Shown here one piece after another: positions 1 through 64,000 of a DNA stretch of 64,000 bases. Under the pieces are notes generated by a model, which searched no databases, was not told where the DNA came from, and saw nothing but the letters and a program-made list of their open reading frames with translations. Both the position numbers and the translations under genes were made by a program. The DNA is from Acidimicrobiaceae bacterium (lineage in GTDB: Bacteria > Actinomycetota > Acidimicrobiia > Acidimicrobiales > Aldehydirespiratoraceae): assembly GCA_028819005.1 (NCBI GenBank), contig JAPPMP010000026.1:96-64095 (forward strand), in the 5' to 3' direction. Each line of letters begins with the position of its first letter. Position 1 is the stretch's first letter.

Positions 1-369
1 CGGCCGTCTCGGCTGTCATCGCGTTGGGTCGTTCACCCAACCGGCCACGGATCGTTTGAGCACATCACGCTCCATCCGCAAAGCCGCGTTCTCCTTGCGC
101 AACCGAACCAGCTCCGCCCGCTCATCAGAGCCCAGCCCGCCCGATCGCTCGACGCGATCCCTTCGCACCCAGTTCCCCAGCGTGCCCTCGTTCACACCGA
201 GATCCCGGACCACATGAGCCACCGGCTTGCCGGTCTCGTTCACGACCCGCACAGCCCCATCACCGAACTCCCGATCAAAATTTCTTCGCAGTCTGGACAT
301 AGCTCCTCCTTATAGAGCATGCCTCCACAAAAAGGGGGGAACCTCACCGTAATCGTCAATACCGGGTCA
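1..369 (-). mobile_element. IS3-family insertion sequence, one end only (element continues past window start)
   Basis: orfA (16..300) reads toward the window start, so orfB and the other end lie outside. A strong SD (AAGGAGG) sits 5 nt before the orfA ATG. The outer boundary near 369 (minus-strand TGACCCGG...) is only a guess from the 5'-TG terminus typical of IS3 ends; no partner IR is visible. Confidence 0.5.
16..300 (-). CDS. IS3-family transposase OrfA (HTH plus leucine-zipper protein)
   Basis: 94-aa ORF. HTH-like VAHVVRDLGVNEGTLGNWV is followed by the heptad-rich ELVRLRKENAALRMERDVLKR tail typical of IS3 OrfA. SD precedes the ATG. Confidence 0.8.
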   Translation of the reverse strand: MSRLRRNFDREFGDGAVRVVNETGKPVAHVVRDLGVNEGTLGNWVRRDRVERSGGLGSDERAELVRLRKENAALRMERDVLKRSVAGWVNDPTR

Positions 370-554
370 CAGCCATCACTGACTGCCTTGTCCAGAAATC
401 GCAGTGCGTGTGTAGCGCCTGCGTGCATCAACGCGTTTGCCTCTCGCAGAGAGGTTGTCCGCTGATATTTCCAAGCCCAGTAGAGCAACCACGCCGAGGC
501 CCACATTCGCCACAACGATGGGGATCACCAGCAGCAGCTCCCGCCACCGGCATA

Positions 555-585
555 TTTGACACGCTAATCCGCTTAGCGTGTCAAA
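555..585. promoter_or_regulatory. Perfect inverted repeat TTTGACACGCTAA-N5-TTAGCGTGTCAAA, candidate operator/promoter of the fic gene
   Basis: 13-bp arms read directly from the sequence, 37-67 nt upstream of the fic ATG (622). The left arm contains TTGACA (556..561). Half-site-like GCTAAC recurs at 588..593 and 603..608. Confidence 0.45.
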
Positions 586-621
586 TGTGCTAACCTTTGG
601 TACGCTAACCGGAGCGGCACC

Positions 622-2025
622 ATGGGTAGACACATCTCTCAGCAGTGGCGCGGCAACCCTCATGCGCTGCGGGCAAGCGACCGGCGAGGTGGTCGTTTCA
701 ATGCCTACGTCCCTCACATGTTGATGGGCTGGCGACCACGAGTCGAAGCCGATGTCGTCGCGTTCCTGAGTGAGACCGAACGCATCTTGTTGGAAACATC
801 CAGTCGAATGACTCCTAGCGCCGGCGGCGACCTTTGCTTCTGGGCTGAATCGCTCGGTTCTTCCCGCATCGAGGGGGTCATCCCCGACACCAGGTGTGTT
901 GTGCGAGCCTTAGCGAAGCGTCAACACACCGGAGAAGACGTTGCGCGTGGCAACGTGGCCGAGGTCATCGGCAACATAGACGCGACAACACAAGCACAAC
1001 AGATGCTCGCTAAAGGGCATCCGCTTCAGCTCCAAACCCTGCTAGACGCTCACCGGACCCTCATGGACGCGACCGCCACACCGCGACTTGGTGGTGTTGT
1101 GCGAACCGAGCAGAACTGGATAGGCGGAAACGACTGGCACCCGCTCGACGGTGACTTCGTACCGCTGCCGCCTTCAATGTGCCACCCGTTGCTGAACGAC
1201 TTGATGGCATATCTTCGTTCCGACGGACACCCACCGCTGTTACAAGCGGCGCTGGCTCATGCCCAGTTCGAGACAATCCATCCTTTCGGCGACGGCAACG
1301 GACGTGTCGGACGCGCCTTGCTGTACGGCATTCTGAAACGCCATGTCTCCCCTCACTCCACGATGCCTCCCATAAGCCTGGCTCTGTCCCGCAACCGCGA
1401 CGTGTATCTCGATGCGCTCGCGGAGTTCCAGACCTTCGTCGGAGACGCTGACGATCCGGCTCGCTCCGATGCGACGGTGCGATGGTTGGAGGTTCTGGCG
1501 ACATCGGTACAGCAGTCGAGCAGATCGGTGCTGCGGTACCAAGAAGCGATTGCTTCGCTTCGGGCAATGTGGCTGGCCGCTTGCGGAGGCCGCAGCAAAC
1601 GTTCTGTCATAGCGGCAGCCGTTGAGTATCTCCCGACGAACCCCTCGGTGACGCCCAAGACGTTGGCTGAGGCTATTGGCTTCTCGCAGCGGCGATGCGG
1701 AGATGCTTTGCGTCGACTCGAAGTGTTGGGCATCGTCAAGAGCCGAACGGTAGGACCATCGCTGCGCGTGTATGACGCCGACAAGGTGTTCGACGCGTTC
1801 AACGTGCTGTCGTCAACTGTATGCGACTCAGCCGCTTCCGCCGCCGACTACGCTCCTTTGCTCGCTGATCCACTCATCGACAACAGCCCTGCCCCTAGCG
1901 CTTTGTCCGCAGCGGGTTCGTCTACAACGCTGTGTCCACGCAAGGTCAAATCCACAGGACTGCCGTGCGGCCTCGTTCGTGGACACAACGGCTACTGCCG
2001 GCACTTGCGCCGACGCAGGAACTGA
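622..2025 (+). CDS. fic: Fic family protein (AMPylase-type, class II autoinhibited, C-terminal wHTH-like region)
   Basis: [12 protein letters not shown] matches the Fic motif HxFx(D/E)GNGRxxR. N-terminal SSRIEG fits the inhibitory (S/T)xxxE(G/N) helix. 467 aa, with a basic Cys/His tail at the C-terminus. Confidence 0.9.
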
Positions 2026-2309
2026 CCTCGCGTCCGACGCTCGAGAGTCGCCTGACAGCAACCGAGGAGTCGCTCATCTGTGGAGTCTCCTTGGTGGTTG
2101 GGGCCACGCATCCTGTCTGTGTCGGTGGTGCCGTGGCGAGCCGTGCCGAACAGCCGTCGGGTTCTTGTGTGGCTGATGCTGAGATGGCGCTGAGCGCGGG
2201 TGATCCCAACGTAGGCGAGGCGTCGTTCTTCCTCGATCTCTTCGGGGCTGTCGAGAGTCCGGTGGTGCGGGAGCATTCCGTCTTCCATGCCGACGAGATG
2301 AACGTCGTG
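1992..2309 (-). pseudogene. Remnant of an SF1 (UvrD/PcrA/Rep-type) helicase C-terminus
   Basis: Minus-strand frame reads [45 protein letters not shown]. This is the conserved xGxEEGxxPH...EEERRLxYVxxTRA (motif VI) region. Only about 100 codons are present, with no upstream helicase motifs, and it overlaps the fic 3' end. Confidence 0.5.
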
Positions 2310-2449
2310 GTTCGGTCGGCTCCAGCGGCGAGTACCATCGCTGCTCCTCCAGCGACATATATTCGTCCTTGTTCGCCGTTCCGGCTCAGTATCGCCGCGA
2401 GGTCGTCGAACGCTGCCATCAAATCGCCAGCCGAGAAGTCCCGCATCAC
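2306..2449 (-). pseudogene. Truncated nucleotidyltransferase-fold (toxin/antitoxin-like) gene stub
   Basis: The first ~47 codons of ORF 1946..2449 ([48 protein letters not shown]) resemble N-termini of small minimal-NTase proteins. The start overlaps the XRE stop by 4 nt. Similarity ends exactly where the helicase fragment begins in another frame. Confidence 0.3.
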
Positions 2450-3102
2450 ACGACCTTCAGCTCGCGTTCGTCGAGCCAGATCCCGTGAACCTCGAACGCA
2501 GCCGGAGTCTTGAGAATGATCGAACCGCGCTCAAACTCGAACGGATCGCCCGGCCACCAGAACTGGTCCAAGAACCTGCTCTCTTGCTGTGTCCATTCTG
2601 GAACATTGACTCCTGAACGGTAGCACAAGTGCTCAACGTAAGCCCCTAGGAACGCGTCCCAGCGCTCATCGAACAACGGAGGCTCATCAGCGACTACCAC
2701 TGCTCGCTCAGTCGCGTCGGCATGTTGCCACACCAACCCGAAGTCGTGCAGGACCACACGCAAGCGGAATCTGTCGTCGTATTCGACCAATGCCGGAACG
2801 TAGCAAGCCAACCTGTTGGCAATGGTCGCCGCGTCCGCCAGCTCGTACCTAGAGTCATCGACGGGAAGGAAAGCGATCTCGTAGCCGAGCACACCAAGCA
2901 GGGCACGAAGGGTCTCCTCGCGGGCATTACCCCCGTTTTCGATGCGGGACAAAGCCTCACGCGAAATGTTGGCTTCTGCGGCAGTTTCCGCTTGGGACAT
3001 CGAGCGCCGCTGACGCGTGGCGCGCAAGGCCTGACCAACACGAACCGCGTCGGTCAACCCAACGAAGGCCGTTGGGGGTGAAACGGTGGTTGACTCCACC
3101 AA
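2446..3102 (-). CDS. XRE-family HTH transcriptional regulator with ~135-aa C-terminal domain of unknown function
   Basis: [41 protein letters not shown] is a classic Cro/C1-type HTH. TTG (3102) or GTG (3099) start. 4-nt overlap with the downstream stub. Confidence 0.8.
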
Positions 3103-3115
3103 CAGATCATACCGC

Positions 3116-3141
3116 GAGACGTGATCTAAAGATCACATCTC
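3116..3141. promoter_or_regulatory. Near-perfect inverted repeat GAGACGTGATC-TAAA-GATCACATCTC upstream of the XRE gene (candidate autoregulatory operator)
   Basis: 10 of 11 arm positions are complementary. It lies 14-39 nt upstream of the XRE start on the minus strand. Confidence 0.4.
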
Positions 3142-3511
3142 GTACCGCCGTTAGAACAGCGGCTGGTAGGTGGGTGTCGGCGGTGGCGTGTCGTCGTCTG
3201 AGACTTGAACCGTAGCTGACGAGCCGCGCGTGTAGCCGGTTCCAGTGTTGACGGTGACCGTCACGGTGCCGTGTGGCTCGCTGGTGGTTTGCCGGAAGCG
3301 GCCTGCACCCATATAACCGACGATCACCTGGAATGGTCTTGTCACCTCTTCGCAAACCTGTTGTGTCATGGCACGGATCTGTTCGACAGGCGCAAAGAGG
3401 TGATGCAACTCTGGTCCGACTACCTGCTGCCCACCGATTCGTCGGCAGGCAGTAGATAGTCGGTGAGCATTTCTGCTTCGACTTGACACCTTGATTGGCG
3501 GTGTATCCAGG

Positions 3512-3751
3512 CTAAGCCGTGTTGCGACGCACCAAGTTGCGCAAACGAAACACCCCACGAGCCAGAGTGTGGCGTGAAGTAACAGCCAGACCGAACAATC
3601 CGATCAGCAACAACCATCGAGGTAGGCCGAACGCACCAGGAAGAAGCCCTATCACAAAACAAGGCCACCAAATGTAGACATGCTCACGACGGGGCGTAGC
3701 CGTAGCCCAACGAATCAACCTAGTTGCCGCCACTCTGATGCTTTCTTGCAA
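3512..3751 (-). CDS. Hypothetical small membrane protein
   Basis: 79-aa ORF with two hydrophobic stretches (VYIWWPCFVIGLLPGAFGL and WLLLIGLFGLAV) in a locally lower-GC patch. No recognisable family. Confidence 0.3.
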   Translation of the reverse strand: MQESIRVAATRLIRWATATPRREHVYIWWPCFVIGLLPGAFGLPRWLLLIGLFGLAVTSRHTLARGVFRLRNLVRRNTA

Positions 3752-3890
3752 ACCTTGTCAATTGAAGGGAGATTGTAGCCAGAAGCAACAGACCACGCAT
3801 AACTTGCAGCCTTAGCAGCCGCATTCCGAAGCTGCTCTCCTGCGTTTACGGCCCGCTCGTGTGTTGCGCGTTTGAGTCTCGGATTCGTGC

Positions 3891-4175
3891 TCAGCGCAGT
3901 TTGAGGCGGCGGGCTACTGCACTGGCGATGCGGATTATCGGGCTGCGGTCCAATTCGACGTGGAGTGTCTGGTTGGCCTCGTTGAGTTCGGTGACGGTGT
4001 CGTCGAGAACTTCGTTTCTGGCTTCGAGGTCCGCCACTTGCTCCTTCAGCACTTCAGCTTGGCTCGTCAGTCCGATGTTCAGATCGCGCAGCCTCAGTAT
4101 CTCGGCGCGGAGTTCGGCTGGATCGGTGCTGTCGATCGGGTCCGGCCCTTCGGGAGTCACTGGTTGTTGTGCCAC
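3891..4175 (-). CDS. Hypothetical coiled-coil protein
   Basis: 94 aa, heptad-rich (AELRAEILRLRDLNIGLTSQAEVLKEQVADLEARNEVLDDTVTELNEANQTL). Starts 9 nt after the stop of the upstream GT2 gene. Confidence 0.45.
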   Translation of the reverse strand: MAQQPVTPEGPDPIDSTDPAELRAEILRLRDLNIGLTSQAEVLKEQVADLEARNEVLDDTVTELNEANQTLHVELDRSPIIRIASAVARRLKLR

Positions 4176-4184
4176 CGCGAAACC

Positions 4185-5594
4185 CTACGTCAAGTGACGG
4201 TTTGTGCGGGGGCGGTGGGCCCCGACCTTGATGGCCGTGTCACGAGGGTCGCAATGATCGCGGGGTTCGGTCGGCTCTAGATGGTCGGCGTTGAGGCGGA
4301 AGTTCTCCGGGTCGTCGGGCCGTCGGTATCCGGGGTGGTACCACGGATCGGCCACTTCGCCCCAGCGGTCGATCCATCGGTCCCACTCCCAGTCGAAGAT
4401 CCTGGCGACTCGGCTGAAGGATTCGCGATGAATGAGGGTCGCCGCGGGCTCGACGATCACCCGGCGTTCCGACCGGCGGATCTTCAGACACAGGTCAACA
4501 TCGTTGAACGAGAGCGGGAAGTGCGTGGACATCGCGCCCAGAGCCAGCAGCAACGATCGGCGTGACATGAGACAAGCCCCGGTGACCGAGATCACGTCAC
4601 GGGCGACAGTTCCGCCGTACCGTTGAGAATCCTCGATCGGCCAGCCGACGAACGGATGGAGGGGATGGGCGTTGTCGATGACCATCCCGGCGTGCTGGAT
4701 CGTGCCGTCGGGGTAGCGCAGCAGCGCGCCCACACCGCCGACCCGTGGATCGCCGAAATGGACGGCCATGGCGTCGATAGCGCCGGGGTCCATCTCCGTA
4801 TCGTCGTTGAGCAGCAGAACGAGCTCGTTGCGCGCCGCGAGAATGCCCTGGTTGCAGGCAGCCGAAAAGTTGAACTCTCCGGGCGGGCGCCGTTCGAGCC
4901 ACACCGGCAGCCCGGCACTGGCGATTTGTTCCGGGTCGCCCTGGTATTCCTCGCCTACGAGCAGGATCACTTCGAGGTTCGGGCGGCCGGTCGCGGCGAT
5001 GCGCGCAAGGCAGCGTTCAACTGCAAGTTCAGTACCGATGCCATCGCCGAGAGCCTTGCCCGCGGTGGGAATCACAATCGATACCGGCGGTTGCTCCGAC
5101 GGGTCCGGGACCAGTCGGAATCGACCCGCTCGGTCGCCTTCGACAGCGGTTGCGGCGATCCCGATCCTGGCCAGGTGGCTGTCCAAATCAGCGACGTCGG
5201 CGCAAGCAGGAGGTCGGGGATGCCTGCTCAGAACTGAAGGCACATGGAGCACGAGCGAGTTGTGCTCGACTAGGCGCAGGCCCAGACCGGGATCGGTCAC
5301 ACTGCAGCCCAGTTCCGCGAGGGTCGTGCACCGCACTGCCACAGGGAGACATGCTCCGGGTTCGTTGAGCAGGCGCGTCGGCGACCACGCGGGGCGGCGC
5401 TCTACAACCCCCGAAACCTCGATGTCGCCGTACACCGCGTCGGCGTCGCGGCGTTGGGCCAGGGCGTCGAGTATGGCACGCTCGCCGATTTCGCTGAGCC
5501 GTCCCGAACTGCCCAGATATATGGCCGCGCCATCGCAGCTCCGGTCACACGGTGACCCATCGGCAGGCGAGGTGACGACATGAAGCAAGCGCAT
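4185..5594 (-). CDS. Glycosyltransferase family 2
   Basis: GT-A signatures VSIVIPTAGK and LVLLLNDDTEM (DxD-type), then TGACLMSRR and NDVDLCLK. 469 aa. Confidence 0.85.
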   Translation of the reverse strand: MRLLHVVTSPADGSPCDRSCDGAAIYLGSSGRLSEIGERAILDALAQRRDADAVYGDIEVSGVVERRPAWSPTRLLNEPGACLPVAVRCTTLAELGCSVTDPGLGLRLVEHNSLVLHVPSVLSRHPRPPACADVADLDSHLARIGIAATAVEGDRAGRFRLVPDPSEQPPVSIVIPTAGKALGDGIGTELAVERCLARIAATGRPNLEVILLVGEEYQGDPEQIASAGLPVWLERRPPGEFNFSAACNQGILAARNELVLLLNDDTEMDPGAIDAMAVHFGDPRVGGVGALLRYPDGTIQHAGMVIDNAHPLHPFVGWPIEDSQRYGGTVARDVISVTGACLMSRRSLLLALGAMSTHFPLSFNDVDLCLKIRRSERRVIVEPAATLIHRESFSRVARIFDWEWDRWIDRWGEVADPWYHPGYRRPDDPENFRLNADHLEPTEPRDHCDPRDTAIKVGAHRPRTNRHLT

Positions 5595-5623
5595 GGGTTG
5601 CGGCGACGATAGCGTGCGCGGCC

Positions 5624-8377
5624 ATGGCCAAGGTTTTCTCGGCTTCTCGACTGCCTGCCTTAGTTGCCGTGGGCATGGTTATTTTTGCCTTCTGGCCTGC
5701 GCTTCTGGGTGGGGGGAGTCTGATCGCCGGAGACTTCGTCTACAACTACGCGGCCCCCTTCGACCACTACCAGTCGGACGATTTCTCCCTTGAGACTGGT
5801 TCAACGGATCCGATCAACATTCACTCCCATTGGGCCCCGTTGGCCGCAGACGTCCGTTCCGGCGACGTCGGCTGGTGGACGTCGGACCTCGCCGGCGGGC
5901 AGCCGACGATGAAGGGCGGCCTGCCGGTGTTCAATCTCGGCTACCTGGTGGCGCCCGGCTGGTTCGCGCCCGGTCTGGTTGCTGCAATCCGTGTTCTGAC
6001 TGCAATCGGGCTCACGTACGGATTTGTGAGGTCGCTGGGCCTTATGCGGGTGTCCGCGCTGGCGAGCGGAATCGCTTTCGCGTTCAGCGGATTCATGGTG
6101 GGTTGGATGAACTGGCCGCAGTCGTCGATTGCCGCGCTCGCGCCGGGACTGTTGTGGGCGGTCGAACGGCTCGTCCGCGACCCCAAGTTGTGGCGGGCGG
6201 TTCCGTTGGGCGCGGTTGTTGCCGCGATGGTCTGGTCGAACTTCCCTCAGGTGACGATATACGTGCTGCTGGCCGCGTCGATCTACGCTGTCGTGCGGTT
6301 GGCGGCTGAGTTGCATCCATGTGCCGACGACCAGGCCGCCGGCAAGCTGAAATCGCTGATGACCACGGGGCTTGTTGCAGTGCTGTTGGGCGCCCTGCTG
6401 GCAGCACCGCACCTGATCGGTTTTGTCGAGTACTTGGACTGGATCGACACGAGCGATCGTGAATGGGGGGACGTCGACTCCTCTGCGGGGGTCAAATACC
6501 TGCTCACCGCTGTCGCTCCGGCGATCTGGGGGCATGGGGCGTTCGGCCCGGACTGGTTCGGCGAGGTGAACTGGACCGAGCACAACGCCTATGTCGGCGC
6601 TTCGGTGTTGATGCTCGCGGTTGTCGGTCTTGTCACAGGTCTCGCGAACGGTGATCGTCGGCGCCGGTCTGCGTTGGCCGGGTTCGCGGCCATCGCCGCT
6701 GCGGGTCTGTTGATCGCCTATATCGGCGGTCCGCTGTCGGTGCCTTTGAGGGAGCTGACGGGTCCGGCGAGCGGAGCGATGACGAGGGGCAAAGTACTGT
6801 GGAATCTGGGCATCGCATTGATCGCGGCTTTCGGCGTGGAGCAGATCGTTCGGCAGGCCATGGGATCCGACAGATGGTCGCTTCGAAGGGGAATCGGAGT
6901 TTCGATAGCGGCCGCGGCAGTCGTCTTCATCGTGTTCCTGCCGTTCTTGGCCGACTGGTTGGACGCGGCCCGATCCCGCGGTCTGGTTCGAGAAGTGGCG
7001 GCGGCGTCGGTCGTCCCGGCGCTGTGCGCTCTCGGTGTGGCCGTGTTGATTCTGGCCCGGCTCCGCTGCTGGTTGGCGGGCGTTGCGGTCGGGTGGGCAT
7101 TGGTGGCCGTCATCGGGTTCGAACTGTTGAGTTTTGCCATGCCGGTGCCGACGATTGTCGAGCCGGCGGATCAGATCACCGCGACCCCCGCTCACGACGA
7201 GGTCAAGGAGCTGCTGGCGCCCGGCGAAAGGCTCAGCGGGGAAGGCTGGACCTTCTTCCCGTCGACCACGGCGTTGTTCGATATCGACGATGCGCGTGGG
7301 CAGTTGTTCAAGTCACGGGGCTACACCGCCTTGTTGCGAGCCGAAGTACCCGACGCGATCACCCTCGGCCAAGAACGCGGCTCTGTGACCTGGCCCTACG
7401 TACCGTTCGATGCCGACATAGCGTCTCCGGTGTGGGATGCGATGGCTGTCGGCGTGTGGGCGCAGTTCCCCTACAGCACACCCCCTGGCACTCTGATCGA
7501 GCCCGCATCGGCGTTTGGAGGCGCCGATCCCGCGGACGGGCCCATCAGGACCACACTGGCTTCGCCGGAAGGTGGATTGCGAGCGGTTCTGATTGAGGTG
7601 GTCTCCAGTGTCGGCGGTTCTGTCGACGTTCACATCGAGGCCGGCGGCAAAAAGAGCACCGAGAGACGCGACATATCCCCGCAGCACACGGGCCTGGCGT
7701 CGTTCGCAATAGCCGGAGAGGACATGGCTGCGGGAACGCCGGTGTCGATCGAGGTCGCGTCGTCTTCGCCTGAGGGCGTGTTGCTGGTCGGGGTCGACGA
7801 GTCCGGGGGACTGGCTGGCGGGATGGTGGCGGGTGACGACGAGTTCCGGCTGGCCCGCACGGGTGACGTCTTGTTGATTGAGCGCCCCGACGCGGCGTTT
7901 GTGCGCCTCGCCGACGCGGCCCTGGTCGAGGCCGATCCACAACGGGCCGCCGACGCGGTGGCGATGAGGTCAGTGGGGGAGAGTTCGGTTGTGGTCGATT
8001 CCGACCTGGGGCTGCCCGCAACGCCGGCGGCGGGCGCCGATCTCGAAGTTGTGAGCGTGTCGTTGGGCAGGGACCGCGTCGAGACTGTTGTGCGCGGCGA
8101 CCGGGACGCGGTGGTGGTCGTCTCGGCGTCCGATTATCCCGGATGGTCGGCGACAGTCGACGGTCGACCAGCGGAGATCGTCACCGCAGACGCGGCGTTC
8201 ATGGGAGTCGCGGTGCCACAGGGCGAGCACACGGTGACCTTGACGTTCCGCCCGCGTCATCTTGGAGTCAGCCTGCTCCTCGCGGGTTCGGGGATTGTGT
8301 TGGCGGCGGGGCTGCTCGCAATTGCGTGGTCCAGCCGAAATCTGTGGCCATTCCGCTCGGCTGGAGAACCTCGCTAG
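5624..8377 (+). CDS. YfhO-like / GT-C-type polytopic membrane protein with large extracytoplasmic C-terminal domain
   Basis: 917 aa. Many hydrophobic segments in the first ~520 aa, then a soluble region and a terminal TM. The tail DYPGWSATVDGRPAEIVTADAAFMGVAVPQGEHTVTLTFRP resembles the conserved YfhO-family C-terminus. Confidence 0.7.
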   Translation: MAKVFSASRLPALVAVGMVIFAFWPALLGGGSLIAGDFVYNYAAPFDHYQSDDFSLETGSTDPINIHSHWAPLAADVRSGDVGWWTSDLAGGQPTMKGGLPVFNLGYLVAPGWFAPGLVAAIRVLTAIGLTYGFVRSLGLMRVSALASGIAFAFSGFMVGWMNWPQSSIAALAPGLLWAVERLVRDPKLWRAVPLGAVVAAMVWSNFPQVTIYVLLAASIYAVVRLAAELHPCADDQAAGKLKSLMTTGLVAVLLGALLAAPHLIGFVEYLDWIDTSDREWGDVDSSAGVKYLLTAVAPAIWGHGAFGPDWFGEVNWTEHNAYVGASVLMLAVVGLVTGLANGDRRRRSALAGFAAIAAAGLLIAYIGGPLSVPLRELTGPASGAMTRGKVLWNLGIALIAAFGVEQIVRQAMGSDRWSLRRGIGVSIAAAAVVFIVFLPFLADWLDAARSRGLVREVAAASVVPALCALGVAVLILARLRCWLAGVAVGWALVAVIGFELLSFAMPVPTIVEPADQITATPAHDEVKELLAPGERLSGEGWTFFPSTTALFDIDDARGQLFKSRGYTALLRAEVPDAITLGQERGSVTWPYVPFDADIASPVWDAMAVGVWAQFPYSTPPGTLIEPASAFGGADPADGPIRTTLASPEGGLRAVLIEVVSSVGGSVDVHIEAGGKKSTERRDISPQHTGLASFAIAGEDMAAGTPVSIEVASSSPEGVLLVGVDESGGLAGGMVAGDDEFRLARTGDVLLIERPDAAFVRLADAALVEADPQRAADAVAMRSVGESSVVVDSDLGLPATPAAGADLEVVSVSLGRDRVETVVRGDRDAVVVVSASDYPGWSATVDGRPAEIVTADAAFMGVAVPQGEHTVTLTFRPRHLGVSLLLAGSGIVLAAGLLAIAWSSRNLWPFRSAGEPR

Positions 8378-8389
8378 CTCGCTAGGCTT

Positions 8390-9373
8390 TTGGGCGTGCC
8401 GAATGACGCGACTGGTGCTCGTGAGTACGTCAAGCGCGTCCAAGCGGACATCACCGAAGAGGCCCGCCGGCGCAGGGCGAGCAACCCGACGCTGATGGTC
8501 CAGGAACAGGAGATCAACCAGGCTTGGACTCGGTCGGCGCCGAGTGCGGCTGCGGTGGGCCGCGACGCGGTCTCGCCCGCAGAGGTCACCGAACACGTCG
8601 CGCATCTGCTCGGCTGCGTCGATGACCTCTCGTTGATCCATGTGGACGCGCCTGTGGGCAAGCGGCGCGGGGTTCGGCAGGTCAAGGGCGCGATCCGATT
8701 GCTGACCCGCTGGTATTTGAGGTACTTGGCCAACCAGATCAGCGCTTTCAACCATTTTCTGGTCGATTTCCTGAGGTCTGCAGAACAGCGCATAGCGCGG
8801 CTCGAAGGCGACGCCCGCGCCGCAGAGATCATGGGAGAGTTCGTTGATCCGGTTCCAGAAGCGGACCCTGTCCTGGGTCGAGCTGTAGCCGATCAGCTCT
8901 CAGAATGCGAGGGGCCGGTGGCGGTCCTGTCGTGTGGCAGCGGGCAGATCGTATCGGCGTTGGTTGAAGCGGGAGTCACCGCGCATGGCGTCGACGACTC
9001 GGTCGATGCGGTCAGCGATGGCGTGGACGAAGGCTTGGACCTTCGGGCAGCGGCGCCGTTGGACCACTTGAGCAGGATCGCCGACGGTTCGCTCTCAGGC
9101 GTGGTCTTGACGCGATTCGTGGAGCGCCGCGGGCCCGTCGAACTGACGACGCTGATCGACGAGGCTTTGCGCTGCGTCGCACCGTCGGGCCGCATCGTCG
9201 TCGCGGTTGCTGATCTCGGAGCCCGCTCCGGCCCGGAAGCGGAGCTGTTGCGCGGTTTGGGCCTGTCTCCCCAGACATGGGCCCACTTGCTGGGCAAACG
9301 AGGTTGTGTTGTCGAAGAGTCCGAGTTGACTGGCGCCCGGGTGACGACTCTGGTCACGGCTCGGCCACAGTGA
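8390..9373 (+). CDS. Class I SAM-dependent methyltransferase with N-terminal coiled-coil region
   Basis: The C-terminal half has motif-I-like VAVLSCGSGQIV followed by HGVDDS. The N-terminal ~150 aa is heptad-rich. The TTG start is uncertain (GTG at 8396 is an alternative). Confidence 0.6.
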   Translation: MGVPNDATGAREYVKRVQADITEEARRRRASNPTLMVQEQEINQAWTRSAPSAAAVGRDAVSPAEVTEHVAHLLGCVDDLSLIHVDAPVGKRRGVRQVKGAIRLLTRWYLRYLANQISAFNHFLVDFLRSAEQRIARLEGDARAAEIMGEFVDPVPEADPVLGRAVADQLSECEGPVAVLSCGSGQIVSALVEAGVTAHGVDDSVDAVSDGVDEGLDLRAAAPLDHLSRIADGSLSGVVLTRFVERRGPVELTTLIDEALRCVAPSGRIVVAVADLGARSGPEAELLRGLGLSPQTWAHLLGKRGCVVEESELTGARVTTLVTARPQ

Positions 9374-10458
9374 GCCGAAGACCGGTCGTCCACCAGTTCA
9401 TACCCTCTCTCGCCAGACGCGACGCGGTCGGCTTCCACACCTTCGCGGTCGACGAGATACTGCGCGGTCTCGGAGCAGAATCAACCATCTATACGGCGCA
9501 CATCAACTCTGAGACCAAGGACCGTGCGCGCCACTACCGGCAGCACGCCAGGGATCCCAGTCCCGACCTGATCGTCTATCAAGCCTCGATCGGCTCGCCG
9601 ATGGCCGACTACGTGATGGGCCGCTCGGAGCCGTTGATGTTGAACTATCACAACATGACGCCGCCGGAGTTCTTCTATGGCTGGGACTCAACTCTGGGCG
9701 CGGAGCTCGACCGTGGGCGTCGCCAGCTCGCGGGGCTGTGCCACCGGGCGTCGGTTGCGGTCGCCGATTCGGAGTTCAACGCCCGCGACCTCGCAGAGTT
9801 GAAGCCGGCGCGGGTCGAAGTGATCCCCGTGCTCACCGACGACGCCCTGTTGCCCGTCGATGGACCGCCGGCCCCCCGAGCAGTTCGGGATCGCTCGGCG
9901 CCGACGGTGTTGTTCGTCGGACGCCTGGCGCCCAACAAGTGCCAACACGACCTGTTGGCCGCGATGGCAGTGTTGCGTCAGCGGATACCCGGCGCTGAGC
10001 TGGTGCTGGTGGGTTCTTCATCGGCAGAGAGATACGAGCAGTCTCTTCGAGAATTCGCGGCGGAACTGGGGATTGCCGACTCGGTCAGGTTCGAGGGCTC
10101 GGTGTCAGCCACGGACTTGGGGTCCTGGTACCGAAGCGCCGATGTGTTCGTGTGCCTGTCAGAGCATGAGGGGTTCTGCGTTCCGATTCTGGAGGCGATG
10201 GCATGGGGGTTGCCGGTGATCGCATTCGATGCGGCCGCGGTGCCAGACACCGTTGCCGGTGCGGGTGTGGTTCTCGAAGACAAGTCTGCGGGGGTTGTGG
10301 CCTCTGCCATTGAGCGGGTGGTCAGCGACGAATTGCTGCGACAGCATCTGGTCGAACTCGGATCGGCTCGAGCCGAAGAACTGCGAGCCTCGGTTGTGCG
10401 GCCGCGGTTTCGGGACTTTTTCTTGGAATTGCTCAAGTCCGGGGAGATCCGGCGATGA
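9370..10458 (+). CDS. Glycosyltransferase family 4 (GT-B)
   Basis: EHEGFCVPILEAMAWGLPVIA is the GT4 E-x7-E region. I place the start at in-frame GTG 9370 (GTGA overlap with the upstream stop) rather than track ATG 9277, which overruns the previous gene. Confidence 0.85.
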   Translation: MSRRPVVHQFIPSLARRDAVGFHTFAVDEILRGLGAESTIYTAHINSETKDRARHYRQHARDPSPDLIVYQASIGSPMADYVMGRSEPLMLNYHNMTPPEFFYGWDSTLGAELDRGRRQLAGLCHRASVAVADSEFNARDLAELKPARVEVIPVLTDDALLPVDGPPAPRAVRDRSAPTVLFVGRLAPNKCQHDLLAAMAVLRQRIPGAELVLVGSSSAERYEQSLREFAAELGIADSVRFEGSVSATDLGSWYRSADVFVCLSEHEGFCVPILEAMAWGLPVIAFDAAAVPDTVAGAGVVLEDKSAGVVASAIERVVSDELLRQHLVELGSARAEELRASVVRPRFRDFFLELLKSGEIRR

Positions 10459-11630
10459 GCGACGTCACCTTCGTGGCGCCTCGCTACGGCGCCGATGTTG
10501 TGGGAGGGGCAGAGTCGGGTGCCAGGGCTCTGGCGACTCGGCTCAGCGCCGATGGAATGGACGTCTCGGTACTCACCTCAAGAGCGCGTTCCTTCGACAC
10601 CTGGGCCGACGACTATCCCGAAGGCACGACGGTTGAAGAGGGCGTCTCCGTCTCCAGGTTCAGTGTCGACCACCCCCGTTCACCGAATTTTGCGGCCTCT
10701 TGCGATCGGCTCCTGCGTAATCCTGAACAGGCGAGCATGCAGGACGCCTGGCAGTGGATAGACGAACAGGGACCCACCAGCAACGACCTGCTCGAGGCGA
10801 TCGCTGAGGTCGACCGCGGAGTGCTCGCGTTCACGCCGTACATGTACCATCCCGCCGTTCGGGGTGTGTCTCTGGCCCGCGTGCCGACGGTGCTGCACGC
10901 CGCCGCTCATCCCGAACCACCGCTGCGGCTGCCAGTGTTTGACGACCTGTTCAATTCGGCGTCGGCTATCGCGCATTACAGCCGGCTCGAGCAGCGATTG
11001 GTGCTTGACCGCTTCCCGGCCACAGTTCTCACACCGCAGGCGGTGACGGGGCTTCCGGTCGAGGCGCCGGAATTCGAGATCGACCCTGTCGAGGCGCGCG
11101 GCTTCTTCGGTCTCGCAGACGAACCGTTCGTGTTGTTCCTGGGAAGGGTGCTCCGCAGCAAAGGCGCCCACGAACTGGTCGATTTCTTTGCTGGGGCACG
11201 AGAGCGGCGCGGCGACGGGAAACTGGTGATCGCGGGTCCGGTGGTCGACGAGATCCCCAAGAGCAAGGGGGTCGTGTGCGTCGGCCCCGTGAGCGAGCAG
11301 CACAAGTTCGGGCTGCTCGCAGCCGCCGATGCGCTGATCAACCCGTCGCCGTTGGAGTCGTTCTCGCTGGTCGTGCTCGAAGCCTGGCTGGCGGGCACGC
11401 CTGTGCTGGTCAACGGCTGGTGTGGTCCGACCCGCGATCATTGTGAGCGGTCCGGGGGCGGTCTGTGGTACAGCAACTTCGTCGAGTTCGAGGTGTCTCT
11501 CAATCGGCTCCTAGACGACGCCGACCTGCGCGACAACTTGGCCGAGGCAGGCCATGGGTACGTGACGGAGTCTTTCAGCTGGGCCGCGGTGCGCCGCCGC
11601 TACCTGAGCCTTGTCTCGCAGGTCCGCTAG
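10455..11630 (+). CDS. Glycosyltransferase family 4 (GT-B)
   Basis: LESFSLVVLEAWLAGTPVLVN motif. ATGA start/stop overlap with the upstream GT4. Confidence 0.85.
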   Translation: MSDVTFVAPRYGADVVGGAESGARALATRLSADGMDVSVLTSRARSFDTWADDYPEGTTVEEGVSVSRFSVDHPRSPNFAASCDRLLRNPEQASMQDAWQWIDEQGPTSNDLLEAIAEVDRGVLAFTPYMYHPAVRGVSLARVPTVLHAAAHPEPPLRLPVFDDLFNSASAIAHYSRLEQRLVLDRFPATVLTPQAVTGLPVEAPEFEIDPVEARGFFGLADEPFVLFLGRVLRSKGAHELVDFFAGARERRGDGKLVIAGPVVDEIPKSKGVVCVGPVSEQHKFGLLAAADALINPSPLESFSLVVLEAWLAGTPVLVNGWCGPTRDHCERSGGGLWYSNFVEFEVSLNRLLDDADLRDNLAEAGHGYVTESFSWAAVRRRYLSLVSQVR

Positions 11631-11661
11631 CGGATTTCGCCGGGTGACCGGTTGGTTCGGG

Positions 11662-12624
11662 CTAGGGCGATTCCTCGACGTCGCCTGGAGGGAGCAGTTT
11701 CGTCGGACGATTCACCCGCACCACCAGGTCCGCTAGAAGTCCCACCACCAGAACTTGAAGCACAGCGAACCCGAGAAGCAGTGTGTTGGCGGCGGGCCGG
11801 AAGTCCTTGTCGACGATGTCGTATCCGAGTTTGGCGCAGAAGACGGCCCCGAGAACCGCGGTGACAGGCAAGGCAACCCGCAGCGGGTCATAGGTCAGGA
11901 TCATGCGTATGACCTGCAGCACATAGCGGCTGGTATCGCGGAACCAGTGAAATTTCGAGCGTCCGGCCCGTGCTTTGTACGGGATCGGCACGTAGCGGAC
12001 TTCGTAGCCGTTCATCAGGAAGGCCATGGTGATTGTGGTGACGCATGAGAACCCTGTCGGCAACTGTTGGGTGAACTGGAGGCCCACATCTCGCCGGAAG
12101 GCCCGGAAACCCGAGTTGAGGTCGGGGATCTCGGTGCGCGTCAGATAAGAGGCGAGACGGCGGATCGCCCACTTCGCCGGAACTCGAAAGATCTTGAGCG
12201 TGCCCTGTTCGGAGGTTCTGGCCCCGACTATGTGGTCGCCGTTGCCGAGTTCCGCGACCAGCTCGGGGATCCGGTCGTTGGGGTAGGTCATGTCCGCGTC
12301 GGACCAAACCACGACGCGTCCCCTCGCTGCTTCGGTGCCGATGCGCCGAGCCGCACCGGCGCCTTGGTTTCGCCGAGTCTGCAGCACTCGGACTCTGGGG
12401 AGCCCCTTGCAGAGTTCTGCTGATCCGTCGGTGGAGCCGTCGTCCACGACCACAAGCTCCCATGAGTAGGCGGAGCTCTCCATCGAAGTGCTGATTCGGT
12501 CCAGTTCGTGGGCCAAGTGGGGCGCCTCGTTGTGAACCGGCAAGACGATGCTGACGTCGAGCTCTGCTGTCGCTGCGGACGGTACCGCAGTCCCGTCGAT
12601 GTCGTGTGTCGGTTCGGCGGCCAC
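11662..12624 (-). CDS. GT2 polyprenyl-phosphate sugar synthase (GtrB / Dpm1-like, two C-terminal TM helices)
   Basis: VSIVLPVHNEAPHL and LVVVDDGSTDGS, plus a C-terminal hydrophobic pair (LPVTAVLGAVFCAKL; LLLGFAVLQVLVVGLLADLVV). Confidence 0.85.
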   Translation of the reverse strand: MAAEPTHDIDGTAVPSAATAELDVSIVLPVHNEAPHLAHELDRISTSMESSAYSWELVVVDDGSTDGSAELCKGLPRVRVLQTRRNQGAGAARRIGTEAARGRVVVWSDADMTYPNDRIPELVAELGNGDHIVGARTSEQGTLKIFRVPAKWAIRRLASYLTRTEIPDLNSGFRAFRRDVGLQFTQQLPTGFSCVTTITMAFLMNGYEVRYVPIPYKARAGRSKFHWFRDTSRYVLQVIRMILTYDPLRVALPVTAVLGAVFCAKLGYDIVDKDFRPAANTLLLGFAVLQVLVVGLLADLVVRVNRPTKLLPPGDVEESP

Positions 12625-12633
12625 GGTGCGAGT

Positions 12634-13893
12634 TTACTTCTGAACGTCGCGGTAGACGGCTGCCATCTGCTGCGCCGCGGTTTGCCAAGTCATCGCATTG
12701 ATGCGGGTCTGAACCGCTGCAGGCACGGTCTCCGGCTCGGTGATCGCGGTGCGGAGCTGTTCGACAAAAGCTCCGTCGTCGCCGGGGGGAGCGAGGCTCA
12801 CGACGTCGCCTATCAATTCCGGCAACGCCCCCACCGCGGTGGCCACTACGGGAGTGCCCACCGACAGAGCTTCGAGCGGTGGCAGGCCGAACCCCTCGTA
12901 GCGGGAAGGAAAAGCCAGCACTGCGGCTCCGCGCAACAGCGACGCCTTCTGCTGGTCGTCGACCACAGGGAGCCTTATGAACCTGCGGTCCCCGGCCGCG
13001 GCTCGCAGGGTCGACTCGGAGTTGCCCGGCGGCCCTGCCACAACCAGCGCGACGTCGTTGGGCAGTGAACCCAGATTGTCGGCGACCGCAGCGACGTTCT
13101 TGCGATGCTCAACGGCCCCAAGCACGAGTACGTATTTCTCGCAACCGACCAGACGCCGACCGAGCGCCGCGTCGCCCGCGACGATGGGACTGACCCCGTG
13201 AGGAACCAGGGCAACCTGTTCTTCGGGCACATCGAAATGGCTGCCCACCTCCTCAGCGATGACGGCTGACGAAACGTGTACCCTCGCCCCCGCAGCGATA
13301 GCGACGCTCAGCGGTTCCGCCATGGCGACGACTTCAGGCCGACACCATTGGGGATAGCGGACGAAGGAGAGATCCTGCACCGTTATCACCGACCGGGGCG
13401 AGGGTGGCGCGATGAAGTTCGGCCCATGCACAACGTCGACCGGTCCGACAATCAATCGATCCAGCGGGGTGAGGTTGTTTCGCCACAGATGATGGGCAAG
13501 CCGAGCGGGGACACGGGACCGGCGCACCGCAACAGTTGTGTCTGGCCGTGTGCCGCGAAAGCTGAGGAGCCAACCTCGGACCTCGATCCCGGGTGTGCGT
13601 GTGAGCGCGTCCACCAACCCCCTGGTCGTCTGGTGGATTCCGCCGGGTGCTCCGAGCAGGGCAGTCACGTCGATGCCCACCAGCGTCGGCTCGTCGGTGT
13701 TGTCGCCGGGCGCGGTGTTGTCGCCGGGCGTAGCCGGAGCGGTGTTGTCGCCGGGCGTAGCCGGAGCGGTGTTGTTGCCGGGCGTAGCCGGAGCCGTGTT
13801 GTTGCCGGGCGCGGTGTTGTCGCCGGGCGTAGCCGGAGCCGTGCCTGCGGGTCGGGCGGGGTCGGTGGGGTCGGCGGGGTCGGCGGGTTTCAT
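12634..13893 (-). CDS. Glycosyltransferase family 4 with low-complexity repeat N-terminus
   Basis: YEGFGLPPLEALSVGTPVVAT motif. Start taken at ATG 13893 (ATGA overlap with the upstream stop 13890), not track 14100. The N-terminus carries (A)PATPG(D/N)NT repeats. Confidence 0.85.
   Translation of the reverse strand: MKPADPADPTDPARPAGTAPATPGDNTAPGNNTAPATPGNNTAPATPGDNTAPATPGDNTAPGDNTDEPTLVGIDVTALLGAPGGIHQTTRGLVDALTRTPGIEVRGWLLSFRGTRPDTTVAVRRSRVPARLAHHLWRNNLTPLDRLIVGPVDVVHGPNFIAPPSPRSVITVQDLSFVRYPQWCRPEVVAMAEPLSVAIAAGARVHVSSAVIAEEVGSHFDVPEEQVALVPHGVSPIVAGDAALGRRLVGCEKYVLVLGAVEHRKNVAAVADNLGSLPNDVALVVAGPPGNSESTLRAAAGDRRFIRLPVVDDQQKASLLRGAAVLAFPSRYEGFGLPPLEALSVGTPVVATAVGALPELIGDVVSLAPPGDDGAFVEQLRTAITEPETVPAAVQTRINAMTWQTAAQQMAAVYRDVQK
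13696..13839. repeat. In-frame tandem repeat, 27-nt and 18-nt units (6 units)
   Basis: Units GGTGTTGT(C/T)GCCGGGCG(TAGCCGGAG)C read directly. They encode TAPATPG(D/N)N / TAPG(D/N)N on the minus strand. Confidence 0.9.
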
Positions 13894-14987
13894 GGGACGT
13901 AGACGCCGTTGAGCGCAAGGATGGTGAGAACCGTCAGGGCAACGCCAGAAGCTGCGGGCAGCCAGCGCCGCAGCAACGATGCGTGGCTCACGATCCCAGC
14001 GGCGAGAACAAGTGGAAAAACGGCCAAGGCGTAACGCTCCATCGAATTCAGATTCTCGGCCGCGAACAGCAACAGCGTTGAAGGAATCGAGTACACCCAC
14101 AGGTCGGTTGACAACTTGCGCACTGTGACCACCAGCAAGAAGACCAGAACGACCGCGGCGGCCCCATGCAACAACTCACCCGAGTCACCTTGAACGCCGT
14201 CGACTAATGCTGTGATGATCCGGGTCACGGGTTCGCGCACGGCGCCACGGAGTTCTTCCTGCGCCTCGATCGGGACGCGCCAACCCCCCTGGGCGCTTTC
14301 GGCCCAGACAAGAAAAGTGAGCGTGCCCAAGGGTGCTGAGACCACGGCCAGCCATGCCGGCAAAGAGCTCCGGTCCCGATCACTTGACAGGGCTCTGACG
14401 AGTGCCAGAAGGGCCAGCAATCCGCCGACCGGCCGTGTCAAACCGGCCAGGAAACCCAACACCGCTGCTGCTGTCCAGTTGCGGGACCTGGCCGACAGCA
14501 CGAATCCCAGAGCCAGCGTCAAAAAAAGCGCTTCGCTGTAGCCGAGCACTAGGACGAAGGCCGATGGGAACAGCGAGAAGATCCGCACCGCGTGTCTGGA
14601 GACTTCTGGATCGTCGGTTTCCTGCATCGCCAGGCGGTACACCAACACCCCGGCGACCAGAGCGAGCAGGTTGGCTGCAATAACGAGCGCTATGTCGGGT
14701 CGGTCGCCGACTGCCCCGAAAAACCGACCCAGCAGGGGCCACAGCGGAAAGAAGCGAATTCCCCCTTCGAGCTCAACAGAGTCGTACCCCTGGCCGGCCA
14801 GGTCGCGGTACCAGGTCCCGTCCCAGGGAATCAACCCATCGTCGACTGGGGAGAACGCGGGCTGTGGCTCAAGTCGATCGACGACGGCGAGGGTCGTGAT
14901 GTACGCGGCCGCAACGTAGATTCTGGCCTCCACCCAGCCGGCCAACGCGGCTTTGAAGTCTGCTCCCAGAGTCGGTGAGAACCTCAT
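13890..14987 (-). CDS. GT-C membrane glycosyltransferase, PIG-V/GT76-like mannosyltransferase family
   Basis: WDGTWYRDLAGQGYD...IRFFPLWPLLGR resembles the wDxxwYxxIAxxGY...aFFPLyP signature. Polytopic. Start at ATG 14987 (TGATG junction) rather than 15095. Confidence 0.55.
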   Translation of the reverse strand: MRFSPTLGADFKAALAGWVEARIYVAAAYITTLAVVDRLEPQPAFSPVDDGLIPWDGTWYRDLAGQGYDSVELEGGIRFFPLWPLLGRFFGAVGDRPDIALVIAANLLALVAGVLVYRLAMQETDDPEVSRHAVRIFSLFPSAFVLVLGYSEALFLTLALGFVLSARSRNWTAAAVLGFLAGLTRPVGGLLALLALVRALSSDRDRSSLPAWLAVVSAPLGTLTFLVWAESAQGGWRVPIEAQEELRGAVREPVTRIITALVDGVQGDSGELLHGAAAVVLVFLLVVTVRKLSTDLWVYSIPSTLLLFAAENLNSMERYALAVFPLVLAAGIVSHASLLRRWLPAASGVALTVLTILALNGVYVP

Positions 14988-16624
14988 CACCGGACCTCGA
15001 ACCGAGTGAGCAACATCGGTTCGAAGACGTCGCTGGGTGCAAGCAGTCGTTGTGCTTGGCGGGTGCGTCCCAACTCGTTGATCGTCGTTTCGCAACGGTC
15101 GCCGAAACTCTTGTAGCCGAATCCGCTGACCAGCCAGACGCTGTGGTTGCCGGCTTCGGCGAGCACCTCGGAGACGAAACCCTCCACCTGCGTGTTTGCG
15201 ATCGTCTCCGCGTAGTCCTGCCAGTCCACGAAACGTCCGTCTCCGCGCGGGTAGGCGAACGAATTGGGTGGCCGGCTGATCGAGCGAAGAGTCGCCGGCC
15301 CCAGTTGGTCAGGGCAGAAGACGACCACATCGCCGGCTTCGAAACCCTCGTTGATCAGTGCTGCGACATCGGCGCCCTGGGTACGGTCGCGCCTGGCCTC
15401 ATCGACGCTCACCGCGAGTCCGAAGGCCACGACGAGCACCAGCACCACCAGCCGCGGCCGTGTCGGGAGCATGGCGATCCCCCTCGCGGCCAGGACCAGC
15501 AGGAAGCCGACCACGACAGCTGAGTAGCGTGCTTCGAACGCGCCCGCCATGGCCAGGGCAGCACCGCCGCCGATACCGAGTGTCAGCAGCACCCCCAGCC
15601 AAGCGCGATCGAGGTTCCCTACAGCGAACCGAAGCACGAGCTTGTGCCCGTCCACGCGGTGGGCGAACACGCCCAGGACTGCCAGGACAGCCAGCGCTAT
15701 CCCCAGGAGCTCACCCTCGAATCGGTTGTTGCCGCCGATCGCTTGAATCGTCTCCACAACTATCTCAGCGGGGCGCGCTCGGTCTGCCCAGGGCGTTCCT
15801 GTGGTGCGGAGTTGTTCTGAGAGGACTCTCAGCCAAACCAGCAGCGTGGCACTTCCCGCAAGGATTGCGGCTGCGATGCGCACCGCAAGCCCGCGCGCGT
15901 CGCCGTTTCCGGAAGCGGCATTGACCGCCGCGACAACCAGGGCTGCGCCGACCAACCACAGACTCCAGTAGTGGGTGTGGACCATCGCGGCGACGGCGAG
16001 CGCCAGAAGCGCCAGCCGCAAGGCAGATGCGCGTTCTATCGCGCGTTCTGCGCAGAGCCATGCGACGCAGCACAGCAGTGTCAGCAGGGCGTACATCCGA
16101 GCCTCGGTCCCGTAGCGGATCAGGAATGGGGACGCGGCCACAACCAGCAGCGTCACCTGCGCCGTTGTGGGGCCATGGCGGAGCGAGATTCGGTGGAGCA
16201 CCAAGACCGTGAGCAGGGAGAACACCGCCGACAACGAGCGAACCGCCATGTCGCTCTCGCCGACGACGTCGATCCACCAACCCAGCAGGAGGTAGTAGAG
16301 CGCCGGGTGGCCGTCATGTCGGAGTGCCTCGACCAACTGCTCGAAGTTCAACTGTGCGATGTTGACCGAGAGCGCCTCATCGAGCCACAACGGCGAGGGG
16401 GCGACGAAGCGCAGGACGACGCCGGCAGCGACAGCCGTCGCGCCGAGCGTCAGCGCGAAACGGTTCCACTCGAATGGCTCGGGCGCGTGGTCGCAGTCAA
16501 GGCCATCAGAGCGGTCGGCTTCGCAAGCGGCGGGGGCCACAGCCGCTGAATCTAGCCGTCGGCGACGATAGCGCCCTATGTGACGGCGGCTCAGGTTCCG
16601 GCATGTCTTCAGCCTTACCTGCAT
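14987..16624 (-). CDS. GT-C membrane glycosyltransferase, GT39/ArnT (PMT_2)-like
   Basis: First-loop acidic motif LWLDEALS, many TM segments, ~150-aa soluble C-terminal domain. The true start may be downstream of 16624. Confidence 0.6.
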   Translation of the reverse strand: MQVRLKTCRNLSRRHIGRYRRRRLDSAAVAPAACEADRSDGLDCDHAPEPFEWNRFALTLGATAVAAGVVLRFVAPSPLWLDEALSVNIAQLNFEQLVEALRHDGHPALYYLLLGWWIDVVGESDMAVRSLSAVFSLLTVLVLHRISLRHGPTTAQVTLLVVAASPFLIRYGTEARMYALLTLLCCVAWLCAERAIERASALRLALLALAVAAMVHTHYWSLWLVGAALVVAAVNAASGNGDARGLAVRIAAAILAGSATLLVWLRVLSEQLRTTGTPWADRARPAEIVVETIQAIGGNNRFEGELLGIALAVLAVLGVFAHRVDGHKLVLRFAVGNLDRAWLGVLLTLGIGGGAALAMAGAFEARYSAVVVGFLLVLAARGIAMLPTRPRLVVLVLVVAFGLAVSVDEARRDRTQGADVAALINEGFEAGDVVVFCPDQLGPATLRSISRPPNSFAYPRGDGRFVDWQDYAETIANTQVEGFVSEVLAEAGNHSVWLVSGFGYKSFGDRCETTINELGRTRQAQRLLAPSDVFEPMLLTRFEVR

Positions 16625-16665
16625 TCAGGCCGACAAACCGTGCGACGGACATGTAGCATCTGCCC

Positions 16666-18030
16666 TTGATGACGACTCGCATGGTGATAATCGGCGGGGG
16701 TCCCGCGGGCAACAGTTGCGCTACAACAGCAGCACGGCTGGGTGCAGACGTAGTGCTCGTCGAGCGCGACACGATCGGTGGGGCCGCCCACCTTTGGGAC
16801 TGCATCCCCTCAAAGGCGATGATTGCAGCAGGCAACGCACGATCCTTCGTGCAGCGATCCATGCGCATGGGTCTTTCTGAGGTTGCCACCGACGTAGATC
16901 TCGAGCTGCTTCGGGATCGACTGTTGACCCTTGAACATCGGCTCGAATCCCAGATTCGGAGTCTGCTCGCCAGCCAGCAGGTTCAGTTCGCCCACGGCAC
17001 CGGCACGATGCTTGACGCCCACACGGTCAGGGCGTCCACCGCGGACGGCGACATCGACTTCGAGGCTGATGTGATCGTCCTGGCAACCGGCAGCCGCCCC
17101 CGTGTCGATGACTGGGCCGAGGTCGACGGCGTCCGAGTGCTCACCACCCGGGACGCGTACCCTCCGCCGGAGATGCCCGAACACCTCGTCGTGATCGGCT
17201 CGGGCGTCACCGGCGTGGAGTTCGTCCACATGTTCGAGTCGATGGGTTCCGAGGTGACCTTGGTTGTGAGTCGCCAGCAGGTGTTGCCGGCCAAGGACCC
17301 TGAGGTGGCGGCTGCTTTGGAGGAGGATTTCCTGCGCCGCGGGGTTCATCTCCTGAAAGGAGCGCGCGCAGTCGGCATCGGCAATGACGGCGAGGAAGTC
17401 ACTGTCAGCTGCGACGATGGCCGGGTGGTGACTGGATCGCATGCGCTTCTGGCCATCGGCTCGGCCCCCAACAGCGAGAATCTCGGGTTGGACAAAGCCG
17501 GTGTGCGCTCAGAGGGCGGTTATGTGCCAGTCGATGTGAACCTGCGCTCCAACGTGAGCCACATCTATGCGGCCGGCGACCTCAGCGGTCGTCTCCCGCT
17601 CTCATCGGTGGCGAGCATTCAAGGCCAGAAGATTGCAGAGCACGCTCTCGGCGCGCTCTCTGTTTCCCGGCGCCGTGCCATCGACTACGACAAGGCAGCC
17701 TCCGCGATTTTCACCGAACCCGAGATCGCAGACGTGGGGCTCGCCGAGGCCGACGCGTTCGCCGAGGGCCGCAAGGTTCGTGTCACCAAGGTTCCTTTCG
17801 CTTCCTCGGCGAAAGCCCAGATCAACGATGATCCTCGAGGCTTCGTGAAGATCGTGTCGGACCCCGCGACGGGTGTTGTGCTGGGCGGGTCGATCGTGGG
17901 CCGCCACGCGGCGGAACTGATCTCAGTGTTGGCGGTGGCGGTCAGCAACGGTCTCACGGTCGCTGACATACACGAGAGCGCTCTTGTGCATCCCACTCTC
18001 GCTGAAGCCCTTCGCGAAGCAGCCGAATAG
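16666..18030 (+). CDS. lpdA: Pyridine nucleotide-disulfide oxidoreductase, LpdA-like NAD(P)H-quinone reductase
   Basis: FAD motif VIIGGGPAGNS, second Rossmann motif VVIGSGVTGVE, C-terminal HPTLAEA. The redox-centre region reads GGAAHLWDCIPSK, so it has only one Cys. Confidence 0.75.
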   Translation: MMTTRMVIIGGGPAGNSCATTAARLGADVVLVERDTIGGAAHLWDCIPSKAMIAAGNARSFVQRSMRMGLSEVATDVDLELLRDRLLTLEHRLESQIRSLLASQQVQFAHGTGTMLDAHTVRASTADGDIDFEADVIVLATGSRPRVDDWAEVDGVRVLTTRDAYPPPEMPEHLVVIGSGVTGVEFVHMFESMGSEVTLVVSRQQVLPAKDPEVAAALEEDFLRRGVHLLKGARAVGIGNDGEEVTVSCDDGRVVTGSHALLAIGSAPNSENLGLDKAGVRSEGGYVPVDVNLRSNVSHIYAAGDLSGRLPLSSVASIQGQKIAEHALGALSVSRRRAIDYDKAASAIFTEPEIADVGLAEADAFAEGRKVRVTKVPFASSAKAQINDDPRGFVKIVSDPATGVVLGGSIVGRHAAELISVLAVAVSNGLTVADIHESALVHPTLAEALREAAE

Positions 18031-18035
18031 TCTCT

Positions 18036-18054
18036 GCCCGCCCGATGTGCGGGT
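18036..18054. terminator. Small GC hairpin between convergent lpdA-like and accA genes
   Basis: GCCCGC-N7-GCGGGT in the 27-bp gap between the two stop codons. No U-tract. Confidence 0.3.
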
Positions 18055-18057
18055 CGG

Positions 18058-19836
18058 TTACTCGATAACCGCGACGATGTCGCCACCGCCGACGGAGTCG
18101 CCTTCGGCGACGCGGATCTCTTTGACCGTCCCCGCTTTCTCTGCGGTGACGATGTTCTCCATCTTCATTGCTTCCAGGACGACGATGGCGTCGCCGACGT
18201 CGATGGCGTCGCCGACCGCAACGAGGACTTTGACGATCGTGCCCTGCATCGGCACGATGACATCGCCGCTGCCGGACCCGCCGCCGGAGGCGCCCCGCCC
18301 CGAACGGCGCGCCCTCGGAGCGTGTGCTGCGCTGGGAGTTCCCGCGCTTTCTGGAACCCACATTGACACCGAGAAGCGCTTGCCGTTGACCTCCACGTCG
18401 ACGTCTCGCTTGACCTTGGGCTCGTCGGCGTCTTCGGCCTCGGCGACGGCCGTCGCGCCGATACCGCTCAGATCGACGACCTCTTCGAGCCACTTGGTGC
18501 TGTGGTCGAAGGCAGCGAAGTCCGGGTGCTCGAGGACGGCGATCGCAGCGCTGGCGGTGGTCGCGACGCCTTCAATCGTGGTTTCGTCGAGGGCGCGCAG
18601 GGCCCGGGCGATCGCGGTCGGACGATCCTTGCCCCAGACGATGAGCTTCCCGATCAGGTTGTCGTAGAACTGACTGATTTCGTCGCCGGCTTGGTATCCG
18701 GTATCGAATCGGGTGCCGAACCCATCGGCGGTCCTGAGTGCGGTGATGGTTCCGGGAGAGGGCAGGAACGCACCCCCGGCCGGATCCTCGGCGTTGATTC
18801 GGATCTCGATGGCGTGCCCGGTGATTTCAATGTCGGATTGGCTGAACGGCAGTCTCTCTCCGCCGGCGACGCGGATCTGTTGTTCGACGAGGTCGACGCC
18901 GGTGACCAACTCGGTCGCCGGATGCTCGACTTGGAGACGGGTGTTCATTTCCAGATAGTGGAAGCTGCCGTCCTCATACAGGAACTCAACCGTTCCTGCG
19001 TTGACGTAATCACAGCCCTTGGCCACTTTGACGGCCGCCTCGCCCATCGCGGCGATGATCTCGGGATCGATGTTCGCCGCTGGTGCTTCTTCGATCAGCT
19101 TCTGGTGCCGGCGCTGCACCGAGCAGTCGCGGGTTCCCAGATAGACGCAGTTCCCGTGCTTGTCCGCCAGGATCTGGACTTCGACATGGCGCGGCTTGGT
19201 GAGATAGCGCTCCATGTAGCACTCGTCCCGTCCGAAGTACGAGAGGGCTTCGCGTTGGGCAGCGTCGAGTTGTTCGGCCGCCTCCTCGGCGCTGGCAACG
19301 ACTTTCATGCCGCGTCCGCCGCCGCCGTAGGCAGCTTTTACAGCGACCGGCCAACCCTGTGAGTCGCCGAACTCAATGATCTGGTCGGCGCCCGTTATCG
19401 TCTCGGTCGTACCGGGCACTCCGAAGACGCCGACGCTCTCGGCGGCCTCGCGAGCCGAGATCTTGTCGCCCATCACCTCTATCGCTTGTGGATCAGGCCC
19501 GATGAAGGCAACGCCGCGTTCGGTGATGGAACGCGCGAAATCGGCGTTCTCAGAAAAGAACCCGTAACCGGGGTGTACAGCGTCGGCGCCGCTGCGTTCG
19601 ATGACGTCGAGAATCGCGTCGGTATTGAGGTAGGACTCAGCACTGGTCTTGCCGCCGAGGCTGTAGGCCTCATCGGCTAGGCGCACGTGCAGCGCATCGC
19701 GATCAAGGTCGGAATAGACCGCGACGGTGGCGATACCGAGCTCACGGCATCCACGGATGATCCGAACCGCTATTTCGCCGCGGTTTGCTATAAGTACTTT
19801 GGAAAACACAGGATAATGGTTAGTCGAATGAGCCAT
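18058..19836 (-). CDS. accA: Acyl-CoA carboxylase alpha subunit (biotin carboxylase + BCCP)
   Basis: KVLIANRGEIAVR N-terminus, ATP-grasp core, C-terminal biotinylation motif LEAMKMEN. GTG 19809 (VFSKVLIANRG) is an alternative start. Confidence 0.9.
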   Translation of the reverse strand: MAHSTNHYPVFSKVLIANRGEIAVRIIRGCRELGIATVAVYSDLDRDALHVRLADEAYSLGGKTSAESYLNTDAILDVIERSGADAVHPGYGFFSENADFARSITERGVAFIGPDPQAIEVMGDKISAREAAESVGVFGVPGTTETITGADQIIEFGDSQGWPVAVKAAYGGGGRGMKVVASAEEAAEQLDAAQREALSYFGRDECYMERYLTKPRHVEVQILADKHGNCVYLGTRDCSVQRRHQKLIEEAPAANIDPEIIAAMGEAAVKVAKGCDYVNAGTVEFLYEDGSFHYLEMNTRLQVEHPATELVTGVDLVEQQIRVAGGERLPFSQSDIEITGHAIEIRINAEDPAGGAFLPSPGTITALRTADGFGTRFDTGYQAGDEISQFYDNLIGKLIVWGKDRPTAIARALRALDETTIEGVATTASAAIAVLEHPDFAAFDHSTKWLEEVVDLSGIGATAVAEAEDADEPKVKRDVDVEVNGKRFSVSMWVPESAGTPSAAHAPRARRSGRGASGGGSGSGDVIVPMQGTIVKVLVAVGDAIDVGDAIVVLEAMKMENIVTAEKAGTVKEIRVAEGDSVGGGDIVAVIE

Positions 19837-20733
19837 GAGGTTGCGACATCAGCGGCAGTTCCGTTTGCGGCTAGCAGCCGCGTGGCCAACGCTACGGGAC
19901 TAGGACCGCTGCGCCACGTAGAGGTTACCGGGTCGACCAATGCCGACCTCGTCGCCGAAGCACGCGAAGGATTTTGCGGGCCGGCGGTGCTGGTGGCGGA
20001 CCACCAGAGCGCGGGAAGGGGCCGCCTGGGACGGGAGTGGGACGATGACCGCGGAGACGCGCTGCTGGTGAGCATTCGCGTGCCCGCAGAGCTCGACGGG
20101 GTCGGCGGCGTCGTGGCGGCGGTGGGCGCCGCGGCGCGGTTCGCCGCCGATCAGCTGACCACCTCGACGGTGTTGACGAAATGGCCCAACGACTTGGTGG
20201 TCGAGGACGGCGCAGCGCCCGGAAAGCTCGGGGGTGTGCTGGCCGAGTACGTGGCCGAAGCGCACGAATCCGTCCCGAACGAGTGTGTGGCGAACGAATC
20301 CGTCCCAAACGAGTGTGTCCCAAACGAATCCGTCCCGAACGAATCCGTCCCAAACGAATCCGTCCCGAACGAGTGTGTGATAGTGGGCGTGGGGATCAAC
20401 GTCAGAGCCATCGAGCGCCAACCCGGCGCCACTTCGATGGCGGAATGCGGAATGGAGCAGAGCGGCAGCCTTGCAGACCGTGATCTGCTGTTGTCCGGCC
20501 TGCTGAGCGCGTTGGCGCCGAGGCTTGCCGATCCCGTCGCGGTGTTGGAGGAAATGCGAGCCAACTCGGCGACCCTTGGGGCTCGCGTGAGGGTCGAACT
20601 GCCGGGAAACCGGTTTGTCACAGGAGAGGCGGTCGGTCTCAGCGACGAAGGGCATCTCCTCCTTCGCTGCGATGATGCGACGCATCGGACGATCACGGCC
20701 GGTGACGTGATCCGCCTTCGGCCCGCGACGTAG
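19828..20733 (+). CDS. birA: Biotin--[acetyl-CoA-carboxylase] ligase (group I, no HTH) with internal repeat insertion
   Basis: GRGRLGREW matches the GRGRxGRxW biotin-ligase motif, with VIVGVGINV downstream. Start taken at ATG 19828; track start 19687 runs through accA. Confidence 0.8.
   Translation: MSHEVATSAAVPFAASSRVANATGLGPLRHVEVTGSTNADLVAEAREGFCGPAVLVADHQSAGRGRLGREWDDDRGDALLVSIRVPAELDGVGGVVAAVGAAARFAADQLTTSTVLTKWPNDLVVEDGAAPGKLGGVLAEYVAEAHESVPNECVANESVPNECVPNESVPNESVPNESVPNECVIVGVGINVRAIERQPGATSMAECGMEQSGSLADRDLLLSGLLSALAPRLADPVAVLEEMRANSATLGARVRVELPGNRFVTGEAVGLSDEGHLLLRCDDATHRTITAGDVIRLRPAT
20266..20379. repeat. In-frame 15-nt tandem repeat (7.6 units) inside birA
   Basis: GAATCCGTCCC(G/A)AAC alternates with GAGTGTGT(GG/CC)C(G/A)AAC. 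It encodes ESVPN/ECV(A/P)N pentapeptides. Confidence 0.95.
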
Positions 20734-20739
20734 CGACTG

Positions 20740-20987
20740 GTGATATCGCGGTCGTCTTCGGGAGCACTACGCTCGCAGACGGCGCTGCCGGGGTTTCGTG
20801 CGTGCGCAGGGTGATATCGCGGTCGCTTTCGGGAGCACTACGCTCGTAGACGGCGCTGCCGGGGTTTCGTGCGTGCGCAGGGTGATATCGCGGTCGTCTT
20901 CGGGAGCACTACGCTCGTAGACGGCGCTGCCGGGGTTTCGTGCGTGCGCAGGGTGATATCGCGGTCGTCTTCGGGAGCACTACGCTC
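20740..20987. repeat. 71-bp tandem repeat, 3.5 copies, intergenic birA/LCP and overlapping the LCP start
   Basis: Copies start at 20740, 20811, 20882 and 20953 (exact 71-nt period). There are 3 variant positions in total. The last copy is truncated after 35 nt. Confidence 0.95.
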
Positions 20988-22523
20988 CGCAATGTGTCAG
21001 AGACGCCGGCGCCTGCAGCTCCCCAGAGAAAAGTTGTGCTTCGGCGTTCCTGGCCGCAACGCATCGTGATGGTCTGCTGCGTCGTGGTGATCGCTGCCGC
21101 AGGAGCCGCCGCGTGGGTGATTGGAGACATCTCTGACGCCGTGTCGGGCTTCGGCCGGGTTGAGATCTCTGGCGAGGTGCTTAAGACCGCGACCGCGCCG
21201 GGGGAACCGGTCAACTTCTTGTTGATCGGCAACGACAGCGCGCTGGGCGTCGATCCCAACGACCCGATTCACATCGGACGAACCTACGACGCCCGCGGCA
21301 CGTTCAACGCAGACAGCATCATCGTCCTGCGGGTCGATCCGACCTCCGGCAAGGCATGGGTGCTGTCGATTCCGCGCGACCTGTTGACTGACCACATCCC
21401 GGGAGCAGGAAGATACCGGATCAACGCGGCCTTGTTGATCGGCGGTCCCCAGACTCTCGTGGAGACGATCACCTCCCAGTTCGCAATTGAAATCAACCAT
21501 TACGTGGAGATCGATTTCCTGGGTTTCAGGGAGGTGGTCGATGTTCTCAACGGTGTGCCGGTCTGGTTCGATCACCCCGCCCGTGACCGCAACACCGGAC
21601 TCAACATCGTTGAGCCCGGCTGTCATGTCCTTGATGGAGCTGCCGCTCTCGCTTATGTGCGATCGCGGTCCCTTGAGCAGTTCATCGACGATCGTTGGGT
21701 GTTGGTCGGGAACTCTGACTTCGGACGCATCGAACGTCAACAGGATTTCCTGGTGCTGGCGTTGAGCCGGGCTGTCAGCCGCGGCGCGCGCAACCCGACC
21801 TCCTTGACCGGCTTGATCGAATCGGGCGCCGGCAGTGTGGTTCTCGACAGCGAGCTCACTCCAGCGGAGTTGATCGACCTCGGCAAGGCGTTCAGCGACT
21901 TCAACCCCGAGAACCTCACGCGTCTGGAACTCCAGGTCACCACGATCCACGACGAGGCGGGTGTGTATGTCGGAGAGCAGCTCGTTCCAGGCGTTCACGA
22001 TGAGATCCTCGACATTTTCAGGGGGACGGCCGACCAGACGCAGCCGCGTGACGTGACTTTCGATCTCTACGCGACAGAGGAGACCCCGCTGGATCAGGAC
22101 GGCGACCTTCTGGCCGATCTCGGGTTCAACGTTTCCTCCAGGTACCTCTATGGCGCCGACCAGCCATTCTCGGTGGTCGCCTATCCACCGGGTCGTCGCG
22201 CAGAAGCTGAGACGGTGGCGCGCTATCTGATTCCGATCCCAGCGCTTGTAGAGGATGCGGGCGCTGTCGGTCTCCATGTGGTCTTGGGCTCAGGTCATGA
22301 GCAGATCTCCTTCCTGTTCCCGCACGACCCCGCGAAGATGAGCGAACAAGTCGCGGCCCACGGGACTGTTCCGGTCCCGGATCTTTCGTCCGCCCTCCTT
22401 CGATCGTCGGCCGTCGGACAGGTTGCTCCGACAGCCGCTGTCGATCCGAGTCCCGGCGACGAAGTTGCGGCCGAGCCCGAGCGCGTCATCGGTCGGCCCC
22501 CCGAAGGCCGATCATGCGGCTGA
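20940..22523 (+). CDS. LytR-CpsA-Psr (LCP) family glycopolymer ligase with C-terminal LytR_C-like domain
   Basis: N-terminal TM (MVCCVVVIAAAGAAAWV), then FLLIGNDS...ADSIIVLRVDP...VLSIPRDL. The GTG start at 20940 lies inside the 71-bp repeat, so the start is uncertain. Confidence 0.85.
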   Translation: MRAQGDIAVVFGSTTLRNVSETPAPAAPQRKVVLRRSWPQRIVMVCCVVVIAAAGAAAWVIGDISDAVSGFGRVEISGEVLKTATAPGEPVNFLLIGNDSALGVDPNDPIHIGRTYDARGTFNADSIIVLRVDPTSGKAWVLSIPRDLLTDHIPGAGRYRINAALLIGGPQTLVETITSQFAIEINHYVEIDFLGFREVVDVLNGVPVWFDHPARDRNTGLNIVEPGCHVLDGAAALAYVRSRSLEQFIDDRWVLVGNSDFGRIERQQDFLVLALSRAVSRGARNPTSLTGLIESGAGSVVLDSELTPAELIDLGKAFSDFNPENLTRLELQVTTIHDEAGVYVGEQLVPGVHDEILDIFRGTADQTQPRDVTFDLYATEETPLDQDGDLLADLGFNVSSRYLYGADQPFSVVAYPPGRRAEAETVARYLIPIPALVEDAGAVGLHVVLGSGHEQISFLFPHDPAKMSEQVAAHGTVPVPDLSSALLRSSAVGQVAPTAAVDPSPGDEVAAEPERVIGRPPEGRSCG

Positions 22524-22634
22524 GGCGGTGCTTTTGCCGGGCGTAGCCGGAGCCGCGTGGCACGCTGAGATTCTCGGGGCTCCGGTTGTGCCCGGCGATA
22601 GCAACGCGTGCCGGGCTACAATAGAGCTTCGCTT

Positions 22635-23903
22635 ATGAGCAGGATCGCGGTGATCGGCACGGGTTACGTCGGGCTGACCACCGGAGCCTGTTTTGCGCAC
22701 TTGGGCCACGATGTCGTCTGTGCCGACATTGACGTCGGCAAGGTGAAGCGCCTGCAGGCCGGTGATGTGCCGATACACGAAGCCGGTCTGGATGAACTGG
22801 TTCGCGAGGGGCTCGAATCCGGGCGTCTGTCGTTCGTGGTGGAGTCTTCCGAAGCCGTGGGTGACGCCGACTTCGTCTACCTCTGTGTTCCGACCCCGCA
22901 ATCAGAGGACGGTTCGGTTGATCTGAGACACCTCAAGGCTGCCGCAGCCGAGATCAGCGCGCACATCCGGCTCGGCGCGGTCGTGGTAAATAAATCGACG
23001 GTTCCGGTGGGTTCGACGCTGCTGGTTGAAGAGGCGATGAATCGGCCCGACATCGCGGTCGTGTCCAACCCGGAGTTTCTGCGGGAAGGCGCCGCAATCG
23101 ACGACTTTCTCAACCCTGATCGTGTCGTGATCGGAGCGGACCAACAGGCGGCAGCCGATCGGGTGGCAGAGTTGCACCGCGGTATTGGCGCGCCGGTGAT
23201 GATCACGGACCCGGCGTCGGCGGAGACCATCAAATATGCGGCCAATGCGTTCCTCGCCACCAAGCTCAGCTTCGTCAACACCATCGCCGCGGTCTGTGAA
23301 GCAGTCGGAGCAGACGTCGCTGACGTATTGGCAGCAATCGGCTATGACAAGCGCATCGGCGCTGAGTTTCTGGTTCCAGGCCCGGGTTGGGGCGGTTCGT
23401 GCTTTCCCAAGGACGCGCGGGCGATCATCTCCATGGCCGAGGATGCCGGTTACGACTTCTCGTTGATGCGGGGAGTCCTCAAAGCCAACGACGAACAGTT
23501 CCGGCGTGTTGTGAACAAGGTTGCGTCAGTGGTTGGGTTGAACGGAGCAACCGTCGCCCTGCTCGGCCTCGCCTTCAAAGCCGGGACCGACGACACTCGC
23601 AACTCTCCGGCATTGGAGGTGGCGGGCCTGTTGTTGGCCCAGGGGGCCAAGGTTCGGGCTTACGACCCGGCAGTGGCAACCGTCGACATTGATGAGATCA
23701 CTGTGCTCGACGATCCCTATGCGGCCGCAGACGGAGCGGACGTGCTGGTTGTTGCCACCGAGTGGGACGAGTTCAAGCTGCTCGACCTTGACAAGATCTC
23801 AGAAGCGATGGTTTCGCGTCACGTGGTCGACGCCCGCAACATCCTGGACCGGGAGGCGCTTCTGAGCAGGGGCTTCACATATCAGGGAATCGGAAGGAAC
23901 TAG
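22635..23903 (+). CDS. ugd: UDP-glucose 6-dehydrogenase
   Basis: IAVIGTGYVGLTTGACFA NAD fold and catalytic GWGGSCFPKD. Start at ATG 22635. Confidence 0.9.
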   Translation: MSRIAVIGTGYVGLTTGACFAHLGHDVVCADIDVGKVKRLQAGDVPIHEAGLDELVREGLESGRLSFVVESSEAVGDADFVYLCVPTPQSEDGSVDLRHLKAAAAEISAHIRLGAVVVNKSTVPVGSTLLVEEAMNRPDIAVVSNPEFLREGAAIDDFLNPDRVVIGADQQAAADRVAELHRGIGAPVMITDPASAETIKYAANAFLATKLSFVNTIAAVCEAVGADVADVLAAIGYDKRIGAEFLVPGPGWGGSCFPKDARAIISMAEDAGYDFSLMRGVLKANDEQFRRVVNKVASVVGLNGATVALLGLAFKAGTDDTRNSPALEVAGLLLAQGAKVRAYDPAVATVDIDEITVLDDPYAAADGADVLVVATEWDEFKLLDLDKISEAMVSRHVVDARNILDREALLSRGFTYQGIGRN

Positions 23904-23906
23904 GGC

Positions 23907-24851
23907 GTGCGCGTCGTTGTCACAGGCGGTGCGGGGTTCCTCGGTTCGCATCTGTGCGACCATCTGATCGCGCGCGGCGACGATGTCGTTTGTATAGACA
24001 ATTTCTCGACGGGAACTGTGTCGAACGTTGCGCATCTGCGCGATCACCGCAGCTTCGATCTGGTGCAACACGACGTCTCGATCCATGTGGACGTCGCCGG
24101 CGGGGTGGACGCGGTGCTGCACTTCGCAAGTCCGGCATCGCCGGTCGATTATGCGAAGATGCCGATTCAGACCCTGAAGGTGGGCTCGCTGGGCACTCAC
24201 AACACGCTTGGCCTGGCGAAGGCGAAAGGGGCGACGTACTTGTTGGCGTCGACCTCGGAGGTCTACGGCGACCCGCTGGTCCACCCGCAGGTCGAGCATT
24301 ACTGGGGCAACGTCAATCACCTGGGACCCCGAGGCGTCTATGACGAGGCAAAGCGATTCGCTGAGGCGATGACCATGGCCTATTGCCGGTATCACGGCCT
24401 GGACACGCGGATTGTGCGGATCTTCAACACGTACGGACCGCGTATGCGCCCCGACGACGGGCGGGTCGTGTCGAACTTCATTGTGGCTGCCCTTGCCGGA
24501 GAACCGCTCACGGTCTACGGCGACGGCACACAGACGCGCAGTTTCTGTTTCGTTGACGATCAGGTCCGTGGAATCGCCGCTCTGCTCGAGTCCGGCGAAC
24601 ATGATCCGGTCAATATCGGCAGCCCTTCCGAGTTCACGGTCGCGGAGTTGGCCGAGATCGTCCTGGAGGCCACCGGTTCTGATTCTCATGTCCGCTACCT
24701 CCCGCTGCCGGTCGACGACCCGAAGCGTCGTCGCCCCGACACCGCGCGTGCTGAAGAACTGCTGGGTTGGAACCCGTCCGTCGCGTTGCGCGAAGGCGTT
24801 CAGAGAACCGTCGAGTACTTCGATTCGCTAACTGCGCCGGGCCTCGGCTAG
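23907..24851 (+). CDS. uxs: UDP-glucuronate decarboxylase (UDP-xylose synthase)
   Basis: [16 protein letters not shown], catalytic YDEAKR, length 314 aa, immediately after ugd. Confidence 0.8.
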
Positions 24852-25808
24852 CTCGCGATTGGCCAGGTACCAGCCGATTGTGGCTTCCAGGCCGTCTTTG
24901 AAACCGGTTTTGGCGGTGAATCCGAAGAGCTCGCGTGCACGGCCGGCGTCAACGCCGCGTCGGGGCTGGCCGTCGGGTCTGCTGTTGTCCCAGCGGACGC
25001 AACCGTCATAGCCAGTCAATTCAACGATGCTCTCGACGAGTTCTTTGATCAACATCTCACGGTCTGCGCCGAGATTGACCGGCTCAGGTCCTTCCCAGCG
25101 TTCTGCGGCGAGGACGATACCCTCCGCGGCATCGTCCACATAGAGGAACTCGCGACTGGCGCCGCCGGTTCCCCACACCTCGATTTCTTCGGCGCCGGCC
25201 TCTTTGGCCATCACGCACTTGCGGATCAGAGCGGGAATCACATGTGAGACGTCGGGGTGGAACTTGTCACCCGGACCGTACAGATTCGTGGGCATGAGGT
25301 AGGCGCTGCGTTGCCCGTACTGATCCCGGTTGGCTTGAAGGTGGACAAGCTGGGCCAACTTGGCGATTCCGTACGGCGCATTGGTCTCTTCGGGGTATCC
25401 CATCCACAGCGAGGACTCCGAGAAGGGAACCGGCGTGTGTTTGGGATACGAGCAGATGGTTCCTATCACAAGTGTTTTGGGAACCTCGGCGAGGCGGCAT
25501 GCCTCGATCAGGTTGGTGCCCAGCATCAGGTTCTCCACGTACAACTGGGCCGGCGCGACCAGGTTGGCGCCGATACCTCCGACTCGAGCGGCGAGATGGA
25601 TCACCACGTCGGGCGCATGGTCGGCGATCGCGGCGCGGGCTTGGCCCTGGTCGAGGAAATCAACCTCGGAGCTTGTGGGGGCGACCACGTCGGACACCCC
25701 GCGCCGGGCCAGCGCGGCTCGGACCGACGTGCCGAGAAACCCGCTTCCGCCGGTGAGGAAGACGCGCTGATGCTCGAATGCCGGCTCGGCGTCGGAGTCG
25801 CGGGACAT
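24828..25808 (-). CDS. fcl: GDP-L-fucose synthase (GDP-4-keto-6-deoxymannose 3,5-epimerase/4-reductase)
   Basis: [23 protein letters not shown] (YxxxK), [11 protein letters not shown]. Start at ATG 25808. The remaining upstream 185 codons of track ORF 24828..26363 are R/P-rich and not protein-like. Confidence 0.85.
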
Positions 25809-26350
25809 AGCGTGATCGTAGCCGCCCGAAGCGGAGCGACGGCCATCGGTGATCCGTCTATGGGGCCAGCGGATTGGGTCTACAGTCGCCGGCGGTTGAT
25901 CGATCTCTACCGCAGGGAGGCAATGTGCCGAGTCTTCTTGGTCGCCGGCGGATCGCCAAGGTCGCAGGCCGGGGCGCCGGCGCTCGCTTTCTTGGCAGCC
26001 ATGCCCGGTCTCGCTTCGGCTGCCGACGGCGCTGTCGGCCTCGAGACCCTGCTCGGGATCCGGGTCTCGGCTCAAGTTGGGCGCTTGGGTCAGGACGCGG
26101 GGGGCAAGTTGCGGAACTGGGAATTGAGAGCTATCCCGAATTCGTGCTGGCACCCGGGGAAGGCCGATCCGAATGGTCCGCCGCCACAGCTCGCTCCGTG
26201 ACCGGACCTTCGGTCTCGGCATGGCTTTCTTGGTTCCAGAATGACATCGGGCGACAGACCCGTGTACGATTGGCGGCGGTTCGGCAATGAGAGCGTCGTC
26301 AGTCGCAATCCTGCCAGTCATCAGTCCGCGATACGAGGGAATGGAACCTA

Positions 26351-26689
26351 ATGGAATTATCAAGCGAAAATACGGGTGGAGCGGTAATCGTCAAGGCCGT
26401 CGGCCGCGTCGACGGCGCCAACGCTCGTGACTTCCATGAAGGCCTAGAAGCAAGTATCGGCGCTGGTGGCGAGTCGATGGTCCTTGACTTCGAGGGGTTG
26501 TCGTATATCAGCAGTGCCGGTCTGCGCGTAGTTCTGCTTGTCGCCAAAACCCTTCAACAGCAGAGCGCCAAACTCGCGGTCTGCTCACTTTCGGACTCGA
26601 TCCGGGAGGTCTTCGAGATCAGCGGATTCGACAAGATCGTTCCCGTGTACGCCGACGCCGGCGACGCCATGTCCGGTCTCGGGCTCTGA
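26351..26689 (+). CDS. STAS-domain anti-sigma-factor antagonist (SpoIIAA/RsbV-like)
   Basis: 112 aa. LDFEGLSYISSAGLRVVL contains the conserved phosphorylatable Ser context (DLSxxxxIDSxGL-like). Confidence 0.85.
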   Translation: MELSSENTGGAVIVKAVGRVDGANARDFHEGLEASIGAGGESMVLDFEGLSYISSAGLRVVLLVAKTLQQQSAKLAVCSLSDSIREVFEISGFDKIVPVYADAGDAMSGLGL

Positions 26690-26773
26690 TCCCGCCTGAG
26701 TTGACGGCTGCTTGAGCCACTCCTCGGAGCAGCGCGCGTCGAAGGTTGATCTGAAGAGTCGGAGCAGAACAGC

Positions 26774-27940
26774 ATGAGCGGCATACAACCCCCGTACAAA
26801 ATTCTCGTAGTCGACGACGAGCCGGATCTGCAGCCGCTCGTGCAGCAGCGAATGCGTCGCTATGTGCGTTCTGGGCAGTATCAGTTCACGTTCGCACAGA
26901 ACGGAGTCGAGGCGCTCGAGTGCCTGCGACAAGACGATGAGATAGTCATCGTCCTGTCTGACATCAACATGCCGAAGATGGACGGACTGGCGCTGCTCGA
27001 CCAGATCCCCAAGGTCAACCCCAATATTCGGTCTGTGATCATCTCCGCGTACGGCGACATGAAGAACATTCGCACGGCGATGAATCGGGGCGCCTTCGAT
27101 TTCGTCACCAAGCCGGTCGACTTCGACGACTTGAAACTCACCATCGATCGGACATTGCAACAGCTGTTGGAATGGCGCGACGCCCTAGGCGCGCGAGACC
27201 GGCTTGTTGCGTTGCAGAACGAGCTCAACGTCGCCTCGCAGATGCAGCAGTCGATCCTTCCGAAGAGTTTCCCGCAAGGTTCCGATTTTGAGATATATGC
27301 CAGCATGAAACCGGCGCGTTCGGTAGGGGGAGACTTCTTCGACGTCATGAGACTCGAAGGAGGAGTGCTCGGCTTGGCGGTGGCCGATGTTTCGGACAAG
27401 GGTGTGCCCGCCGCTCTGTTCATGATGTCGAGCCGGACCTTGCTGAAGGGAGCTGCGATAGGTCTTGGCAAACCGAGCGAGGTGTTGGCAGAGGTCAACA
27501 ATCTGCTTTGCGAGGACAACGAGACAGCCATGTTCGTGACACTCGTCTACGCGGTGTACGACCCGTCCAACCGGAAGTTGACCTTTGCGAACGGCGGCCA
27601 CAACCCCCCTGTTTTGATAGACCGGGACGGCAACGCCACCCGTCTGCCCTTGACCGGGGGTGTGGCTCTGGGTCTGGTGCCTGACCTTGAGTATGAGCAG
27701 ATGAGCGTGACCCTCTCGCCCGGCGATCACGTCATCTTCTACACCGACGGCGTGACCGAAGCCATGAACGAGGCTGAGGAGGAGTTCGGGATGGACCGTT
27801 TGGAGGGCCTCTTCTCGCAGTCCCGTCCATCTGAAGCACGCGTGGTCAACGATGTCATCTTTGATGCAGTCATGGATTTTGCAGGCGACGCCCCGCAGTC
27901 CGACGACATCACTTGCATGACGCTGCGAGCAGAGGGATAG
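26774..27940 (+). CDS. Response regulator (REC) fused to PP2C/SpoIIE serine phosphatase (RsbU/RsbY-like)
   Basis: REC: ILVVDDEPD...LSDINMPKMDG...FVTKP. Phosphatase: PARSVGGDFFDV...LAVADVSDKG...FYTDGVTEA. Confidence 0.9.
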   Translation: MSGIQPPYKILVVDDEPDLQPLVQQRMRRYVRSGQYQFTFAQNGVEALECLRQDDEIVIVLSDINMPKMDGLALLDQIPKVNPNIRSVIISAYGDMKNIRTAMNRGAFDFVTKPVDFDDLKLTIDRTLQQLLEWRDALGARDRLVALQNELNVASQMQQSILPKSFPQGSDFEIYASMKPARSVGGDFFDVMRLEGGVLGLAVADVSDKGVPAALFMMSSRTLLKGAAIGLGKPSEVLAEVNNLLCEDNETAMFVTLVYAVYDPSNRKLTFANGGHNPPVLIDRDGNATRLPLTGGVALGLVPDLEYEQMSVTLSPGDHVIFYTDGVTEAMNEAEEEFGMDRLEGLFSQSRPSEARVVNDVIFDAVMDFAGDAPQSDDITCMTLRAEG

Positions 27941-27956
27941 AGCCATTAGCACCGTC

Positions 27957-28361
27957 TTGTCCCTTGAGCTCGAGAACGATCCTTCGGAACTGGAGCGGAT
28001 GGCCGGCGCCGTCGAGGAATTCGCCGAGCAGCAGGACTGGTCCCCGGAGGTTGTTTTCAAGGTGAACTTGGTGCTTGAAGAGCTGGTCGTCAACGTGATG
28101 ACGCACGGGAGCCATGAGGGGCTTGCAGAGATCGAGGTGACCGTCACCTCCTCTGAAGACCTTGTCTCGATACGGCTCTCAGACAACGGCATCGCTTTCA
28201 ACCCGTTGACTGACGCCCCCGACCCCGAAGTGACGGGCTCGGTCGAAGACCGTCACGTGGGAGGGTTGGGCGTGCATCTGGTGCGCACCATGATGGACGA
28301 AGTCAGCTATCAGCGCGAGAACGGCAGGAACCTTCTGACAATGACGACCCAGAGAAATTAG
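27957..28361 (+). CDS. RsbW/SpoIIAB-type anti-sigma serine kinase (HATPase_c_2)
   Basis: N-box ELVVNVMTHG, G1 DNGIAFNP, G2 GGLGVHLV. 134 aa. TTG start. Confidence 0.8.
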   Translation: MSLELENDPSELERMAGAVEEFAEQQDWSPEVVFKVNLVLEELVVNVMTHGSHEGLAEIEVTVTSSEDLVSIRLSDNGIAFNPLTDAPDPEVTGSVEDRHVGGLGVHLVRTMMDEVSYQRENGRNLLTMTTQRN

Positions 28362-28384
28362 CCTGACAGCGCCATGGTGGTCTG

Positions 28385-29677
28385 GTGATGGAGGAGAGTT
28401 GCCGCTCATCAAGACGCATGATCGCAGTCCTGGCTGTGGCGTGGATGCTGGTCGTTGCAAGTTGTTCTTCGTCGGGAGAGAACGGCTCGAGCAACGGCAC
28501 GCCCACCACTGCGCCGTCGACGGCTGCCACATCGAGTCCCACTGACGACGCTCCGACTCAAGGTGTTCTCAGCGCGGCGCCGGGGGTCTTCGAGGACCGC
28601 GTGGTGTTCGGGCAGTCGGCTGCCTTCAGCGGCCCGGCAGAGGACCTCGGAAACGGCATGCGGCTGGGTATTGAGACTGCTTTTGAAGAGGTGAACCAAA
28701 GCGGCGGCGTCTATGGACGCCGTCTCGAACTGGTGTCCTTCGACGATGCCTACGAACCCGAAGCCGCCATCGACAACACCCAGCGGCTGATCAACAACGA
28801 CGATGTGTTCGCCCTGATCGGCGCGGTCGGGACGCCCACCTCGCGATCCGCGGTGCCTGTCGCCACCGCTGCTGAGATTCCGTACCTCGCGCCGTTCACC
28901 GGGGCCGCGTTCCTGCGCGATCCGCAGCAGAGCATCGTGTTCAATCTGCGAGCCTCCTACAACCAGGAGACCGAGGAGATGGTGGATCGCCTGGTCTCTG
29001 AATTGGGCATCGAACGGATCGCGGTGATGTACCAAGACGACTCCTTCGGCCAAGCCGGATACAACGGCGCGCGGGCGGCTCTCGACCGCCGCGGCATGGA
29101 AGCCGTGTCTGTGGGCCTGTACCCGCGTAACACGACCGCCGTGAAGACCGGACTGCTGGATCTCAAACAGGGAGATCCCCAAGGCGTGATCGTGATCGGC
29201 GCATACCAACCAGTGGCGTGGCTGATCCGCTGGGCGCGCGAGACAGGCATGAACGCGGTGTTCGTCACGATCTCGTTCGTGGGCAGCAATGCGCTGGCGC
29301 AGGAACTGGGGCCCGACGGCGCCGGCGTGTTGACGACCCAGGTTGTGCCTTTCCCGACTGATGCGGACGTCCCGGTGGTGGCCTCCTACCTCGACGCCTT
29401 GGGGGCGTACCACCCCGAAGCTGTGCCAGGATTCGTTTCTCTGGAGGGATACCTTGCGGGCCGGTTGGCCATCGCAGCTCTGGAGAGTTGCGGGCGGAGC
29501 GTCGACAGGGAGTGCTTCTCGGATCGTTTCGCCTCCTCTGAAACCATCGATATCGACGGATTCGCACTGCACTATGGGGAAGACGACAACCAGGGTTCAG
29601 ACCAGGTGTTCTGGACCGTGATCGATGAGAACGGCGAGTATCGTCCTCTCAGCAACTGGCAGGACATAGCGCCATGA
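28385..29677 (+). CDS. Periplasmic-binding-protein type I lipoprotein (LivJ/branched-chain amino acid binding-like)
   Basis: Signal peptide with lipobox LVVASC. GQSAAFSGPAEDLG and the overall pattern are typical of Peripla_BP_6 solute-binding proteins. Confidence 0.75.
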   Translation: MMEESCRSSRRMIAVLAVAWMLVVASCSSSGENGSSNGTPTTAPSTAATSSPTDDAPTQGVLSAAPGVFEDRVVFGQSAAFSGPAEDLGNGMRLGIETAFEEVNQSGGVYGRRLELVSFDDAYEPEAAIDNTQRLINNDDVFALIGAVGTPTSRSAVPVATAAEIPYLAPFTGAAFLRDPQQSIVFNLRASYNQETEEMVDRLVSELGIERIAVMYQDDSFGQAGYNGARAALDRRGMEAVSVGLYPRNTTAVKTGLLDLKQGDPQGVIVIGAYQPVAWLIRWARETGMNAVFVTISFVGSNALAQELGPDGAGVLTTQVVPFPTDADVPVVASYLDALGAYHPEAVPGFVSLEGYLAGRLAIAALESCGRSVDRECFSDRFASSETIDIDGFALHYGEDDNQGSDQVFWTVIDENGEYRPLSNWQDIAP

Positions 29678-31875
29678 GAGACTGGCTCAAGCGAATAGCC
29701 GAGAGCCGTTTTCGTGTCTCGACCCGCCTGTATTCGGTCATCGGCACGGCTGTCGTGTTGACTGTCGCAGCCAGTCTGGTCGGTTGGTTCTCCATCAATC
29801 GGGTCGGAGATGTTCAAGAGCGGGTCAACGAAGGCAGCGTGCCGGCCATGGCGGTTGCTTTCAGTGTCGCCCAGTACAGCGGTGAGCTGATCTCCGCATC
29901 GCCTCGCATCGCCGCGGCCACCCCGGAAGACCTTGATTCTGTGGCGGCGAGCATCAACGAGACTTACGCCGCGTTCGATTCGGAACTGGTGGCTCTGGAG
30001 TCGGCGGCTATGCGACCCGGCCAGAATCAACTGGTAAGGGGTCTCGGAGTCACGTTCCGCTCGAACATCGAGGAGATCAAGTTCGACCGTCTCGAGCTGT
30101 TCCAGCTCGACGACCTGAAGTCCGGCCTTCAAGCACAACTCGACGAATTGCGCGCGGAGATCGACGCCGCTCTGATCCCGGCCCTCGACGATCAGTTCTT
30201 CTTCCTGATGACCGGGTACCGGGATCTCGACGAGCCACCCAGTTCTCGTGCTGAGCACCTGTCCGAGGAAGAACTGCGGAAGTTCCGCTTCCTGTCCGAG
30301 CTTCAGGCCAACGCCAACATCTCCACCCAACTGCTCGCGAGCGCCTTCGGTTTGTCCGACGCCTCGACTATTGAGCCGTTGCGCGAACGCTTCGAGGCGT
30401 CGTCGGCCCGCATCCAGCAGAACATCTCTCAGATGAGGGAGAGCGACCCGCTCTTGGCTGATGAGTTCGATCGGCTGTTCGAAAGGCTGTTTGCGTTGGG
30501 CGGGGACCAGGGCGGGTTCGATCTGCGCGAATCCGAACTGCGTTTGCTGCAGTCCCAAGAGGAACTCCTCAATCGCAACCGTACAGTCGCCGCAGATCTC
30601 CTCGACAATGTGAACTCGCTGGTCGGAGCCGCCGAGATCAGCGTTCAGGAGGCGACCCAGGCTTCTGAGAACGCGATCTTGACCGGCCAGACCCTGCTGC
30701 TGGCGATCAGCGCGATCAGCATCGTCGGTGGTCTGTTGATGATCTATCAGGTTGGACGGGTGCTTCTGCGTCGCCTGGCGCGTCTGTCGGACTGGATGCG
30801 CGGCATGGCCAAAGGCAATTTGGAGCTCACGGCCGACGTCGGAGGACGCGACGAGATAGCGGACATGGGCGCGGCCGTCGAGGTGTTCCGCCAGCACGCT
30901 CTGGAAGTGCAGAGACTCAACTTGGTCGAACTGTTGGCAGAGGAACTGCAGGAGAAGAACGCCCAGCTCGAAGAAGTGCTGGCCGACCTGCAACGGGCGC
31001 AAGATCAGATAGTCATGCGGGAGAAGTTGGCCGCGCTCGGTGAGTTGACGGCGGGTGTGGCACACGAGATCAAGAACCCTCTGAATTTCGTCAAGAACTT
31101 CTCGGAGGCGTCGGAGGAACTGATTGAGGAGTTGAACGAGATCCTCGAGGAGATCGGCGACAGCATTTCAGCGGATCAGAAGTCATGGATCGCTGAGATC
31201 AAGGGCGACCTCGGCGACAACCTCGAGAGGATTCGCTCCCACGGAGATCGTGCCAACCGGATCGTGACCGACATGCTCTCGATGGGTCGGGACACGGGCG
31301 AATGGCAGATGGCAAACATCAACGACCTCCTTGAGGAGCATGCCCGTCTGGCCTATCACTCGGCGCGTGCCACCGACTCAGAGTTCCAGCTCGATCTGCA
31401 GCATGACCTCGACGAGTCGGTGGGGGAGATGAGGATCATTCCCCGAGATCTGAGCCGGGTGTTCTTGAACATGGTGGGCAACGCCTGTGACGCCACCGAC
31501 GAGAAGCGGCGCCAGATCTGGGGCGCTTCAGAGGAGGACGAACCCTACGGAGAGTCGTATTCTCCGACGTTGTGGGTCAGCACCCGACGCACTGAGGATC
31601 AAGTCGAGATCCGGATCAAGGACAACGGCAACGGCATCCCCCCCGACGTCGCCGACAAGATCTTCAACCCGTTCTTCACGACCAAGCCCACCGATCGGGG
31701 TACTGGGCTGGGTCTTGCCATTTCCAGCGACATTGTGCGCCAACACGGTGGAACGATCAGCGTGGACTCCGAGATCGGCGAGTACACCGAGATGCTCATC
31801 ACCCTGCCCACCGAGCTGCCAGAAGAACCAACTCCGGCTCCTTCCCAAGAAGTCGACGCGTCCGCGGCCACATAA
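29674..31875 (+). CDS. Sensor histidine kinase (TM - helical periplasmic domain - TM - HAMP - coiled coil - HisKA - HATPase_c)
   Basis: H-box LTAGVAHEIKNPLNF, N-box NMVGNACDA, G-boxes KDNGNGIP and GTGLGLAIS. ATGA overlap with the binding-protein gene. Confidence 0.9.
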   Translation: MRDWLKRIAESRFRVSTRLYSVIGTAVVLTVAASLVGWFSINRVGDVQERVNEGSVPAMAVAFSVAQYSGELISASPRIAAATPEDLDSVAASINETYAAFDSELVALESAAMRPGQNQLVRGLGVTFRSNIEEIKFDRLELFQLDDLKSGLQAQLDELRAEIDAALIPALDDQFFFLMTGYRDLDEPPSSRAEHLSEEELRKFRFLSELQANANISTQLLASAFGLSDASTIEPLRERFEASSARIQQNISQMRESDPLLADEFDRLFERLFALGGDQGGFDLRESELRLLQSQEELLNRNRTVAADLLDNVNSLVGAAEISVQEATQASENAILTGQTLLLAISAISIVGGLLMIYQVGRVLLRRLARLSDWMRGMAKGNLELTADVGGRDEIADMGAAVEVFRQHALEVQRLNLVELLAEELQEKNAQLEEVLADLQRAQDQIVMREKLAALGELTAGVAHEIKNPLNFVKNFSEASEELIEELNEILEEIGDSISADQKSWIAEIKGDLGDNLERIRSHGDRANRIVTDMLSMGRDTGEWQMANINDLLEEHARLAYHSARATDSEFQLDLQHDLDESVGEMRIIPRDLSRVFLNMVGNACDATDEKRRQIWGASEEDEPYGESYSPTLWVSTRRTEDQVEIRIKDNGNGIPPDVADKIFNPFFTTKPTDRGTGLGLAISSDIVRQHGGTISVDSEIGEYTEMLITLPTELPEEPTPAPSQEVDASAAT

Positions 31876-32976
31876 ATGGCCGATGGTCGCGTCGGCGCCA
31901 TCGTCGAGCAATGCTGGCATCGTGTTCCAGGCGGCACCGCTGTCTCGGCGGTCCTGAGCCTGGCGGCTCTGGCGCGGCACTCCGATTGGGAGGTCGTCGG
32001 AATAGCAGCCTCGCATCGCGGTCCTCCCGGCGAGTTGGCGGTTCCGCCCGTCGAGGTGTGTCACATGGGGTTGGGACGTGTGGCTCTGTACGAAGCCTGG
32101 CACCGGTTCCGCAGGCCGAGCATCCAGTCGCGTGCCGGACGTCTCGATGTAGTGCACGCGACCGGAGGCGTGATTCCGCCGTCAGGCGACGCGGCGTTGG
32201 TGGTCACACTCCATGATCTCGCGTTCCTTCACCATCCCGAGCATTTCAACCGACGAGGCGTTGCTTTCATGAGCCGTGCCTTCGAGTTGGCTAAACGGCA
32301 TGCGGATGCGGTTCTGGTGCCGTCGGAGCACACGGCGGACGATTGTGCATCCCATGGTCTCTCGGCGGACCGGCTCAGTGTTGTCCCGTGGGGCGTCACT
32401 GCGCGGGCGGTGGGCGAGCGGGACCGCTCCGAGGTGCGGTCCCGTTATCGCCTTCCCCCGCGATTCCTGTTGTGGGCCGGCACCATTGAGCCCCGCAAGA
32501 ATCTCAAGTCTCTGGTCTCAGCGGTGGCGCAGTCCCAGACGCGTCTGCCGCTGCTTCTCGTCGGCCCCGGCGGTTGGGGAGTCGACGCAGCTGGGCTGAC
32601 CGCCGGTTCCGCTGTGGAGGTGCGCCACCTCGGCTCCGTTCCGGGCGATGATCTCAGAGTGCTGTACGACTTGGCCGATGTGTTCGTCTACCCGAGTCTC
32701 ATGGAGGGTTTCGGAATGCCCGTGCTGGAGGCGATGGCCCAAGGAACGGCCGTGGTCACCAGCGGCGGCACCGCCACGGGCGAAGTTGCAGGGTCTGCGG
32801 GGGTGCTGGTCGATCCGACCAGTGTCGATTCGATCGCCGCAGGCATCGACTCGGTTGCCGGAGACGACGCGCTCCGTGAGGAGCTGGGGACCGCCGGTGC
32901 GCAGAGGGCAGGGACCATGACCTGGGAACGCACTGCCGCAGAGATCGCCGTGGTGTACAACGGGGTGCTCAAGTGA
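31876..32976 (+). CDS. Glycosyltransferase family 4
   Basis: LMEGFGMPVLEAMAQGTAVVTS. The ATG directly abuts the kinase TAA stop. Confidence 0.85.
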   Translation: MADGRVGAIVEQCWHRVPGGTAVSAVLSLAALARHSDWEVVGIAASHRGPPGELAVPPVEVCHMGLGRVALYEAWHRFRRPSIQSRAGRLDVVHATGGVIPPSGDAALVVTLHDLAFLHHPEHFNRRGVAFMSRAFELAKRHADAVLVPSEHTADDCASHGLSADRLSVVPWGVTARAVGERDRSEVRSRYRLPPRFLLWAGTIEPRKNLKSLVSAVAQSQTRLPLLLVGPGGWGVDAAGLTAGSAVEVRHLGSVPGDDLRVLYDLADVFVYPSLMEGFGMPVLEAMAQGTAVVTSGGTATGEVAGSAGVLVDPTSVDSIAAGIDSVAGDDALREELGTAGAQRAGTMTWERTAAEIAVVYNGVLK

Positions 32977-34067
32977 TCTCGGTTGCGGTCAACCTCGCCT
33001 GGCTGGTGCCCGGCGGCGTCGGCGGGAGTGAGGAGTACACGACCCGGCTGCTCGCTTCGGTCGTGCGCAGCGCCCCGGACGATCTTGCACTCGAGATTGT
33101 CGCCTCAAAGCGGTTGCAGCAGAGCTGTCCGTGGATGGCGGCGCTGCCGTTCGCCCCGCTTGCGGGTCCTTTGAGCATCCGCGGGTTCCGGATCCTGGCC
33201 GAATCGACTCAGGTTCATCGAGCTACGCGCAGCGCCGACGTCGTGCACCATTTCGGCGGGCGCCTGCCGGCTGTCCGAAACCCCCGGGCAGTCCTGACGA
33301 TTCACGATTTGCAGCCCCTGGACATGCCCGAGAACTTCAGCCGGGCGAAGCGCCGGTATCTGCGGTGGGCTGTGCAACGTTCGGCGTCCGCGGCGTCGTT
33401 GATCTGCACTCCGTCGAGATGGGTCGCGGAGTCTGTTGAAGAAACGCTCGGTGTTGGTCCAGACAAGATTCGGGTGGTGTCGTCGACTTGGGATCCAGCA
33501 CCGGCTGCACATGACGACCCAGAGATCGCTGAACTGGGCGACGGTCCCGTGGTGCTGTATCCAGCTGCCACGCATCCCCACAAGAATCACCTGACATTGC
33601 TTCAGGCTGTCGATCGCCTCGCTGATCGCCACCGCGACCTGACTCTGGTGCTCACCGGCGGTGGCGGCAGGGCTGAAGCCGGGGTTGCCTCGAGGGTCGC
33701 CAGAGCACGGGTTCGGGTGCGGCGCCTCGGCCGGGTGAGCCCCTCGATGCTGTCGGCACTGATTCGACGAGCTGATGTGCTGGCGTTTCCGTCGCGTTAT
33801 GAGGGTTTCGGCCTGCCTCTGCTCGAGGCTATGCATTCGGGCACTCCGGTTGTCGCCGGCGACAACAGCGCCATGCCCGAGGTGGTGGCGGACGCCGGGC
33901 TCCTGCTCGCCGCAGACGAACCGGCCATGTGGGCCGACGCCATCGACGAGATCGTCACAGACAGCTCATTGGCGAGTCGTCTGAGTGCTGCAGGGAGAGC
34001 GCGCGCTGAACGTTACGCCCCGGCTTCTGCGGCTGCACGACTGGTTGATGCGTGGCGGAGCCTCTGA
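32973..34067 (+). CDS. Glycosyltransferase family 4
   Basis: YEGFGLPLLEAMHSGTPVVAG. GTGA overlap with the upstream gene. Confidence 0.85.
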   Translation: MISVAVNLAWLVPGGVGGSEEYTTRLLASVVRSAPDDLALEIVASKRLQQSCPWMAALPFAPLAGPLSIRGFRILAESTQVHRATRSADVVHHFGGRLPAVRNPRAVLTIHDLQPLDMPENFSRAKRRYLRWAVQRSASAASLICTPSRWVAESVEETLGVGPDKIRVVSSTWDPAPAAHDDPEIAELGDGPVVLYPAATHPHKNHLTLLQAVDRLADRHRDLTLVLTGGGGRAEAGVASRVARARVRVRRLGRVSPSMLSALIRRADVLAFPSRYEGFGLPLLEAMHSGTPVVAGDNSAMPEVVADAGLLLAADEPAMWADAIDEIVTDSSLASRLSAAGRARAERYAPASAAARLVDAWRSL

Positions 34068-35305
34068 TGCGGATTCAGGTCGTCTGTCCCCATTTCGAAC
34101 CCGATGCAGCTCCGACCGGGGTGGTGATGAGCGAGATCGTCCGCGGGCTCGTGTCACGCGGCCACGAAGTCGACGTTGTGACGTCGCTCCCCTGGTATCC
34201 GGAGCATGCGGTGGATGAGGCTTGGAAGGGTCGGATCATTCGCAAAGAGACGACTCGGTGGGGTTCGACAACCCGCGTCTACCCCTTCCCTGCCGACAAG
34301 GGCAGTATCGCGGCGCGGGCCTTCGGTTTCGCTGGATTCACCGCATTGGCCTGCCTCTGCTCGTTGAGCAGGCGGCGACGCCCGGAAGTGGTCATGGCGA
34401 TGTCGCCTCCGTTGACGCTCGGCTTGGCCGCCTGGCTGACAGCGAGGCTGCGCCGAGCACCTTTCGTGTTCAACGTCCAGGATGTTTTCCCCGATGTCGC
34501 CGTGGCAGTCGGAGCGATTTCGAATCAACGCGTGATCCGCCTGCTCGAAGGGTTGGAGCGGTTCGTGTACCGCCGTGCCGATGCGGTAACGGTGCTTTCT
34601 GAGGATCTCCGCGTCAACGTCGAATCGAAGATCGCCGACCGAACAGCGGGCGATCGCGTCGGCGACAAGGTTCGCATCATCCCGAACTTCGTCGACGTCG
34701 AGCGAATCCGACCCCAGGAGCGTGACAATGCCTACCGGTCCGAGTTCGGCTTGGGCGCCCGAACTGTTGTCATGTACGCAGGCAATCTCGGGTTCTCCCA
34801 GCCGCTTGAACTGATGGTTGAAGCGGCGCGCTCGTTGGCGGACCGCGATGATGTGGCCTTTGTCATCAACGGCGGCGGTTCGAGGCGACAGGAGCTCGAG
34901 GTGCTCGCCCGCGGACTCGACAACCTGTTGTTTGTCGACTACCAGCCGGTGGAACGGCTCGGCGAGGTTCTTGCCGCCGGTGATGTGCATGTCATCGCTC
35001 TGCGACGTGGGCTTGGCAGGTCGTCGGTGCCCTCGAAGCTCTATTCGGTCCTGGCGGCCGGACGCGCAGTGCTGGCCTCGGTTGATTCCGGCACTGAGGT
35101 GGCGACCGTGGTTTCTTCGCAACGGGCGGGGCTGGTGGTTGCGCCTCAGGATCAGGAGGCCTTCACCGCTGCTGTGCTGGACCTGGTCGACAATGCCGAC
35201 CTAGCTGCGATGGGTTCTGCGGGGAGGCAGTTCGTGCTGCAATGGGCGTCGCCCGATGGGGTGGCCGAGGCGTACGCAGATCTCTTTGCCGAGTTGACGA
35301 GTTGA
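34067..35305 (+). CDS. Glycosyltransferase family 4, WcaI/WbuB-like
   Basis: MRIQVVCPHFEPDAAPTGVVMSEI N-terminus and NVQDVFPD are typical of the WcaI subgroup. Start at ATG 34067 (TGATG junction). Confidence 0.8.
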   Translation: MRIQVVCPHFEPDAAPTGVVMSEIVRGLVSRGHEVDVVTSLPWYPEHAVDEAWKGRIIRKETTRWGSTTRVYPFPADKGSIAARAFGFAGFTALACLCSLSRRRRPEVVMAMSPPLTLGLAAWLTARLRRAPFVFNVQDVFPDVAVAVGAISNQRVIRLLEGLERFVYRRADAVTVLSEDLRVNVESKIADRTAGDRVGDKVRIIPNFVDVERIRPQERDNAYRSEFGLGARTVVMYAGNLGFSQPLELMVEAARSLADRDDVAFVINGGGSRRQELEVLARGLDNLLFVDYQPVERLGEVLAAGDVHVIALRRGLGRSSVPSKLYSVLAAGRAVLASVDSGTEVATVVSSQRAGLVVAPQDQEAFTAAVLDLVDNADLAAMGSAGRQFVLQWASPDGVAEAYADLFAELTS

Positions 35306-35408
35306 AACGCGCGCGTTGAGCTGAGATTCGCTGATCGTCACAGGCCCCGACCAGCGAATCGGATGCTGCGCGCCGTTCGTCGTTGCTTCAGCGCTAGCGT
35401 AATGGCTC

Positions 35409-36128
35409 GTGGCAAAGGCAAGTTCGTCAAAAAAGGTTCAACGTGCGGCTCGGGCCGCGGCCTCTTCGAAAGGTGCTTCAGAGCGCCGTCAACTCGGTTT
35501 TCCGCTCGTCGTGGCCTTGGTCGTGGTGCTCGGGGTTGTGCTGGTGATTGCCGCCCGCGGTTCGCGTGACCCTGTGACTTCGCCGACGACTGCCGACCAT
35601 TGGCACTCGGCGTACTCGATTTATGACTGCGGTGTGCTGATGCCGGTCCTCCAAGGCCAGGTCGACCCGGACGGCATCCACAGCCACGGCGACTCGTTGA
35701 TCCATATTCACCCTTACAACAGTTCGGCGACAGGCGAAGACGCCCGTCTCGGCGTCTTTCTGGAAACCATGAACGCGTCGATCGATGTAGACGGAATCTT
35801 CGCTGAGAACGGTGAGTTCGCCCCGATCCTCACCGAGGACGGCTGTGATGGCCGACCGGCGGTTGTCAAGGTCGCCCGCTGGAACATCGGAGCGGCCGGC
35901 GGGCCCGAGATCGTAGAGGTGTACGAAGACGACTTCGACGACATTCGCCTGCTTGAAGACGGCGAGGGCTTCACCTTCGCTCTGGTTGCGGAGGGCGAGG
36001 ACCCCCCTCCTCCGGGCTCGGATGTGATCACATCTCTCGTGGGCGTCGGGTCGGAGATTCAGTGGGAGACCACAGATCCCATCACCGACGACACTCCTGT
36101 CGACACGCCGGACGGGAGTGACGGCTAG
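35409..36128 (+). CDS. Hypothetical membrane-anchored extracytoplasmic protein with His-rich motifs
   Basis: Basic N-terminus, single TM (FPLVVALVVVLGVVLVIAA), then HWH...HSHGD...HIHP and an acidic C-terminus. GTG start. Confidence 0.55.
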   Translation: MAKASSSKKVQRAARAAASSKGASERRQLGFPLVVALVVVLGVVLVIAARGSRDPVTSPTTADHWHSAYSIYDCGVLMPVLQGQVDPDGIHSHGDSLIHIHPYNSSATGEDARLGVFLETMNASIDVDGIFAENGEFAPILTEDGCDGRPAVVKVARWNIGAAGGPEIVEVYEDDFDDIRLLEDGEGFTFALVAEGEDPPPPGSDVITSLVGVGSEIQWETTDPITDDTPVDTPDGSDG

Positions 36129-36138
36129 GGGGGATGCC

Positions 36139-37143
36139 ATGAAGGCCGTGATATTGGTTGGTGGCTTTGGGACAAGGCTCCGGCCCCTTACGGTGACGAC
36201 CCCGAAACAGATGCTGCCGGTGGTCGACCGGCCGATGATCGAATATGTCGTCAGCACGTTGAAACGCGGCGGCGTCAGCGAGGTGACGCTCGCCCTTGGC
36301 TACAAAGAGGACCTGTTCCGCGCCGCGTATCCTGATGCTGTCTGTGACGGCGTATCGCTCAGCTATGCCGTTGAGCCCGAACCTCTGGACACCGCTGGCG
36401 CAGTCCGGTTCGCCGCCGATGCGGCGGGGATCGACGAGCCTTTCCTTGCTGTCAACGGCGATGTGCTCACCGACGTCGACGTCGGTTCGCTGTGGGACCG
36501 CCACCGCGAGACAGGCGCGCAGGCGACGATCGCTCTCACCAGGGTCGGGGACCCGTCGCGCTACGGCGTCGTCCCCACTGACCCGCGCGGCAAGGTGTTG
36601 GGGTTCATCGAGAAACCGAACCGGGACGAAGCTCCCACGAACTGGGTCAATGCCGGCGTCTACGTGCTCGAGCCGGAGATCCTGGGGCGCATCGCCAGTG
36701 GACGGCGAGTCTCCATTGAGAGGGAGGTGTTTCCCTCGCTTGTTGCCGAGAAAGGACTTTGGGCTGTGAAGTCCGAGGCTTACTGGATCGATATCGGTAC
36801 GCCGTCGACCTATGTGCAGGCACAGCTCGATTTGATCGACGGCGTTCGCGGCGCCGCTATGGCCGGGATAGCCGCTGACGCCCGCGTCGATGAAGACGCT
36901 GAGGTGGAGAGGTCGGTGGTCATGGAGGGTGCAGCCGTGGCCGCCGGTGCGGTCGCCCGCGACAGCATCATCATGGAGGGCGCGGTGATCGAGAGGGACG
37001 CCTTGGTCGACGGTTCGGTCATCGGGCCCGGGGCGCGTATCGGGGAAGGCGCCAAGGTCACCGGTTTGTCGATAGTCGGTGACCGGGTGAGCGTCGGCGC
37101 AGGCCTGCTCGTGGACGGATCCAAGATCCCGTCGAGCGCCTGA
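36139..37143 (+). CDS. manC: Mannose-1-phosphate guanylyltransferase (NDP-sugar pyrophosphorylase with left-handed beta-helix tail)
   Basis: MKAVILVGGFGTRLRPLTVTTPKQMLPV (GxGxRxxPLT motif) and C-terminal hexapeptide-repeat region. Start at ATG 36139 with a G-rich SD. Confidence 0.8.
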   Translation: MKAVILVGGFGTRLRPLTVTTPKQMLPVVDRPMIEYVVSTLKRGGVSEVTLALGYKEDLFRAAYPDAVCDGVSLSYAVEPEPLDTAGAVRFAADAAGIDEPFLAVNGDVLTDVDVGSLWDRHRETGAQATIALTRVGDPSRYGVVPTDPRGKVLGFIEKPNRDEAPTNWVNAGVYVLEPEILGRIASGRRVSIEREVFPSLVAEKGLWAVKSEAYWIDIGTPSTYVQAQLDLIDGVRGAAMAGIAADARVDEDAEVERSVVMEGAAVAAGAVARDSIIMEGAVIERDALVDGSVIGPGARIGEGAKVTGLSIVGDRVSVGAGLLVDGSKIPSSA

Positions 37144-37144
37144 C

Positions 37145-38158
37145 ATGGCTGTTCTGGTCACGGGCGGGGCCGGCTATATCGGCTCGCACACGGCGGTTGC
37201 ACTCCACGACGCGGGTCATGAAGTCGTGATCGTCGACAACTTCGCAAACTCGTCGCCGGCGGCTGTCGACGCCGTGCGCGCGCTCACCACCGAAGATCTG
37301 GCTTTCGTGGAAGCGGACCTGCTCGACGACGATGCCGTGCGGAGGGTCTTCGAGCAGCACGAGATAACCGGAGTGGTGCATTTTGCCGCCCACAAGGCTG
37401 TGGCCGAATCGGTCTCCGAACCGAGCCGGTACTACCGGAACAACGTGGGTTCGCTGCTCGGGGTCTTGGACGCAATGCTCGAGCACGGAGTCGACAGGCT
37501 TGTTCACTCCTCGTCCTGCACGGTGTACGGACAACCCGAAGTGTTGCCGGTCAGCGAAAGTGCGCCGGTGCGAGCGGCGAGTCCGTATGGTCGGACGAAG
37601 TTGGTGAGCGAGCAGATCATCAGCGACGTCTGCGCGGTGCGACCACTGGCCGCGGTCATGCTCCGCTACTTCAATCCGGTGGGTGCGCACGGGTCTGGGA
37701 CACTCGGTGAGGATCCCAACGGCATTCCGAACAACCTGGTGCCCCTGGTGATGCAGGTGGCCGGCGGAAGCCGTGGGAAACTGCCGGTCTTCGGCGACGA
37801 CTACGACACGGCCGACGGTTCCGGCGTCCGTGATTACGTGCATGTCGTTGATCTGGCCGACGCACACGTCGCGGCGCTCGAGGTGTTGGCGGGCGGCCAC
37901 GAAGGCGCGACTGCTGTCAACGTCGGAACCGGTTCGGGCACCAGCGTGCTCGAGTTGATCGAAGCGGCGCGGCGGGTTACCGGCAAGGCCATTCCCTACG
38001 AGGTTGTCGAGCGTCGTCCGGGCGATGTCGCCAAGACTTGGGCCGCAGTCGACCTGGCGCACGATTTCCTCGGTTGGCGGGCGAAGCGGGGCATCGAGGA
38101 GATGATGCGGGACCACTGGCGCTGGCATTGCGAGAACCCTGGCGGTTACCGTCGTTAG
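37145..38158 (+). CDS. galE: UDP-glucose 4-epimerase
   Basis: VLVTGGAGYIGSH, SPYGRTKL (YxxxK), DYDTADGSGVRDYVHV. Confidence 0.9.
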   Translation: MAVLVTGGAGYIGSHTAVALHDAGHEVVIVDNFANSSPAAVDAVRALTTEDLAFVEADLLDDDAVRRVFEQHEITGVVHFAAHKAVAESVSEPSRYYRNNVGSLLGVLDAMLEHGVDRLVHSSSCTVYGQPEVLPVSESAPVRAASPYGRTKLVSEQIISDVCAVRPLAAVMLRYFNPVGAHGSGTLGEDPNGIPNNLVPLVMQVAGGSRGKLPVFGDDYDTADGSGVRDYVHVVDLADAHVAALEVLAGGHEGATAVNVGTGSGTSVLELIEAARRVTGKAIPYEVVERRPGDVAKTWAAVDLAHDFLGWRAKRGIEEMMRDHWRWHCENPGGYRR

Positions 38159-38852
38159 CGGAACAGGTCTTCAGCGGGGGAGCGCACGATCTCGCCGGCA
38201 ACGCTGCCGGGCCTGAACCACGCTTCGGGAAGTCCCCGGACTATGGCTGCGGCGATTCCGCTGGCCTTGCCCATCACCAGGTCCGCTGCAGCGGCGATCT
38301 CGTCGACCGCGGCGACCTCGGTCACCATCAGTTCACGCCCGAAAGTGTCAGTTGAGCCGCGGAGGTCGACGACCGCGGTGATTCCAGCGCATCCGATAGC
38401 GACGTCTGTGACGCCCCGCCGCCAAGGGCGTCCGAAGGTGTCGCTGACAACCACGCCCACTTCCACCCCGGCACGCACCTTGAGCCGCTCGCGAATCCCG
38501 CGAGCGGAGCGGTCACTGTCGATCGGCAGCAGGGCAGCCCGGCCCTGCTCGACGTTCGACAGGTCGATCCCGGCGTTGGCGCAGACGAATCCGTGAGGGG
38601 TCTCGCTGATGATCAGGTCGCCCCGCCTTCTCAGGATGCGCACCGACTCGCGCTCCACGAGGGGCTTATGCGACAACGGGTCGTCAGGATCGACGGCGAC
38701 GAGCCGGCCCTCGGCTTTGGAGACGACCTTCTGTGTGATCACCAGGCAGTCGCGGTCTCGGAGGTCCGCGCCCGCAGCAAGAATCAGAGCTGCCAGGTCG
38801 TCGCCCGGCTTCACCTCGGCGATGCCCTCCACGCCGATGATCTCAAGATCGC

Positions 38853-38856
<4 letters not shown>
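38155..38856 (-). CDS. cofE: Coenzyme F420-0:L-glutamate ligase, single-domain (CofE-type)
   Basis: LEIIGVEGIAEVKPGDDL...VITQKVVSKAEGR...ANAGID. Start placed at GTG 38856 (GTGA overlap with the cofD stop). Track ATG 38889 is the alternative. Confidence 0.8.
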
Positions 38857-41708
<2,852 letters not shown>

Positions 41709-41871
41709 GTCAGGCTTCCAGTCGCATCATTTTGCAGTTGTCCGTCCACCGCTGGTCATCACCGGTCGGCCGTGCATCGTCGTAGACTCTACGCCCGACC
41801 GGTCCCGCTCTCAACACGGGTGCTTCAGCGATCACCCGCCACAGCCTCAGCGGCGGTAGCCTCGGGCGATT

Positions 41872-44800
41872 GTGGCTGATCGAACCGACCAACCGCTGCC
41901 GGGTGCATCAACTGCGGCGATGGGAGCCGAGACCGACTCGGAGATTCTTGCGCCGCAAGCCAGGGACACCACACCGTCGGTCTTGGCGGTGATCGTCGCG
42001 CATGCGCCCGGCGACTGGTTCGACGAGACCCTGGAGAGTTTCGCCACACAGGACTATCAGCGTCTGGAAGTCATGGTGATCGACGCCGCCGGTGAGCCTT
42101 CCTTGGCTGCACGGGTGCAGAGTCACCTGCCCGGAGCCTCGGTCCTCGATGCGTCAGACACTGACGGGTTCTCCGCGGCCGCCAATGCGCTTATCGACAC
42201 TCATGTCGACCCCGTGTTCTTGATGATCTGCCACGATGACATCGTCTTGGAGCCGGACGCAGCCCGATTGCTCGTAGTTGAGTCTTTGCGCTCGAACGCG
42301 GGGATCGTGGGGCCGAAACTGGTGGATTGGGACAATCCCGACCGCCTGCAGCATGTCGCGTACATCGTCGACCGCCTAGCGGTGGCTGCCGACGTCGTAG
42401 ACCCCGGCGAGATCGACCAGGAGCAGTACGACGCCGTCGTCGATGTCTTCGCGGTTCCCTCGGCCTGCATTCTCATCCGCACCGACCTGTTCCGGGACCT
42501 CGACGGGTTTGATCCGGGAATGCCCTATCACTGCGAAGACGTTGATCTCTGCTTCAGGGCGCAGCTTGCAGGGGCGCGGGTGATGGCGGTTCCCGACGCG
42601 AGGGTGCGGCATCGACAGGCGCTCTCGACGCGCACCGGGGTCGACGACGGCGATCTGCAGCGCGCCCGCCACCAACTGCGCACTGTGGCGGTCACGTCGA
42701 GCTGGCCGTCTCTGTGCTACCTGCTGCCGCTCGCGTTCCTGTTCTCGCTCGGAGAGTCGATGGCCGCCCTGTTCGCTAGGCGGTTCGGGCATTTCCGCGA
42801 TGTCTGGGGGGCTTGGCTCTGGAATTTGGCTCGTTTGGGGGAGATTCACAGCCGGCGCCAGGCGTTGCGGCATATCAGGAGAACCCGGCACAAAGACGTC
42901 CGGGCCCTCCAACAGAGTGGGAGCGTGCGGCTCACGGCACTGTTGAGGGGACGAATCGGTTCCGACAGCGCGCATGCGGTGGGGCGGGAACTGGCATCGG
43001 CCATGCGCACGGGCACAGCCCGGATCTCTGCTGTTGTCTGCGGCTTGGTGGGGTTGTTCGCGCTGTTCGGTTCGCGGTCGTTGATCGCCGACGGGATTCC
43101 TGCGATCGGGGATTACCTCTCGTTCGGCGGGTCGGGCTGGGACATGATCGGTGATTGGTGGAGCGGTTGGCGCGAGCGCGACATGGGCAGCACCGGCGCT
43201 GCCGCGCCTTCGGCGGGTCTGCTGGGCTTGTTGTCGATCCTGCTGGGCAGTTCCACGGGTCTGGCGCGCACGTTGTGGGTGTTGTTGCCGTTGGCGGCGG
43301 GTCTGGTGGGAGCTTGGCGGATGCTTCGACCGACTGGCTCGCGGCGAGCCCAGCTCGGCTGTCTGCTCGCCTACGCGGTGATTCCGCTGCCCTGGGCCGC
43401 GGTTGCCAATGCCAGCATCGGTGGGATTTATGCGTATGCGCTCTCGCCGTGGCTGCTCGGGGCGATGCTGAGCGCGCAGTCGGCATGGTCGGCCAACAGG
43501 GCCGATGATTCCCAACAATCGGTGGGCCGCATTGGTTGGACAATGGGCGCGGCTGTCGGTGTGACTGCGCTTTTCGATCTGTCTGCGGCCCTTATATCCG
43601 TTCCGATGATCGCCGGGTTGTTCCTCGCCGCGGTTCTGACGGTCGACTTCAGAGGGGTTCTGCGCCTTTTTGCATGTGTGATTCTGGCGGCGCCGGTTGT
43701 CGCTGTCCTGGTCCTGCCGTTTCTGGTGGACCTGCTCGTCGCAGGTCCGAGTTGGGCTCCCCTCGCTGGCGGGCGTGACGGTTCAGCCTCTGCGATCTCG
43801 CTGGTAGACATTCTCAGCTTTGATATCGGCCCGAGAGAACCGGGCGCCTTTATCTGGGCTTTCGGATTGTTGATGGCCATTCCGGTGGTCATCGGGCGTT
43901 CGTGGCGGTTCGGCCTGGCGGTTCGCGGCTGGTCCGTTGCGATTGCGAGCTGGGGTTTGACCTGGGCTGCGGCTCTGGGTTGGCTGCCTTTCGGCGTGCC
44001 CGACAACAGCGTTCTGCTGGCGACCGCCGCTGCGGGTGTGGCGCTGGCCTGCGGGGCGGCGATCGTGGCGTTCGAACATGATCTGTCGACTGCGGGGTTC
44101 GGCTGGCGTCAGGCATTGTTGCCGGTGGCAGTGCTCGCGGCTGTGGCCGGTTCCATTCCCGGGCTTGCTCTTGCAGAGACCGGACGCTGGGAGATGCCTC
44201 GCGGCGACTATGAGGACGTTCTGCCCTTCGCCGACCCGCTGAGGCACGGAAGTTATCGCGTGTTGTGGATAGGGGTTCCTGAGGCGATCCCGGGCGACGG
44301 TCGTTCATTGGTGGCTGATCTTGTGTGGGTCGCGTCGATCGACGGGCCTCCGAGCCTCTCGGACCGCATTCCCGCGGTCGACGCCGGTTCAGCGCCGCTG
44401 GTGAACGAGGCGCTGTCGCGAGCGATCAACGGCGACACGATCCGGCTCGGCAGAGAGCTCGGCGGTCTCGGCATCAGGTACGTGGTTCTGCTGGACAGGC
44501 TTGCGCCGGCCCCCTTCAGCGATGCCGACGACACGGTTGGGATCCCTGCCGGGTTCCGAGCCTCCATTGCCTCTCAGCTGGACTTGCAACGCCTTGAGGG
44601 GATCAACAGCGCCGTGGAGGTGTACGCCAACACGGACTGGACCTCGGTTCGCGCTGCGGCGACTCCGGGCTTCGACAGCGAAGTCAGCGGGATCTCCGAC
44701 TTGGCGGCCATGCCGATATCCGGAACCGCTGGCGTGATGCCAGGACGCGGCGACAAGGTCTCCGGTTCGATCCCTGACGGCACGGAAGTGTTTGTGGCCC

Positions 44801-45024
44801 AGACCAGCGACGCCTCCTGGAGGTTCGAGGTTGATGGTTCTCGCGGGGCACAGCGGCGTTCGGTCGGATATGCGACCGCTTTCGCTCCCCAGGCGGGTGG
44901 CGCCGGCGAATTGGCCTACTTAACCGCGCCGTGGCGACGATGGGTCTTGATCGTGCAGGTGTCCGCGATCCTGTTTTTGATCGGTGTGATCGCAATTCGC
45001 CCAGTGATCGGGCATCGACGGTGA
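41872..45024 (+). CDS. Large GT2 glycosyltransferase fused to a polytopic membrane domain and extracytoplasmic C-terminal region
   Basis: N-terminal GT-A (VLAVIVAHAP...MVIDAAG...MICHDDIVLE...CEDVDLCFR), then >10 hydrophobic segments, a soluble region and a terminal TM. GTG start; ATG at codon 17 is an alternative. Confidence 0.75.
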   Translation: MADRTDQPLPGASTAAMGAETDSEILAPQARDTTPSVLAVIVAHAPGDWFDETLESFATQDYQRLEVMVIDAAGEPSLAARVQSHLPGASVLDASDTDGFSAAANALIDTHVDPVFLMICHDDIVLEPDAARLLVVESLRSNAGIVGPKLVDWDNPDRLQHVAYIVDRLAVAADVVDPGEIDQEQYDAVVDVFAVPSACILIRTDLFRDLDGFDPGMPYHCEDVDLCFRAQLAGARVMAVPDARVRHRQALSTRTGVDDGDLQRARHQLRTVAVTSSWPSLCYLLPLAFLFSLGESMAALFARRFGHFRDVWGAWLWNLARLGEIHSRRQALRHIRRTRHKDVRALQQSGSVRLTALLRGRIGSDSAHAVGRELASAMRTGTARISAVVCGLVGLFALFGSRSLIADGIPAIGDYLSFGGSGWDMIGDWWSGWRERDMGSTGAAAPSAGLLGLLSILLGSSTGLARTLWVLLPLAAGLVGAWRMLRPTGSRRAQLGCLLAYAVIPLPWAAVANASIGGIYAYALSPWLLGAMLSAQSAWSANRADDSQQSVGRIGWTMGAAVGVTALFDLSAALISVPMIAGLFLAAVLTVDFRGVLRLFACVILAAPVVAVLVLPFLVDLLVAGPSWAPLAGGRDGSASAISLVDILSFDIGPREPGAFIWAFGLLMAIPVVIGRSWRFGLAVRGWSVAIASWGLTWAAALGWLPFGVPDNSVLLATAAAGVALACGAAIVAFEHDLSTAGFGWRQALLPVAVLAAVAGSIPGLALAETGRWEMPRGDYEDVLPFADPLRHGSYRVLWIGVPEAIPGDGRSLVADLVWVASIDGPPSLSDRIPAVDAGSAPLVNEALSRAINGDTIRLGRELGGLGIRYVVLLDRLAPAPFSDADDTVGIPAGFRASIASQLDLQRLEGINSAVEVYANTDWTSVRAAATPGFDSEVSGISDLAAMPISGTAGVMPGRGDKVSGSIPDGTEVFVAQTSDASWRFEVDGSRGAQRRSVGYATAFAPQAGGAGELAYLTAPWRRWVLIVQVSAILFLIGVIAIRPVIGHRR

Positions 45025-46562
45025 GCTTTCTGCGTGTCGTCGTGGCCGTGCTGCTCGCGGGGATGCTCGCGGTCGCGTTGGCGCTCGACGGTTTCGAGTT
45101 CTTTGACGAGTTCGGTGTTTCGGAGACGCTCGAGCGCGACGTCGAACAGCTGGTCGTTCCCAAGAGTTATTCGGTCCCGGTGTCCTCGCGAGAGAACGGA
45201 ACCTGGTTCTGCCCGGGCGGGTCGTCTCCAGGTGGACGCGCTGACGTCTCCCTTGAGATGATCAATGCGTCCAGCGAGCCGGCGGACGCCATTGTCTCCG
45301 GTATCCGCAGCGGGCTCGGCGCCGAGCCGACTGATGCGGTGGTGACGATTGGACCCGGTGAACGCACCCGCGTGCGCTTGGCTGACCTTGTCGCCGACTC
45401 GCCGTGGATGGGCGCTGTCGTCGAGGTCGACTCGGCTGATGTGGTTGTGGAGCAGACGTATCTGGGCGCGGCCCAGACCAGCGACCGGGCGTTGTGCCAC
45501 ACGCGAACTTCTGATCAGTGGGTGGTCGCCTCGGGCGCCACTCGGTTCGCGTCACACGGCGAGGAGATGATCCTGCTGTTTCTGAACCCGTTCCCCCATG
45601 ACGCGGTTCTCAACGTTCGCTTCAACTCTGATGTGGGGGTCGACACTCGCAATGGAGTTGTGGTTCCGGCTCGTCGCGTTGTTGCCCTCGACGTCACCGA
45701 GGCGGTGCCTGTAGCGAGCCACCTCAGTGCTGTGATCGATGCAGTGGTTGGCCGTGTTGCGGCTTCGCGTGTGCAGTTGCAGGGTCATGTGCCGTCGTCA
45801 CCCGACGGCGAGCCTGTCGGGTTGTCGGTTACTCCAGCGACTTCGGGGACAGCACCCGTCTGGCATCTTTCAGACGTCAACAGCGCTGACCGCGACGAGG
45901 TGGTGAGCGTGCTCAACCCTTCTCTGACCGAGACGGCTGAAGTCGACCTCGTGATCGTTCCTGATGCGGAGCTGGGCCGTGATCCGATTGAACTGACAAT
46001 CGGCCCCGGTGCGGCGAGCCAGGTTCGCTTGAGCGATGTGAGCAGGTTGTCGGGCCTGGATTCGTACAGTATTACGGCCGATTCGCTGACAGGCCTTCCG
46101 ATCGCGGTGATGCTCGAGACCACTGATCTGTCGTTCAGGGGTCGCGACGACGTGTCGGTCGAGGGAGGGTCTGACACTGGCGGGCCGCTTGACTCCGGCC
46201 TTGGGCCCGAGAACGTCTCGGTGGCGGCGACGACCGGTTTGGATGTGAGTTCGACGAGGTGGCTGGCGCCGTTGGGAAGCGGTTCGCACAGAGTTGTGAT
46301 CTTCAACCCTTCGCCGAGGTCGATCGCAACGGTTGAGGTGGCGGTCTCAGAACCCCAGGGTCGAAGGGTCGTGACTGAATTGGAGATCGCTCCGCTGCGG
46401 CGTGTCTCGCTGAGCGCTTCGGAGTTCGGGGTTGAGCGCCCGATAGTCGAAGTTGTGTCTGCAGCGCCTGTGGTGGTGAGCCGCGACCTGCGCGGTGTGT
46501 CTCAGCACCAGCTGCTCCCTGGAGTGGTGGCGGCTGAACCGTCGCCCCTCATTCGGCGCTGA
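45021..46562 (+). CDS. DUF5719-like secreted/anchored protein
   Basis: N-terminal TM/signal (FLRVVVAVLLAGMLAVALAL) and beta-rich repeats such as LLFLNPFPHDAVLNVRF. GTGA overlap with the upstream GT2. Family assignment is from memory of the conserved GT2+DUF5719 pairing. Confidence 0.5.
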   Translation: MSFLRVVVAVLLAGMLAVALALDGFEFFDEFGVSETLERDVEQLVVPKSYSVPVSSRENGTWFCPGGSSPGGRADVSLEMINASSEPADAIVSGIRSGLGAEPTDAVVTIGPGERTRVRLADLVADSPWMGAVVEVDSADVVVEQTYLGAAQTSDRALCHTRTSDQWVVASGATRFASHGEEMILLFLNPFPHDAVLNVRFNSDVGVDTRNGVVVPARRVVALDVTEAVPVASHLSAVIDAVVGRVAASRVQLQGHVPSSPDGEPVGLSVTPATSGTAPVWHLSDVNSADRDEVVSVLNPSLTETAEVDLVIVPDAELGRDPIELTIGPGAASQVRLSDVSRLSGLDSYSITADSLTGLPIAVMLETTDLSFRGRDDVSVEGGSDTGGPLDSGLGPENVSVAATTGLDVSSTRWLAPLGSGSHRVVIFNPSPRSIATVEVAVSEPQGRRVVTELEIAPLRRVSLSASEFGVERPIVEVVSAAPVVVSRDLRGVSQHQLLPGVVAAEPSPLIRR

Positions 46563-47013
46563 AGGTCGTTTCGCCCAGGTTGCAGTCCTTGGAGACTGTG
46601 CCCGGTTCACGGAGTTCGGCCAACGACGCCCAGAGGTCCGTGGCGGTGACGGGTCCGAGGAATGCCCGCTGGACCGCTCCTGTCTCGTCGGCGATGAGGA
46701 CCATTGGCACCGAATCGACTCCGTACCGTTCGTGCAGAGCGGCTTCGGAGCGGTGTTCTAGCTCCTGCACGGACACCTGGCCGCTCGCCAGGTGTTTTGC
46801 ACGCTCCATCACACCTGCACACGTGTCACACGTCGAAGCGGTGAACACCGCGACGAGCCAGGGTCGGGTCGCGCCGTCGAAATCGCGGCGGTTGAGCTGT
46901 CGCGGGATCGTGCGGGTGTTGCCTGCGGGTGCCGCATTGCGGATTCGACTCAACAACGCCGCGACTGTTCCAGCTATGGCGACGCCGCCCAAGACCAGAA
47001 GCAGGCGGTCCAT
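46549..47013 (-). CDS. Membrane-anchored thioredoxin-fold protein
   Basis: N-terminal TM (LLLVLGGVAIAGTVAALL), then WLVAVFTASTCDTCAG (CxxC) and DSVPMVLI (cis-Pro region). Confidence 0.6.
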   Translation of the reverse strand: MDRLLLVLGGVAIAGTVAALLSRIRNAAPAGNTRTIPRQLNRRDFDGATRPWLVAVFTASTCDTCAGVMERAKHLASGQVSVQELEHRSEAALHERYGVDSVPMVLIADETGAVQRAFLGPVTATDLWASLAELREPGTVSKDCNLGETTFSAE

Positions 47014-47021
47014 GTGCAGGG

Positions 47022-49007
47022 TTACGAGTCGTCGGAAACAGTCACTTCAGCCGGGATCGGCTCGGCGATGCTCGTCTCCGTCTCCGCTTCGGTGCTGGAT
47101 TCGACGGTGCTGGATTCGACAATTGGTCCTGAACCCGCCAATGCGATCAGGCGCTCGACTTCTTCTCCGGAGATGGTCTCGTGCTCGAGCAGGGCCCGGG
47201 CCACGAGGTCGAGAGCTTTGCGGTGTTCGATCAGGAGTTTGCGGCAGCGATCCTCGGACTCTGTCAGAATTCGGCGGATCTCGGTGTCTACGAGCTTGGC
47301 TGTGTCGGGGGAGTAGTTCTTCGACTGCATCATGTCGGCGCCGAGGAAGACCGGTCCGTTGTCCGACAAGGACATGGGCCCGACCTCGGCGCTCATTCCC
47401 CATTCAGTGACCATGAGACGGGCGATGCCGGTCGCTTGAGCGAGATCATTGGCGGCCCCGGAGGAGAATTCGTCGAACACCAGCGATTCGGCCACTCGGC
47501 CGCCCATGGCCATGACCATGCGGGACTCCGCTTCGGCTTTGTCCAGCGTGTGGCGATCTTCGGTCGGGAGCGTCATGGTGACGCCGAGGGCCATGCCGGT
47601 GGGAATGATCGTGACTTTGTGGACGGGATCGTGGTTGTCCTGCACGGCTGCGCACAACGCGTGCCCCGCTTCGTGGTAGGCCGTGCGTTCAAGGTTCTCC
47701 GGGCTCTGGGCGACCGACAGTCGCTCGATCCCGAGAATCACACGGTCGCGCGCCGAATCGAAGTCGCCGGCGTCGATCTGGTCTCGACCGCGGCGAACCG
47801 CGAACAGTGCTGCCTCATTGACGAGGTTCGCGAGATCGGCGCCGCTCATGCCGGGTGCCCCGCGGGCGATGACGTCGACGTCGAGGTTGTCGCTGGTTCG
47901 TTTGCCTTTGAGATGGACCGTGAGAATCTTCTTGCGGTCGTCCAGTTCGGGCAGGGGCACGACTACCTGGCGGTCGAAGCGTCCGGGGCGAAGCAGCGCG
48001 GGATCGAGAATGTCGGGGCGATTGGTGGCCGCCATCATCACGATTCCGTCGGTCGGTTGGAATCCGTCCATTTCGGCGAGCATCTGGTTGAGCGTTTGTT
48101 CGCGTTCGTCGTGCCCGCCGCCGAGACCGGCGCCCCGCTTGCGTCCGATCGAGTCGATTTCGTCGATGAAGATGATGGCTTTGCCCATTTTGCGAGCTGA
48201 ATCGAAAAGGTCTCGAACCCGGCTGGCGCCGACGCCGACAAACATCTCCATGAAGTCCGAGCCGGTCACCGAGAGGAAGGGCACGCCTGCTTCGCCCGCC
48301 ACTGCTTTGGCGATGAGGGTCTTGCCGGTGCCCGGGGGACCCACGAGCAGCACGCCCTTGGGAACGCGGGCTCCGATCTCGGCGAAAGGGGCCGGGTGTT
48401 TGAGGAACTCGACGATTTCGGTGATCTCCTGTTTGACGCCGTTGTAGCCGGCCACGTCGTCGAAGGTGGTCCCGGGCTGTTCGGTTGAATAGGTCTTGGC
48501 CTTGCTGCGACCGACCGACATGATGTTGCCGAGTTGTCCCTGCGCTCTGCGCTGCATCCAGAAGAAGAATCCGATCAGGAGCAGAACCGGAAGCAGGATC
48601 GGGAAGATCGACGTGAAGAAGTTGGGTTTGGGCGTGTCGAATTCGAGTCTGGTGTTTTCCCCGATCAGGTCGTGGTCAGCGTCGGGGAGGGGCATGGGGC
48701 CGGTGGTTTTGAACTCGCCCAGCTGGGTGGTGAATGCAATGCCGCCGTCGTTGTTGTCGTACTTGGCTTCTTGTACGTCGCCCTCGGCGACCGTTTCCAA
48801 GAAGTTGGTGTACGTGACCTGCTCCCTGGAGTCGCCTCCTGTGAAGTAGTTGACCAGCATCACGGCGAGGAGAGTGCCGATGATGATCCACAGGATGTAA
48901 CGCGACCAGCCCGGTGATTCGCGTCGCGTGCCGCTCTTGTCGTCGGGCTTCCCGCGGTCTCCCGACATGGGCGGCGGCGGAGGCGGTGGAGGGGGGTTGG
49001 ACGCCAT
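47022..49007 (-). CDS. ftsH: ATP-dependent zinc metalloprotease FtsH
   Basis: Walker A GPPGTGKT, Walker [13 protein letters not shown] region, zinc site HEAGHAL, two N-terminal TM segments. Confidence 0.95.
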
Positions 49008-49066
49008 GTGTCAAGCGTAGACCCCGTTGCGGGATATCCCTGTCTCAACTGTCGGCAGAGGGTACG

Positions 49067-49348
49067 GTGCCCAACGTGAATCGTCGCTGTGCCCGGCCTG
49101 GTTGCCGTCATCTTGCTGCCACAACTCTGTCCTTCTTGTATGCGCAACAGATTGTGTGGATCGATGACCTGCATGTTGAGGATTCTCCCGCGAACCATGA
49201 TTTGTGCACGGTTCACGCTGATCGGACGCGACCGCCGCGGGGCTGGGACCTCGACGACCGGCGCTCTGAGGTGCGATCTTTGGAGGAGCCACCCCTGGGC
49301 GCCCCCGTGCTGAGCGACGGGCCGCATCGATTTCGCCGGACTGGCTAG
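49067..49348 (+). CDS. DUF3499-like protein
   Basis: RRCARPGCRHLAATTLSFLY...HDLCTVHADRTRPPRGWDL fits the C-x-x-x-G-C...YDLCxxH...PxGW pattern. Start at GTG 49067 (or 49076). Track start 48914 overlaps ftsH. Confidence 0.65.
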   Translation: MPNVNRRCARPGCRHLAATTLSFLYAQQIVWIDDLHVEDSPANHDLCTVHADRTRPPRGWDLDDRRSEVRSLEEPPLGAPVLSDGPHRFRRTG

Positions 49349-49356
49349 GGCCGACG

Positions 49357-50157
49357 GTGTCGGTTGAGGATTCAACCCCGACGCCGGGCAGCCGGGTGTT
49401 GCTGGCCTTCGCCGCGATGTTCGCGGGGATCGTGGCGTCCGCGTTGGCAGGGGGGATCGTTGTCGGCGCCGCTGGTTGGGATTTCGACGTCCCTTCGGGT
49501 CTGGGCGACGATTTCGGCCGTGTAGCGGGGCAGGTGGCAGCCGAGGCTGCTCTCGGCCACAACCGTGTTCCCCTCGTGGCTCGAGTGCTGCTGGCAGTGC
49601 CGTTGTGGGCTTGTCTGCTTGGGGTTCCGTGGCTTGCCTCTCGCCGCAAGAAGCTCGATTTGCGTCGGGATTTCGGCTGGGGCGTGACAGGACGCGACGT
49701 CGGCGTCGGTCTCTTGGCGGGGATCGGCACGCAGGCTCTGCTCCTTCCTCTGATCTATATGCCGATTCTCCGGTACATGGACAGCGATGCTCTCGAAGCG
49801 CCGGCTCGTAATCTCGTCGCCTCGGCCAACTCGTCGTTGGGAGTTTTGGCGCTTGTGGTCCTCACGGTGGTGGGGGCGCCTATTGCTGAGGAGTTCTTGT
49901 ATCGGGGTCTGCTTCATCGGGGTTTGGCGGACAAGTTCGCCCGTCGTGGACGGATCGGCACGGTGTTGGCGGTCCTTGGATCTTCAACGGTGTTCGCTGC
50001 TTCGCATTTTCAACTTCTTCAGTTTCCGGGGTTGTTGGCAGTGGGCATAGTTGCCGCAGCTGGGTTCGAGATCACGGGTCGTTTGGGCACCGCTGTATGG
50101 ATCCATGTGGGATTCAATGCGACCAGCGTGGTTGTCCTGCTTCGACAACTCGCCTAG
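49357..50157 (+). CDS. CPBP family intramembrane glutamic endopeptidase (CAAX protease-like)
   Basis: Motif 1 APIAEEFLYRGLL, motif 2 FAASHF, polytopic. Confidence 0.8.
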   Translation: MSVEDSTPTPGSRVLLAFAAMFAGIVASALAGGIVVGAAGWDFDVPSGLGDDFGRVAGQVAAEAALGHNRVPLVARVLLAVPLWACLLGVPWLASRRKKLDLRRDFGWGVTGRDVGVGLLAGIGTQALLLPLIYMPILRYMDSDALEAPARNLVASANSSLGVLALVVLTVVGAPIAEEFLYRGLLHRGLADKFARRGRIGTVLAVLGSSTVFAASHFQLLQFPGLLAVGIVAAAGFEITGRLGTAVWIHVGFNATSVVVLLRQLA

Positions 50158-50163
50158 CGACAA

Positions 50164-50254
50164 CCGTGGTCTGAGCGGCCGTCGAGAGCAGCGAGTGGGA
50201 GCGGGCGACCCGTGGTCTGAGCGGCCGTCGAGAGCAGCGAGTGGGAGCGGGCGA
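50164..50254. repeat. 46-bp direct tandem duplication (2 copies, 45 identical nt) in the intergenic region
   Basis: CCGTGGTCTGAGCGGCCGTCGAGAGCAGCGAGTGGGAGCGGGCGA occurs at 50164 and 50210. It begins 7 nt after the CPBP stop. Confidence 0.95.
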
Positions 50255-50290
50255 TGGAGCGCAGCCAACAAGATGGCACAATGAAGCGCC

Positions 50291-53200
50291 ATGAACGAAG
50301 AGTCCGCGCGTCCCTCGCTACTTGCGCGGTCCTCCGAGGCCGGGCGTTCGCTGGTGGCGCGTCTGTCGATCCCGAAACAGTCAGTCGATGTGCAAGCGAT
50401 ATTCACTGCCGCTGTCGTCGGCGGGGTCACTCTGTTCGTTGTCTGGAACCTCTCACCCTGGTTGTGGTTCACAGACACGACTCCGACGGGTGGAGACCTG
50501 GGGGCCCACGTCTGGGCGCCTGCCTACCTGCGCGACGAGCTTCTGCCGAATTTTCGGCTGACGGGCTGGTCGCCTGATTGGTATGGGGGATTTCCGGCGT
50601 TCACGTTCTACATGGTCGTCCCCTCGCTGTTGATAGTGATCGTCAACGTCGGGTTGGACATATCAATAGACCTGCTCTCGGCAATCGGTGTTGCTCTTGG
50701 GGCTTTTCTTGTTTCGGGCAGGTTCTGGGCGGAACGGGCCTCGAAGGCGATTGTGGCACTTGGATTCGGCGTCGGAAGCGCACTATTCGGAGCTGTTGCC
50801 GACGGCCGGGTTTTTGCCACCGACTGGTTGGGGTGGTCGCCTCTTGAGCCGGTCGCGTTCAACGACACGTCGGCGGACCTGGCGATAGTTGCGCTGTTGC
50901 TTCCCGCCGCGGTCGGCACGGTCGTGTGGTCCCGGGTGGCCTCAGTCGAGCGTTGGCGTGCTCCCATCACCGCGGGCGCGGTTCTCGGGACAGCCCTGGT
51001 CGTTCCGGTTCCCTACGGCGTCGCCATGAAGTTGGTGGTGATCGCCGGAATCGTTGCGCTCCCGGCCTCGGCATATTTCGCGGGCCGTTTGAGTGGTTTG
51101 GCGTTTCCAGGGCCCGCACTGCTGGCGTTGATGGCCTTGCCGTTCATCTTCGACCGTTCCTTCAACATCTACGGAGGGAACCTGATGTCGACGATGGCCG
51201 GCGAGTTCGCTTACAGCCTTGCGTTGTCGGTTTCGCTGCTGTTCATCGGGTACGCGGCGCGGGGATTGAGCACTGGCCAGGACCGCGGCGCGGCCGCGGT
51301 GCTGCTGGCCCTGACGGGGCTGCTCCACTTGTTTGCAGCATTCTTTGCTCTCGTGGCGTTGTCTGCAATGCTGCTTGTGCGGCTCGGTCGACGCGAGATC
51401 GCTTGGGTGGCGGTCGTGGGTCCGCTCGCCGCGCTGCTGTCGGCGTTCTGGGTGTTGCCCTTTGCGTGGAATGTCCGGTACCTCAACGACATGGGTTGGG
51501 GCAAGGAACGTCGCTATGCGGCAGCGCTGTGGCATCGGGGCGACAATCTCGGTGATCAGGATTTCCTGGTCAACGACCTGCCCCTGCAGGTGTTCGTTGT
51601 TCTCGCGGTCGCTGGCGCGGTGATCTGTGCGGTGCGCCGGGTTCGCTTCGGGCTCGTGTTGAGCCTCGTGGCTGCGATCTTCGCAGTTGCTTTTGTGCTG
51701 CTTCCGGAGAGCCGGCTCTGGAACGTGCGGATTCTGCCGTTCTATTACCTGTCGATCTATCTGCTGGCCGGCGTCTCGGTCGCAGAATTCAGCCGGCTCG
51801 GAGTGCGGATGCTCCGACCCGGGCGCGTCGCGTATCCGGCGTATCCGGCGTATCCGGCGTATCCTGCGTCTCTCGAATCTGGGGAATCAGCGGAGCCCGA
51901 CGCGTCGAACGAGCGCGTGGAGCCTCCGCCGGTCGGGGGTTCCGACCCGACGGTGTGGGCAGCCGTTCCGGCAGGGCTGTTCACGGTGTTGATCCTGGCG
52001 GTCCTGGCGTTTCCGCTCAGGTCTGTGCCGTTCGCAACGAACTTCCAGAGGGTCGACGCTTCCGGCGAAGTCGCGAATCTCTATGGTTTCTCGAGCGTGT
52101 TCGGGGTCGGGCCTGTGGGCGGATGGGACGGATTCGCCACTGAGCATCTCAATCACGGTCCCGGTTGGGTTAGATACAATTTCACGGGTTACGAGCAGAA
52201 GCCTGGAACCGTCGAGTACAACGAACTGGTGTCGACCATGGCCGGGGTCGGCGAGGAGTTCGGGTGCGGGCGGTCGCTCTGGGAGTTCGAGCGCGACCGT
52301 CTGGGAACTTACGGCACGACGATGGCCCCGATGCTGTTGCCTCACTGGACCGACGGCTGCATCGGCTCGATGGAGGGACTCTATTTCGAAGCGTCGGCCA
52401 CCACCCCGTACCACTTCCTGCTCCAGTCGGAGCTCTCCGCGAGTCCGTCGCGAGCCCAACGCGATCTGCCCTACTCGCGACTCGACGTCGGCAAAGGCTT
52501 GAGTGGTCTCCAGACGTTGGGCGTGCGCTATTACCTGGCTGTGTCCGAATCGGCGATTGCGCAGGCGCGTGAAATCGATGAGTTCACCGAGATCGCCGGC
52601 AGCGGGCCCTGGGTCGTTTTTCTGGTCGAGGGTCAACAGCTTGCGGTTGGCCTAGAGCATCTGCCCGTTGTGATCGAGGGGTTGGACGCGGGTGGCGAGG
52701 AGTGGCTGGTGCCGACTGTCGCGGCTTGGGAGACCGCCGAAGACATCCCTTTGATCGCAGCCCGCGGCTCCGATGCTTGGCCGCGAGTGTCGCTTGATGA
52801 TCTGGCCCGCGAGAACGTTGATCTAGCCTCTGCTGCGCAAAGCGGTGATCGAGTGTCGGAGATGCGCGCATTGGCTGCCGCGCTGCCCGACTGGCTGCCG
52901 CGTGAGCCGGTTGAACCGGCGAAGGTCGTCGACCTTGCTGCCGACAATGATTCGATCAGCTTCATTGTCGACAGGGTCGGAACGCCGGTGCTGGTGAGAG
53001 CCAGCTATTTCCCGAACTGGACGGCAACCGGCGCCGATGGACCGTTCCGGGTGGCCCCCAATCTGATGGTCGTGGTACCGACGGAATCGTCGGTGGAGTT
53101 GAGCTATACCCGCTCGCCTGTGCAATGGGTCGGGTGGTTCGCCACCCTGGTTGGAATCGCCCTGCTTGTGGTCGTGGTCCGTCGGAGGCGGGGACGCTCC

Positions 53201-54274
53201 GGTGAGGGCGCTGCTCCCTACTGGGATTTAGCGCGCTCGGAAATAGGCAGTCCTTCGAGTTGCAACCCGTTGTTCCCCGAACTTGGCTCGCTTCGCTCCA
53301 CCCCCAGCTCTTGTTCGCTGCGCTCACCGGCCGCTCGGGCGCAGGCGGGCCGCTCGGGCCACGGCCCCGCAGATCAAGCCGTTCCCGCTCGGGAATCCTC
53401 TGCCTGTTCGCAGGGACTCTTGGGCGGCTCTAGCGCGGCGGGATCCACGGCGTCGAGCACCTGCGAAGACGCGACGGATCAGATGGAGATGACGGCGGCT
53501 GAGGCTGATTCCGCGGGTGGTTTGCGGTTGTCTGTTGTGGTGCCTGCGTATTGCGAGGCGCAACGGATCGCATCGACGATTTCTGAGATTCGTGCACAGT
53601 TGGCCCCTCTTTGCGAAACGGGAGATCTGGAGATAGTGGTGGTCGACGATGGGTCGACGGACGGAACTGCCCGCGCCGCTCGTGACGGCGGCGCGGACCT
53701 CGTAGTCGAGTTGCCGATGAATCGTGGCAAGGGCGCGGCGGTGAGGGCCGGGGTGCTGGCGAGCAGGGGCCGCACGGTGGCTTTCACCGACGCTGATCTC
53801 GCCTACTCCCCAGGCCAGCTGTTGTCGATGCTCGCCGCTGTCGAGGCTGGTTGTGACGTTGTGATCGGCAATCGCTACGCGGAGGGCTCCGTCGCCCACG
53901 GCGGAGTATCGGGTGTGCGCCGCCTGGGCAGCCGGACAGTGAACGTGTTTGCTCGGATCCTTCTGTCGGTTAGTCATCGGGACACCCAGTGCGGTTGCAA
54001 GGCGTTTCGATCCGATGCGGCTAGGGCTCTCATGGGGTCCGGGCGGATCGATGGATTCGCTTTCGACATTGAAGTGCTCTTCCTTGCTGAGCGTTACGGG
54101 TTTTCGATAGCTGAAACTCCGGTGACGGTGGTCAACAGCGACTCGTCGACGGTTCGGACTTGGAGCGACGGATTCAAGGTCGCCCGCGACATCGCTTTGA
54201 TCCGGCGACTCGGCAGGCGCGGAGCGTACCGCTCGGCGTGGCGGCCCGACGAGCGGTCGACGCCGACGACGTAG
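50291..54274 (+). CDS. 1327-aa ORF: giant polytopic GT-C/YfhO-like membrane protein joined in frame to a Ppm/Dpm1-like GT2 domain
   Basis: N-terminus TTPTGGDLGAHVWAPAYL followed by many TM segments. YfhO-like tail ASYFPNWTATGADGPFRV, last TM, then RRRRGRSG. An ~90-codon odd linker follows, then LRLSVVVPAYCEA...VVVDDGSTDGT...FTDADL. No in-frame stop lies between the two parts. Confidence 0.6.
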   Translation: MNEESARPSLLARSSEAGRSLVARLSIPKQSVDVQAIFTAAVVGGVTLFVVWNLSPWLWFTDTTPTGGDLGAHVWAPAYLRDELLPNFRLTGWSPDWYGGFPAFTFYMVVPSLLIVIVNVGLDISIDLLSAIGVALGAFLVSGRFWAERASKAIVALGFGVGSALFGAVADGRVFATDWLGWSPLEPVAFNDTSADLAIVALLLPAAVGTVVWSRVASVERWRAPITAGAVLGTALVVPVPYGVAMKLVVIAGIVALPASAYFAGRLSGLAFPGPALLALMALPFIFDRSFNIYGGNLMSTMAGEFAYSLALSVSLLFIGYAARGLSTGQDRGAAAVLLALTGLLHLFAAFFALVALSAMLLVRLGRREIAWVAVVGPLAALLSAFWVLPFAWNVRYLNDMGWGKERRYAAALWHRGDNLGDQDFLVNDLPLQVFVVLAVAGAVICAVRRVRFGLVLSLVAAIFAVAFVLLPESRLWNVRILPFYYLSIYLLAGVSVAEFSRLGVRMLRPGRVAYPAYPAYPAYPASLESGESAEPDASNERVEPPPVGGSDPTVWAAVPAGLFTVLILAVLAFPLRSVPFATNFQRVDASGEVANLYGFSSVFGVGPVGGWDGFATEHLNHGPGWVRYNFTGYEQKPGTVEYNELVSTMAGVGEEFGCGRSLWEFERDRLGTYGTTMAPMLLPHWTDGCIGSMEGLYFEASATTPYHFLLQSELSASPSRAQRDLPYSRLDVGKGLSGLQTLGVRYYLAVSESAIAQAREIDEFTEIAGSGPWVVFLVEGQQLAVGLEHLPVVIEGLDAGGEEWLVPTVAAWETAEDIPLIAARGSDAWPRVSLDDLARENVDLASAAQSGDRVSEMRALAAALPDWLPREPVEPAKVVDLAADNDSISFIVDRVGTPVLVRASYFPNWTATGADGPFRVAPNLMVVVPTESSVELSYTRSPVQWVGWFATLVGIALLVVVVRRRRGRSGEGAAPYWDLARSEIGSPSSCNPLFPELGSLRSTPSSCSLRSPAARAQAGRSGHGPADQAVPARESSACSQGLLGGSSAAGSTASSTCEDATDQMEMTAAEADSAGGLRLSVVVPAYCEAQRIASTISEIRAQLAPLCETGDLEIVVVDDGSTDGTARAARDGGADLVVELPMNRGKGAAVRAGVLASRGRTVAFTDADLAYSPGQLLSMLAAVEAGCDVVIGNRYAEGSVAHGGVSGVRRLGSRTVNVFARILLSVSHRDTQCGCKAFRSDAARALMGSGRIDGFAFDIEVLFLAERYGFSIAETPVTVVNSDSSTVRTWSDGFKVARDIALIRRLGRRGAYRSAWRPDERSTPTT
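51830..51865. repeat. 9-nt in-frame tandem repeat x4 (AYP)
   Basis: GCGTATCC(G/T) x4 encodes AYPAYPAYPAYP in a loop of the giant membrane protein. Confidence 0.95.
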
Positions 54275-54279
54275 CAGGA

Positions 54280-54423
54280 GCGGAGTGTGCCCCCTGTCCC
54301 TGAACGCCTGCGGCGCCCGCCAGTGTCGTGCGGGTCGCGGGGGTGGACGGCGCGGAGTGTGCCTCCTGTCCCTGAACGCCTGCGGCGCCCGCCAGTGTCG
54401 TGCGGGTCGCGGGGGTGGACGGC
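54280..54423. repeat. 72-bp tandem duplication (2 copies, 1 mismatch) in the intergenic region
   Basis: Copies at 54280 and 54352. It begins 6 nt after the stop of the giant ORF and ends 40 nt before ppk2. Confidence 0.95.
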
Positions 54424-54463
54424 GAGTTCACCCGACAGCGTCCAGCGGCTAGCCTGCATGTAG

Positions 54464-55234
54464 ATGAAGACGAAGGAATACGACCGTGAACTGGCTCGTC
54501 TGCAGGAGGAGCTTGTGCGGTTGCAGCGCTGGATCCGTCACAAGGGCCTCAAGGTGGTGGTCATCTTCGAAGGCCGCGACGCGGCAGGCAAGGGCGGGGT
54601 GATCAAGCGGATCACCGAACGGCTCAACCCCCGGGTGGTCCGGGTGGTGGCCCTCGGCACGCCGAGCGATCGCGAGAGGACCCAGTGGTGGTTCCAGCGG
54701 TACGTGGCGGAACTGCCCGCGGCGGGGGAGATGGTGCTGTTCGACCGGAGTTGGTACAACCGCGGCCTTGTCGAGCCGGTCATGGGATTCTGCACCGACG
54801 AGGAGTACAGGGAGTTCCTTCGCTCATGTCCCGGGTTCGAGCGCATGTTGGTGCGGTCGGGGATCGTCTTGATCAAGTACTGGTTCTCGGTTAGCGACGC
54901 CGAACAGGAGCGTCGGTTTCAGAGCCGGATCTCTGATCCGGTCAGGCGCTGGAAGTTGTCGCCGGTCGACCTTGAGGGCCGAGCCCGCTGGGTCGACTTC
55001 TCGAGGGCCAAGGACACCCTGTTCGAGCACACTGACATCAAGCAGGCCCCCTGGTATGTGGTCAATGCCGACTCCAAGAAGAAGGCTCGCTTGAACTGCA
55101 TCTCGCATCTGCTGTCACAGATCCCCTACGAGGCGGTCCCCTGGGAGGACGTCGAACTGCCCGAGCGACAATCGGCGGCGGGTTACGTGAGACCGCCGAT
55201 CTCGGATCAGACTTTCGTGCCCGAGAGGTACTGA
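54464..55234 (+). CDS. ppk2: Polyphosphate kinase 2
   Basis: VVIFEGRDAAGKGG (Walker A), DRSWYNR and the lid region are typical of single-domain PPK2. 256 aa. Confidence 0.9.
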   Translation: MKTKEYDRELARLQEELVRLQRWIRHKGLKVVVIFEGRDAAGKGGVIKRITERLNPRVVRVVALGTPSDRERTQWWFQRYVAELPAAGEMVLFDRSWYNRGLVEPVMGFCTDEEYREFLRSCPGFERMLVRSGIVLIKYWFSVSDAEQERRFQSRISDPVRRWKLSPVDLEGRARWVDFSRAKDTLFEHTDIKQAPWYVVNADSKKKARLNCISHLLSQIPYEAVPWEDVELPERQSAAGYVRPPISDQTFVPERY

Positions 55235-55291
55235 GCGCAGCCGTTCACTCCGATGCGCTCGCGTAGCCGCGCATGTTCTAGATTGCGCTGG

Positions 55292-56635
55292 ATGGGCTCG
55301 GATTTAGACGCGATCTTCAAGGCTTACGACGTCCGCGGCACTGTCCCGGACCAGTTCGACGCAGACGGCGCGAAAGCGATCGGCGGGGCGTTCGCCCGGT
55401 TCGTTCGGGCCAGGGGGGATCGGTCGATTCTGGTCGGCCGCGACATGCGGCCCGAGGGTGAAGAGTTGGCGGCGGCCTTCGCAGCCGGAGCGATGGACCA
55501 CGGAGTCGATGTGGTCGACGTCGGGTTGTGCGCCACCGACATGATGTATTACGGGTCGGGTCACCTGGGCATTCCAGGAGCGGTTCTCACGGCCTCGCAC
55601 AACCCGGCGGGCTACAACGGAATCAAGATGTGCCTTGCCCATGCCGCGCCCATCGGCGAGGACGGTGGGCTCGGAGATATCAAGCAGATGGCGATTTCCG
55701 GCCCTGACCCTGCAGGCAGGCCTGGCACTGGCTCCGAACTCGACATCCTCGAGGGGTATGTCGCCCATGTGCGCTCCTTCGTCGACCTTGACGCTCTCAA
55801 GCCGCTGCGAGTGGTGGCCGATACGGCCAACGGGATGGGAGGTTTGGTCGTCCCGCCGGTATTTGCGGGACTGCCGTTTGAACTCGACCACATGTACCCG
55901 GAGCTCGACGGCACATTCCCGAACCATCCGGCTGATCCCATTCAGCCCGAGAACTGCGAGGATCTCGCAGAAATGGTGCTGCTGAACGGGGCGGACATCG
56001 GACTGGCCTTCGACGGTGATGCGGATCGGGTGTTCCTCATCGACGAGAACGCCCGGGCTGTGTCGGGGTCGTTGACGACCGCCATGGTCGCGCGCTCGAT
56101 TCTGGCTCGTGAACCGGGCGCGCTCATTGTCCACAACCTGATCTGCTCCAAGACCGTGCCCGAGGTCATCGCCGAGGGGAACGGCACGGCTGTGCGGACA
56201 CGAGTCGGCCATTCGTTCATCAAGCAGGTGATGCTCGAGACTGGGGCCGCTTTCGGCGGCGAGCACTCGGGTCACTACTACTTCCGCGACAACTTCGGAG
56301 CCGACAGCGGATTGATCGCCGCATTGGTGGTGCTTGAAGCGTTGAGTGGGCATTCGGCCGGTCTTTCCGATCTTGTCTCGGAGCTGGATCGCTATGCAGT
56401 TTCCGGCGAGATCAACACGAAGGTGGATGATCCGGCTGCGGTGATCGACAGAGTGGCCGGTGCTTTCTCCGGAGCCGACCAAGATCGTATGGACGGCCTC
56501 ACGGTCGACCTCGGAGATTGGTGGTTCAACTTGCGTCCGTCCAACACTGAGCCGCTGCTTCGTCTCAACCTGGAAGCGGGAACCCAAGAAGATGTTGATC
56601 TCCGCGTGCAGGAAGTTCTGGCCCTGTTCGCCTAG
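55292..56635 (+). CDS. manB: Phosphomannomutase / phosphoglucomutase
   Basis: FKAYDVRG, phosphoserine loop TASHNPAGYNGIK, metal loop FDGDADRVF, GEHSGHY. Start at ATG 55292. Confidence 0.9.
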   Translation: MGSDLDAIFKAYDVRGTVPDQFDADGAKAIGGAFARFVRARGDRSILVGRDMRPEGEELAAAFAAGAMDHGVDVVDVGLCATDMMYYGSGHLGIPGAVLTASHNPAGYNGIKMCLAHAAPIGEDGGLGDIKQMAISGPDPAGRPGTGSELDILEGYVAHVRSFVDLDALKPLRVVADTANGMGGLVVPPVFAGLPFELDHMYPELDGTFPNHPADPIQPENCEDLAEMVLLNGADIGLAFDGDADRVFLIDENARAVSGSLTTAMVARSILAREPGALIVHNLICSKTVPEVIAEGNGTAVRTRVGHSFIKQVMLETGAAFGGEHSGHYYFRDNFGADSGLIAALVVLEALSGHSAGLSDLVSELDRYAVSGEINTKVDDPAAVIDRVAGAFSGADQDRMDGLTVDLGDWWFNLRPSNTEPLLRLNLEAGTQEDVDLRVQEVLALFA

Positions 56636-56673
56636 GCGCCCGTCAGCGCTCGGTTTCTGGTTGACTGGGACGC

Positions 56674-56913
56674 ATGACCCTCGACATTCGCCTCCTTGAG
56701 ATTCTGGCCTGTCCCATCGACCGTGGGCCGCTGCTCTATTTCGCCGACGAAGAAATGCTCTACAACCCGCGTCTTCAGAAGCAATACCGCATTCATGAAG
56801 GCGACATACCGGTGATGCTGCCCGAGGAGGCAAGCGATGTGGGCGCCGAGGAACATTCACGTCTGCTGGCCAAAGCCGAGGCGGAGGGCGTCGCTTCGAC
56901 GCCTGGGAGCTGA
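56674..56913 (+). CDS. Trm112-family small protein
   Basis: LLEILACPIDRGPLLY ... IHEGDIPVMLPEEA. 79 aa. Confidence 0.75.
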   Translation: MTLDIRLLEILACPIDRGPLLYFADEEMLYNPRLQKQYRIHEGDIPVMLPEEASDVGAEEHSRLLAKAEAEGVASTPGS

Positions 56914-57060
56914 CCGCTGCCATGCCCTCTCCAGGATTGCTTGAGGCTGTGGCGCGTTTGCCTGGCCAGGTGCGCGACATGGCTGTCGCGGCCTCCTGTG
57001 CCCGTGGCCTTCCCGATCGGTGTACGACGGTGCCGGCTGAATGGTGATCGGCTCGCTGGC

Positions 57061-58233
57061 ATGGTGCTGATCGATGGTGCGCTAAAGAACTACGACTGGG
57101 GCTCGGTCACGGCGATCCCTGAGTTGCTGGGAAGGGGGGCGACCGGTGAACCCGTGGCTGAGCTGTGGTTCGGGGCTCATCCCTCTGGGCCGGCCGTGGT
57201 TCGCGCATCGGACATTCCGCTCGATGAACACATAGAGGCTGACCCGGTTGCCGCTCTCGGCGCCGCGGTTGCCGATGAATTCGGTTCGCTTCCCTTCTTG
57301 TTGAAGGTGTTGGCCGCGGGGTCCCCGTTGTCGTTGCAAGCGCATCCGTCCACCGCGCAGGCTTGCGCGGGTTTCGAGCGCGAGGAGTCGCTGGGCATTG
57401 ACCGCAACGGCGAGAATCGCTGTTTTCGTGACAGGCGGCACAAACCGGAGTTGATCTGCGCTCTGAGCGAGTTCAGCGCTCTTTGCGGTTTCCGCGAGCC
57501 CGCAGAGTCGCTTGGGCTGTTGGCCACGATTCCGACTGAGGCTCTTGATCCGGTCAGGGCTCGGCTCACCGCCGAGCCGTCGTCTGAAGGCGTCCGCGGT
57601 CTCCTGCAATGGTTGCTGTCGCACAGCAGAGAGTCCGCCGCTGATCTGGTCGAGTCGGTAGTGTCGGCTTGTCTGGGCGAGTCCTCGCTGCCGTTCGCGG
57701 CTGAGCGGGAGATGGTGGTGGAATTGGGCCGCAGGTATCGCGGCGATCCGGCAGTGGTGGTCGCACTGCTGTTGAACCTGGTGACGCTGCAGCCGGGCGA
57801 GACGATCTTCTTCGGGCCGGGCAACCTGCACGCCTATCTGCGGGGCACGGGCGTGGAACTCATGGCCAACTCCGACAATGTCGTGCGGGCCGGTCTGACG
57901 ACCAAGCACGTAGATGTGGCAACGCTGCTCGACATCGTTGACACGACGCCGATGGCTGTTGATGTGCAGCGGCCGTCGGCCGTCGACGGCGTGGTCAGCT
58001 ATCGAAGCCCCGTTCCGGAGTTCTCACTCCAGCGGATTGATCTGAATGGTGTAATCCAGATTGAACCGGGGCCGGCGATTCTGCTGTGTGCCTCGGGTCG
58101 CGCGCATATTGAAGGCGAAGCCGCCCGACAACCCTTGCCCCGCGGCTCAGCCGCTTGGATGCCTGCCTCTGACGGACCGGCGCACTTGAACGGCACCGCA
58201 ACCCTGTTCCGCGCAGGTCTCGGCCCCGCTTAG
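57061..58233 (+). CDS. manA: Mannose-6-phosphate isomerase, class I
   Basis: YDWGS near the N-terminus, ELWFGAHPSGP, zinc-site LSLQAHPS, ELMANSDNVVRAGLT. Start at ATG 57061. Confidence 0.85.
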   Translation: MVLIDGALKNYDWGSVTAIPELLGRGATGEPVAELWFGAHPSGPAVVRASDIPLDEHIEADPVAALGAAVADEFGSLPFLLKVLAAGSPLSLQAHPSTAQACAGFEREESLGIDRNGENRCFRDRRHKPELICALSEFSALCGFREPAESLGLLATIPTEALDPVRARLTAEPSSEGVRGLLQWLLSHSRESAADLVESVVSACLGESSLPFAAEREMVVELGRRYRGDPAVVVALLLNLVTLQPGETIFFGPGNLHAYLRGTGVELMANSDNVVRAGLTTKHVDVATLLDIVDTTPMAVDVQRPSAVDGVVSYRSPVPEFSLQRIDLNGVIQIEPGPAILLCASGRAHIEGEAARQPLPRGSAAWMPASDGPAHLNGTATLFRAGLGPA

Positions 58234-58256
58234 ATTTTCGGCCCATAGGATGGGGC

Positions 58257-58311
58257 GCGGGCACAGCAGGGATGGTGCCAGTCGACCCGTGCCCGCTCGT
58301 TTCCGTCTTTT
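58257..58311 (+). terminator. Candidate intrinsic terminator after manA
   Basis: GCGGGCAC (58257..58264) pairs with GTGCCCGC (58289..58296), and inner GGG/CCC pairing is possible. It is followed by the T-rich TCGTTTCCGTCTTTT. The loop is long, so confidence is modest. Confidence 0.35.
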
Positions 58312-58341
58312 AGGCACGTCGTTGTATAGGAGTGTTGTTCG

Positions 58342-59784
58342 GTGTCCCATAGCCCTGACTACAAAGTCGCGGATCTGGATTTGGCAGAGTTCGGCCGCAA
58401 AGAGATCCGTTTGGCCGAGCACGAGATGCCGGGTTTGATGGCCCTGCGCGGCAAGTATGCAGACGAAGCCCCGCTGGCGGGAGCCCGTATCGCCGGCTCG
58501 TTGCACATGACCGTGCAGACAGCGGTGCTGATTGAGACTCTCACTGCTTTGGGAGCCGAGGTGCGCTGGGTGAGCTGCAACATCTTCTCTACCCAGGATC
58601 ATGCCGCCGCCGCTGCTGTGGTCGGCACGGACGGCACACCCGACGACTGCCGCGGCACTCCCGTCTTTGCTTGGAAGGGTGAAACCCTCGAAGAGTATTG
58701 GTGGGCGACTGAGCAGTTGTTCGTGTGGCCCGACGGTGAGGGCCCCAACCTGATTCTCGACGACGGCGGCGATGCCACCATGCTGGTTCACAAGGGTCTG
58801 GAGTTCGAGAACTCCGGCGTGATTCCGGATGCATCCGAAGACGACTCAGAGGAATGGGCGGTATTCCTGGATCGCCTTCGTGACATTGCCGCACGCGACC
58901 CGCGATTCTTCTCCCGAATCGCACCCCAGATCCGCGGTGTCTCCGAAGAGACGACCACGGGCGTCAATCGTCTCTACCAGATGTTGGAAAGGGGTGAACT
59001 GCTCTTCCCGGCGATCAACGTCAACGACTCGGTCACGAAGTCCAAGTTCGACAATCTCTACGGCGTGCGCCACAGCTTGGTCGACGGCATCAACCGAGCC
59101 ACCGACGTGATGATCGGCGGCAAGGTTGCGGTCGTCTGCGGCTTCGGTGACGTGGGCAAGGGGTGCGCGGAGTCGCTCGCCGGCCAGGGCGCACGGGTGA
59201 TCGTCGCCGAAGTCGACCCCATCTGCGCCTTGCAGGCGGCCATGTCCGGTTACGAAGTCAACACCCTTGAAGCTGTGATCGAAAAAGGCGACATCTTCAT
59301 CTCGGCTACCGGCAACAAGGACGTCATCTTGGCCGGCCATATGGCGAGAATGAAGCATCAGGCCATCGTCGGCAACATCGGGCACTTCGACAACGAGATC
59401 GACATCGCCGGGTTGAAAAAGATGTCCGACGTGCGCAAGATCAACATCAAACCGCAGGTCGACGAGTACCTGTTCCCTGACGGACATTCTGTCATCGTGT
59501 TGAGCGAGGGTCGACTCCTGAACCTGGGGAACGCCACCGGCCATCCGAGCTTCGTGATGAGCTGCTCGTTCACCAATCAGGTGCTGGCTCAGCTGGAATT
59601 GCATGCCAACGCTGACACGATTGAGCTGGGTGTGCATGTGCTGCCCAGGGCGCTCGATGAAGAGGTGGCCCGACTCCATCTCGATGCACTGGGTGTGAAG
59701 CTGACAACGATGAGCCAGGACCAAGCCGACTATCTGGGAGTGCCCGTCGGCGGTCCCTTCAAGCCCGATCACTACCGCTACTAG
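58342..59784 (+). CDS. ahcY: Adenosylhomocysteinase
   Basis: [19 protein letters not shown] motif [18 protein letters not shown]-terminal YRY. 480 aa. Confidence 0.95.
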
Positions 59785-59830
59785 TTGTCAGTTCTTGTCA
59801 GTCCACTTTGGGATCTTCGTTGATCTTGAT

Positions 59831-60301
59831 TCAAGGATCTGGAGACGAACAGGCGAGGTTGTTGTGTCCCTGCCATATTTCAACATCATGTTGTGTTCGC
59901 ACATATGCCGATTCGTGGTCGGCTGCGATATAGAGTTCCCTCCCTCGGTTGAACAGTCCGGTGTGTATCGCATCTGGTGGCAGTTCTACGAGGGTTGAAT
60001 TGGTTCTCTCGTACCATAGATCGAGCGCATCGGATTGTTTGTACGAAGCGAGCACCCCCGTTGTCGTGAGTCCTAGGCGGATAGAGAGACGGTTGCCGGG
60101 CTCGCATCGCAACTCGAACATGATCGCAAACGGGACGCAAGCGCCGGTGCTGTCCTGCCACATAGAGGCATAGTGAACATCCTCGATGTCTTCCTCACAT
60201 GCGGATCTCACCCTGGTTTCTTCGGAGCAGCTCATGGCGGTGAGGGCCAATCCAAGGCACAACGCGCATTGCAGGAACCGGAGGCCGCTATTCGAAGACA
60301 T
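59831..60301 (-). CDS. Hypothetical secreted protein or lipoprotein (low-GC islet)
   Basis: N-terminal hydrophobic leader LRFLQCALCLGLALTAMSC with a possible (atypical) lipobox. Several Cys pairs. No family recognised. Confidence 0.4.
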   Translation of the reverse strand: MSSNSGLRFLQCALCLGLALTAMSCSEETRVRSACEEDIEDVHYASMWQDSTGACVPFAIMFELRCEPGNRLSIRLGLTTTGVLASYKQSDALDLWYERTNSTLVELPPDAIHTGLFNRGRELYIAADHESAYVRTQHDVEIWQGHNNLACSSPDP

Positions 60302-60605
60302 GGCCGGGACCGTTGGATGTGTCCGCAGGACCGGGAACGATCGGGTTTGCCGGGGTCAGCGTACCGGCGTCTTCACTGGTGACGGCAATAGCGCCTCGGA
60401 GCTCAGAGAGCGTCGCGTGTCCGAAAGCAGTGCTGGCACTCCCGGCTTCGTCGTTGACGAGCACCACCAGCGGCGAGTTCTGGCTGTCGCTCGGTGAGTT
60501 CTGGCTGTCGCTCTCAAGCACTATTCCAGCCTCGCCGGTCGCTAGGTACACGTGCGGCACCGAGAACCCGTTCAATGTCTCCCTCGGATCCTCAATGAAC
60601 AGCAT
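60288..60605 (-). CDS. Hypothetical protein (low-GC islet)
   Basis: 105-aa ORF between the protease and the secreted-protein genes. It overlaps the downstream start by 14 nt and contains the SDSQNSP duplication. No family recognised. Confidence 0.3.
   Translation of the reverse strand: MLFIEDPRETLNGFSVPHVYLATGEAGIVLESDSQNSPSDSQNSPLVVLVNDEAGSASTAFGHATLSELRGAIAVTSEDAGTLTPANPIVPGPADTSNGPGHVFE
60475..60513. repeat. 21-nt tandem duplication (in frame, SDSQNSP x2 on minus strand)
   Basis: GAGTTCTGGCTGTCGCTC(GGT) is repeated at 60475 and 60496. Confidence 0.9.
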
Positions 60606-60635
60606 GGCGTTGGGTTGCCTATTGGTGTCTGAATA

Positions 60636-61220
60636 TCAGTATCGATTGTTCACATGGGCGATATCGTGCAAACTCAGGGTCTTGCTTGATCGACCGGCCC
60701 TTTCGGTCTTCATGCATGACGTATCGTTGGTTGTGTGTTTGAGTCCGACGGTGTGGCCGACTTCATGGCAGCCGAGTTCTTGCACTTCCGACGTCGTCAT
60801 GCGGTTCATGCTGGCAATGTTGAACAGCACGTACCATCGTTTGCAGCGGTTGCCGAGTCCGAACAGGCCCGACGCCCGATTGCAGTGGGCAAGACCGTTA
60901 TGTGTCGCCCACCACGACACAGACTGTATCCATGGAGTTGTCGTGTAGTCTGCATCGTAGAAACAAATGTCTGTGTTGCTTTTGCAGGTGCCGTCATTGA
61001 AGGTTGACATATCAGTCCTCGAGTTGAGTTCGGCGACGCCCCAGTTCGCTGCTGTTATCCCGTCAGTCGTCAGGTTGACGCGTGCGAAATAGTGATCAGC
61101 GTTGTCTGCGTAGTAGCTGTCGAAGTTGCTGGCATGGGCCGAACCCGCGAACGATAATGAGAGGGCCACTACGGCAATGACTCCGACTACGACATGCTAA
61201 CTGGTCCGCTTGGGGGTCAT
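60636..61220 (-). pseudogene. Metzincin-type secreted zinc metalloprotease; signal peptide interrupted by in-frame TAG (uninterrupted ORF 60636..61169 from GTG)
   Basis: HEVGHTVGLKH matches HExxHxxGxxH, with a downstream SCM Met-turn candidate. Upstream in the same frame: ATG(61220) TPKRTS TAG(61199..61197) HVVVGVIAVVALSLSFAGSAHA. Confidence 0.6.
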
Positions 61221-61443
61221 GGGCCATCGTCGGATGGCATGTTGATCACTGTTCATGCTGCTTTGCTCCATTCCTGTGAACCACCGGTTAGCTGCAAGCG
61301 ACATCAAACTCGGTCGCCTCGTCGCGTTCTCGTGTCTGACTCAGGTCTCAGGGTACGCGGCCACGTGTGCTACGATCTGCCAAACTCGGGGCGTTGTCTG
61401 TCAACTTCGCGGCAGGGTTTAGCAGGTTGAGTCAGGGAGGTCC

Positions 61444-62163
61444 ATGATGGATGTTGAGTCAACCGGAACGTCGGACGATCGGCCGCGTGCTCTGGTGCGC
61501 GTAGCTTGTGGGCGTATCGCCGGGTACGCGAATGCGATTCTTGAGACGCACGAGCTAGGTGTAACCGAAGGCCCTCACGAGTTACTTTGGAGTGCCGAAT
61601 ACCAGCGGGAGGCCGTTCGAGTCTGCGCAGCCTCTCTGCCAACTCCGTACCAAATCTGCGTCGGAGAACTCTTCCGTTACAGCTCAGAGCTCATGGCAGA
61701 CGAGACGATCCCGGGGCACCTCGCGGAGGATTGGATGATCATAATGAGCTACATGAACTCGGTGAGTGCTGCCGTGTCGGAACACTATGCGGTTGCGGGA
61801 TCCCAAATGCTGAAACCCGACGTTCCGCTCCCGGAAGGGATTGCTGTCGGCGAGTCCTTGCCGATGGCAATCCGATTCGACCTGTTGGCTCGGTTGAGCA
61901 CCAGCGAAGGTGCGCGGCGACTGGAGCGTGCAGCGATCGCCGTTCGAGAGCAGATGGAGACCCCACTACTAGTGCTTGAAGACGCGGAGCGTCATATGTT
62001 GACTCGGCTGACGAACGGGATGGCAATCGTGGACATTGCCGCAGAGATGGGCTACTCGGAGCGTTCCATGTACCGATCCCTCGCGCGCCTGTGGGAAAAG
62101 CTTGGCGTGCCAGGTCGTAAGGAAGGTATTCGCAGAGCAGCCGAGGGAGGCTTTCTCGACTGA
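61444..62163 (+). CDS. LuxR/GerE-family transcriptional regulator
   Basis: C-terminal HTH LTRLTNGMAIVDIAAEMGYSERSMYRSLARLWEKLGV. SD GGGAGG precedes the ATG. Divergent from the protease gene. Confidence 0.75.
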   Translation: MMDVESTGTSDDRPRALVRVACGRIAGYANAILETHELGVTEGPHELLWSAEYQREAVRVCAASLPTPYQICVGELFRYSSELMADETIPGHLAEDWMIIMSYMNSVSAAVSEHYAVAGSQMLKPDVPLPEGIAVGESLPMAIRFDLLARLSTSEGARRLERAAIAVREQMETPLLVLEDAERHMLTRLTNGMAIVDIAAEMGYSERSMYRSLARLWEKLGVPGRKEGIRRAAEGGFLD

Positions 62164-62249
62164 GCGCGAGCGTAAGAAGGATCATTCTGGTCGGTAGCGC
62201 TGCTCGTAACTTCGCCCCCGTTCAAGCGCGGGTCAATTAGATTGACGCC

Positions 62250-63137
62250 ATGACTTCATGTGACAGAGGTGTCTGGTTCGCCCCGGAGGGGCTGACGGGT
62301 TCGCAAGTAGCTGACTTCGGTCTGCGGGTCGAAGAACTGGGTTACTCGACGCTCTGGGTGGGGGAGACTTTCGGACGCGACCCGTTTGCCCAGCTGGCCG
62401 CGATCGGCGCGGCGACTTCGTCTCTGAACCTGGCCTCAGGTATCGCCAATGTCTACAACCGGCATCCGGGGGTGATGCTGCAGGGCGCCAACACCGTGGC
62501 CGAGCAGACCGGCGGCCGCATGATCTTGGGGCTGGGGGTTTCGAGTCCGGCGATCGTGCAGCGGGTCCGAGGAATCGAATACGACAGGCCTCTTTCGTTC
62601 ATGCGCGGCTATCTCGATGCGATGGACTCAGCGCTCTACACCTCCGTGAGTCCGCCTCAAGAGGTGCCCCGTGTGCTCGCTGCGCTCGGCCCGAGGATGC
62701 TTGAACTTGCAGCCCAGCGCTGTGCGGGCGCGCATCCCTACAACACCACGCCGGAGCACACCGCCTGGGCCCGTGGAATTATCGGTCCGGAATCGGGGCT
62801 CTATGTTGAGCAGAAGGTGATGCTCACCAGCGACCCGGCCGTGGCCCGTGAGACTGGCGCAAAAGTTCTGAAGTTCTATTCCCGGGCGCCGGGATACCGC
62901 AATGCCTGGTTGAAGATGGGTTTCTCCGAACAAGACATCGACGATCTCAGCGCCAAGCTTGTCGACGGTTTGGTGGCTTGGGGCGACGTTGCGGACATCG
63001 AGGCTCGTCTCGCCGAACACGCCGAGGCGGGAGCGTCCCACGTTTGTGTTCATCCGCTTCATCCCGGTTCTGGTCAGGGCGCCGTCGATGACGCCGTCTT
63101 GGCTGCACTGGCGCCGATGCCGGAGTCGCCGACCTGA
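62250..63137 (+). CDS. Luciferase-like monooxygenase (LLM) class, probable F420-dependent oxidoreductase
   Basis: The pattern GVWFAPEGL...ELGYSTLWVGE...LGLGVSSP is typical of the LLM/F420 subgroup. 295 aa. Confidence 0.7.
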   Translation: MTSCDRGVWFAPEGLTGSQVADFGLRVEELGYSTLWVGETFGRDPFAQLAAIGAATSSLNLASGIANVYNRHPGVMLQGANTVAEQTGGRMILGLGVSSPAIVQRVRGIEYDRPLSFMRGYLDAMDSALYTSVSPPQEVPRVLAALGPRMLELAAQRCAGAHPYNTTPEHTAWARGIIGPESGLYVEQKVMLTSDPAVARETGAKVLKFYSRAPGYRNAWLKMGFSEQDIDDLSAKLVDGLVAWGDVADIEARLAEHAEAGASHVCVHPLHPGSGQGAVDDAVLAALAPMPESPT

Positions 63138-63153
63138 AAGCGAGCACGGAATC

Positions 63154-64000
63154 ATGGACGAGTTGAACGGCAAGGTTGCCGTGGTCACTGGCGGCGCCAG
63201 TGGTATCGGCAGGGCTGTGGCTCTGGCGCTTGCGGCTGAGTCGATGAAGGTGGTGGTTGCCGATATTGAGCAACCACCGCTTGATTCAACCGTTGTCGAG
63301 ATCGAACGGGCCGGGGGCGTGGCTGCGGGCGTGCTCTGCGACGTTTCGGAGTGGGAATCCGTGGACGCGTTGAGAGCTCAGTGCGAGTCGCTGTTCGGGC
63401 CTGCGGATGTGGTGATGAACAATGCGGGCGTCGCCGGTGGCGGTTCCATTTCCATGCTTGATCTGAGGGCTTGGGAGTGGACGCTGGCAGTCAATCTCTG
63501 GGGTGTCATCCATGGCGTGAAAGCCTTCCTGCCTGCGATGATCGAGCGAGGGTCGGGCCATGTGACCAACACCGCCTCGATTGCCGGCCACCTAACGTCC
63601 ACAGGCATGGGCGCCTACAACGCCAGCAAGCATGCGGTGGTCGCCTTCAGCGAGACGCTGCAACAGGAGATGCTCGAGGGCGGCACCGGCGTCGGGGTGA
63701 CCTGTCTGTGTCCTGGATTCGTTGCGACCAACATCATCAACAGCGAAAGGAACCGTCAGGAGCGGTACCTCGAACCAGGCTCGGGCCTGGGCCCCGATGT
63801 GGGGGGAGATCTGGACGGCACGAGGCTGGGAGACGCCGGTTCTGCGATCGCGGACCTGTATGCGGCGCAGATGGAGCCGGCCAGGGTCGCGGAGCGGGTC
63901 GTTGCCGCTATCCGGGCGAACCAGTTCTGGCTTTTCACCGATGATCTGGCGGACGGTATGATCCGAGAACGCCACGCGGACATTGAACGCAAGGCAACGC
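63154..64000 (+). CDS. Short-chain dehydrogenase/reductase (3' end beyond window)
   Basis: My own translation from ATG 63154 shows VVTGGASGIGRA, NNAG and YNASKHAV (YxxxK), with no stop before the window end. It is not in the ORF track because it is open-ended. Confidence 0.85.
   Translation, partial: MDELNGKVAVVTGGASGIGRAVALALAAESMKVVVADIEQPPLDSTVVEIERAGGVAAGVLCDVSEWESVDALRAQCESLFGPADVVMNNAGVAGGGSISMLDLRAWEWTLAVNLWGVIHGVKAFLPAMIERGSGHVTNTASIAGHLTSTGMGAYNASKHAVVAFSETLQQEMLEGGTGVGVTCLCPGFVATNIINSERNRQERYLEPGSGLGPDVGGDLDGTRLGDAGSAIADLYAAQMEPARVAERVVAAIRANQFWLFTDDLADGMIRERHADIERKAT

Follow-up and report, generated by a model that had tools for sequence, protein, structure and literature searches.

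A probably nitrogen-linked sensing cassette and its probable insertion into an older cell-wall glycan cluster of an Acidimicrobiales genome

What does a partner-switching module control when its gene array holds a sensor kinase and three glycosyltransferases but no sigma factor? We addressed this question in a 64,000-nucleotide stretch of DNA (the window), where eight ORFs, all on the + strand, occupy positions 26351-35305. The initial annotation had described eight tightly packed same-strand genes, and ORF calling agrees with it at every coordinate and junction: the gaps between the first four genes are 84, 16 and 23 nt, the binding-protein and histidine kinase genes overlap at ATGA (29674-29677), the histidine kinase and GT4a genes abut at TAA-ATG (31873-31878), GT4a and GT4b overlap at GTGA (32973-32976), and GT4b meets GT4c at TGATG (34065-34069). 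Its domain calls were all correct by Pfam. Its proposal that a captured ligand gates envelope-glycan synthesis through the STAS phosphorylation state fared less well; the array probably consists of two separable units, a signalling cassette (26351-31875) and a glycan cluster (31876-35305 plus flanks). The features are as follows.

24828..25850, - strand: divergent NAD-dependent sugar epimerase, upstream edge of the putative insertion site (Pfam, orthologs, blastn)
about 25902..26161, + strand: amtB pseudogene, an ammonium transporter remnant (tblastn of L085 Amt against the window)
26241..26270, + strand: promoter-like site upstream of STAS, ATGACA, 18 nt, TACGAT (consensus match only)
26351..26689, + strand: single-domain STAS protein of anti-sigma-antagonist type, 112 aa (Pfam STAS, 70.2 bits, E = 1.5e-19)
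26774..27940, + strand: Response_reg (REC) and SpoIIE/PP2C serine phosphatase fusion, 388 aa (Pfam)
27957..28361, + strand: RsbW/SpoIIAB-like GHKL serine kinase, 134 aa, TTG start (HATPase_c_2, 93.8 bits, E = 1.1e-26)
28385..29677, + strand: LivJ/HAAT-family solute-binding lipoprotein (Peripla_BP_6, 198 bits, E = 3.6e-58)
29674..31875, + strand: membrane histidine kinase, 733 aa (Pfam HAMP, HisKA and HATPase_c)
31876..32976, + strand: GT4 glycosyltransferase a (Pfam Glycos_transf_1 and Glyco_transf_4)
32973..34067, + strand: GT4 glycosyltransferase b (same two Pfam domains; syntenic in L085, L086, L089, L090 and L091)
34052..35305, + strand: GT4 glycosyltransferase c, WcaI-like (same two Pfam domains; syntenic in L091)

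The partner-switching proteins retain their functional motifs. The STAS protein scores above the TIGR00377 cut-off (78.7 bits against 53.45) and carries, by motif reading, a conserved phosphorylatable serine in YISSAGL (S54/S55). Across 16 REC-PP2C homologs, receiver residues D14, D15, D63, S91 and K113 and phosphatase motifs GGDF, DVSDKG, TDG and SDD are invariant, and the RsbW-like kinase has an N box (ELVVNVMTHG), a G1 box (DNGIAF) and a G2 box (GGLGVHL). These intact catalytic and phospho-acceptor motifs are consistent with the signalling order suggested earlier, in which the binding protein and histidine kinase act on the REC-PP2C and this in turn on the STAS/RsbW pair.

The sensor pair has a distinctive architecture. 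The binding protein, with a likely true start at the ATG at 28388, has a lipobox (VVAS preceding Cys27), so that the label 'lipoprotein' given to it before was right; its closest PDB relative is 4kv7 (E = 9e-71). Its pocket, in which 8 of 11 equivalent positions are invariant among 21 orthologs, is unlike that of LivJ and has no equivalent of LivJ Glu226, and Pfam tables of the window and of the relatives' loci list no ABC permease or ATPase near its gene. The TM scan and motifs of the histidine kinase give a TM segment (18-41), a helical outside domain of ~295 aa, a second TM segment (~340-361), HAMP, HisKA (H474) and HATPase_c, with weak Pfam TarH/4HB matches at the N-terminus and no receiver or Hpt domain. 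Residues 27-451, the sensor and HAMP region, match positions 14-442 of the TorS family TIGR02956 (E = 2.3e-41). A Foldseek search of the AlphaFold model (pLDDT 78.7) against the PDB returned TorS sensor or TorS-TorT complex structures as its top five matches (target-normalised TM 0.61-0.67). Because the outside domain is TorS-like in sequence and predicted fold, the sensor resembles TorT-TorS.

No Sigma70 Pfam match was found among the 58 window ORFs scanned, and jackhmmer searches of all six-frame ORFs of at least 60 aa, with RpoE and SigB sequences and a verified E. coli RpoH as probes, gave no sigma match in the window; the sensitivity of these probes is limited, as they found only three ECF-like ORFs in 2.0 Mb. 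Within that sensitivity the earlier statement that the 64 kb hold no sigma-70-type ORF is borne out. Its assumption that the known systems terminate in a neighbouring sigma gene was too narrow, as HsbR-HsbA, CrsR-CrsA, SypE-SypA and HenR/Alr3423 illustrate. The targets of HsbR-HsbA and CrsR-CrsA are encoded elsewhere in the genome. These two systems act on RpoS and FlgM (PMC6482189); SypE-SypA lies in a polysaccharide locus and has no known sigma target (PMC4517449); and the Anabaena proteins HenR and Alr3423, the latter a kinase, directly regulate the STAS-fused glycosyltransferase All4160 (PMC13555669).

Comparison with other genomes, all of them uncultured MAGs or metagenomes, revealed the five signalling genes (STAS, REC-PP2C, RsbW-like kinase, LivJ-type lipoprotein and HAMP histidine kinase) at 47 loci in five phyla: Actinomycetota, Chloroflexota, Pseudomonadota (alpha and gamma), Binatota and Thermodesulfobacteriota. 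Many of these loci come from marine-sponge metagenomes. Most keep the order REC-PP2C, kinase, binding protein, histidine kinase; the kinase lies upstream of the REC-PP2C in L021, L024, L110 and L112, and is naturally fused to it in L019 and P0020. No sigma-like ORF was detected in any of the 47 loci with the jackhmmer probes or Pfam tables. The five genes form a self-contained, autonomous cassette.

What recurs beside this cassette is a set of nitrogen genes. Counting loci as independent and ignoring shared ancestry, nitrogen genes (Amt, P-II, GlnE, GS/GOGAT-like) adjoin 21/47 cassette loci against 0/61 controls, and an intact Amt gene is present at 10/27 against 0/62 (Fisher p = 1.7e-6). A CP_ATPgrasp/Alpha-E cluster lies beside 10/47, and nitrogen-related or CP_ATPgrasp-cluster neighbours together cover only ~55% of loci. 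At two Rhodobacterales loci the adjoining gene is GlnE, and Dehalococcoidia and Acidimicrobiia loci share a closely related Amt beside the cassette (L003-L006 Amt is 68-71% identical to that of Acidimicrobiia). GT4 genes, by contrast, flank 7 of the 47 loci, all within the window clade (histidine kinase at least 73% identical), and none of the other 40. The neighbourhood survey therefore points to nitrogen genes as the recurrent neighbours, rather than the glycan-assembly cargo first proposed or sigma factors.

The upstream edge carries the amtB remnant. The 511-aa epimerase ORF running to 26363 is over-extended: its Pfam domains begin at residue 200, its orthologs have 319-355 aa, and blastn collinearity at this edge ends near 25822. 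Beyond it, all that is left of a 457-aa Amt is residues ~3-42 and 420-456, and positions 8190-9441 of L085 are replaced by window 26049-26215. In L085, L086, L087, L090 and L092 the gene immediately preceding STAS is an intact amtB, while L089 has a deletion remnant with breakpoints different from those in the window. amtB has thus been lost at least twice with the cassette retained, and the cassette is therefore independent of an adjacent amtB.

At the downstream edge, the sequences and synteny of GT4a, b and c (GT4c with a likely start at the ATG at 34067 and 246 bits against the WcaI family NF007640, slightly under the cut-off of 276) indicate that they are members of an older cell-wall glycan cluster, separate from the cassette. 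The related Acidimicrobiales MAG L091 has this cluster complete and syntenic without the cassette: LCP, UGDH, epimerase, divergent epimerase, GT4a, b and c and a hypothetical gene, then an NTP-transferase, an epimerase, CofE and CofD. Its GT4a begins 65 bp from the divergent epimerase, and the intergenic region between the two, where the cassette would lie, aligns to neither insertion edge. L090, about as distant from the window as L091 by its flanking genes, has both amtB and the cassette. An alternative to insertion is an ancestral cassette precisely lost in L091. Throughout the window clade, down to 60% GT4a identity, the histidine kinase and GT4a genes are spaced by 0-12 nt, and this kept junction is compatible with selection for co-expression.

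Together, these data suggest that an autonomous, probably nitrogen-linked sensing cassette entered a pre-existing Acidimicrobiales glycan cluster along with amtB. In the clade ancestor, amtB and cassette would have come to lie between GT4a and the divergent epimerase, and most of amtB would since have been lost from the window. The cassette itself most likely couples a kinase that depends on a binding protein to a partner switch whose output is encoded elsewhere; no gene for an output partner adjoins it in any genome examined. The orphan LivJ-family lipoprotein may capture an outside solute and dock on the TorS-like domain, as TorT does on TorS; the histidine kinase would then phosphorylate D63 of the REC-PP2C and set its phosphatase activity. 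Phosphatase and RsbW-like kinase would counteract each other at STAS Ser54/55, the phosphorylation state deciding whether STAS or another partner occupies the kinase. Because its recurrent neighbours are Amt, P-II, GlnE and GS/GOGAT-like genes and the CP_ATPgrasp/Alpha-E cluster, we infer that its role probably concerns nitrogen supply.

Since the insertion left no intergenic space, co-transcription of the histidine kinase and GT4a genes is plausible, and read-through from the cassette probably accounts for at least part of GT4 gene transcription. A reading compatible with the composite origin, and one we hold quite possible if not favoured, is that this is the whole connection: cut off from their original upstream region by the insertion, the GT4 genes would be the tail of the amtB/cassette operon, wall-glycan synthesis following its promoter control with no signalling to the enzymes. 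No promoter-like or terminator-like site was found at 31875/31876 (the + strand of 26351-35305 has 2 promoter-like sites against 1.4 expected, and 11 terminator-like sites against 8.1, none of the latter convincing), and the promoter-like site upstream of STAS lies in a ~135-nt block conserved in five aligned genomes (window, L085, L086, L087 and L089); the short L091 intergenic region also fits. However, the scan used an E. coli-type consensus, weak for Actinomycetota, an internal promoter may lie within the kinase coding region, and the L091 region lacks alignment to the insertion edges.

It is unlikely that the module is a general stress-type switch, its kinase an anti-sigma factor for a distant sigma gene, as in HsbR/CrsR-RpoS, with the nitrogen genes as hitch-hikers. 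The STAS score would suit such a role, the best named matches of the kinase are RsbW and SpoIIAB, and the REC-PP2C-kinase fusions share the HsbR/CrsR domain order (PMC6482189). The kinase nevertheless scores far under every RsbW/SpoIIAB equivalog cut-off, the nitrogen neighbours are enriched, a closely related Amt recurs in Dehalococcoidia and Acidimicrobiia, and cassette copies of other phyla keep 51-69% REC-PP2C identity; a sigma partner specific to one lineage fits poorly with such spread over five phyla. Signalling from ligand through STAS phosphorylation to the three GT4 enzymes, whether STAS or the kinase touches them directly or a distant sigma factor intervenes, is very doubtful: the zero-gap packing kept in 7 related genomes and the Anabaena and Vibrio precedents (PMC13555669, PMC4517449) speak for it, but GT4 flanks are confined to one clade, L091 keeps the cluster without the cassette, the cassette arrived with amtB and not with glycosyltransferases, and Pfam and NCBIfam scans found no STAS or other extra domain in the GT4 proteins.

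The nearest precedents for glycan control are V. fischeri SypE-SypA and Anabaena HenR/Alr3423/All4160, in which a REC-PP2C and an RsbW-like kinase likewise set STAS phosphorylation, which controls polysaccharide production with no known sigma factor (PMC4517449, PMC10120452, PMC13555669). Their link to polysaccharide genes is genetic and functional, whereas that in the window is an adjacency within one clade, and the Anabaena STAS is fused to a glycosyltransferase while that of the window is free-standing. Pseudomonas HptB-HsbR-HsbA and Shewanella CrsR-CrsA combine REC, PP2C and kinase/anti-sigma modules that target a single STAS protein, with outputs (RpoS, FlgM, HsbD) outside the module (PMC6482189); the fused relatives L019 and P0020 match HsbR/CrsR, and the cassette in the window is the split form. 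Sequence similarity is low (best named NCBIfam match Pseudomonas RssB, at 118 bits where the cut-off is 700), there is no Hpt relay, and the input is a binding-protein-dependent kinase of the same operon. B. cereus RsbK-RsbY-RsbV-RsbW-SigB shares the three-tier logic, a histidine kinase controlling a separate REC-PP2C that acts on a STAS/RsbW pair. Its cluster includes sigB, in contrast to 0/47 cassette loci, and RsbK is a hybrid kinase that faces the cytoplasm and carries a receiver of its own (PMC3999984), whereas the kinase of the window is non-hybrid, with a TorS-like outside domain and a dedicated binding lipoprotein. TorT-TorS, which senses TMAO in E. coli and Vibrio, likewise pairs the gene of a periplasmic binding protein with that of a kinase, and the outside part of this kinase folds as a long bundle of stacked helices; in the window, the binding protein is of the LivJ/HAAT family rather than TorT, the kinase is without the receiver and Hpt domains of TorS, and its downstream partner would be a REC-PP2C in place of the DNA-binding TorR.

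All eight open reading frames of the array lie on the + strand at exactly the coordinates given by the initial annotation, the intergenic gaps of 84, 16 and 23 nt agree with those coordinates, and the ATGA, TAA-ATG, GTGA and TGATG junctions can be seen in the sequence itself. Pfam bears out the domain assignment proposed for every one of the eight genes:

26351-26689, +, STAS protein (Pfam STAS and TIGR00377, both over cut-off)
26774-27940, +, REC-PP2C (Pfam Response_reg and SpoIIE/PP2C; SpoIIE 174.5 bits)
27957-28361, +, RsbW-like small serine kinase (Pfam HATPase_c_2, 93.8 bits)
28385-29677, +, LivJ-type binding lipoprotein (Pfam Peripla_BP_6)
29674-31875, +, membrane histidine kinase, HK (Pfam HAMP, HisKA and HATPase_c; weak four-helix-bundle matches at the N-terminus)
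31876-32976, +, glycosyltransferase GT4a (Pfam GT4)
32973-34067, +, glycosyltransferase GT4b (Pfam GT4)
34052-35305, +, glycosyltransferase GT4c (Pfam GT4)

The first five genes, referred to here as the cassette, retain a full set of signature residues: firstly, the STAS protein has a conserved phosphorylatable serine (Ser54/55) within YISSAGL; secondly, the N, G1 and G2 boxes of the small kinase are all intact on sequence inspection; thirdly, the receiver of REC-PP2C keeps D14, D15, D63, S91 and K113, and in its phosphatase domain both the GGDF, DVSDKG, TDG and SDD aspartates and the metal-binding aspartates D187, D205, D208, D325, D377 and D378 are invariant across 16 homologs. In the binding protein a lipobox with Cys27 precedes a Ser/Thr/Pro linker, and HK has two transmembrane segments flanking an outside domain of ~295 amino acids, with His474 in its H box. 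Pfam detects neither Response_reg nor Hpt in HK, and no Hpt domain among the 58 scanned ORFs of the window. The window belongs to an Acidimicrobiaceae MAG; its REC-PP2C and HK are 100% identical to the NCBI proteins MDE0066883.1 and MDE0066886.1, respectively, and none of the five proteins falls in a named NCBIfam equivalog. Judged by domains and motifs, the STAS, GHKL kinase and PP2C components of an RsbV/RsbW/RsbU-type partner switch are present.

Comparison with other genomes and metagenomes indicates that the cassette is a unit of its own. We counted 47 cassette loci in all, some of them redundant; another, independent scan, with the kinase sensor domain as its anchor, contributed 25 further loci, 19 with the complete five-gene set. 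Where REC-PP2C homologs are 51-78% identical, the order REC-PP2C, small kinase, binding protein, HK is retained, with the STAS gene either upstream or just downstream on the opposite strand; a few loci instead have the kinase gene upstream of REC-PP2C. Genomes bearing the cassette are annotated as Dehalococcoidia, Alphaproteobacteria, Gammaproteobacteria (Ca. Azotimanducaceae), Ca. Binatia, Thermodesulfobacteriota and Ca. Poriferisodalis (Acidimicrobiia), and the five-gene version is common to five phyla (REC-PP2C identity 51-69%). Among Actinomycetota, Chloroflexota, Pseudomonadota, Binatota and Thermodesulfobacteriota (loci L005-L019 against window 26774-27940), REC-PP2C is 57-67% identical, while the STAS protein and small kinase are less conserved (37-61%); the conservation of REC-PP2C across phyla suggests horizontal transfer together with strong constraint on the protein. 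Moreover, REC-PP2C and the small kinase form a single fused protein in two loci (L019 and P0020), independent evidence that both work on the same substrate. Searches of open-access papers for the cassette adjoining amtB gave nothing relevant and found no paper describing the cassette; a search on 'Poriferisodalis' returned nothing.

The sensor-domain family is small: a search of 1.84 billion cluster representatives gave 338 matches at E <= 1e-3, of which 162 reach 1e-10 and 41 reach 1e-30. Seventeen of the 25 metagenome loci with sensor-domain matches (L092-L116) come from three Mediterranean marine-sponge metagenomes (MKWU01, LXNI01 and LXNJ01; PMC5099237, PMC5649159), at least nine different contigs with the family belonging to MKWU01, which is linked to Aplysina aerophoba. 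Several genome matches (L009, L017, L018 and L020) are from Ca. Poriferisodalis or carry isolate names resembling sponge bins. These counts, uncontrolled for database composition, hint that sponge symbionts may be where the cassette is concentrated.

Most of the window's 64 kb is made up of cell-envelope glycan genes: several GT2 and GT4 enzymes, YfhO-like and PMT-like proteins, an LCP ligase, UDP-glucose dehydrogenase, several epimerases, an NDP-sugar pyrophosphorylase, GDP-mannose dehydratase, phosphomannomutase and phosphomannose isomerase, interspersed with CofD/CofE, AccA, BirA and FtsH. Two very large GT2-domain proteins, at 41872-45024 (1050 aa; syntenic in loci L090 and L091) and 50291-54274 (1327 aa), are mostly without Pfam assignment. 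Two of the longest-ORF calls run too long: the epimerase at 24828-26363 (-) is about 319-355 aa in its relatives against 511 aa as called, and CofD at 38853-40091 (-) is about 308-310 aa against 412 aa as called, the long ORF overlapping the GDP-mannose dehydratase gene. GC content is lower in two stretches: 0.59-0.61 at 622-3102, at the left end of the window, where genes for an HTH_3 regulator and a 467-aa Fic/DOC-domain protein may represent a mobile or toxin-related islet, and 0.58-0.60 at 58000-62200, where several ORFs have no Pfam match and a GerE/LuxR-type regulator is encoded at 61444-62163.

The initial annotation had taken glycan synthesis to be the module's cargo; the wider set of loci argues against this. 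GT4 homologs adjoin the cassette in 7 of the 47 loci, all belonging to the clade of the window (HK identity 73% or more), and in none of the 40 outside it. No STAS domain is found in the GT4 proteins. Two loci capture the cassette-present and cassette-absent states at similar evolutionary distance, as judged from their GT4a orthologs. In L090 (GT4a 60% identical), the order is epimerase (-), amtB, cassette, GT4a, b and c, whereas in L091, an Acidimicrobiales MAG (GT4a 58% identical), only 65 bp separate the divergent epimerase from GT4a, with no trace of amtB or the cassette. L091 is otherwise syntenic with the window, both as far as GT4c (Pyr_redox, AccA, BirA, LCP, UGDH, epimerase, epimerase (-), GT4a, b and c) and beyond GT4c (hypothetical membrane protein, NTP-transferase, epimerase, CofE, CofD, GMD, epimerase, giant GT2). 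Together with the clade-limited GT4 flanks, this comparison indicates that the glycan cluster and the cassette are each autonomous and were joined in the window clade. Searching for the original GT4 promoter, we compared the 65-bp intergenic region of L091 with both insertion edges and obtained no alignment above noise; an Rfam scan of the whole window for regulatory RNAs gave nothing at gathering thresholds. In another locus, L089, IS-type transposases (rve) break up the glycan cluster (16810-19204); this contig has ~2.5x coverage, and its GT4b and epimerase genes are fragmented.

An ammonium transporter gene (424-459 aa) lies directly upstream of STAS in L085, L086, L087, L090 and L092, the first three having REC-PP2C proteins 94%, 89% and 83% identical to that of the window. 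Collinearity between the window and L085 extends to 26049 and resumes at 26215, with ~1.25 kb missing from the window. What is left is an amtB pseudogene at 25902-26161, between the divergent epimerase and STAS, retaining Amt residues 3-42 and 420-456. The remnant in L089 comprises residues 399-457 only and its breakpoints are unlike those of the window, so that amtB was lost at least twice, a count to be read with caution given the low-coverage L089 contig. A block of ~135 nt upstream of STAS is conserved in five related genomes and contains a promoter-like ATGACA-18-TACGAT at 26241-26270.

Nitrogen genes also adjoin the cassette outside the window clade. Amt, sometimes with P-II, is found at L003-L006, L010, L013, L097, L106 and L110; GlnE at L015, L017 and L109; and a GS-like/GATase/GXGXG/Glu_synthase/DAO set at L001, L088 and L096. 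A CP_ATPgrasp/Alpha-E/transglutaminase cluster, often with an Amt gene, lies beside the cassette in 10 loci (CP_ATPgrasp/Amt/Alpha-E/transglutaminase at L003 8164-13074, L004 15963-20971, L005, L006, L097, L103, L113 and L114); the embedding of Amt in such a cluster is unusual. We detected neighbours by homology, together with precomputed Pfam tables, because longest-ORF picking gave some wrong-strand ORFs in high-GC loci. Intact Amt accompanies 10 of 27 cassette loci as compared to none of 62 controls from the same scan (Fisher p = 1.7e-6, uncorrected for shared ancestry). The final table has nitrogen genes beside 21 of 47 cassette loci against 0 of 61 controls, rising to 26 of 47 when the CP_ATPgrasp cluster is included. 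Among 134 flanking ORFs of 17 loci, Ammonium_transp ranks first by Pfam, and no Sigma70 or glycosyltransferase family recurs. The transporters of L003-L006 are 68-71% identical to the Acidimicrobiia Amt, indicating that a closely related transporter travels with the cassette in different phyla. L088 also has a DarT/Macro-domain (DarG-like) pair (17141-18732) not far from the cassette.

The front end of the cassette pairs a binding protein with a TorS-like kinase. The Peripla_BP_6 gene overlaps the start of HK (ATGA) and adjoins it in every cassette locus checked, and no ABC permease or ATPase was found near it. HK residues 27-451 align to positions 14-442 of TIGR02956 (TorS) with E = 2.3e-41, although the score, 141.9 bits, is far short of the equivalog cut-off (676.5). 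An AlphaFold model of HK residues 1-420 has a pLDDT of 78.7, above 90 across most of 70-310, and the top five Foldseek matches in the PDB are all TorS sensor domains, among them those of the TorS-TorT complexes 3O1H, 3O1I and 3O1J (target-normalised TM 0.61-0.67, E = 8e-5 to 4e-4), followed by double four-helix-bundle chemoreceptor domains. A sequence search of the sensor region against the PDB gave nothing meaningful, the informative results being the match to TorS in NCBIfam and the structural comparison. The most economical reading is that the sensor would be a TorT-TorS-like pair with a LivJ-type protein in the place of TorT.

The binding protein belongs to the LivJ/HAAT family, its closest PDB relative being 4kv7 (E = 9e-71). 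Four LivJ residues, S79, T102, Y202 and E226, hold the alpha-carboxylate and alpha-ammonium groups of the amino acid. Aligned by MAFFT to LivJ and LivK of E. coli, the binding protein has T, G, A and S at these positions (~20% identity, at which register errors are possible; the Ala aligned with position 202 is followed one residue on by a Tyr). The Glu226 position is an invariant Ser in 21 orthologs, and other pocket positions also differ from LivJ/LivK. Eight of 11 pocket-equivalent positions are invariant in these orthologs, which span different phyla, and substitutions at the remaining three are conservative; within the limits of a low-identity alignment, this conservation suggests a single, non-canonical ligand across phyla.

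As first noted, no sigma factor lies nearby: Pfam finds no Sigma70 among the 58 scanned ORFs of the window, and iterative searches of all six-frame window ORFs recovered none, either with RpoE and SigB probes or with a verified E. coli RpoH probe. No sigma-like ORF was found in any of the 47 cassette loci, and neither a cognate sigma factor nor another target held by the kinase was found in these loci or in the 64-kb window. Since, in addition, no neighbour besides the cassette's own genes is conserved next to it, the output target is presumably encoded elsewhere. For a cassette that crosses phyla, a widely conserved or co-transferred protein (e.g. Amt) seems a more likely target than a lineage-specific sigma factor.

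Of the initial interpretation, then, the signalling logic and the absence of a sigma factor stand, while glycan synthesis as cargo does not. We consider it fairly probable that this is an autonomous, horizontally spread cassette, running from binding protein and TorS-like kinase through REC-PP2C to STAS and its kinase, probably nitrogen-related, which entered, along with amtB, a wall-glycan cluster that was already in place; a likely by-product of the insertion is transcriptional read-through to the GT4 genes. A bolder version, to which we would give rather long odds, makes the cassette a sensor of outside nitrogen compounds, horizontally spread and concentrated in sponge symbionts, whose STAS protein and kinase would have as their post-translational target not a sigma factor but proteins for the uptake or assimilation of ammonium (AmtB, GlnE/GS, or CP_ATPgrasp/Alpha-E); the clade's insertion would also have put three GT4 genes under cassette transcription, coupling envelope glycan to nitrogen status.

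Partner switches have mostly been studied as controls of sigma factors in a few model bacteria. The cassette is a compact five-gene partner switch whose front end, in which a LivJ-type binding lipoprotein is paired with a TorS-like kinase, is unusual. The genes around it suggest a link to nitrogen supply, and many of its copies were found in the microbiomes of marine sponges, for which exchanging nitrogen with the host is central. Were the output a nitrogen-uptake or nitrogen-assimilation protein, the cassette would represent both a new post-translational branch of nitrogen control and a clear example of symbionts in one host passing a signalling module among themselves. For annotation, the lesson is that insertion can produce tight same-strand packing, and packing alone is no proof of a shared pathway.

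Among known systems, RbaV/W/Y of R. capsulatus was rejected as the same system: it has a REC-PP2C, but its genes are arranged differently and it lacks a binding protein/kinase pair (PMC3999984). STAS proteins control polysaccharide in SypE-SypA, within the Vibrio syp locus (PMC4517449, PMC10120452), and in Anabaena, where HenR/Alr3423 act on the STAS-fused glycosyltransferase All4160 (PMC13555669); in both the tie to glycan genes is intrinsic, whereas in the window it is not. The logic of the cassette matches that of B. cereus RsbK-RsbY-RsbV-RsbW, down to the stand-alone REC-PP2C phosphatase, but RsbK is a hybrid kinase with its own receiver and sigB lies in the cluster, while the window's HK lacks a receiver and no sigma gene accompanies it. 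HptB-HsbR-HsbA and CrsR-CrsA share the signalling logic too; HsbR and CrsR, however, are single REC-PP2C-kinase polypeptides that receive their input through an Hpt relay, where the window has separate genes, a 16-nt gap and no Hpt. The L019 and P0020 fusions have the same domain order as HsbR and CrsR (PMC6482189). At the sensing end, TorT-TorS resembles the window in its stacked helical sensor domain of TorS type and its adjacent non-ABC binding-protein gene. The known pair consists of a TorT-family protein and a hybrid kinase with REC and Hpt, as against a LivJ/HAAT protein and a non-hybrid HK, and signals to the DNA-binding regulator TorR, in place of which the cognate receiver in the window is fused to PP2C.

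Follow-up and report, generated by a model that had tools for sequence, protein, structure and literature searches.

Three-component systems that attach sugars outside the cytoplasm include GtrA/GtrB/Gtr(type) of Shigella and Salmonella phages and CsbB/GtcA/YfhO of Bacillus, Listeria, and Staphylococcus. In these systems a cytoplasmic GT2 enzyme loads polyprenyl phosphate, a GtrA-type protein flips the product, and a GT-C-fold enzyme carries out the transfer outside (PMC7389260, PMC11127046). In Ppm1 (Rv2051c), with its D1-D2 arrangement, a synthase without transmembrane (TM) segments forms one protein with a membrane domain in one species, and in other species the two are separate proteins that interact (PMC3485146). 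Rickettsia palindromic elements are intragenic, in-frame MITEs, i.e., short non-autonomous repeats with terminal inverted repeats (TIRs), which add peptide at a permissive site (PMC10969869).

The window analyzed here is a stretch of 64,000 nucleotides from an Acidimicrobiaceae bacterium (JAPPMP010000026.1:96-64095). It contains, exactly where the initial annotation placed it, a 1327-aa ORF (Table 1) which starts with ATG and is intact over 3984 nt, having neither a stop nor a frameshift. The exact protein is known from one metagenome scaffold only, and its sole Pfam match is PF00535 (GT2; aa 1081–1242, E 8e-26). With a probability of roughly 0.8, the ORF encodes a conserved bifunctional GT-C::GT2 membrane enzyme, which combines two of the three activities of the three-component pathway and carries a MITE-derived insert in its linker. 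It resembles the three-component systems in that its GT2 model matches GtrB and that GtrA is fused or adjacent in relatives. Unlike in those systems, GT-C and GT2 form one polypeptide with GT2 at the C-terminus, the only GtrA-family protein of this genome is unlinked to the fusion gene, and the GT-C part is large (~970 aa, with an outer domain of ~365 aa) and matches neither YfhO nor any other GT-C Pfam family.

Table 1. Coordinates of the fusion gene, its parts and its neighbors in the window.
Feature	Position	Strand	Basis or remark
CPBP/Rce1-like intramembrane protease gene, upstream	49357..50157	+	PF02517, E 2.9e-15; conserved neighbor
Whole ORF, 1327 aa + stop	50291..54274	+	GT-C-like membrane domain, linker, GT2 domain
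N-terminal polytopic membrane domain, aa 1–971	50291..53203	+	uncharacterized GT-C-fold family; AF2 and Foldseek
First extracytoplasmic loop, GGDLGAH (aa 67–73, D69) and SPDWYGGFP (aa 94–102, D96)	50489..50596	+	invariant columns, alignment A1
Last TM helix (aa 944–963; 53120-53179) and RRRRGRSG (53180-53203)	53120..53203	+	hydropathy, K/R counts, model
Interdomain linker, aa 972–1064, 93 codons	53204..53482	+	predicted disordered (pLDDT)
MITE-like in-frame insert, 189 bp + probable 3-bp target duplication (TTA...TTG), 64 codons, aa 980–1043	53228..53419	+	clean 192-bp gap in relatives
Cytoplasmic GT2 domain, polyprenyl-phosphate glycosyltransferase type, aa 1065–1327	53483..54271	+	PF00535, Foldseek, NCBIfam
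VVDDGSTDG motif of GT2	53639-53665	+	invariant, alignment A2
TDADLAY motif of GT2	53786-53806	+	invariant, alignment A2
C-terminal amphipathic helix of GT2	54152-54223	+	
PPK2	54464-55234		between fusion gene and hexose-activation genes
Phosphomannomutase/phosphoglucomutase (manB)	55253-56635	+	downstream; hexose activation
Trm112-like gene	about 56674-56913	+	downstream
Mannose-6-phosphate isomerase (manA)	56941-58233	+	downstream; hexose activation

The GT-C-like nature proposed for the N-terminal part is borne out by structure prediction. Its AF2 model (pLDDT 77, pTM 0.82) has three significant Foldseek matches in the PDB, all to AftD (best E 1.9e-5, probability 1.0), and the other matches of meaningful probability include AftA, STT3, ArnT, DPY19, PimE, AglB, PglB, and Pmt4; nearly all of the better-probability matches are GT-C enzymes. 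Low TM-scores of about 0.29 against solved GT-C structures limit the resemblance to the level of the fold. AftD, a mycobacterial arabinofuranosyltransferase (PDB 6w98), is likewise a very large GT-C enzyme with a big extracytoplasmic domain (aa ~577–942 in the present protein) and a C-terminal TM return. It differs from the N-terminal part in sequence (identity 13%, homology undetectable, TM-score again only 0.29); moreover, the donor of AftD is decaprenyl-P-arabinose, and AftD carries no fused donor synthase.

In sequence searches the N-terminal part gave zero Pfam matches with profiles and no match to any PDB chain; 2565 homologs were found. The initial annotation had also called it YfhO-like, and this label has to be dropped: PF09586 was matched neither by the N-terminal part (hmmscan, E up to 10) nor by any of 42 homologs. 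Weak links were obtained only to DUF6541 (5 of the 42, best E 1.3e-7) and PTPS_related (6 of the 42, best E 0.018). D69 and D96 are invariant across 42 aligned sequences and lie between TM1 (aa 34–53) and the next TM helix, in a first outer loop which has short juxtamembrane helices in the AF2 model. They are candidate acidic catalytic residues. A GtrB-type GT2 and GtrA, as linked or fused partners, point to a polyprenyl-phosphate-linked donor, which the N-terminal part would use at the outer face.

The last helix of the membrane part spans aa 943–964 in the AF2 model. The loop of ~365 aa before it is acidic (49 D+E vs. 24 K+R), the RRRRGRSG motif follows it, and hydropathy revealed no hydrophobic segment beyond aa 963. 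The motif had been described as following a TM helix at 53179-53202; it is present in frame, one base downstream of that position (53180-53203). In relatives, a GtrA domain with four TM helices is inserted just after the last TM helix of the GT-C part. With four TM helices, GtrA has both its termini on one side of the membrane, here taken as the cytoplasmic one. The cytoplasmic tail postulated after RRRRGRSG is thus consistent both with the charge pattern and with the GtrA-bearing relatives at the same point.

The GT2 domain is modeled with pLDDT above 90 and has the fold of polyprenyl-phosphate glycosyltransferases, in agreement with its first description as Ppm/Dpm1-like. Foldseek ranks 1–20 are occupied by ArnC, DPMS, and GtrB, and neither the DDG nor the DAD motif varies among homologs. 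The fold is also similar to that of GpgS-type soluble enzymes, which appear from rank 21. The best phmmer match in the PDB is DPMS (5mlz, E 1.8e-11). Among NCBIfam families PpgS matches best, and the other leading ones are AglJ and Dol-P-hexose transferase; none of the three reaches its equivalog cut-off. PpgS scores 80 bits vs. a cut-off of 370, so the domain is not a PpgS equivalog. The mycobacterial PpgS (Rv3631)/Rv3632/Rv3779 system is nevertheless similar in being actinobacterial and in having a lipid-P-sugar synthase that feeds a GT-C enzyme. The nearest free-standing homologs of the domain (58–65% identity) are nearly all GtrA(PF04138)-GT2 fusions. Its closest structures and sequences indicate that the domain is probably of the lipid-phosphate-sugar synthase type rather than the soluble-acceptor type. 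The preceding TM helix of the GT-C part is its membrane anchor, where homologs use an N-terminal GtrA or DPMS TM domain.

The initial annotation considered a recent stop-loss or frameshift fusion, an assembly error, and a genuine fusion of a donor synthase to a transferase. Of 17 species in the same Acidimicrobiaceae genus, 16 encode the GT-C and GT2 parts in a single uninterrupted reading frame (64–90% identical), and ~19 additional fused proteins are metagenomic. Separate genes occur in other genera and families, where a gene for GT2 or for GtrA-GT2 directly follows the GT-C gene or overlaps with it, and GT-C-GtrA-GT2 triple fusions also exist (e.g., P0039, P0080, and P0091). The fusion is older than the radiation of the genus, which makes the recent stop-loss or frameshift reading wrong. 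Comparison with four congeners gave dN/dS of 0.12–0.15 for the membrane part, 0.10–0.13 for GT2, and 0.34–0.53 for the linker. The values for the two domains indicate strong purifying selection. The congeners, the selection, the two predicted folds, and the charge pattern of the tail all support a genuine fusion. The comparison first drawn with the two-domain mycobacterial Ppm1 is apt with respect to the D1/D2 arrangement, but the membrane partner D1 is not a GT-C enzyme consuming the product, whereas here synthase and consumer are fused.

Linker length differs among congeners and stays in frame throughout: xYxRS and RLSVVVPA are 67–151 aa apart, and some linkers have tandem-repeat expansions of at least 60 aa without a stop codon. 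In congener G001, the gene is split by a frameshift in the linker repeat and the genome has a duplicated, free-standing TM-linker-GT2 gene, so the fusion is not obligatory. The ATG-GAG-ATG reported ahead of GT2 is present, with ATGs at 53483 and 53489, followed by ...GGLRLSVVVPAY. GT2 might thus be made mainly as a separate protein from one of these internal ATGs, the open linker being incidental and the gene yielding two proteins in effect. The Met at the 53489 position is kept in the nearest congeners, and two separate genes serve relatives and G001, the latter with its TM-linker-GT2 gene. This is nonetheless an unlikely reading: 16 species hold the frame open through stop-free linkers with many indels, linker dN/dS is below 1, and the conserved Met is missing in more distant fused congeners. 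Moreover, no Shine-Dalgarno-like motif was seen by eye in the bases before 53483, a scan found no promoter-like site, and GT2 without the upstream TM helix would be unanchored.

The linker had been singled out as non-coding in appearance, Ser/Cys-rich, and using A/T-ending codons. It does differ from the rest and is Ser-rich, but the anomaly is confined to the 192-bp block at 53228-53419, and A/T-ending codons as such are not the signal. The block has GC contents of 0.64/0.72/0.66 at codon positions 1/2/3 vs. 0.66/0.49/0.75 in the membrane part, and GC3 of the block stands at the 14th percentile among 64-codon windows of the same ORF. The real signal is the lost codon-position periodicity. The 64 residues encoded are Ser/Ala/Pro-rich (Ser 22% vs. 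8% in the membrane part) and include 3 of the 12 Cys of the protein. The block is missing from every relative, and DNA alignment with L002-L007 shows a clean gap, i.e., an empty site. It is in frame, stop-free, and predicted to be disordered, with pLDDT below 50 for aa 973–1072. The odd block is a MITE copy that relatives lack. It inserted in frame in this genome only and accounts for the non-coding look of the linker, which is not a leftover intergenic spacer.

What identifies the insert as a MITE is that it is short, multi-copy, and dispersed, with TIRs and a target-site footprint. The repeat gives >100 HSPs in its own genome, where about 28 copies are complete and many others are partial, spread over >25 contigs, and the family has matches in all 17 congeners. 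Copies have in common 21-nt imperfect TIRs (AGAGCGCGCGCAAATAGGCAG / CTGCCTRTTTGCGGGGCCTCT), and many hold variable internal arrays of 61 bp. The flanks of most are TTA, CTA, TAA, TGA, or TCA (TNA), those of the present copy being TTA...TTG. No TIR pair >600 bp apart, as expected of an autonomous IS with the same ends, was found in the 52-contig assembly. The present copy is the only one deep inside a gene in this genome, the others being intergenic. It is comparable with Rickettsia palindromic elements as a stop-free, in-frame repeat with TIRs at a structurally permissive site of a coding gene. It differs from them in being Acidimicrobiia-specific and GC-rich, and in having IS5-family-type TNA flanks and an internal 61-bp module of variable number.

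The locus is on a single metagenome scaffold and the element is a multi-copy repeat; misassembly could have misplaced a 192-bp copy, or altered its copy number, within the gene. In that case the true gene would carry either a short linker like that of relatives or an array that is out of frame: arrays in other copies are broken by N runs, many copies vary at the 61-bp unit, and an extra unit lost by collapse would break the frame. Such an artifact is very unlikely. No other copy is more than 86% identical to the insert, and exact identity of the insert to other parts of the assembly extends over 41 nt at the longest; this counts against a repeat-driven misjoin. The orthologous gene resumes precisely at both flanks, the TTA/TTG junctions fit a transposition footprint, and the insert is exactly 64 codons long.

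Because the insertion is unique to this genome and the inserted peptide is non-coding in composition, the gene might also be an incipient pseudogene, in which the MITE has abolished or uncoupled the activity too recently for the frame to have closed. This is highly improbable, since the 3984 nt lack any stop or frameshift, the invariant residues are all kept in both domains, and the insert sits in a predicted disordered region where relatives vary by 84 aa. The TIRs of this copy have already diverged and it folds no better than shuffled sequence (z = +1.24), which suggests that the insertion is not brand new. A functional fusion enzyme would appear to tolerate the insert.

In the proposed mechanism of this fusion enzyme, the cytoplasmic GT2 domain would most likely use an NDP-sugar to load polyprenyl phosphate with a hexose. 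The neighboring manB and manA genes suggest mannose as the sugar. Some sources label the GT2 homologs Dol-P-glucosyltransferase. The lipid-linked sugar would then cross the membrane, the presumed flippase being the one unlinked GtrA-family protein, and at the outer face the GT-C-fold part would pass the sugar to an envelope acceptor. The last TM helix of the GT-C part would anchor GT2, itself without TM segments, through the disordered linker. The gene probably arose when adjacent genes such as those of sister lineages (GT-C then GT2, or GT-C then GtrA-GT2) became one polypeptide in this genus. In this genome only, the 189-bp MITE with its probable 3-bp target duplication entered the linker in frame and without stops.

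Two further proposals go beyond this reading and are improbable at present. The MITE segment may be an early exaptation, its family being recurrently recruited in Acidimicrobiia; GC-rich MITE copies, open in several frames, would then be recruited as disordered linkers or tails, similarly to the palindromic elements in Rickettsia. Separately, the fusion may represent a self-sufficient, flippase-free coupling. Donor synthesis would in that case be coupled straight to transfer, with the donor passing through the GT-C membrane domain and a dedicated flippase being dispensed with.

The 1327-aa ORF described in the initial annotation is present, and the only Pfam domain found in its product is a GT2 domain (PF00535, aa 1081–1242, E 8e-26). 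The last hydrophobic helix covers aa 944–963 and is followed directly by RRRRGRSG, a motif that had been placed one base off (its actual position is 53180–53203), and ATG GAG ATG lies past the linker at 53483 and 53489, as described. An upstream ATG at 50254 is out of frame in this ORF, which speaks for ATG 50291 being the real start codon; in P0002 (MERGEQDGTMSAMNEE...), a close relative, it lengthens the N-terminus of the orthologue in frame. The neighborhood is listed in the table.

Genes and sequence features in and around the fusion ORF (window coordinates)
Feature	Position	Strand	Remark
FtsH gene		minus	near fusion ORF
CPBP protease gene	49357–50157		
Tandem duplication, 46 bp	50164–50254		exact; between CPBP protease stop and fusion-gene start
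Fusion ORF	50291–54274	plus	
Repeat, 9 bp x 4.4	51830–51869		encodes AYPAYPAYPAYP
Linker of fusion ORF	53204–53482		93 codons
Linker insert, 192 bp	53228–53419		aa 980–1043
Tandem repeat, 72 bp x 2	54280–54424		98% matches; begins 6 nt past fusion-gene stop codon
Called gene of 121 aa	over 54280–54424	minus	probably spurious
PPK2 gene	54464–55234		
Phosphomannomutase gene (manB)	55253–56635		
Trm112-like gene			neighbor of fusion ORF
Mannose-6-phosphate isomerase gene (manA)	56941–58233		

Conservation was followed by searching 40 related genomes and re-analysing the fetched loci with six-frame ORF extraction and BLASTP. The membrane part (aa 1–971) and GT2 share a single open frame in 16 of the 17 other species of the genus; these frames measure 1233–1430 aa from stop to stop and are 64–90% identical in the membrane part. 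Metagenome collections add about 19 fused proteins of 1227–1293 aa. Between the conserved xYxRS motif that precedes the last TM helix and the RLSVVVPA that opens GT2 lie 67 to 151 aa, depending on the species, and congener linkers include tandem-repeat expansions, with the frame kept in every case. Between this genome and four congeners, dN/dS is 0.12–0.15 for the membrane part, 0.10–0.13 for GT2, and 0.34–0.53 for the alignable linker. The shared frame, the frame-keeping linkers and the low dN/dS together indicate that the fusion is old (genus-wide), maintained, and functional. The fusion is neither a recent stop-loss, as entertained at first annotation, nor an assembly chimera of two genes; another proposal made then, a genuine donor-synthase/transferase fusion, holds for the architecture given the purifying dN/dS, with the enzyme activities remaining putative.

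The exception is the complete genome G001 (G001:C1:3235000–3244000, locus L013, 3943–7811), where the fusion ORF is split by a frameshift within a linker tandem repeat and accompanied by a segmental duplication. The duplicate is a separate 375-aa gene comprising the last TM helix, linker, and GT2, and lies beyond an inserted ~1.6-kb block with small ORFs, possibly a toxin-antitoxin pair. Evidently the halves can function on their own as well. The GT-C/GT2 junction, in both linkers and tails, is a hotspot of short tandem repeats at the peptide level, for example VESAQ-type 15-nt repeats in G016 (L020) and EEPAER repeats that terminate the membrane gene in G021 (L024).

Beyond the genus the GT-C and GT2 parts are adjacent genes, which, judged from the sequences compared, appears to be the ancestral arrangement. 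In loci L022, L023, L024, L030, and L032 the GT-C gene precedes a bare GT2 gene, whose start overlaps or abuts the GT-C stop, and in L026, L028, L029, and L031 it precedes a GtrA-GT2 fusion gene. The closest free-standing homologs of the GT2 domain (58–65% identity) are nearly all GtrA(PF04138)-GT2 proteins of ~400 aa. Three metagenomic proteins of 1390–1435 aa (P0039, P0080, P0091), each from its own protein cluster, join the GT-C family to a GtrA/DPMS TM domain and to GT2 in one chain (aa 1–~1000, ~1007–1118, and ~1141–1304). The genome under study has one GtrA-family gene, located away from the fusion (C23:22556–22894).

The first 971 residues gave no Pfam match at E up to 10, and a profile search of PDB sequences returned no homolog. 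An alignment of 42 sequences displays strong conservation; the first loop after TM1, for instance, contains the invariant motifs GGDxGAH (D69) and SPDWYxGFP (D96). The AlphaFold2 model of this part (pLDDT 77, pTM 0.82) has significant Foldseek matches only to AftD (E 1.9e-5, probability 1.0), and the next matches of meaningful probability are AftA, STT3, ArnT, DPY19, PimE, AglB, PglB, and Pmt4, all GT-C enzymes. The proposed GT-C assignment is upheld at fold level only, the TM-scores to the matched structures being low (~0.29). The YfhO-like label has to be dropped, as YfhO matched neither this part nor any of the 42 homologs, and other Pfam membership was likewise rejected for want of a match; the homologs gave weak matches to DUF6541 (five members) and PTPS_related (six members). 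The AYPAYPAYPAYP repeat falls in a low-confidence, probably cytoplasmic loop of the GT-C domain (aa ~513–552), where relatives have other low-complexity sequence.

For GT2, the top-scoring NCBIfam models are PpgS, AglJ, and Dol-P-hexose transferase, each of them far under its equivalog cut-off, and the best PDB sequence match is P. furiosus DPMS. The domain is modeled with pLDDT >90; its top twenty structural matches are ArnC, DPMS, and GtrB, with GpgS-type enzymes ranking lower, and DDG (aa 1119–1121) and DAD (aa 1167–1169) are invariant. The cytoplasmic location proposed for the GT2 tail is consistent with the acidic segment of ~365 aa ahead of the last helix (49 D+E vs. 24 K+R), with the basic motif directly after that helix, and with the four-helix GtrA domain that relatives place at the same point.

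The linker had been described as non-coding-looking, and its odd look is real; the cause is a MITE translated in frame. The insert was mapped on a protein alignment of 17 fused orthologs and, at the DNA level, on an alignment with the nearest six. The linker is short in the relatives (...PFWDF|GGPRAAG...); in this genome, exactly 192 bases are added between GAT and TT(C/G)GGC. BLAST of the insert against the whole assembly gave >100 HSPs on >25 contigs, with full-length copies at 77–86% identity, and ~28 loci contain both arms of the repeat family. In this family, a left and a right arm enclose a 28-nt core present in 0 to n copies; with n >1, 33-nt units separate the cores, giving a 61-bp period, and the copy inside the fusion ORF has one core. 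Aligned copies have 21-nt imperfect terminal inverted repeats in common (AGAGCGCGCGCAAATAGGCAG / CTGCCTRTTTGCGGGGCCTCT), and most are bordered by TNA triplets, the ORF copy by TTA...TTG. The clean insert and the dispersed copies with such termini thus account for the stretch, which is Ser-rich, is free of coding periodicity (GC by codon position 0.64/0.72/0.66 vs. 0.66/0.49/0.75 in the membrane part), and lies in a region predicted to be disordered (aa 973–1072).

The family occurs in 17/17 congeners; among the matches listed, full-length ones are confined to G005 and G002, the species nearest to this genome, and to a further weak one of 67% identity. Other copies in this genome are intergenic or at gene ends, and only that in the fusion ORF lies deep in a coding frame. 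Further intragenic candidates were rejected, the spanning ORFs being spurious on at least one side, as upstream of a STAS-domain gene and of an aldehyde dehydrogenase gene. Within the insert, no Rfam match, promoter, or terminator was found, and a structured RNA was rejected (fold no better than shuffles, z = +1.24). No autonomous IS partner was found in this assembly.

Many copies of the element contain internal arrays with the 61-bp period, for example at C52:6775–7519, C34:44539–44967, C47:4963–5497, and C50:30874–31312; the 33-nt unit is the same within one array and different between arrays, and several arrays are broken by runs of N. A CRISPR reading, suggested by the type I-E-like geometry of core and unit, was rejected because the units do not vary inside an array and the repeat of the genome's real CRISPR array is unrelated. 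This genuine array (C52:37529–40564, ~42 repeats, repeat containing CCTTCAATGGAGGCCCGA) adjoins a Cas1 match (C52:41178–42017); the open frame around this match spans 548 aa, a length unusual for Cas1 that may reflect a fusion.

The source contig is a metagenome scaffold, the organism belongs to Acidimicrobiaceae according to the source names attached to homologs, and an exact-protein look-up for independent assemblies returned that scaffold only. A 61-bp array may have collapsed here, though improbably; since 61 is not divisible by 3, such a collapse would shift the frame. The longest exact word common to the insert and the rest of the assembly is 41 nt, and the orthologous gene continues across both insert junctions, which speaks against a misjoin; overall, an assembly artefact is very improbable. 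In-frame intragenic MITEs have precedents, above all the Rickettsia palindromic elements (PMC10969869), which likewise lie in frame within coding genes. The insertion is ordinary but neatly documented; new here is its position in frame within a fusion linker, which resolves the puzzle of the non-coding-looking stretch.

The fusion is genuine and conserved, and represents a known pathway in compact form. The protein most likely belongs to a system like the three-component GtrB, GtrA, and GT-C glycosylation systems (PMC7389260, PMC11127046), differing from these in that synthase and transferase are in one chain, so that the synthase would be tethered to the transferase. The sugar may be mannose, as suggested by the manB and manA neighbors, and the flippase assignment and an envelope acceptor are likewise putative. 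Mycobacterial Ppm1 D1/D2 (PMC3485146) similarly exists both fused and split. In a literature search, no description of a GT-C::GtrB-type fusion came up, and this absence is not proof.

With its MITE insertion, the ORF gives a clear example from actinobacteria of selfish DNA translated within a conserved enzyme, and non-coding-looking stretches in long MAG ORFs can be real repeat insertions instead of frameshift errors. The natural series of two genes, GtrA-GT2 beside a GT-C gene, GT-C-GT2, triple fusion, and one split revertant offers ready-made constructs for tests of how synthase, flippase, and transferase cooperate. As a Rosetta-stone link, the fusion ties a large unannotated membrane-protein family, with thousands of homologs in Acidimicrobiia and no Pfam model, to lipid-linked extracytoplasmic glycosylation, and names its probable donor-making partner.
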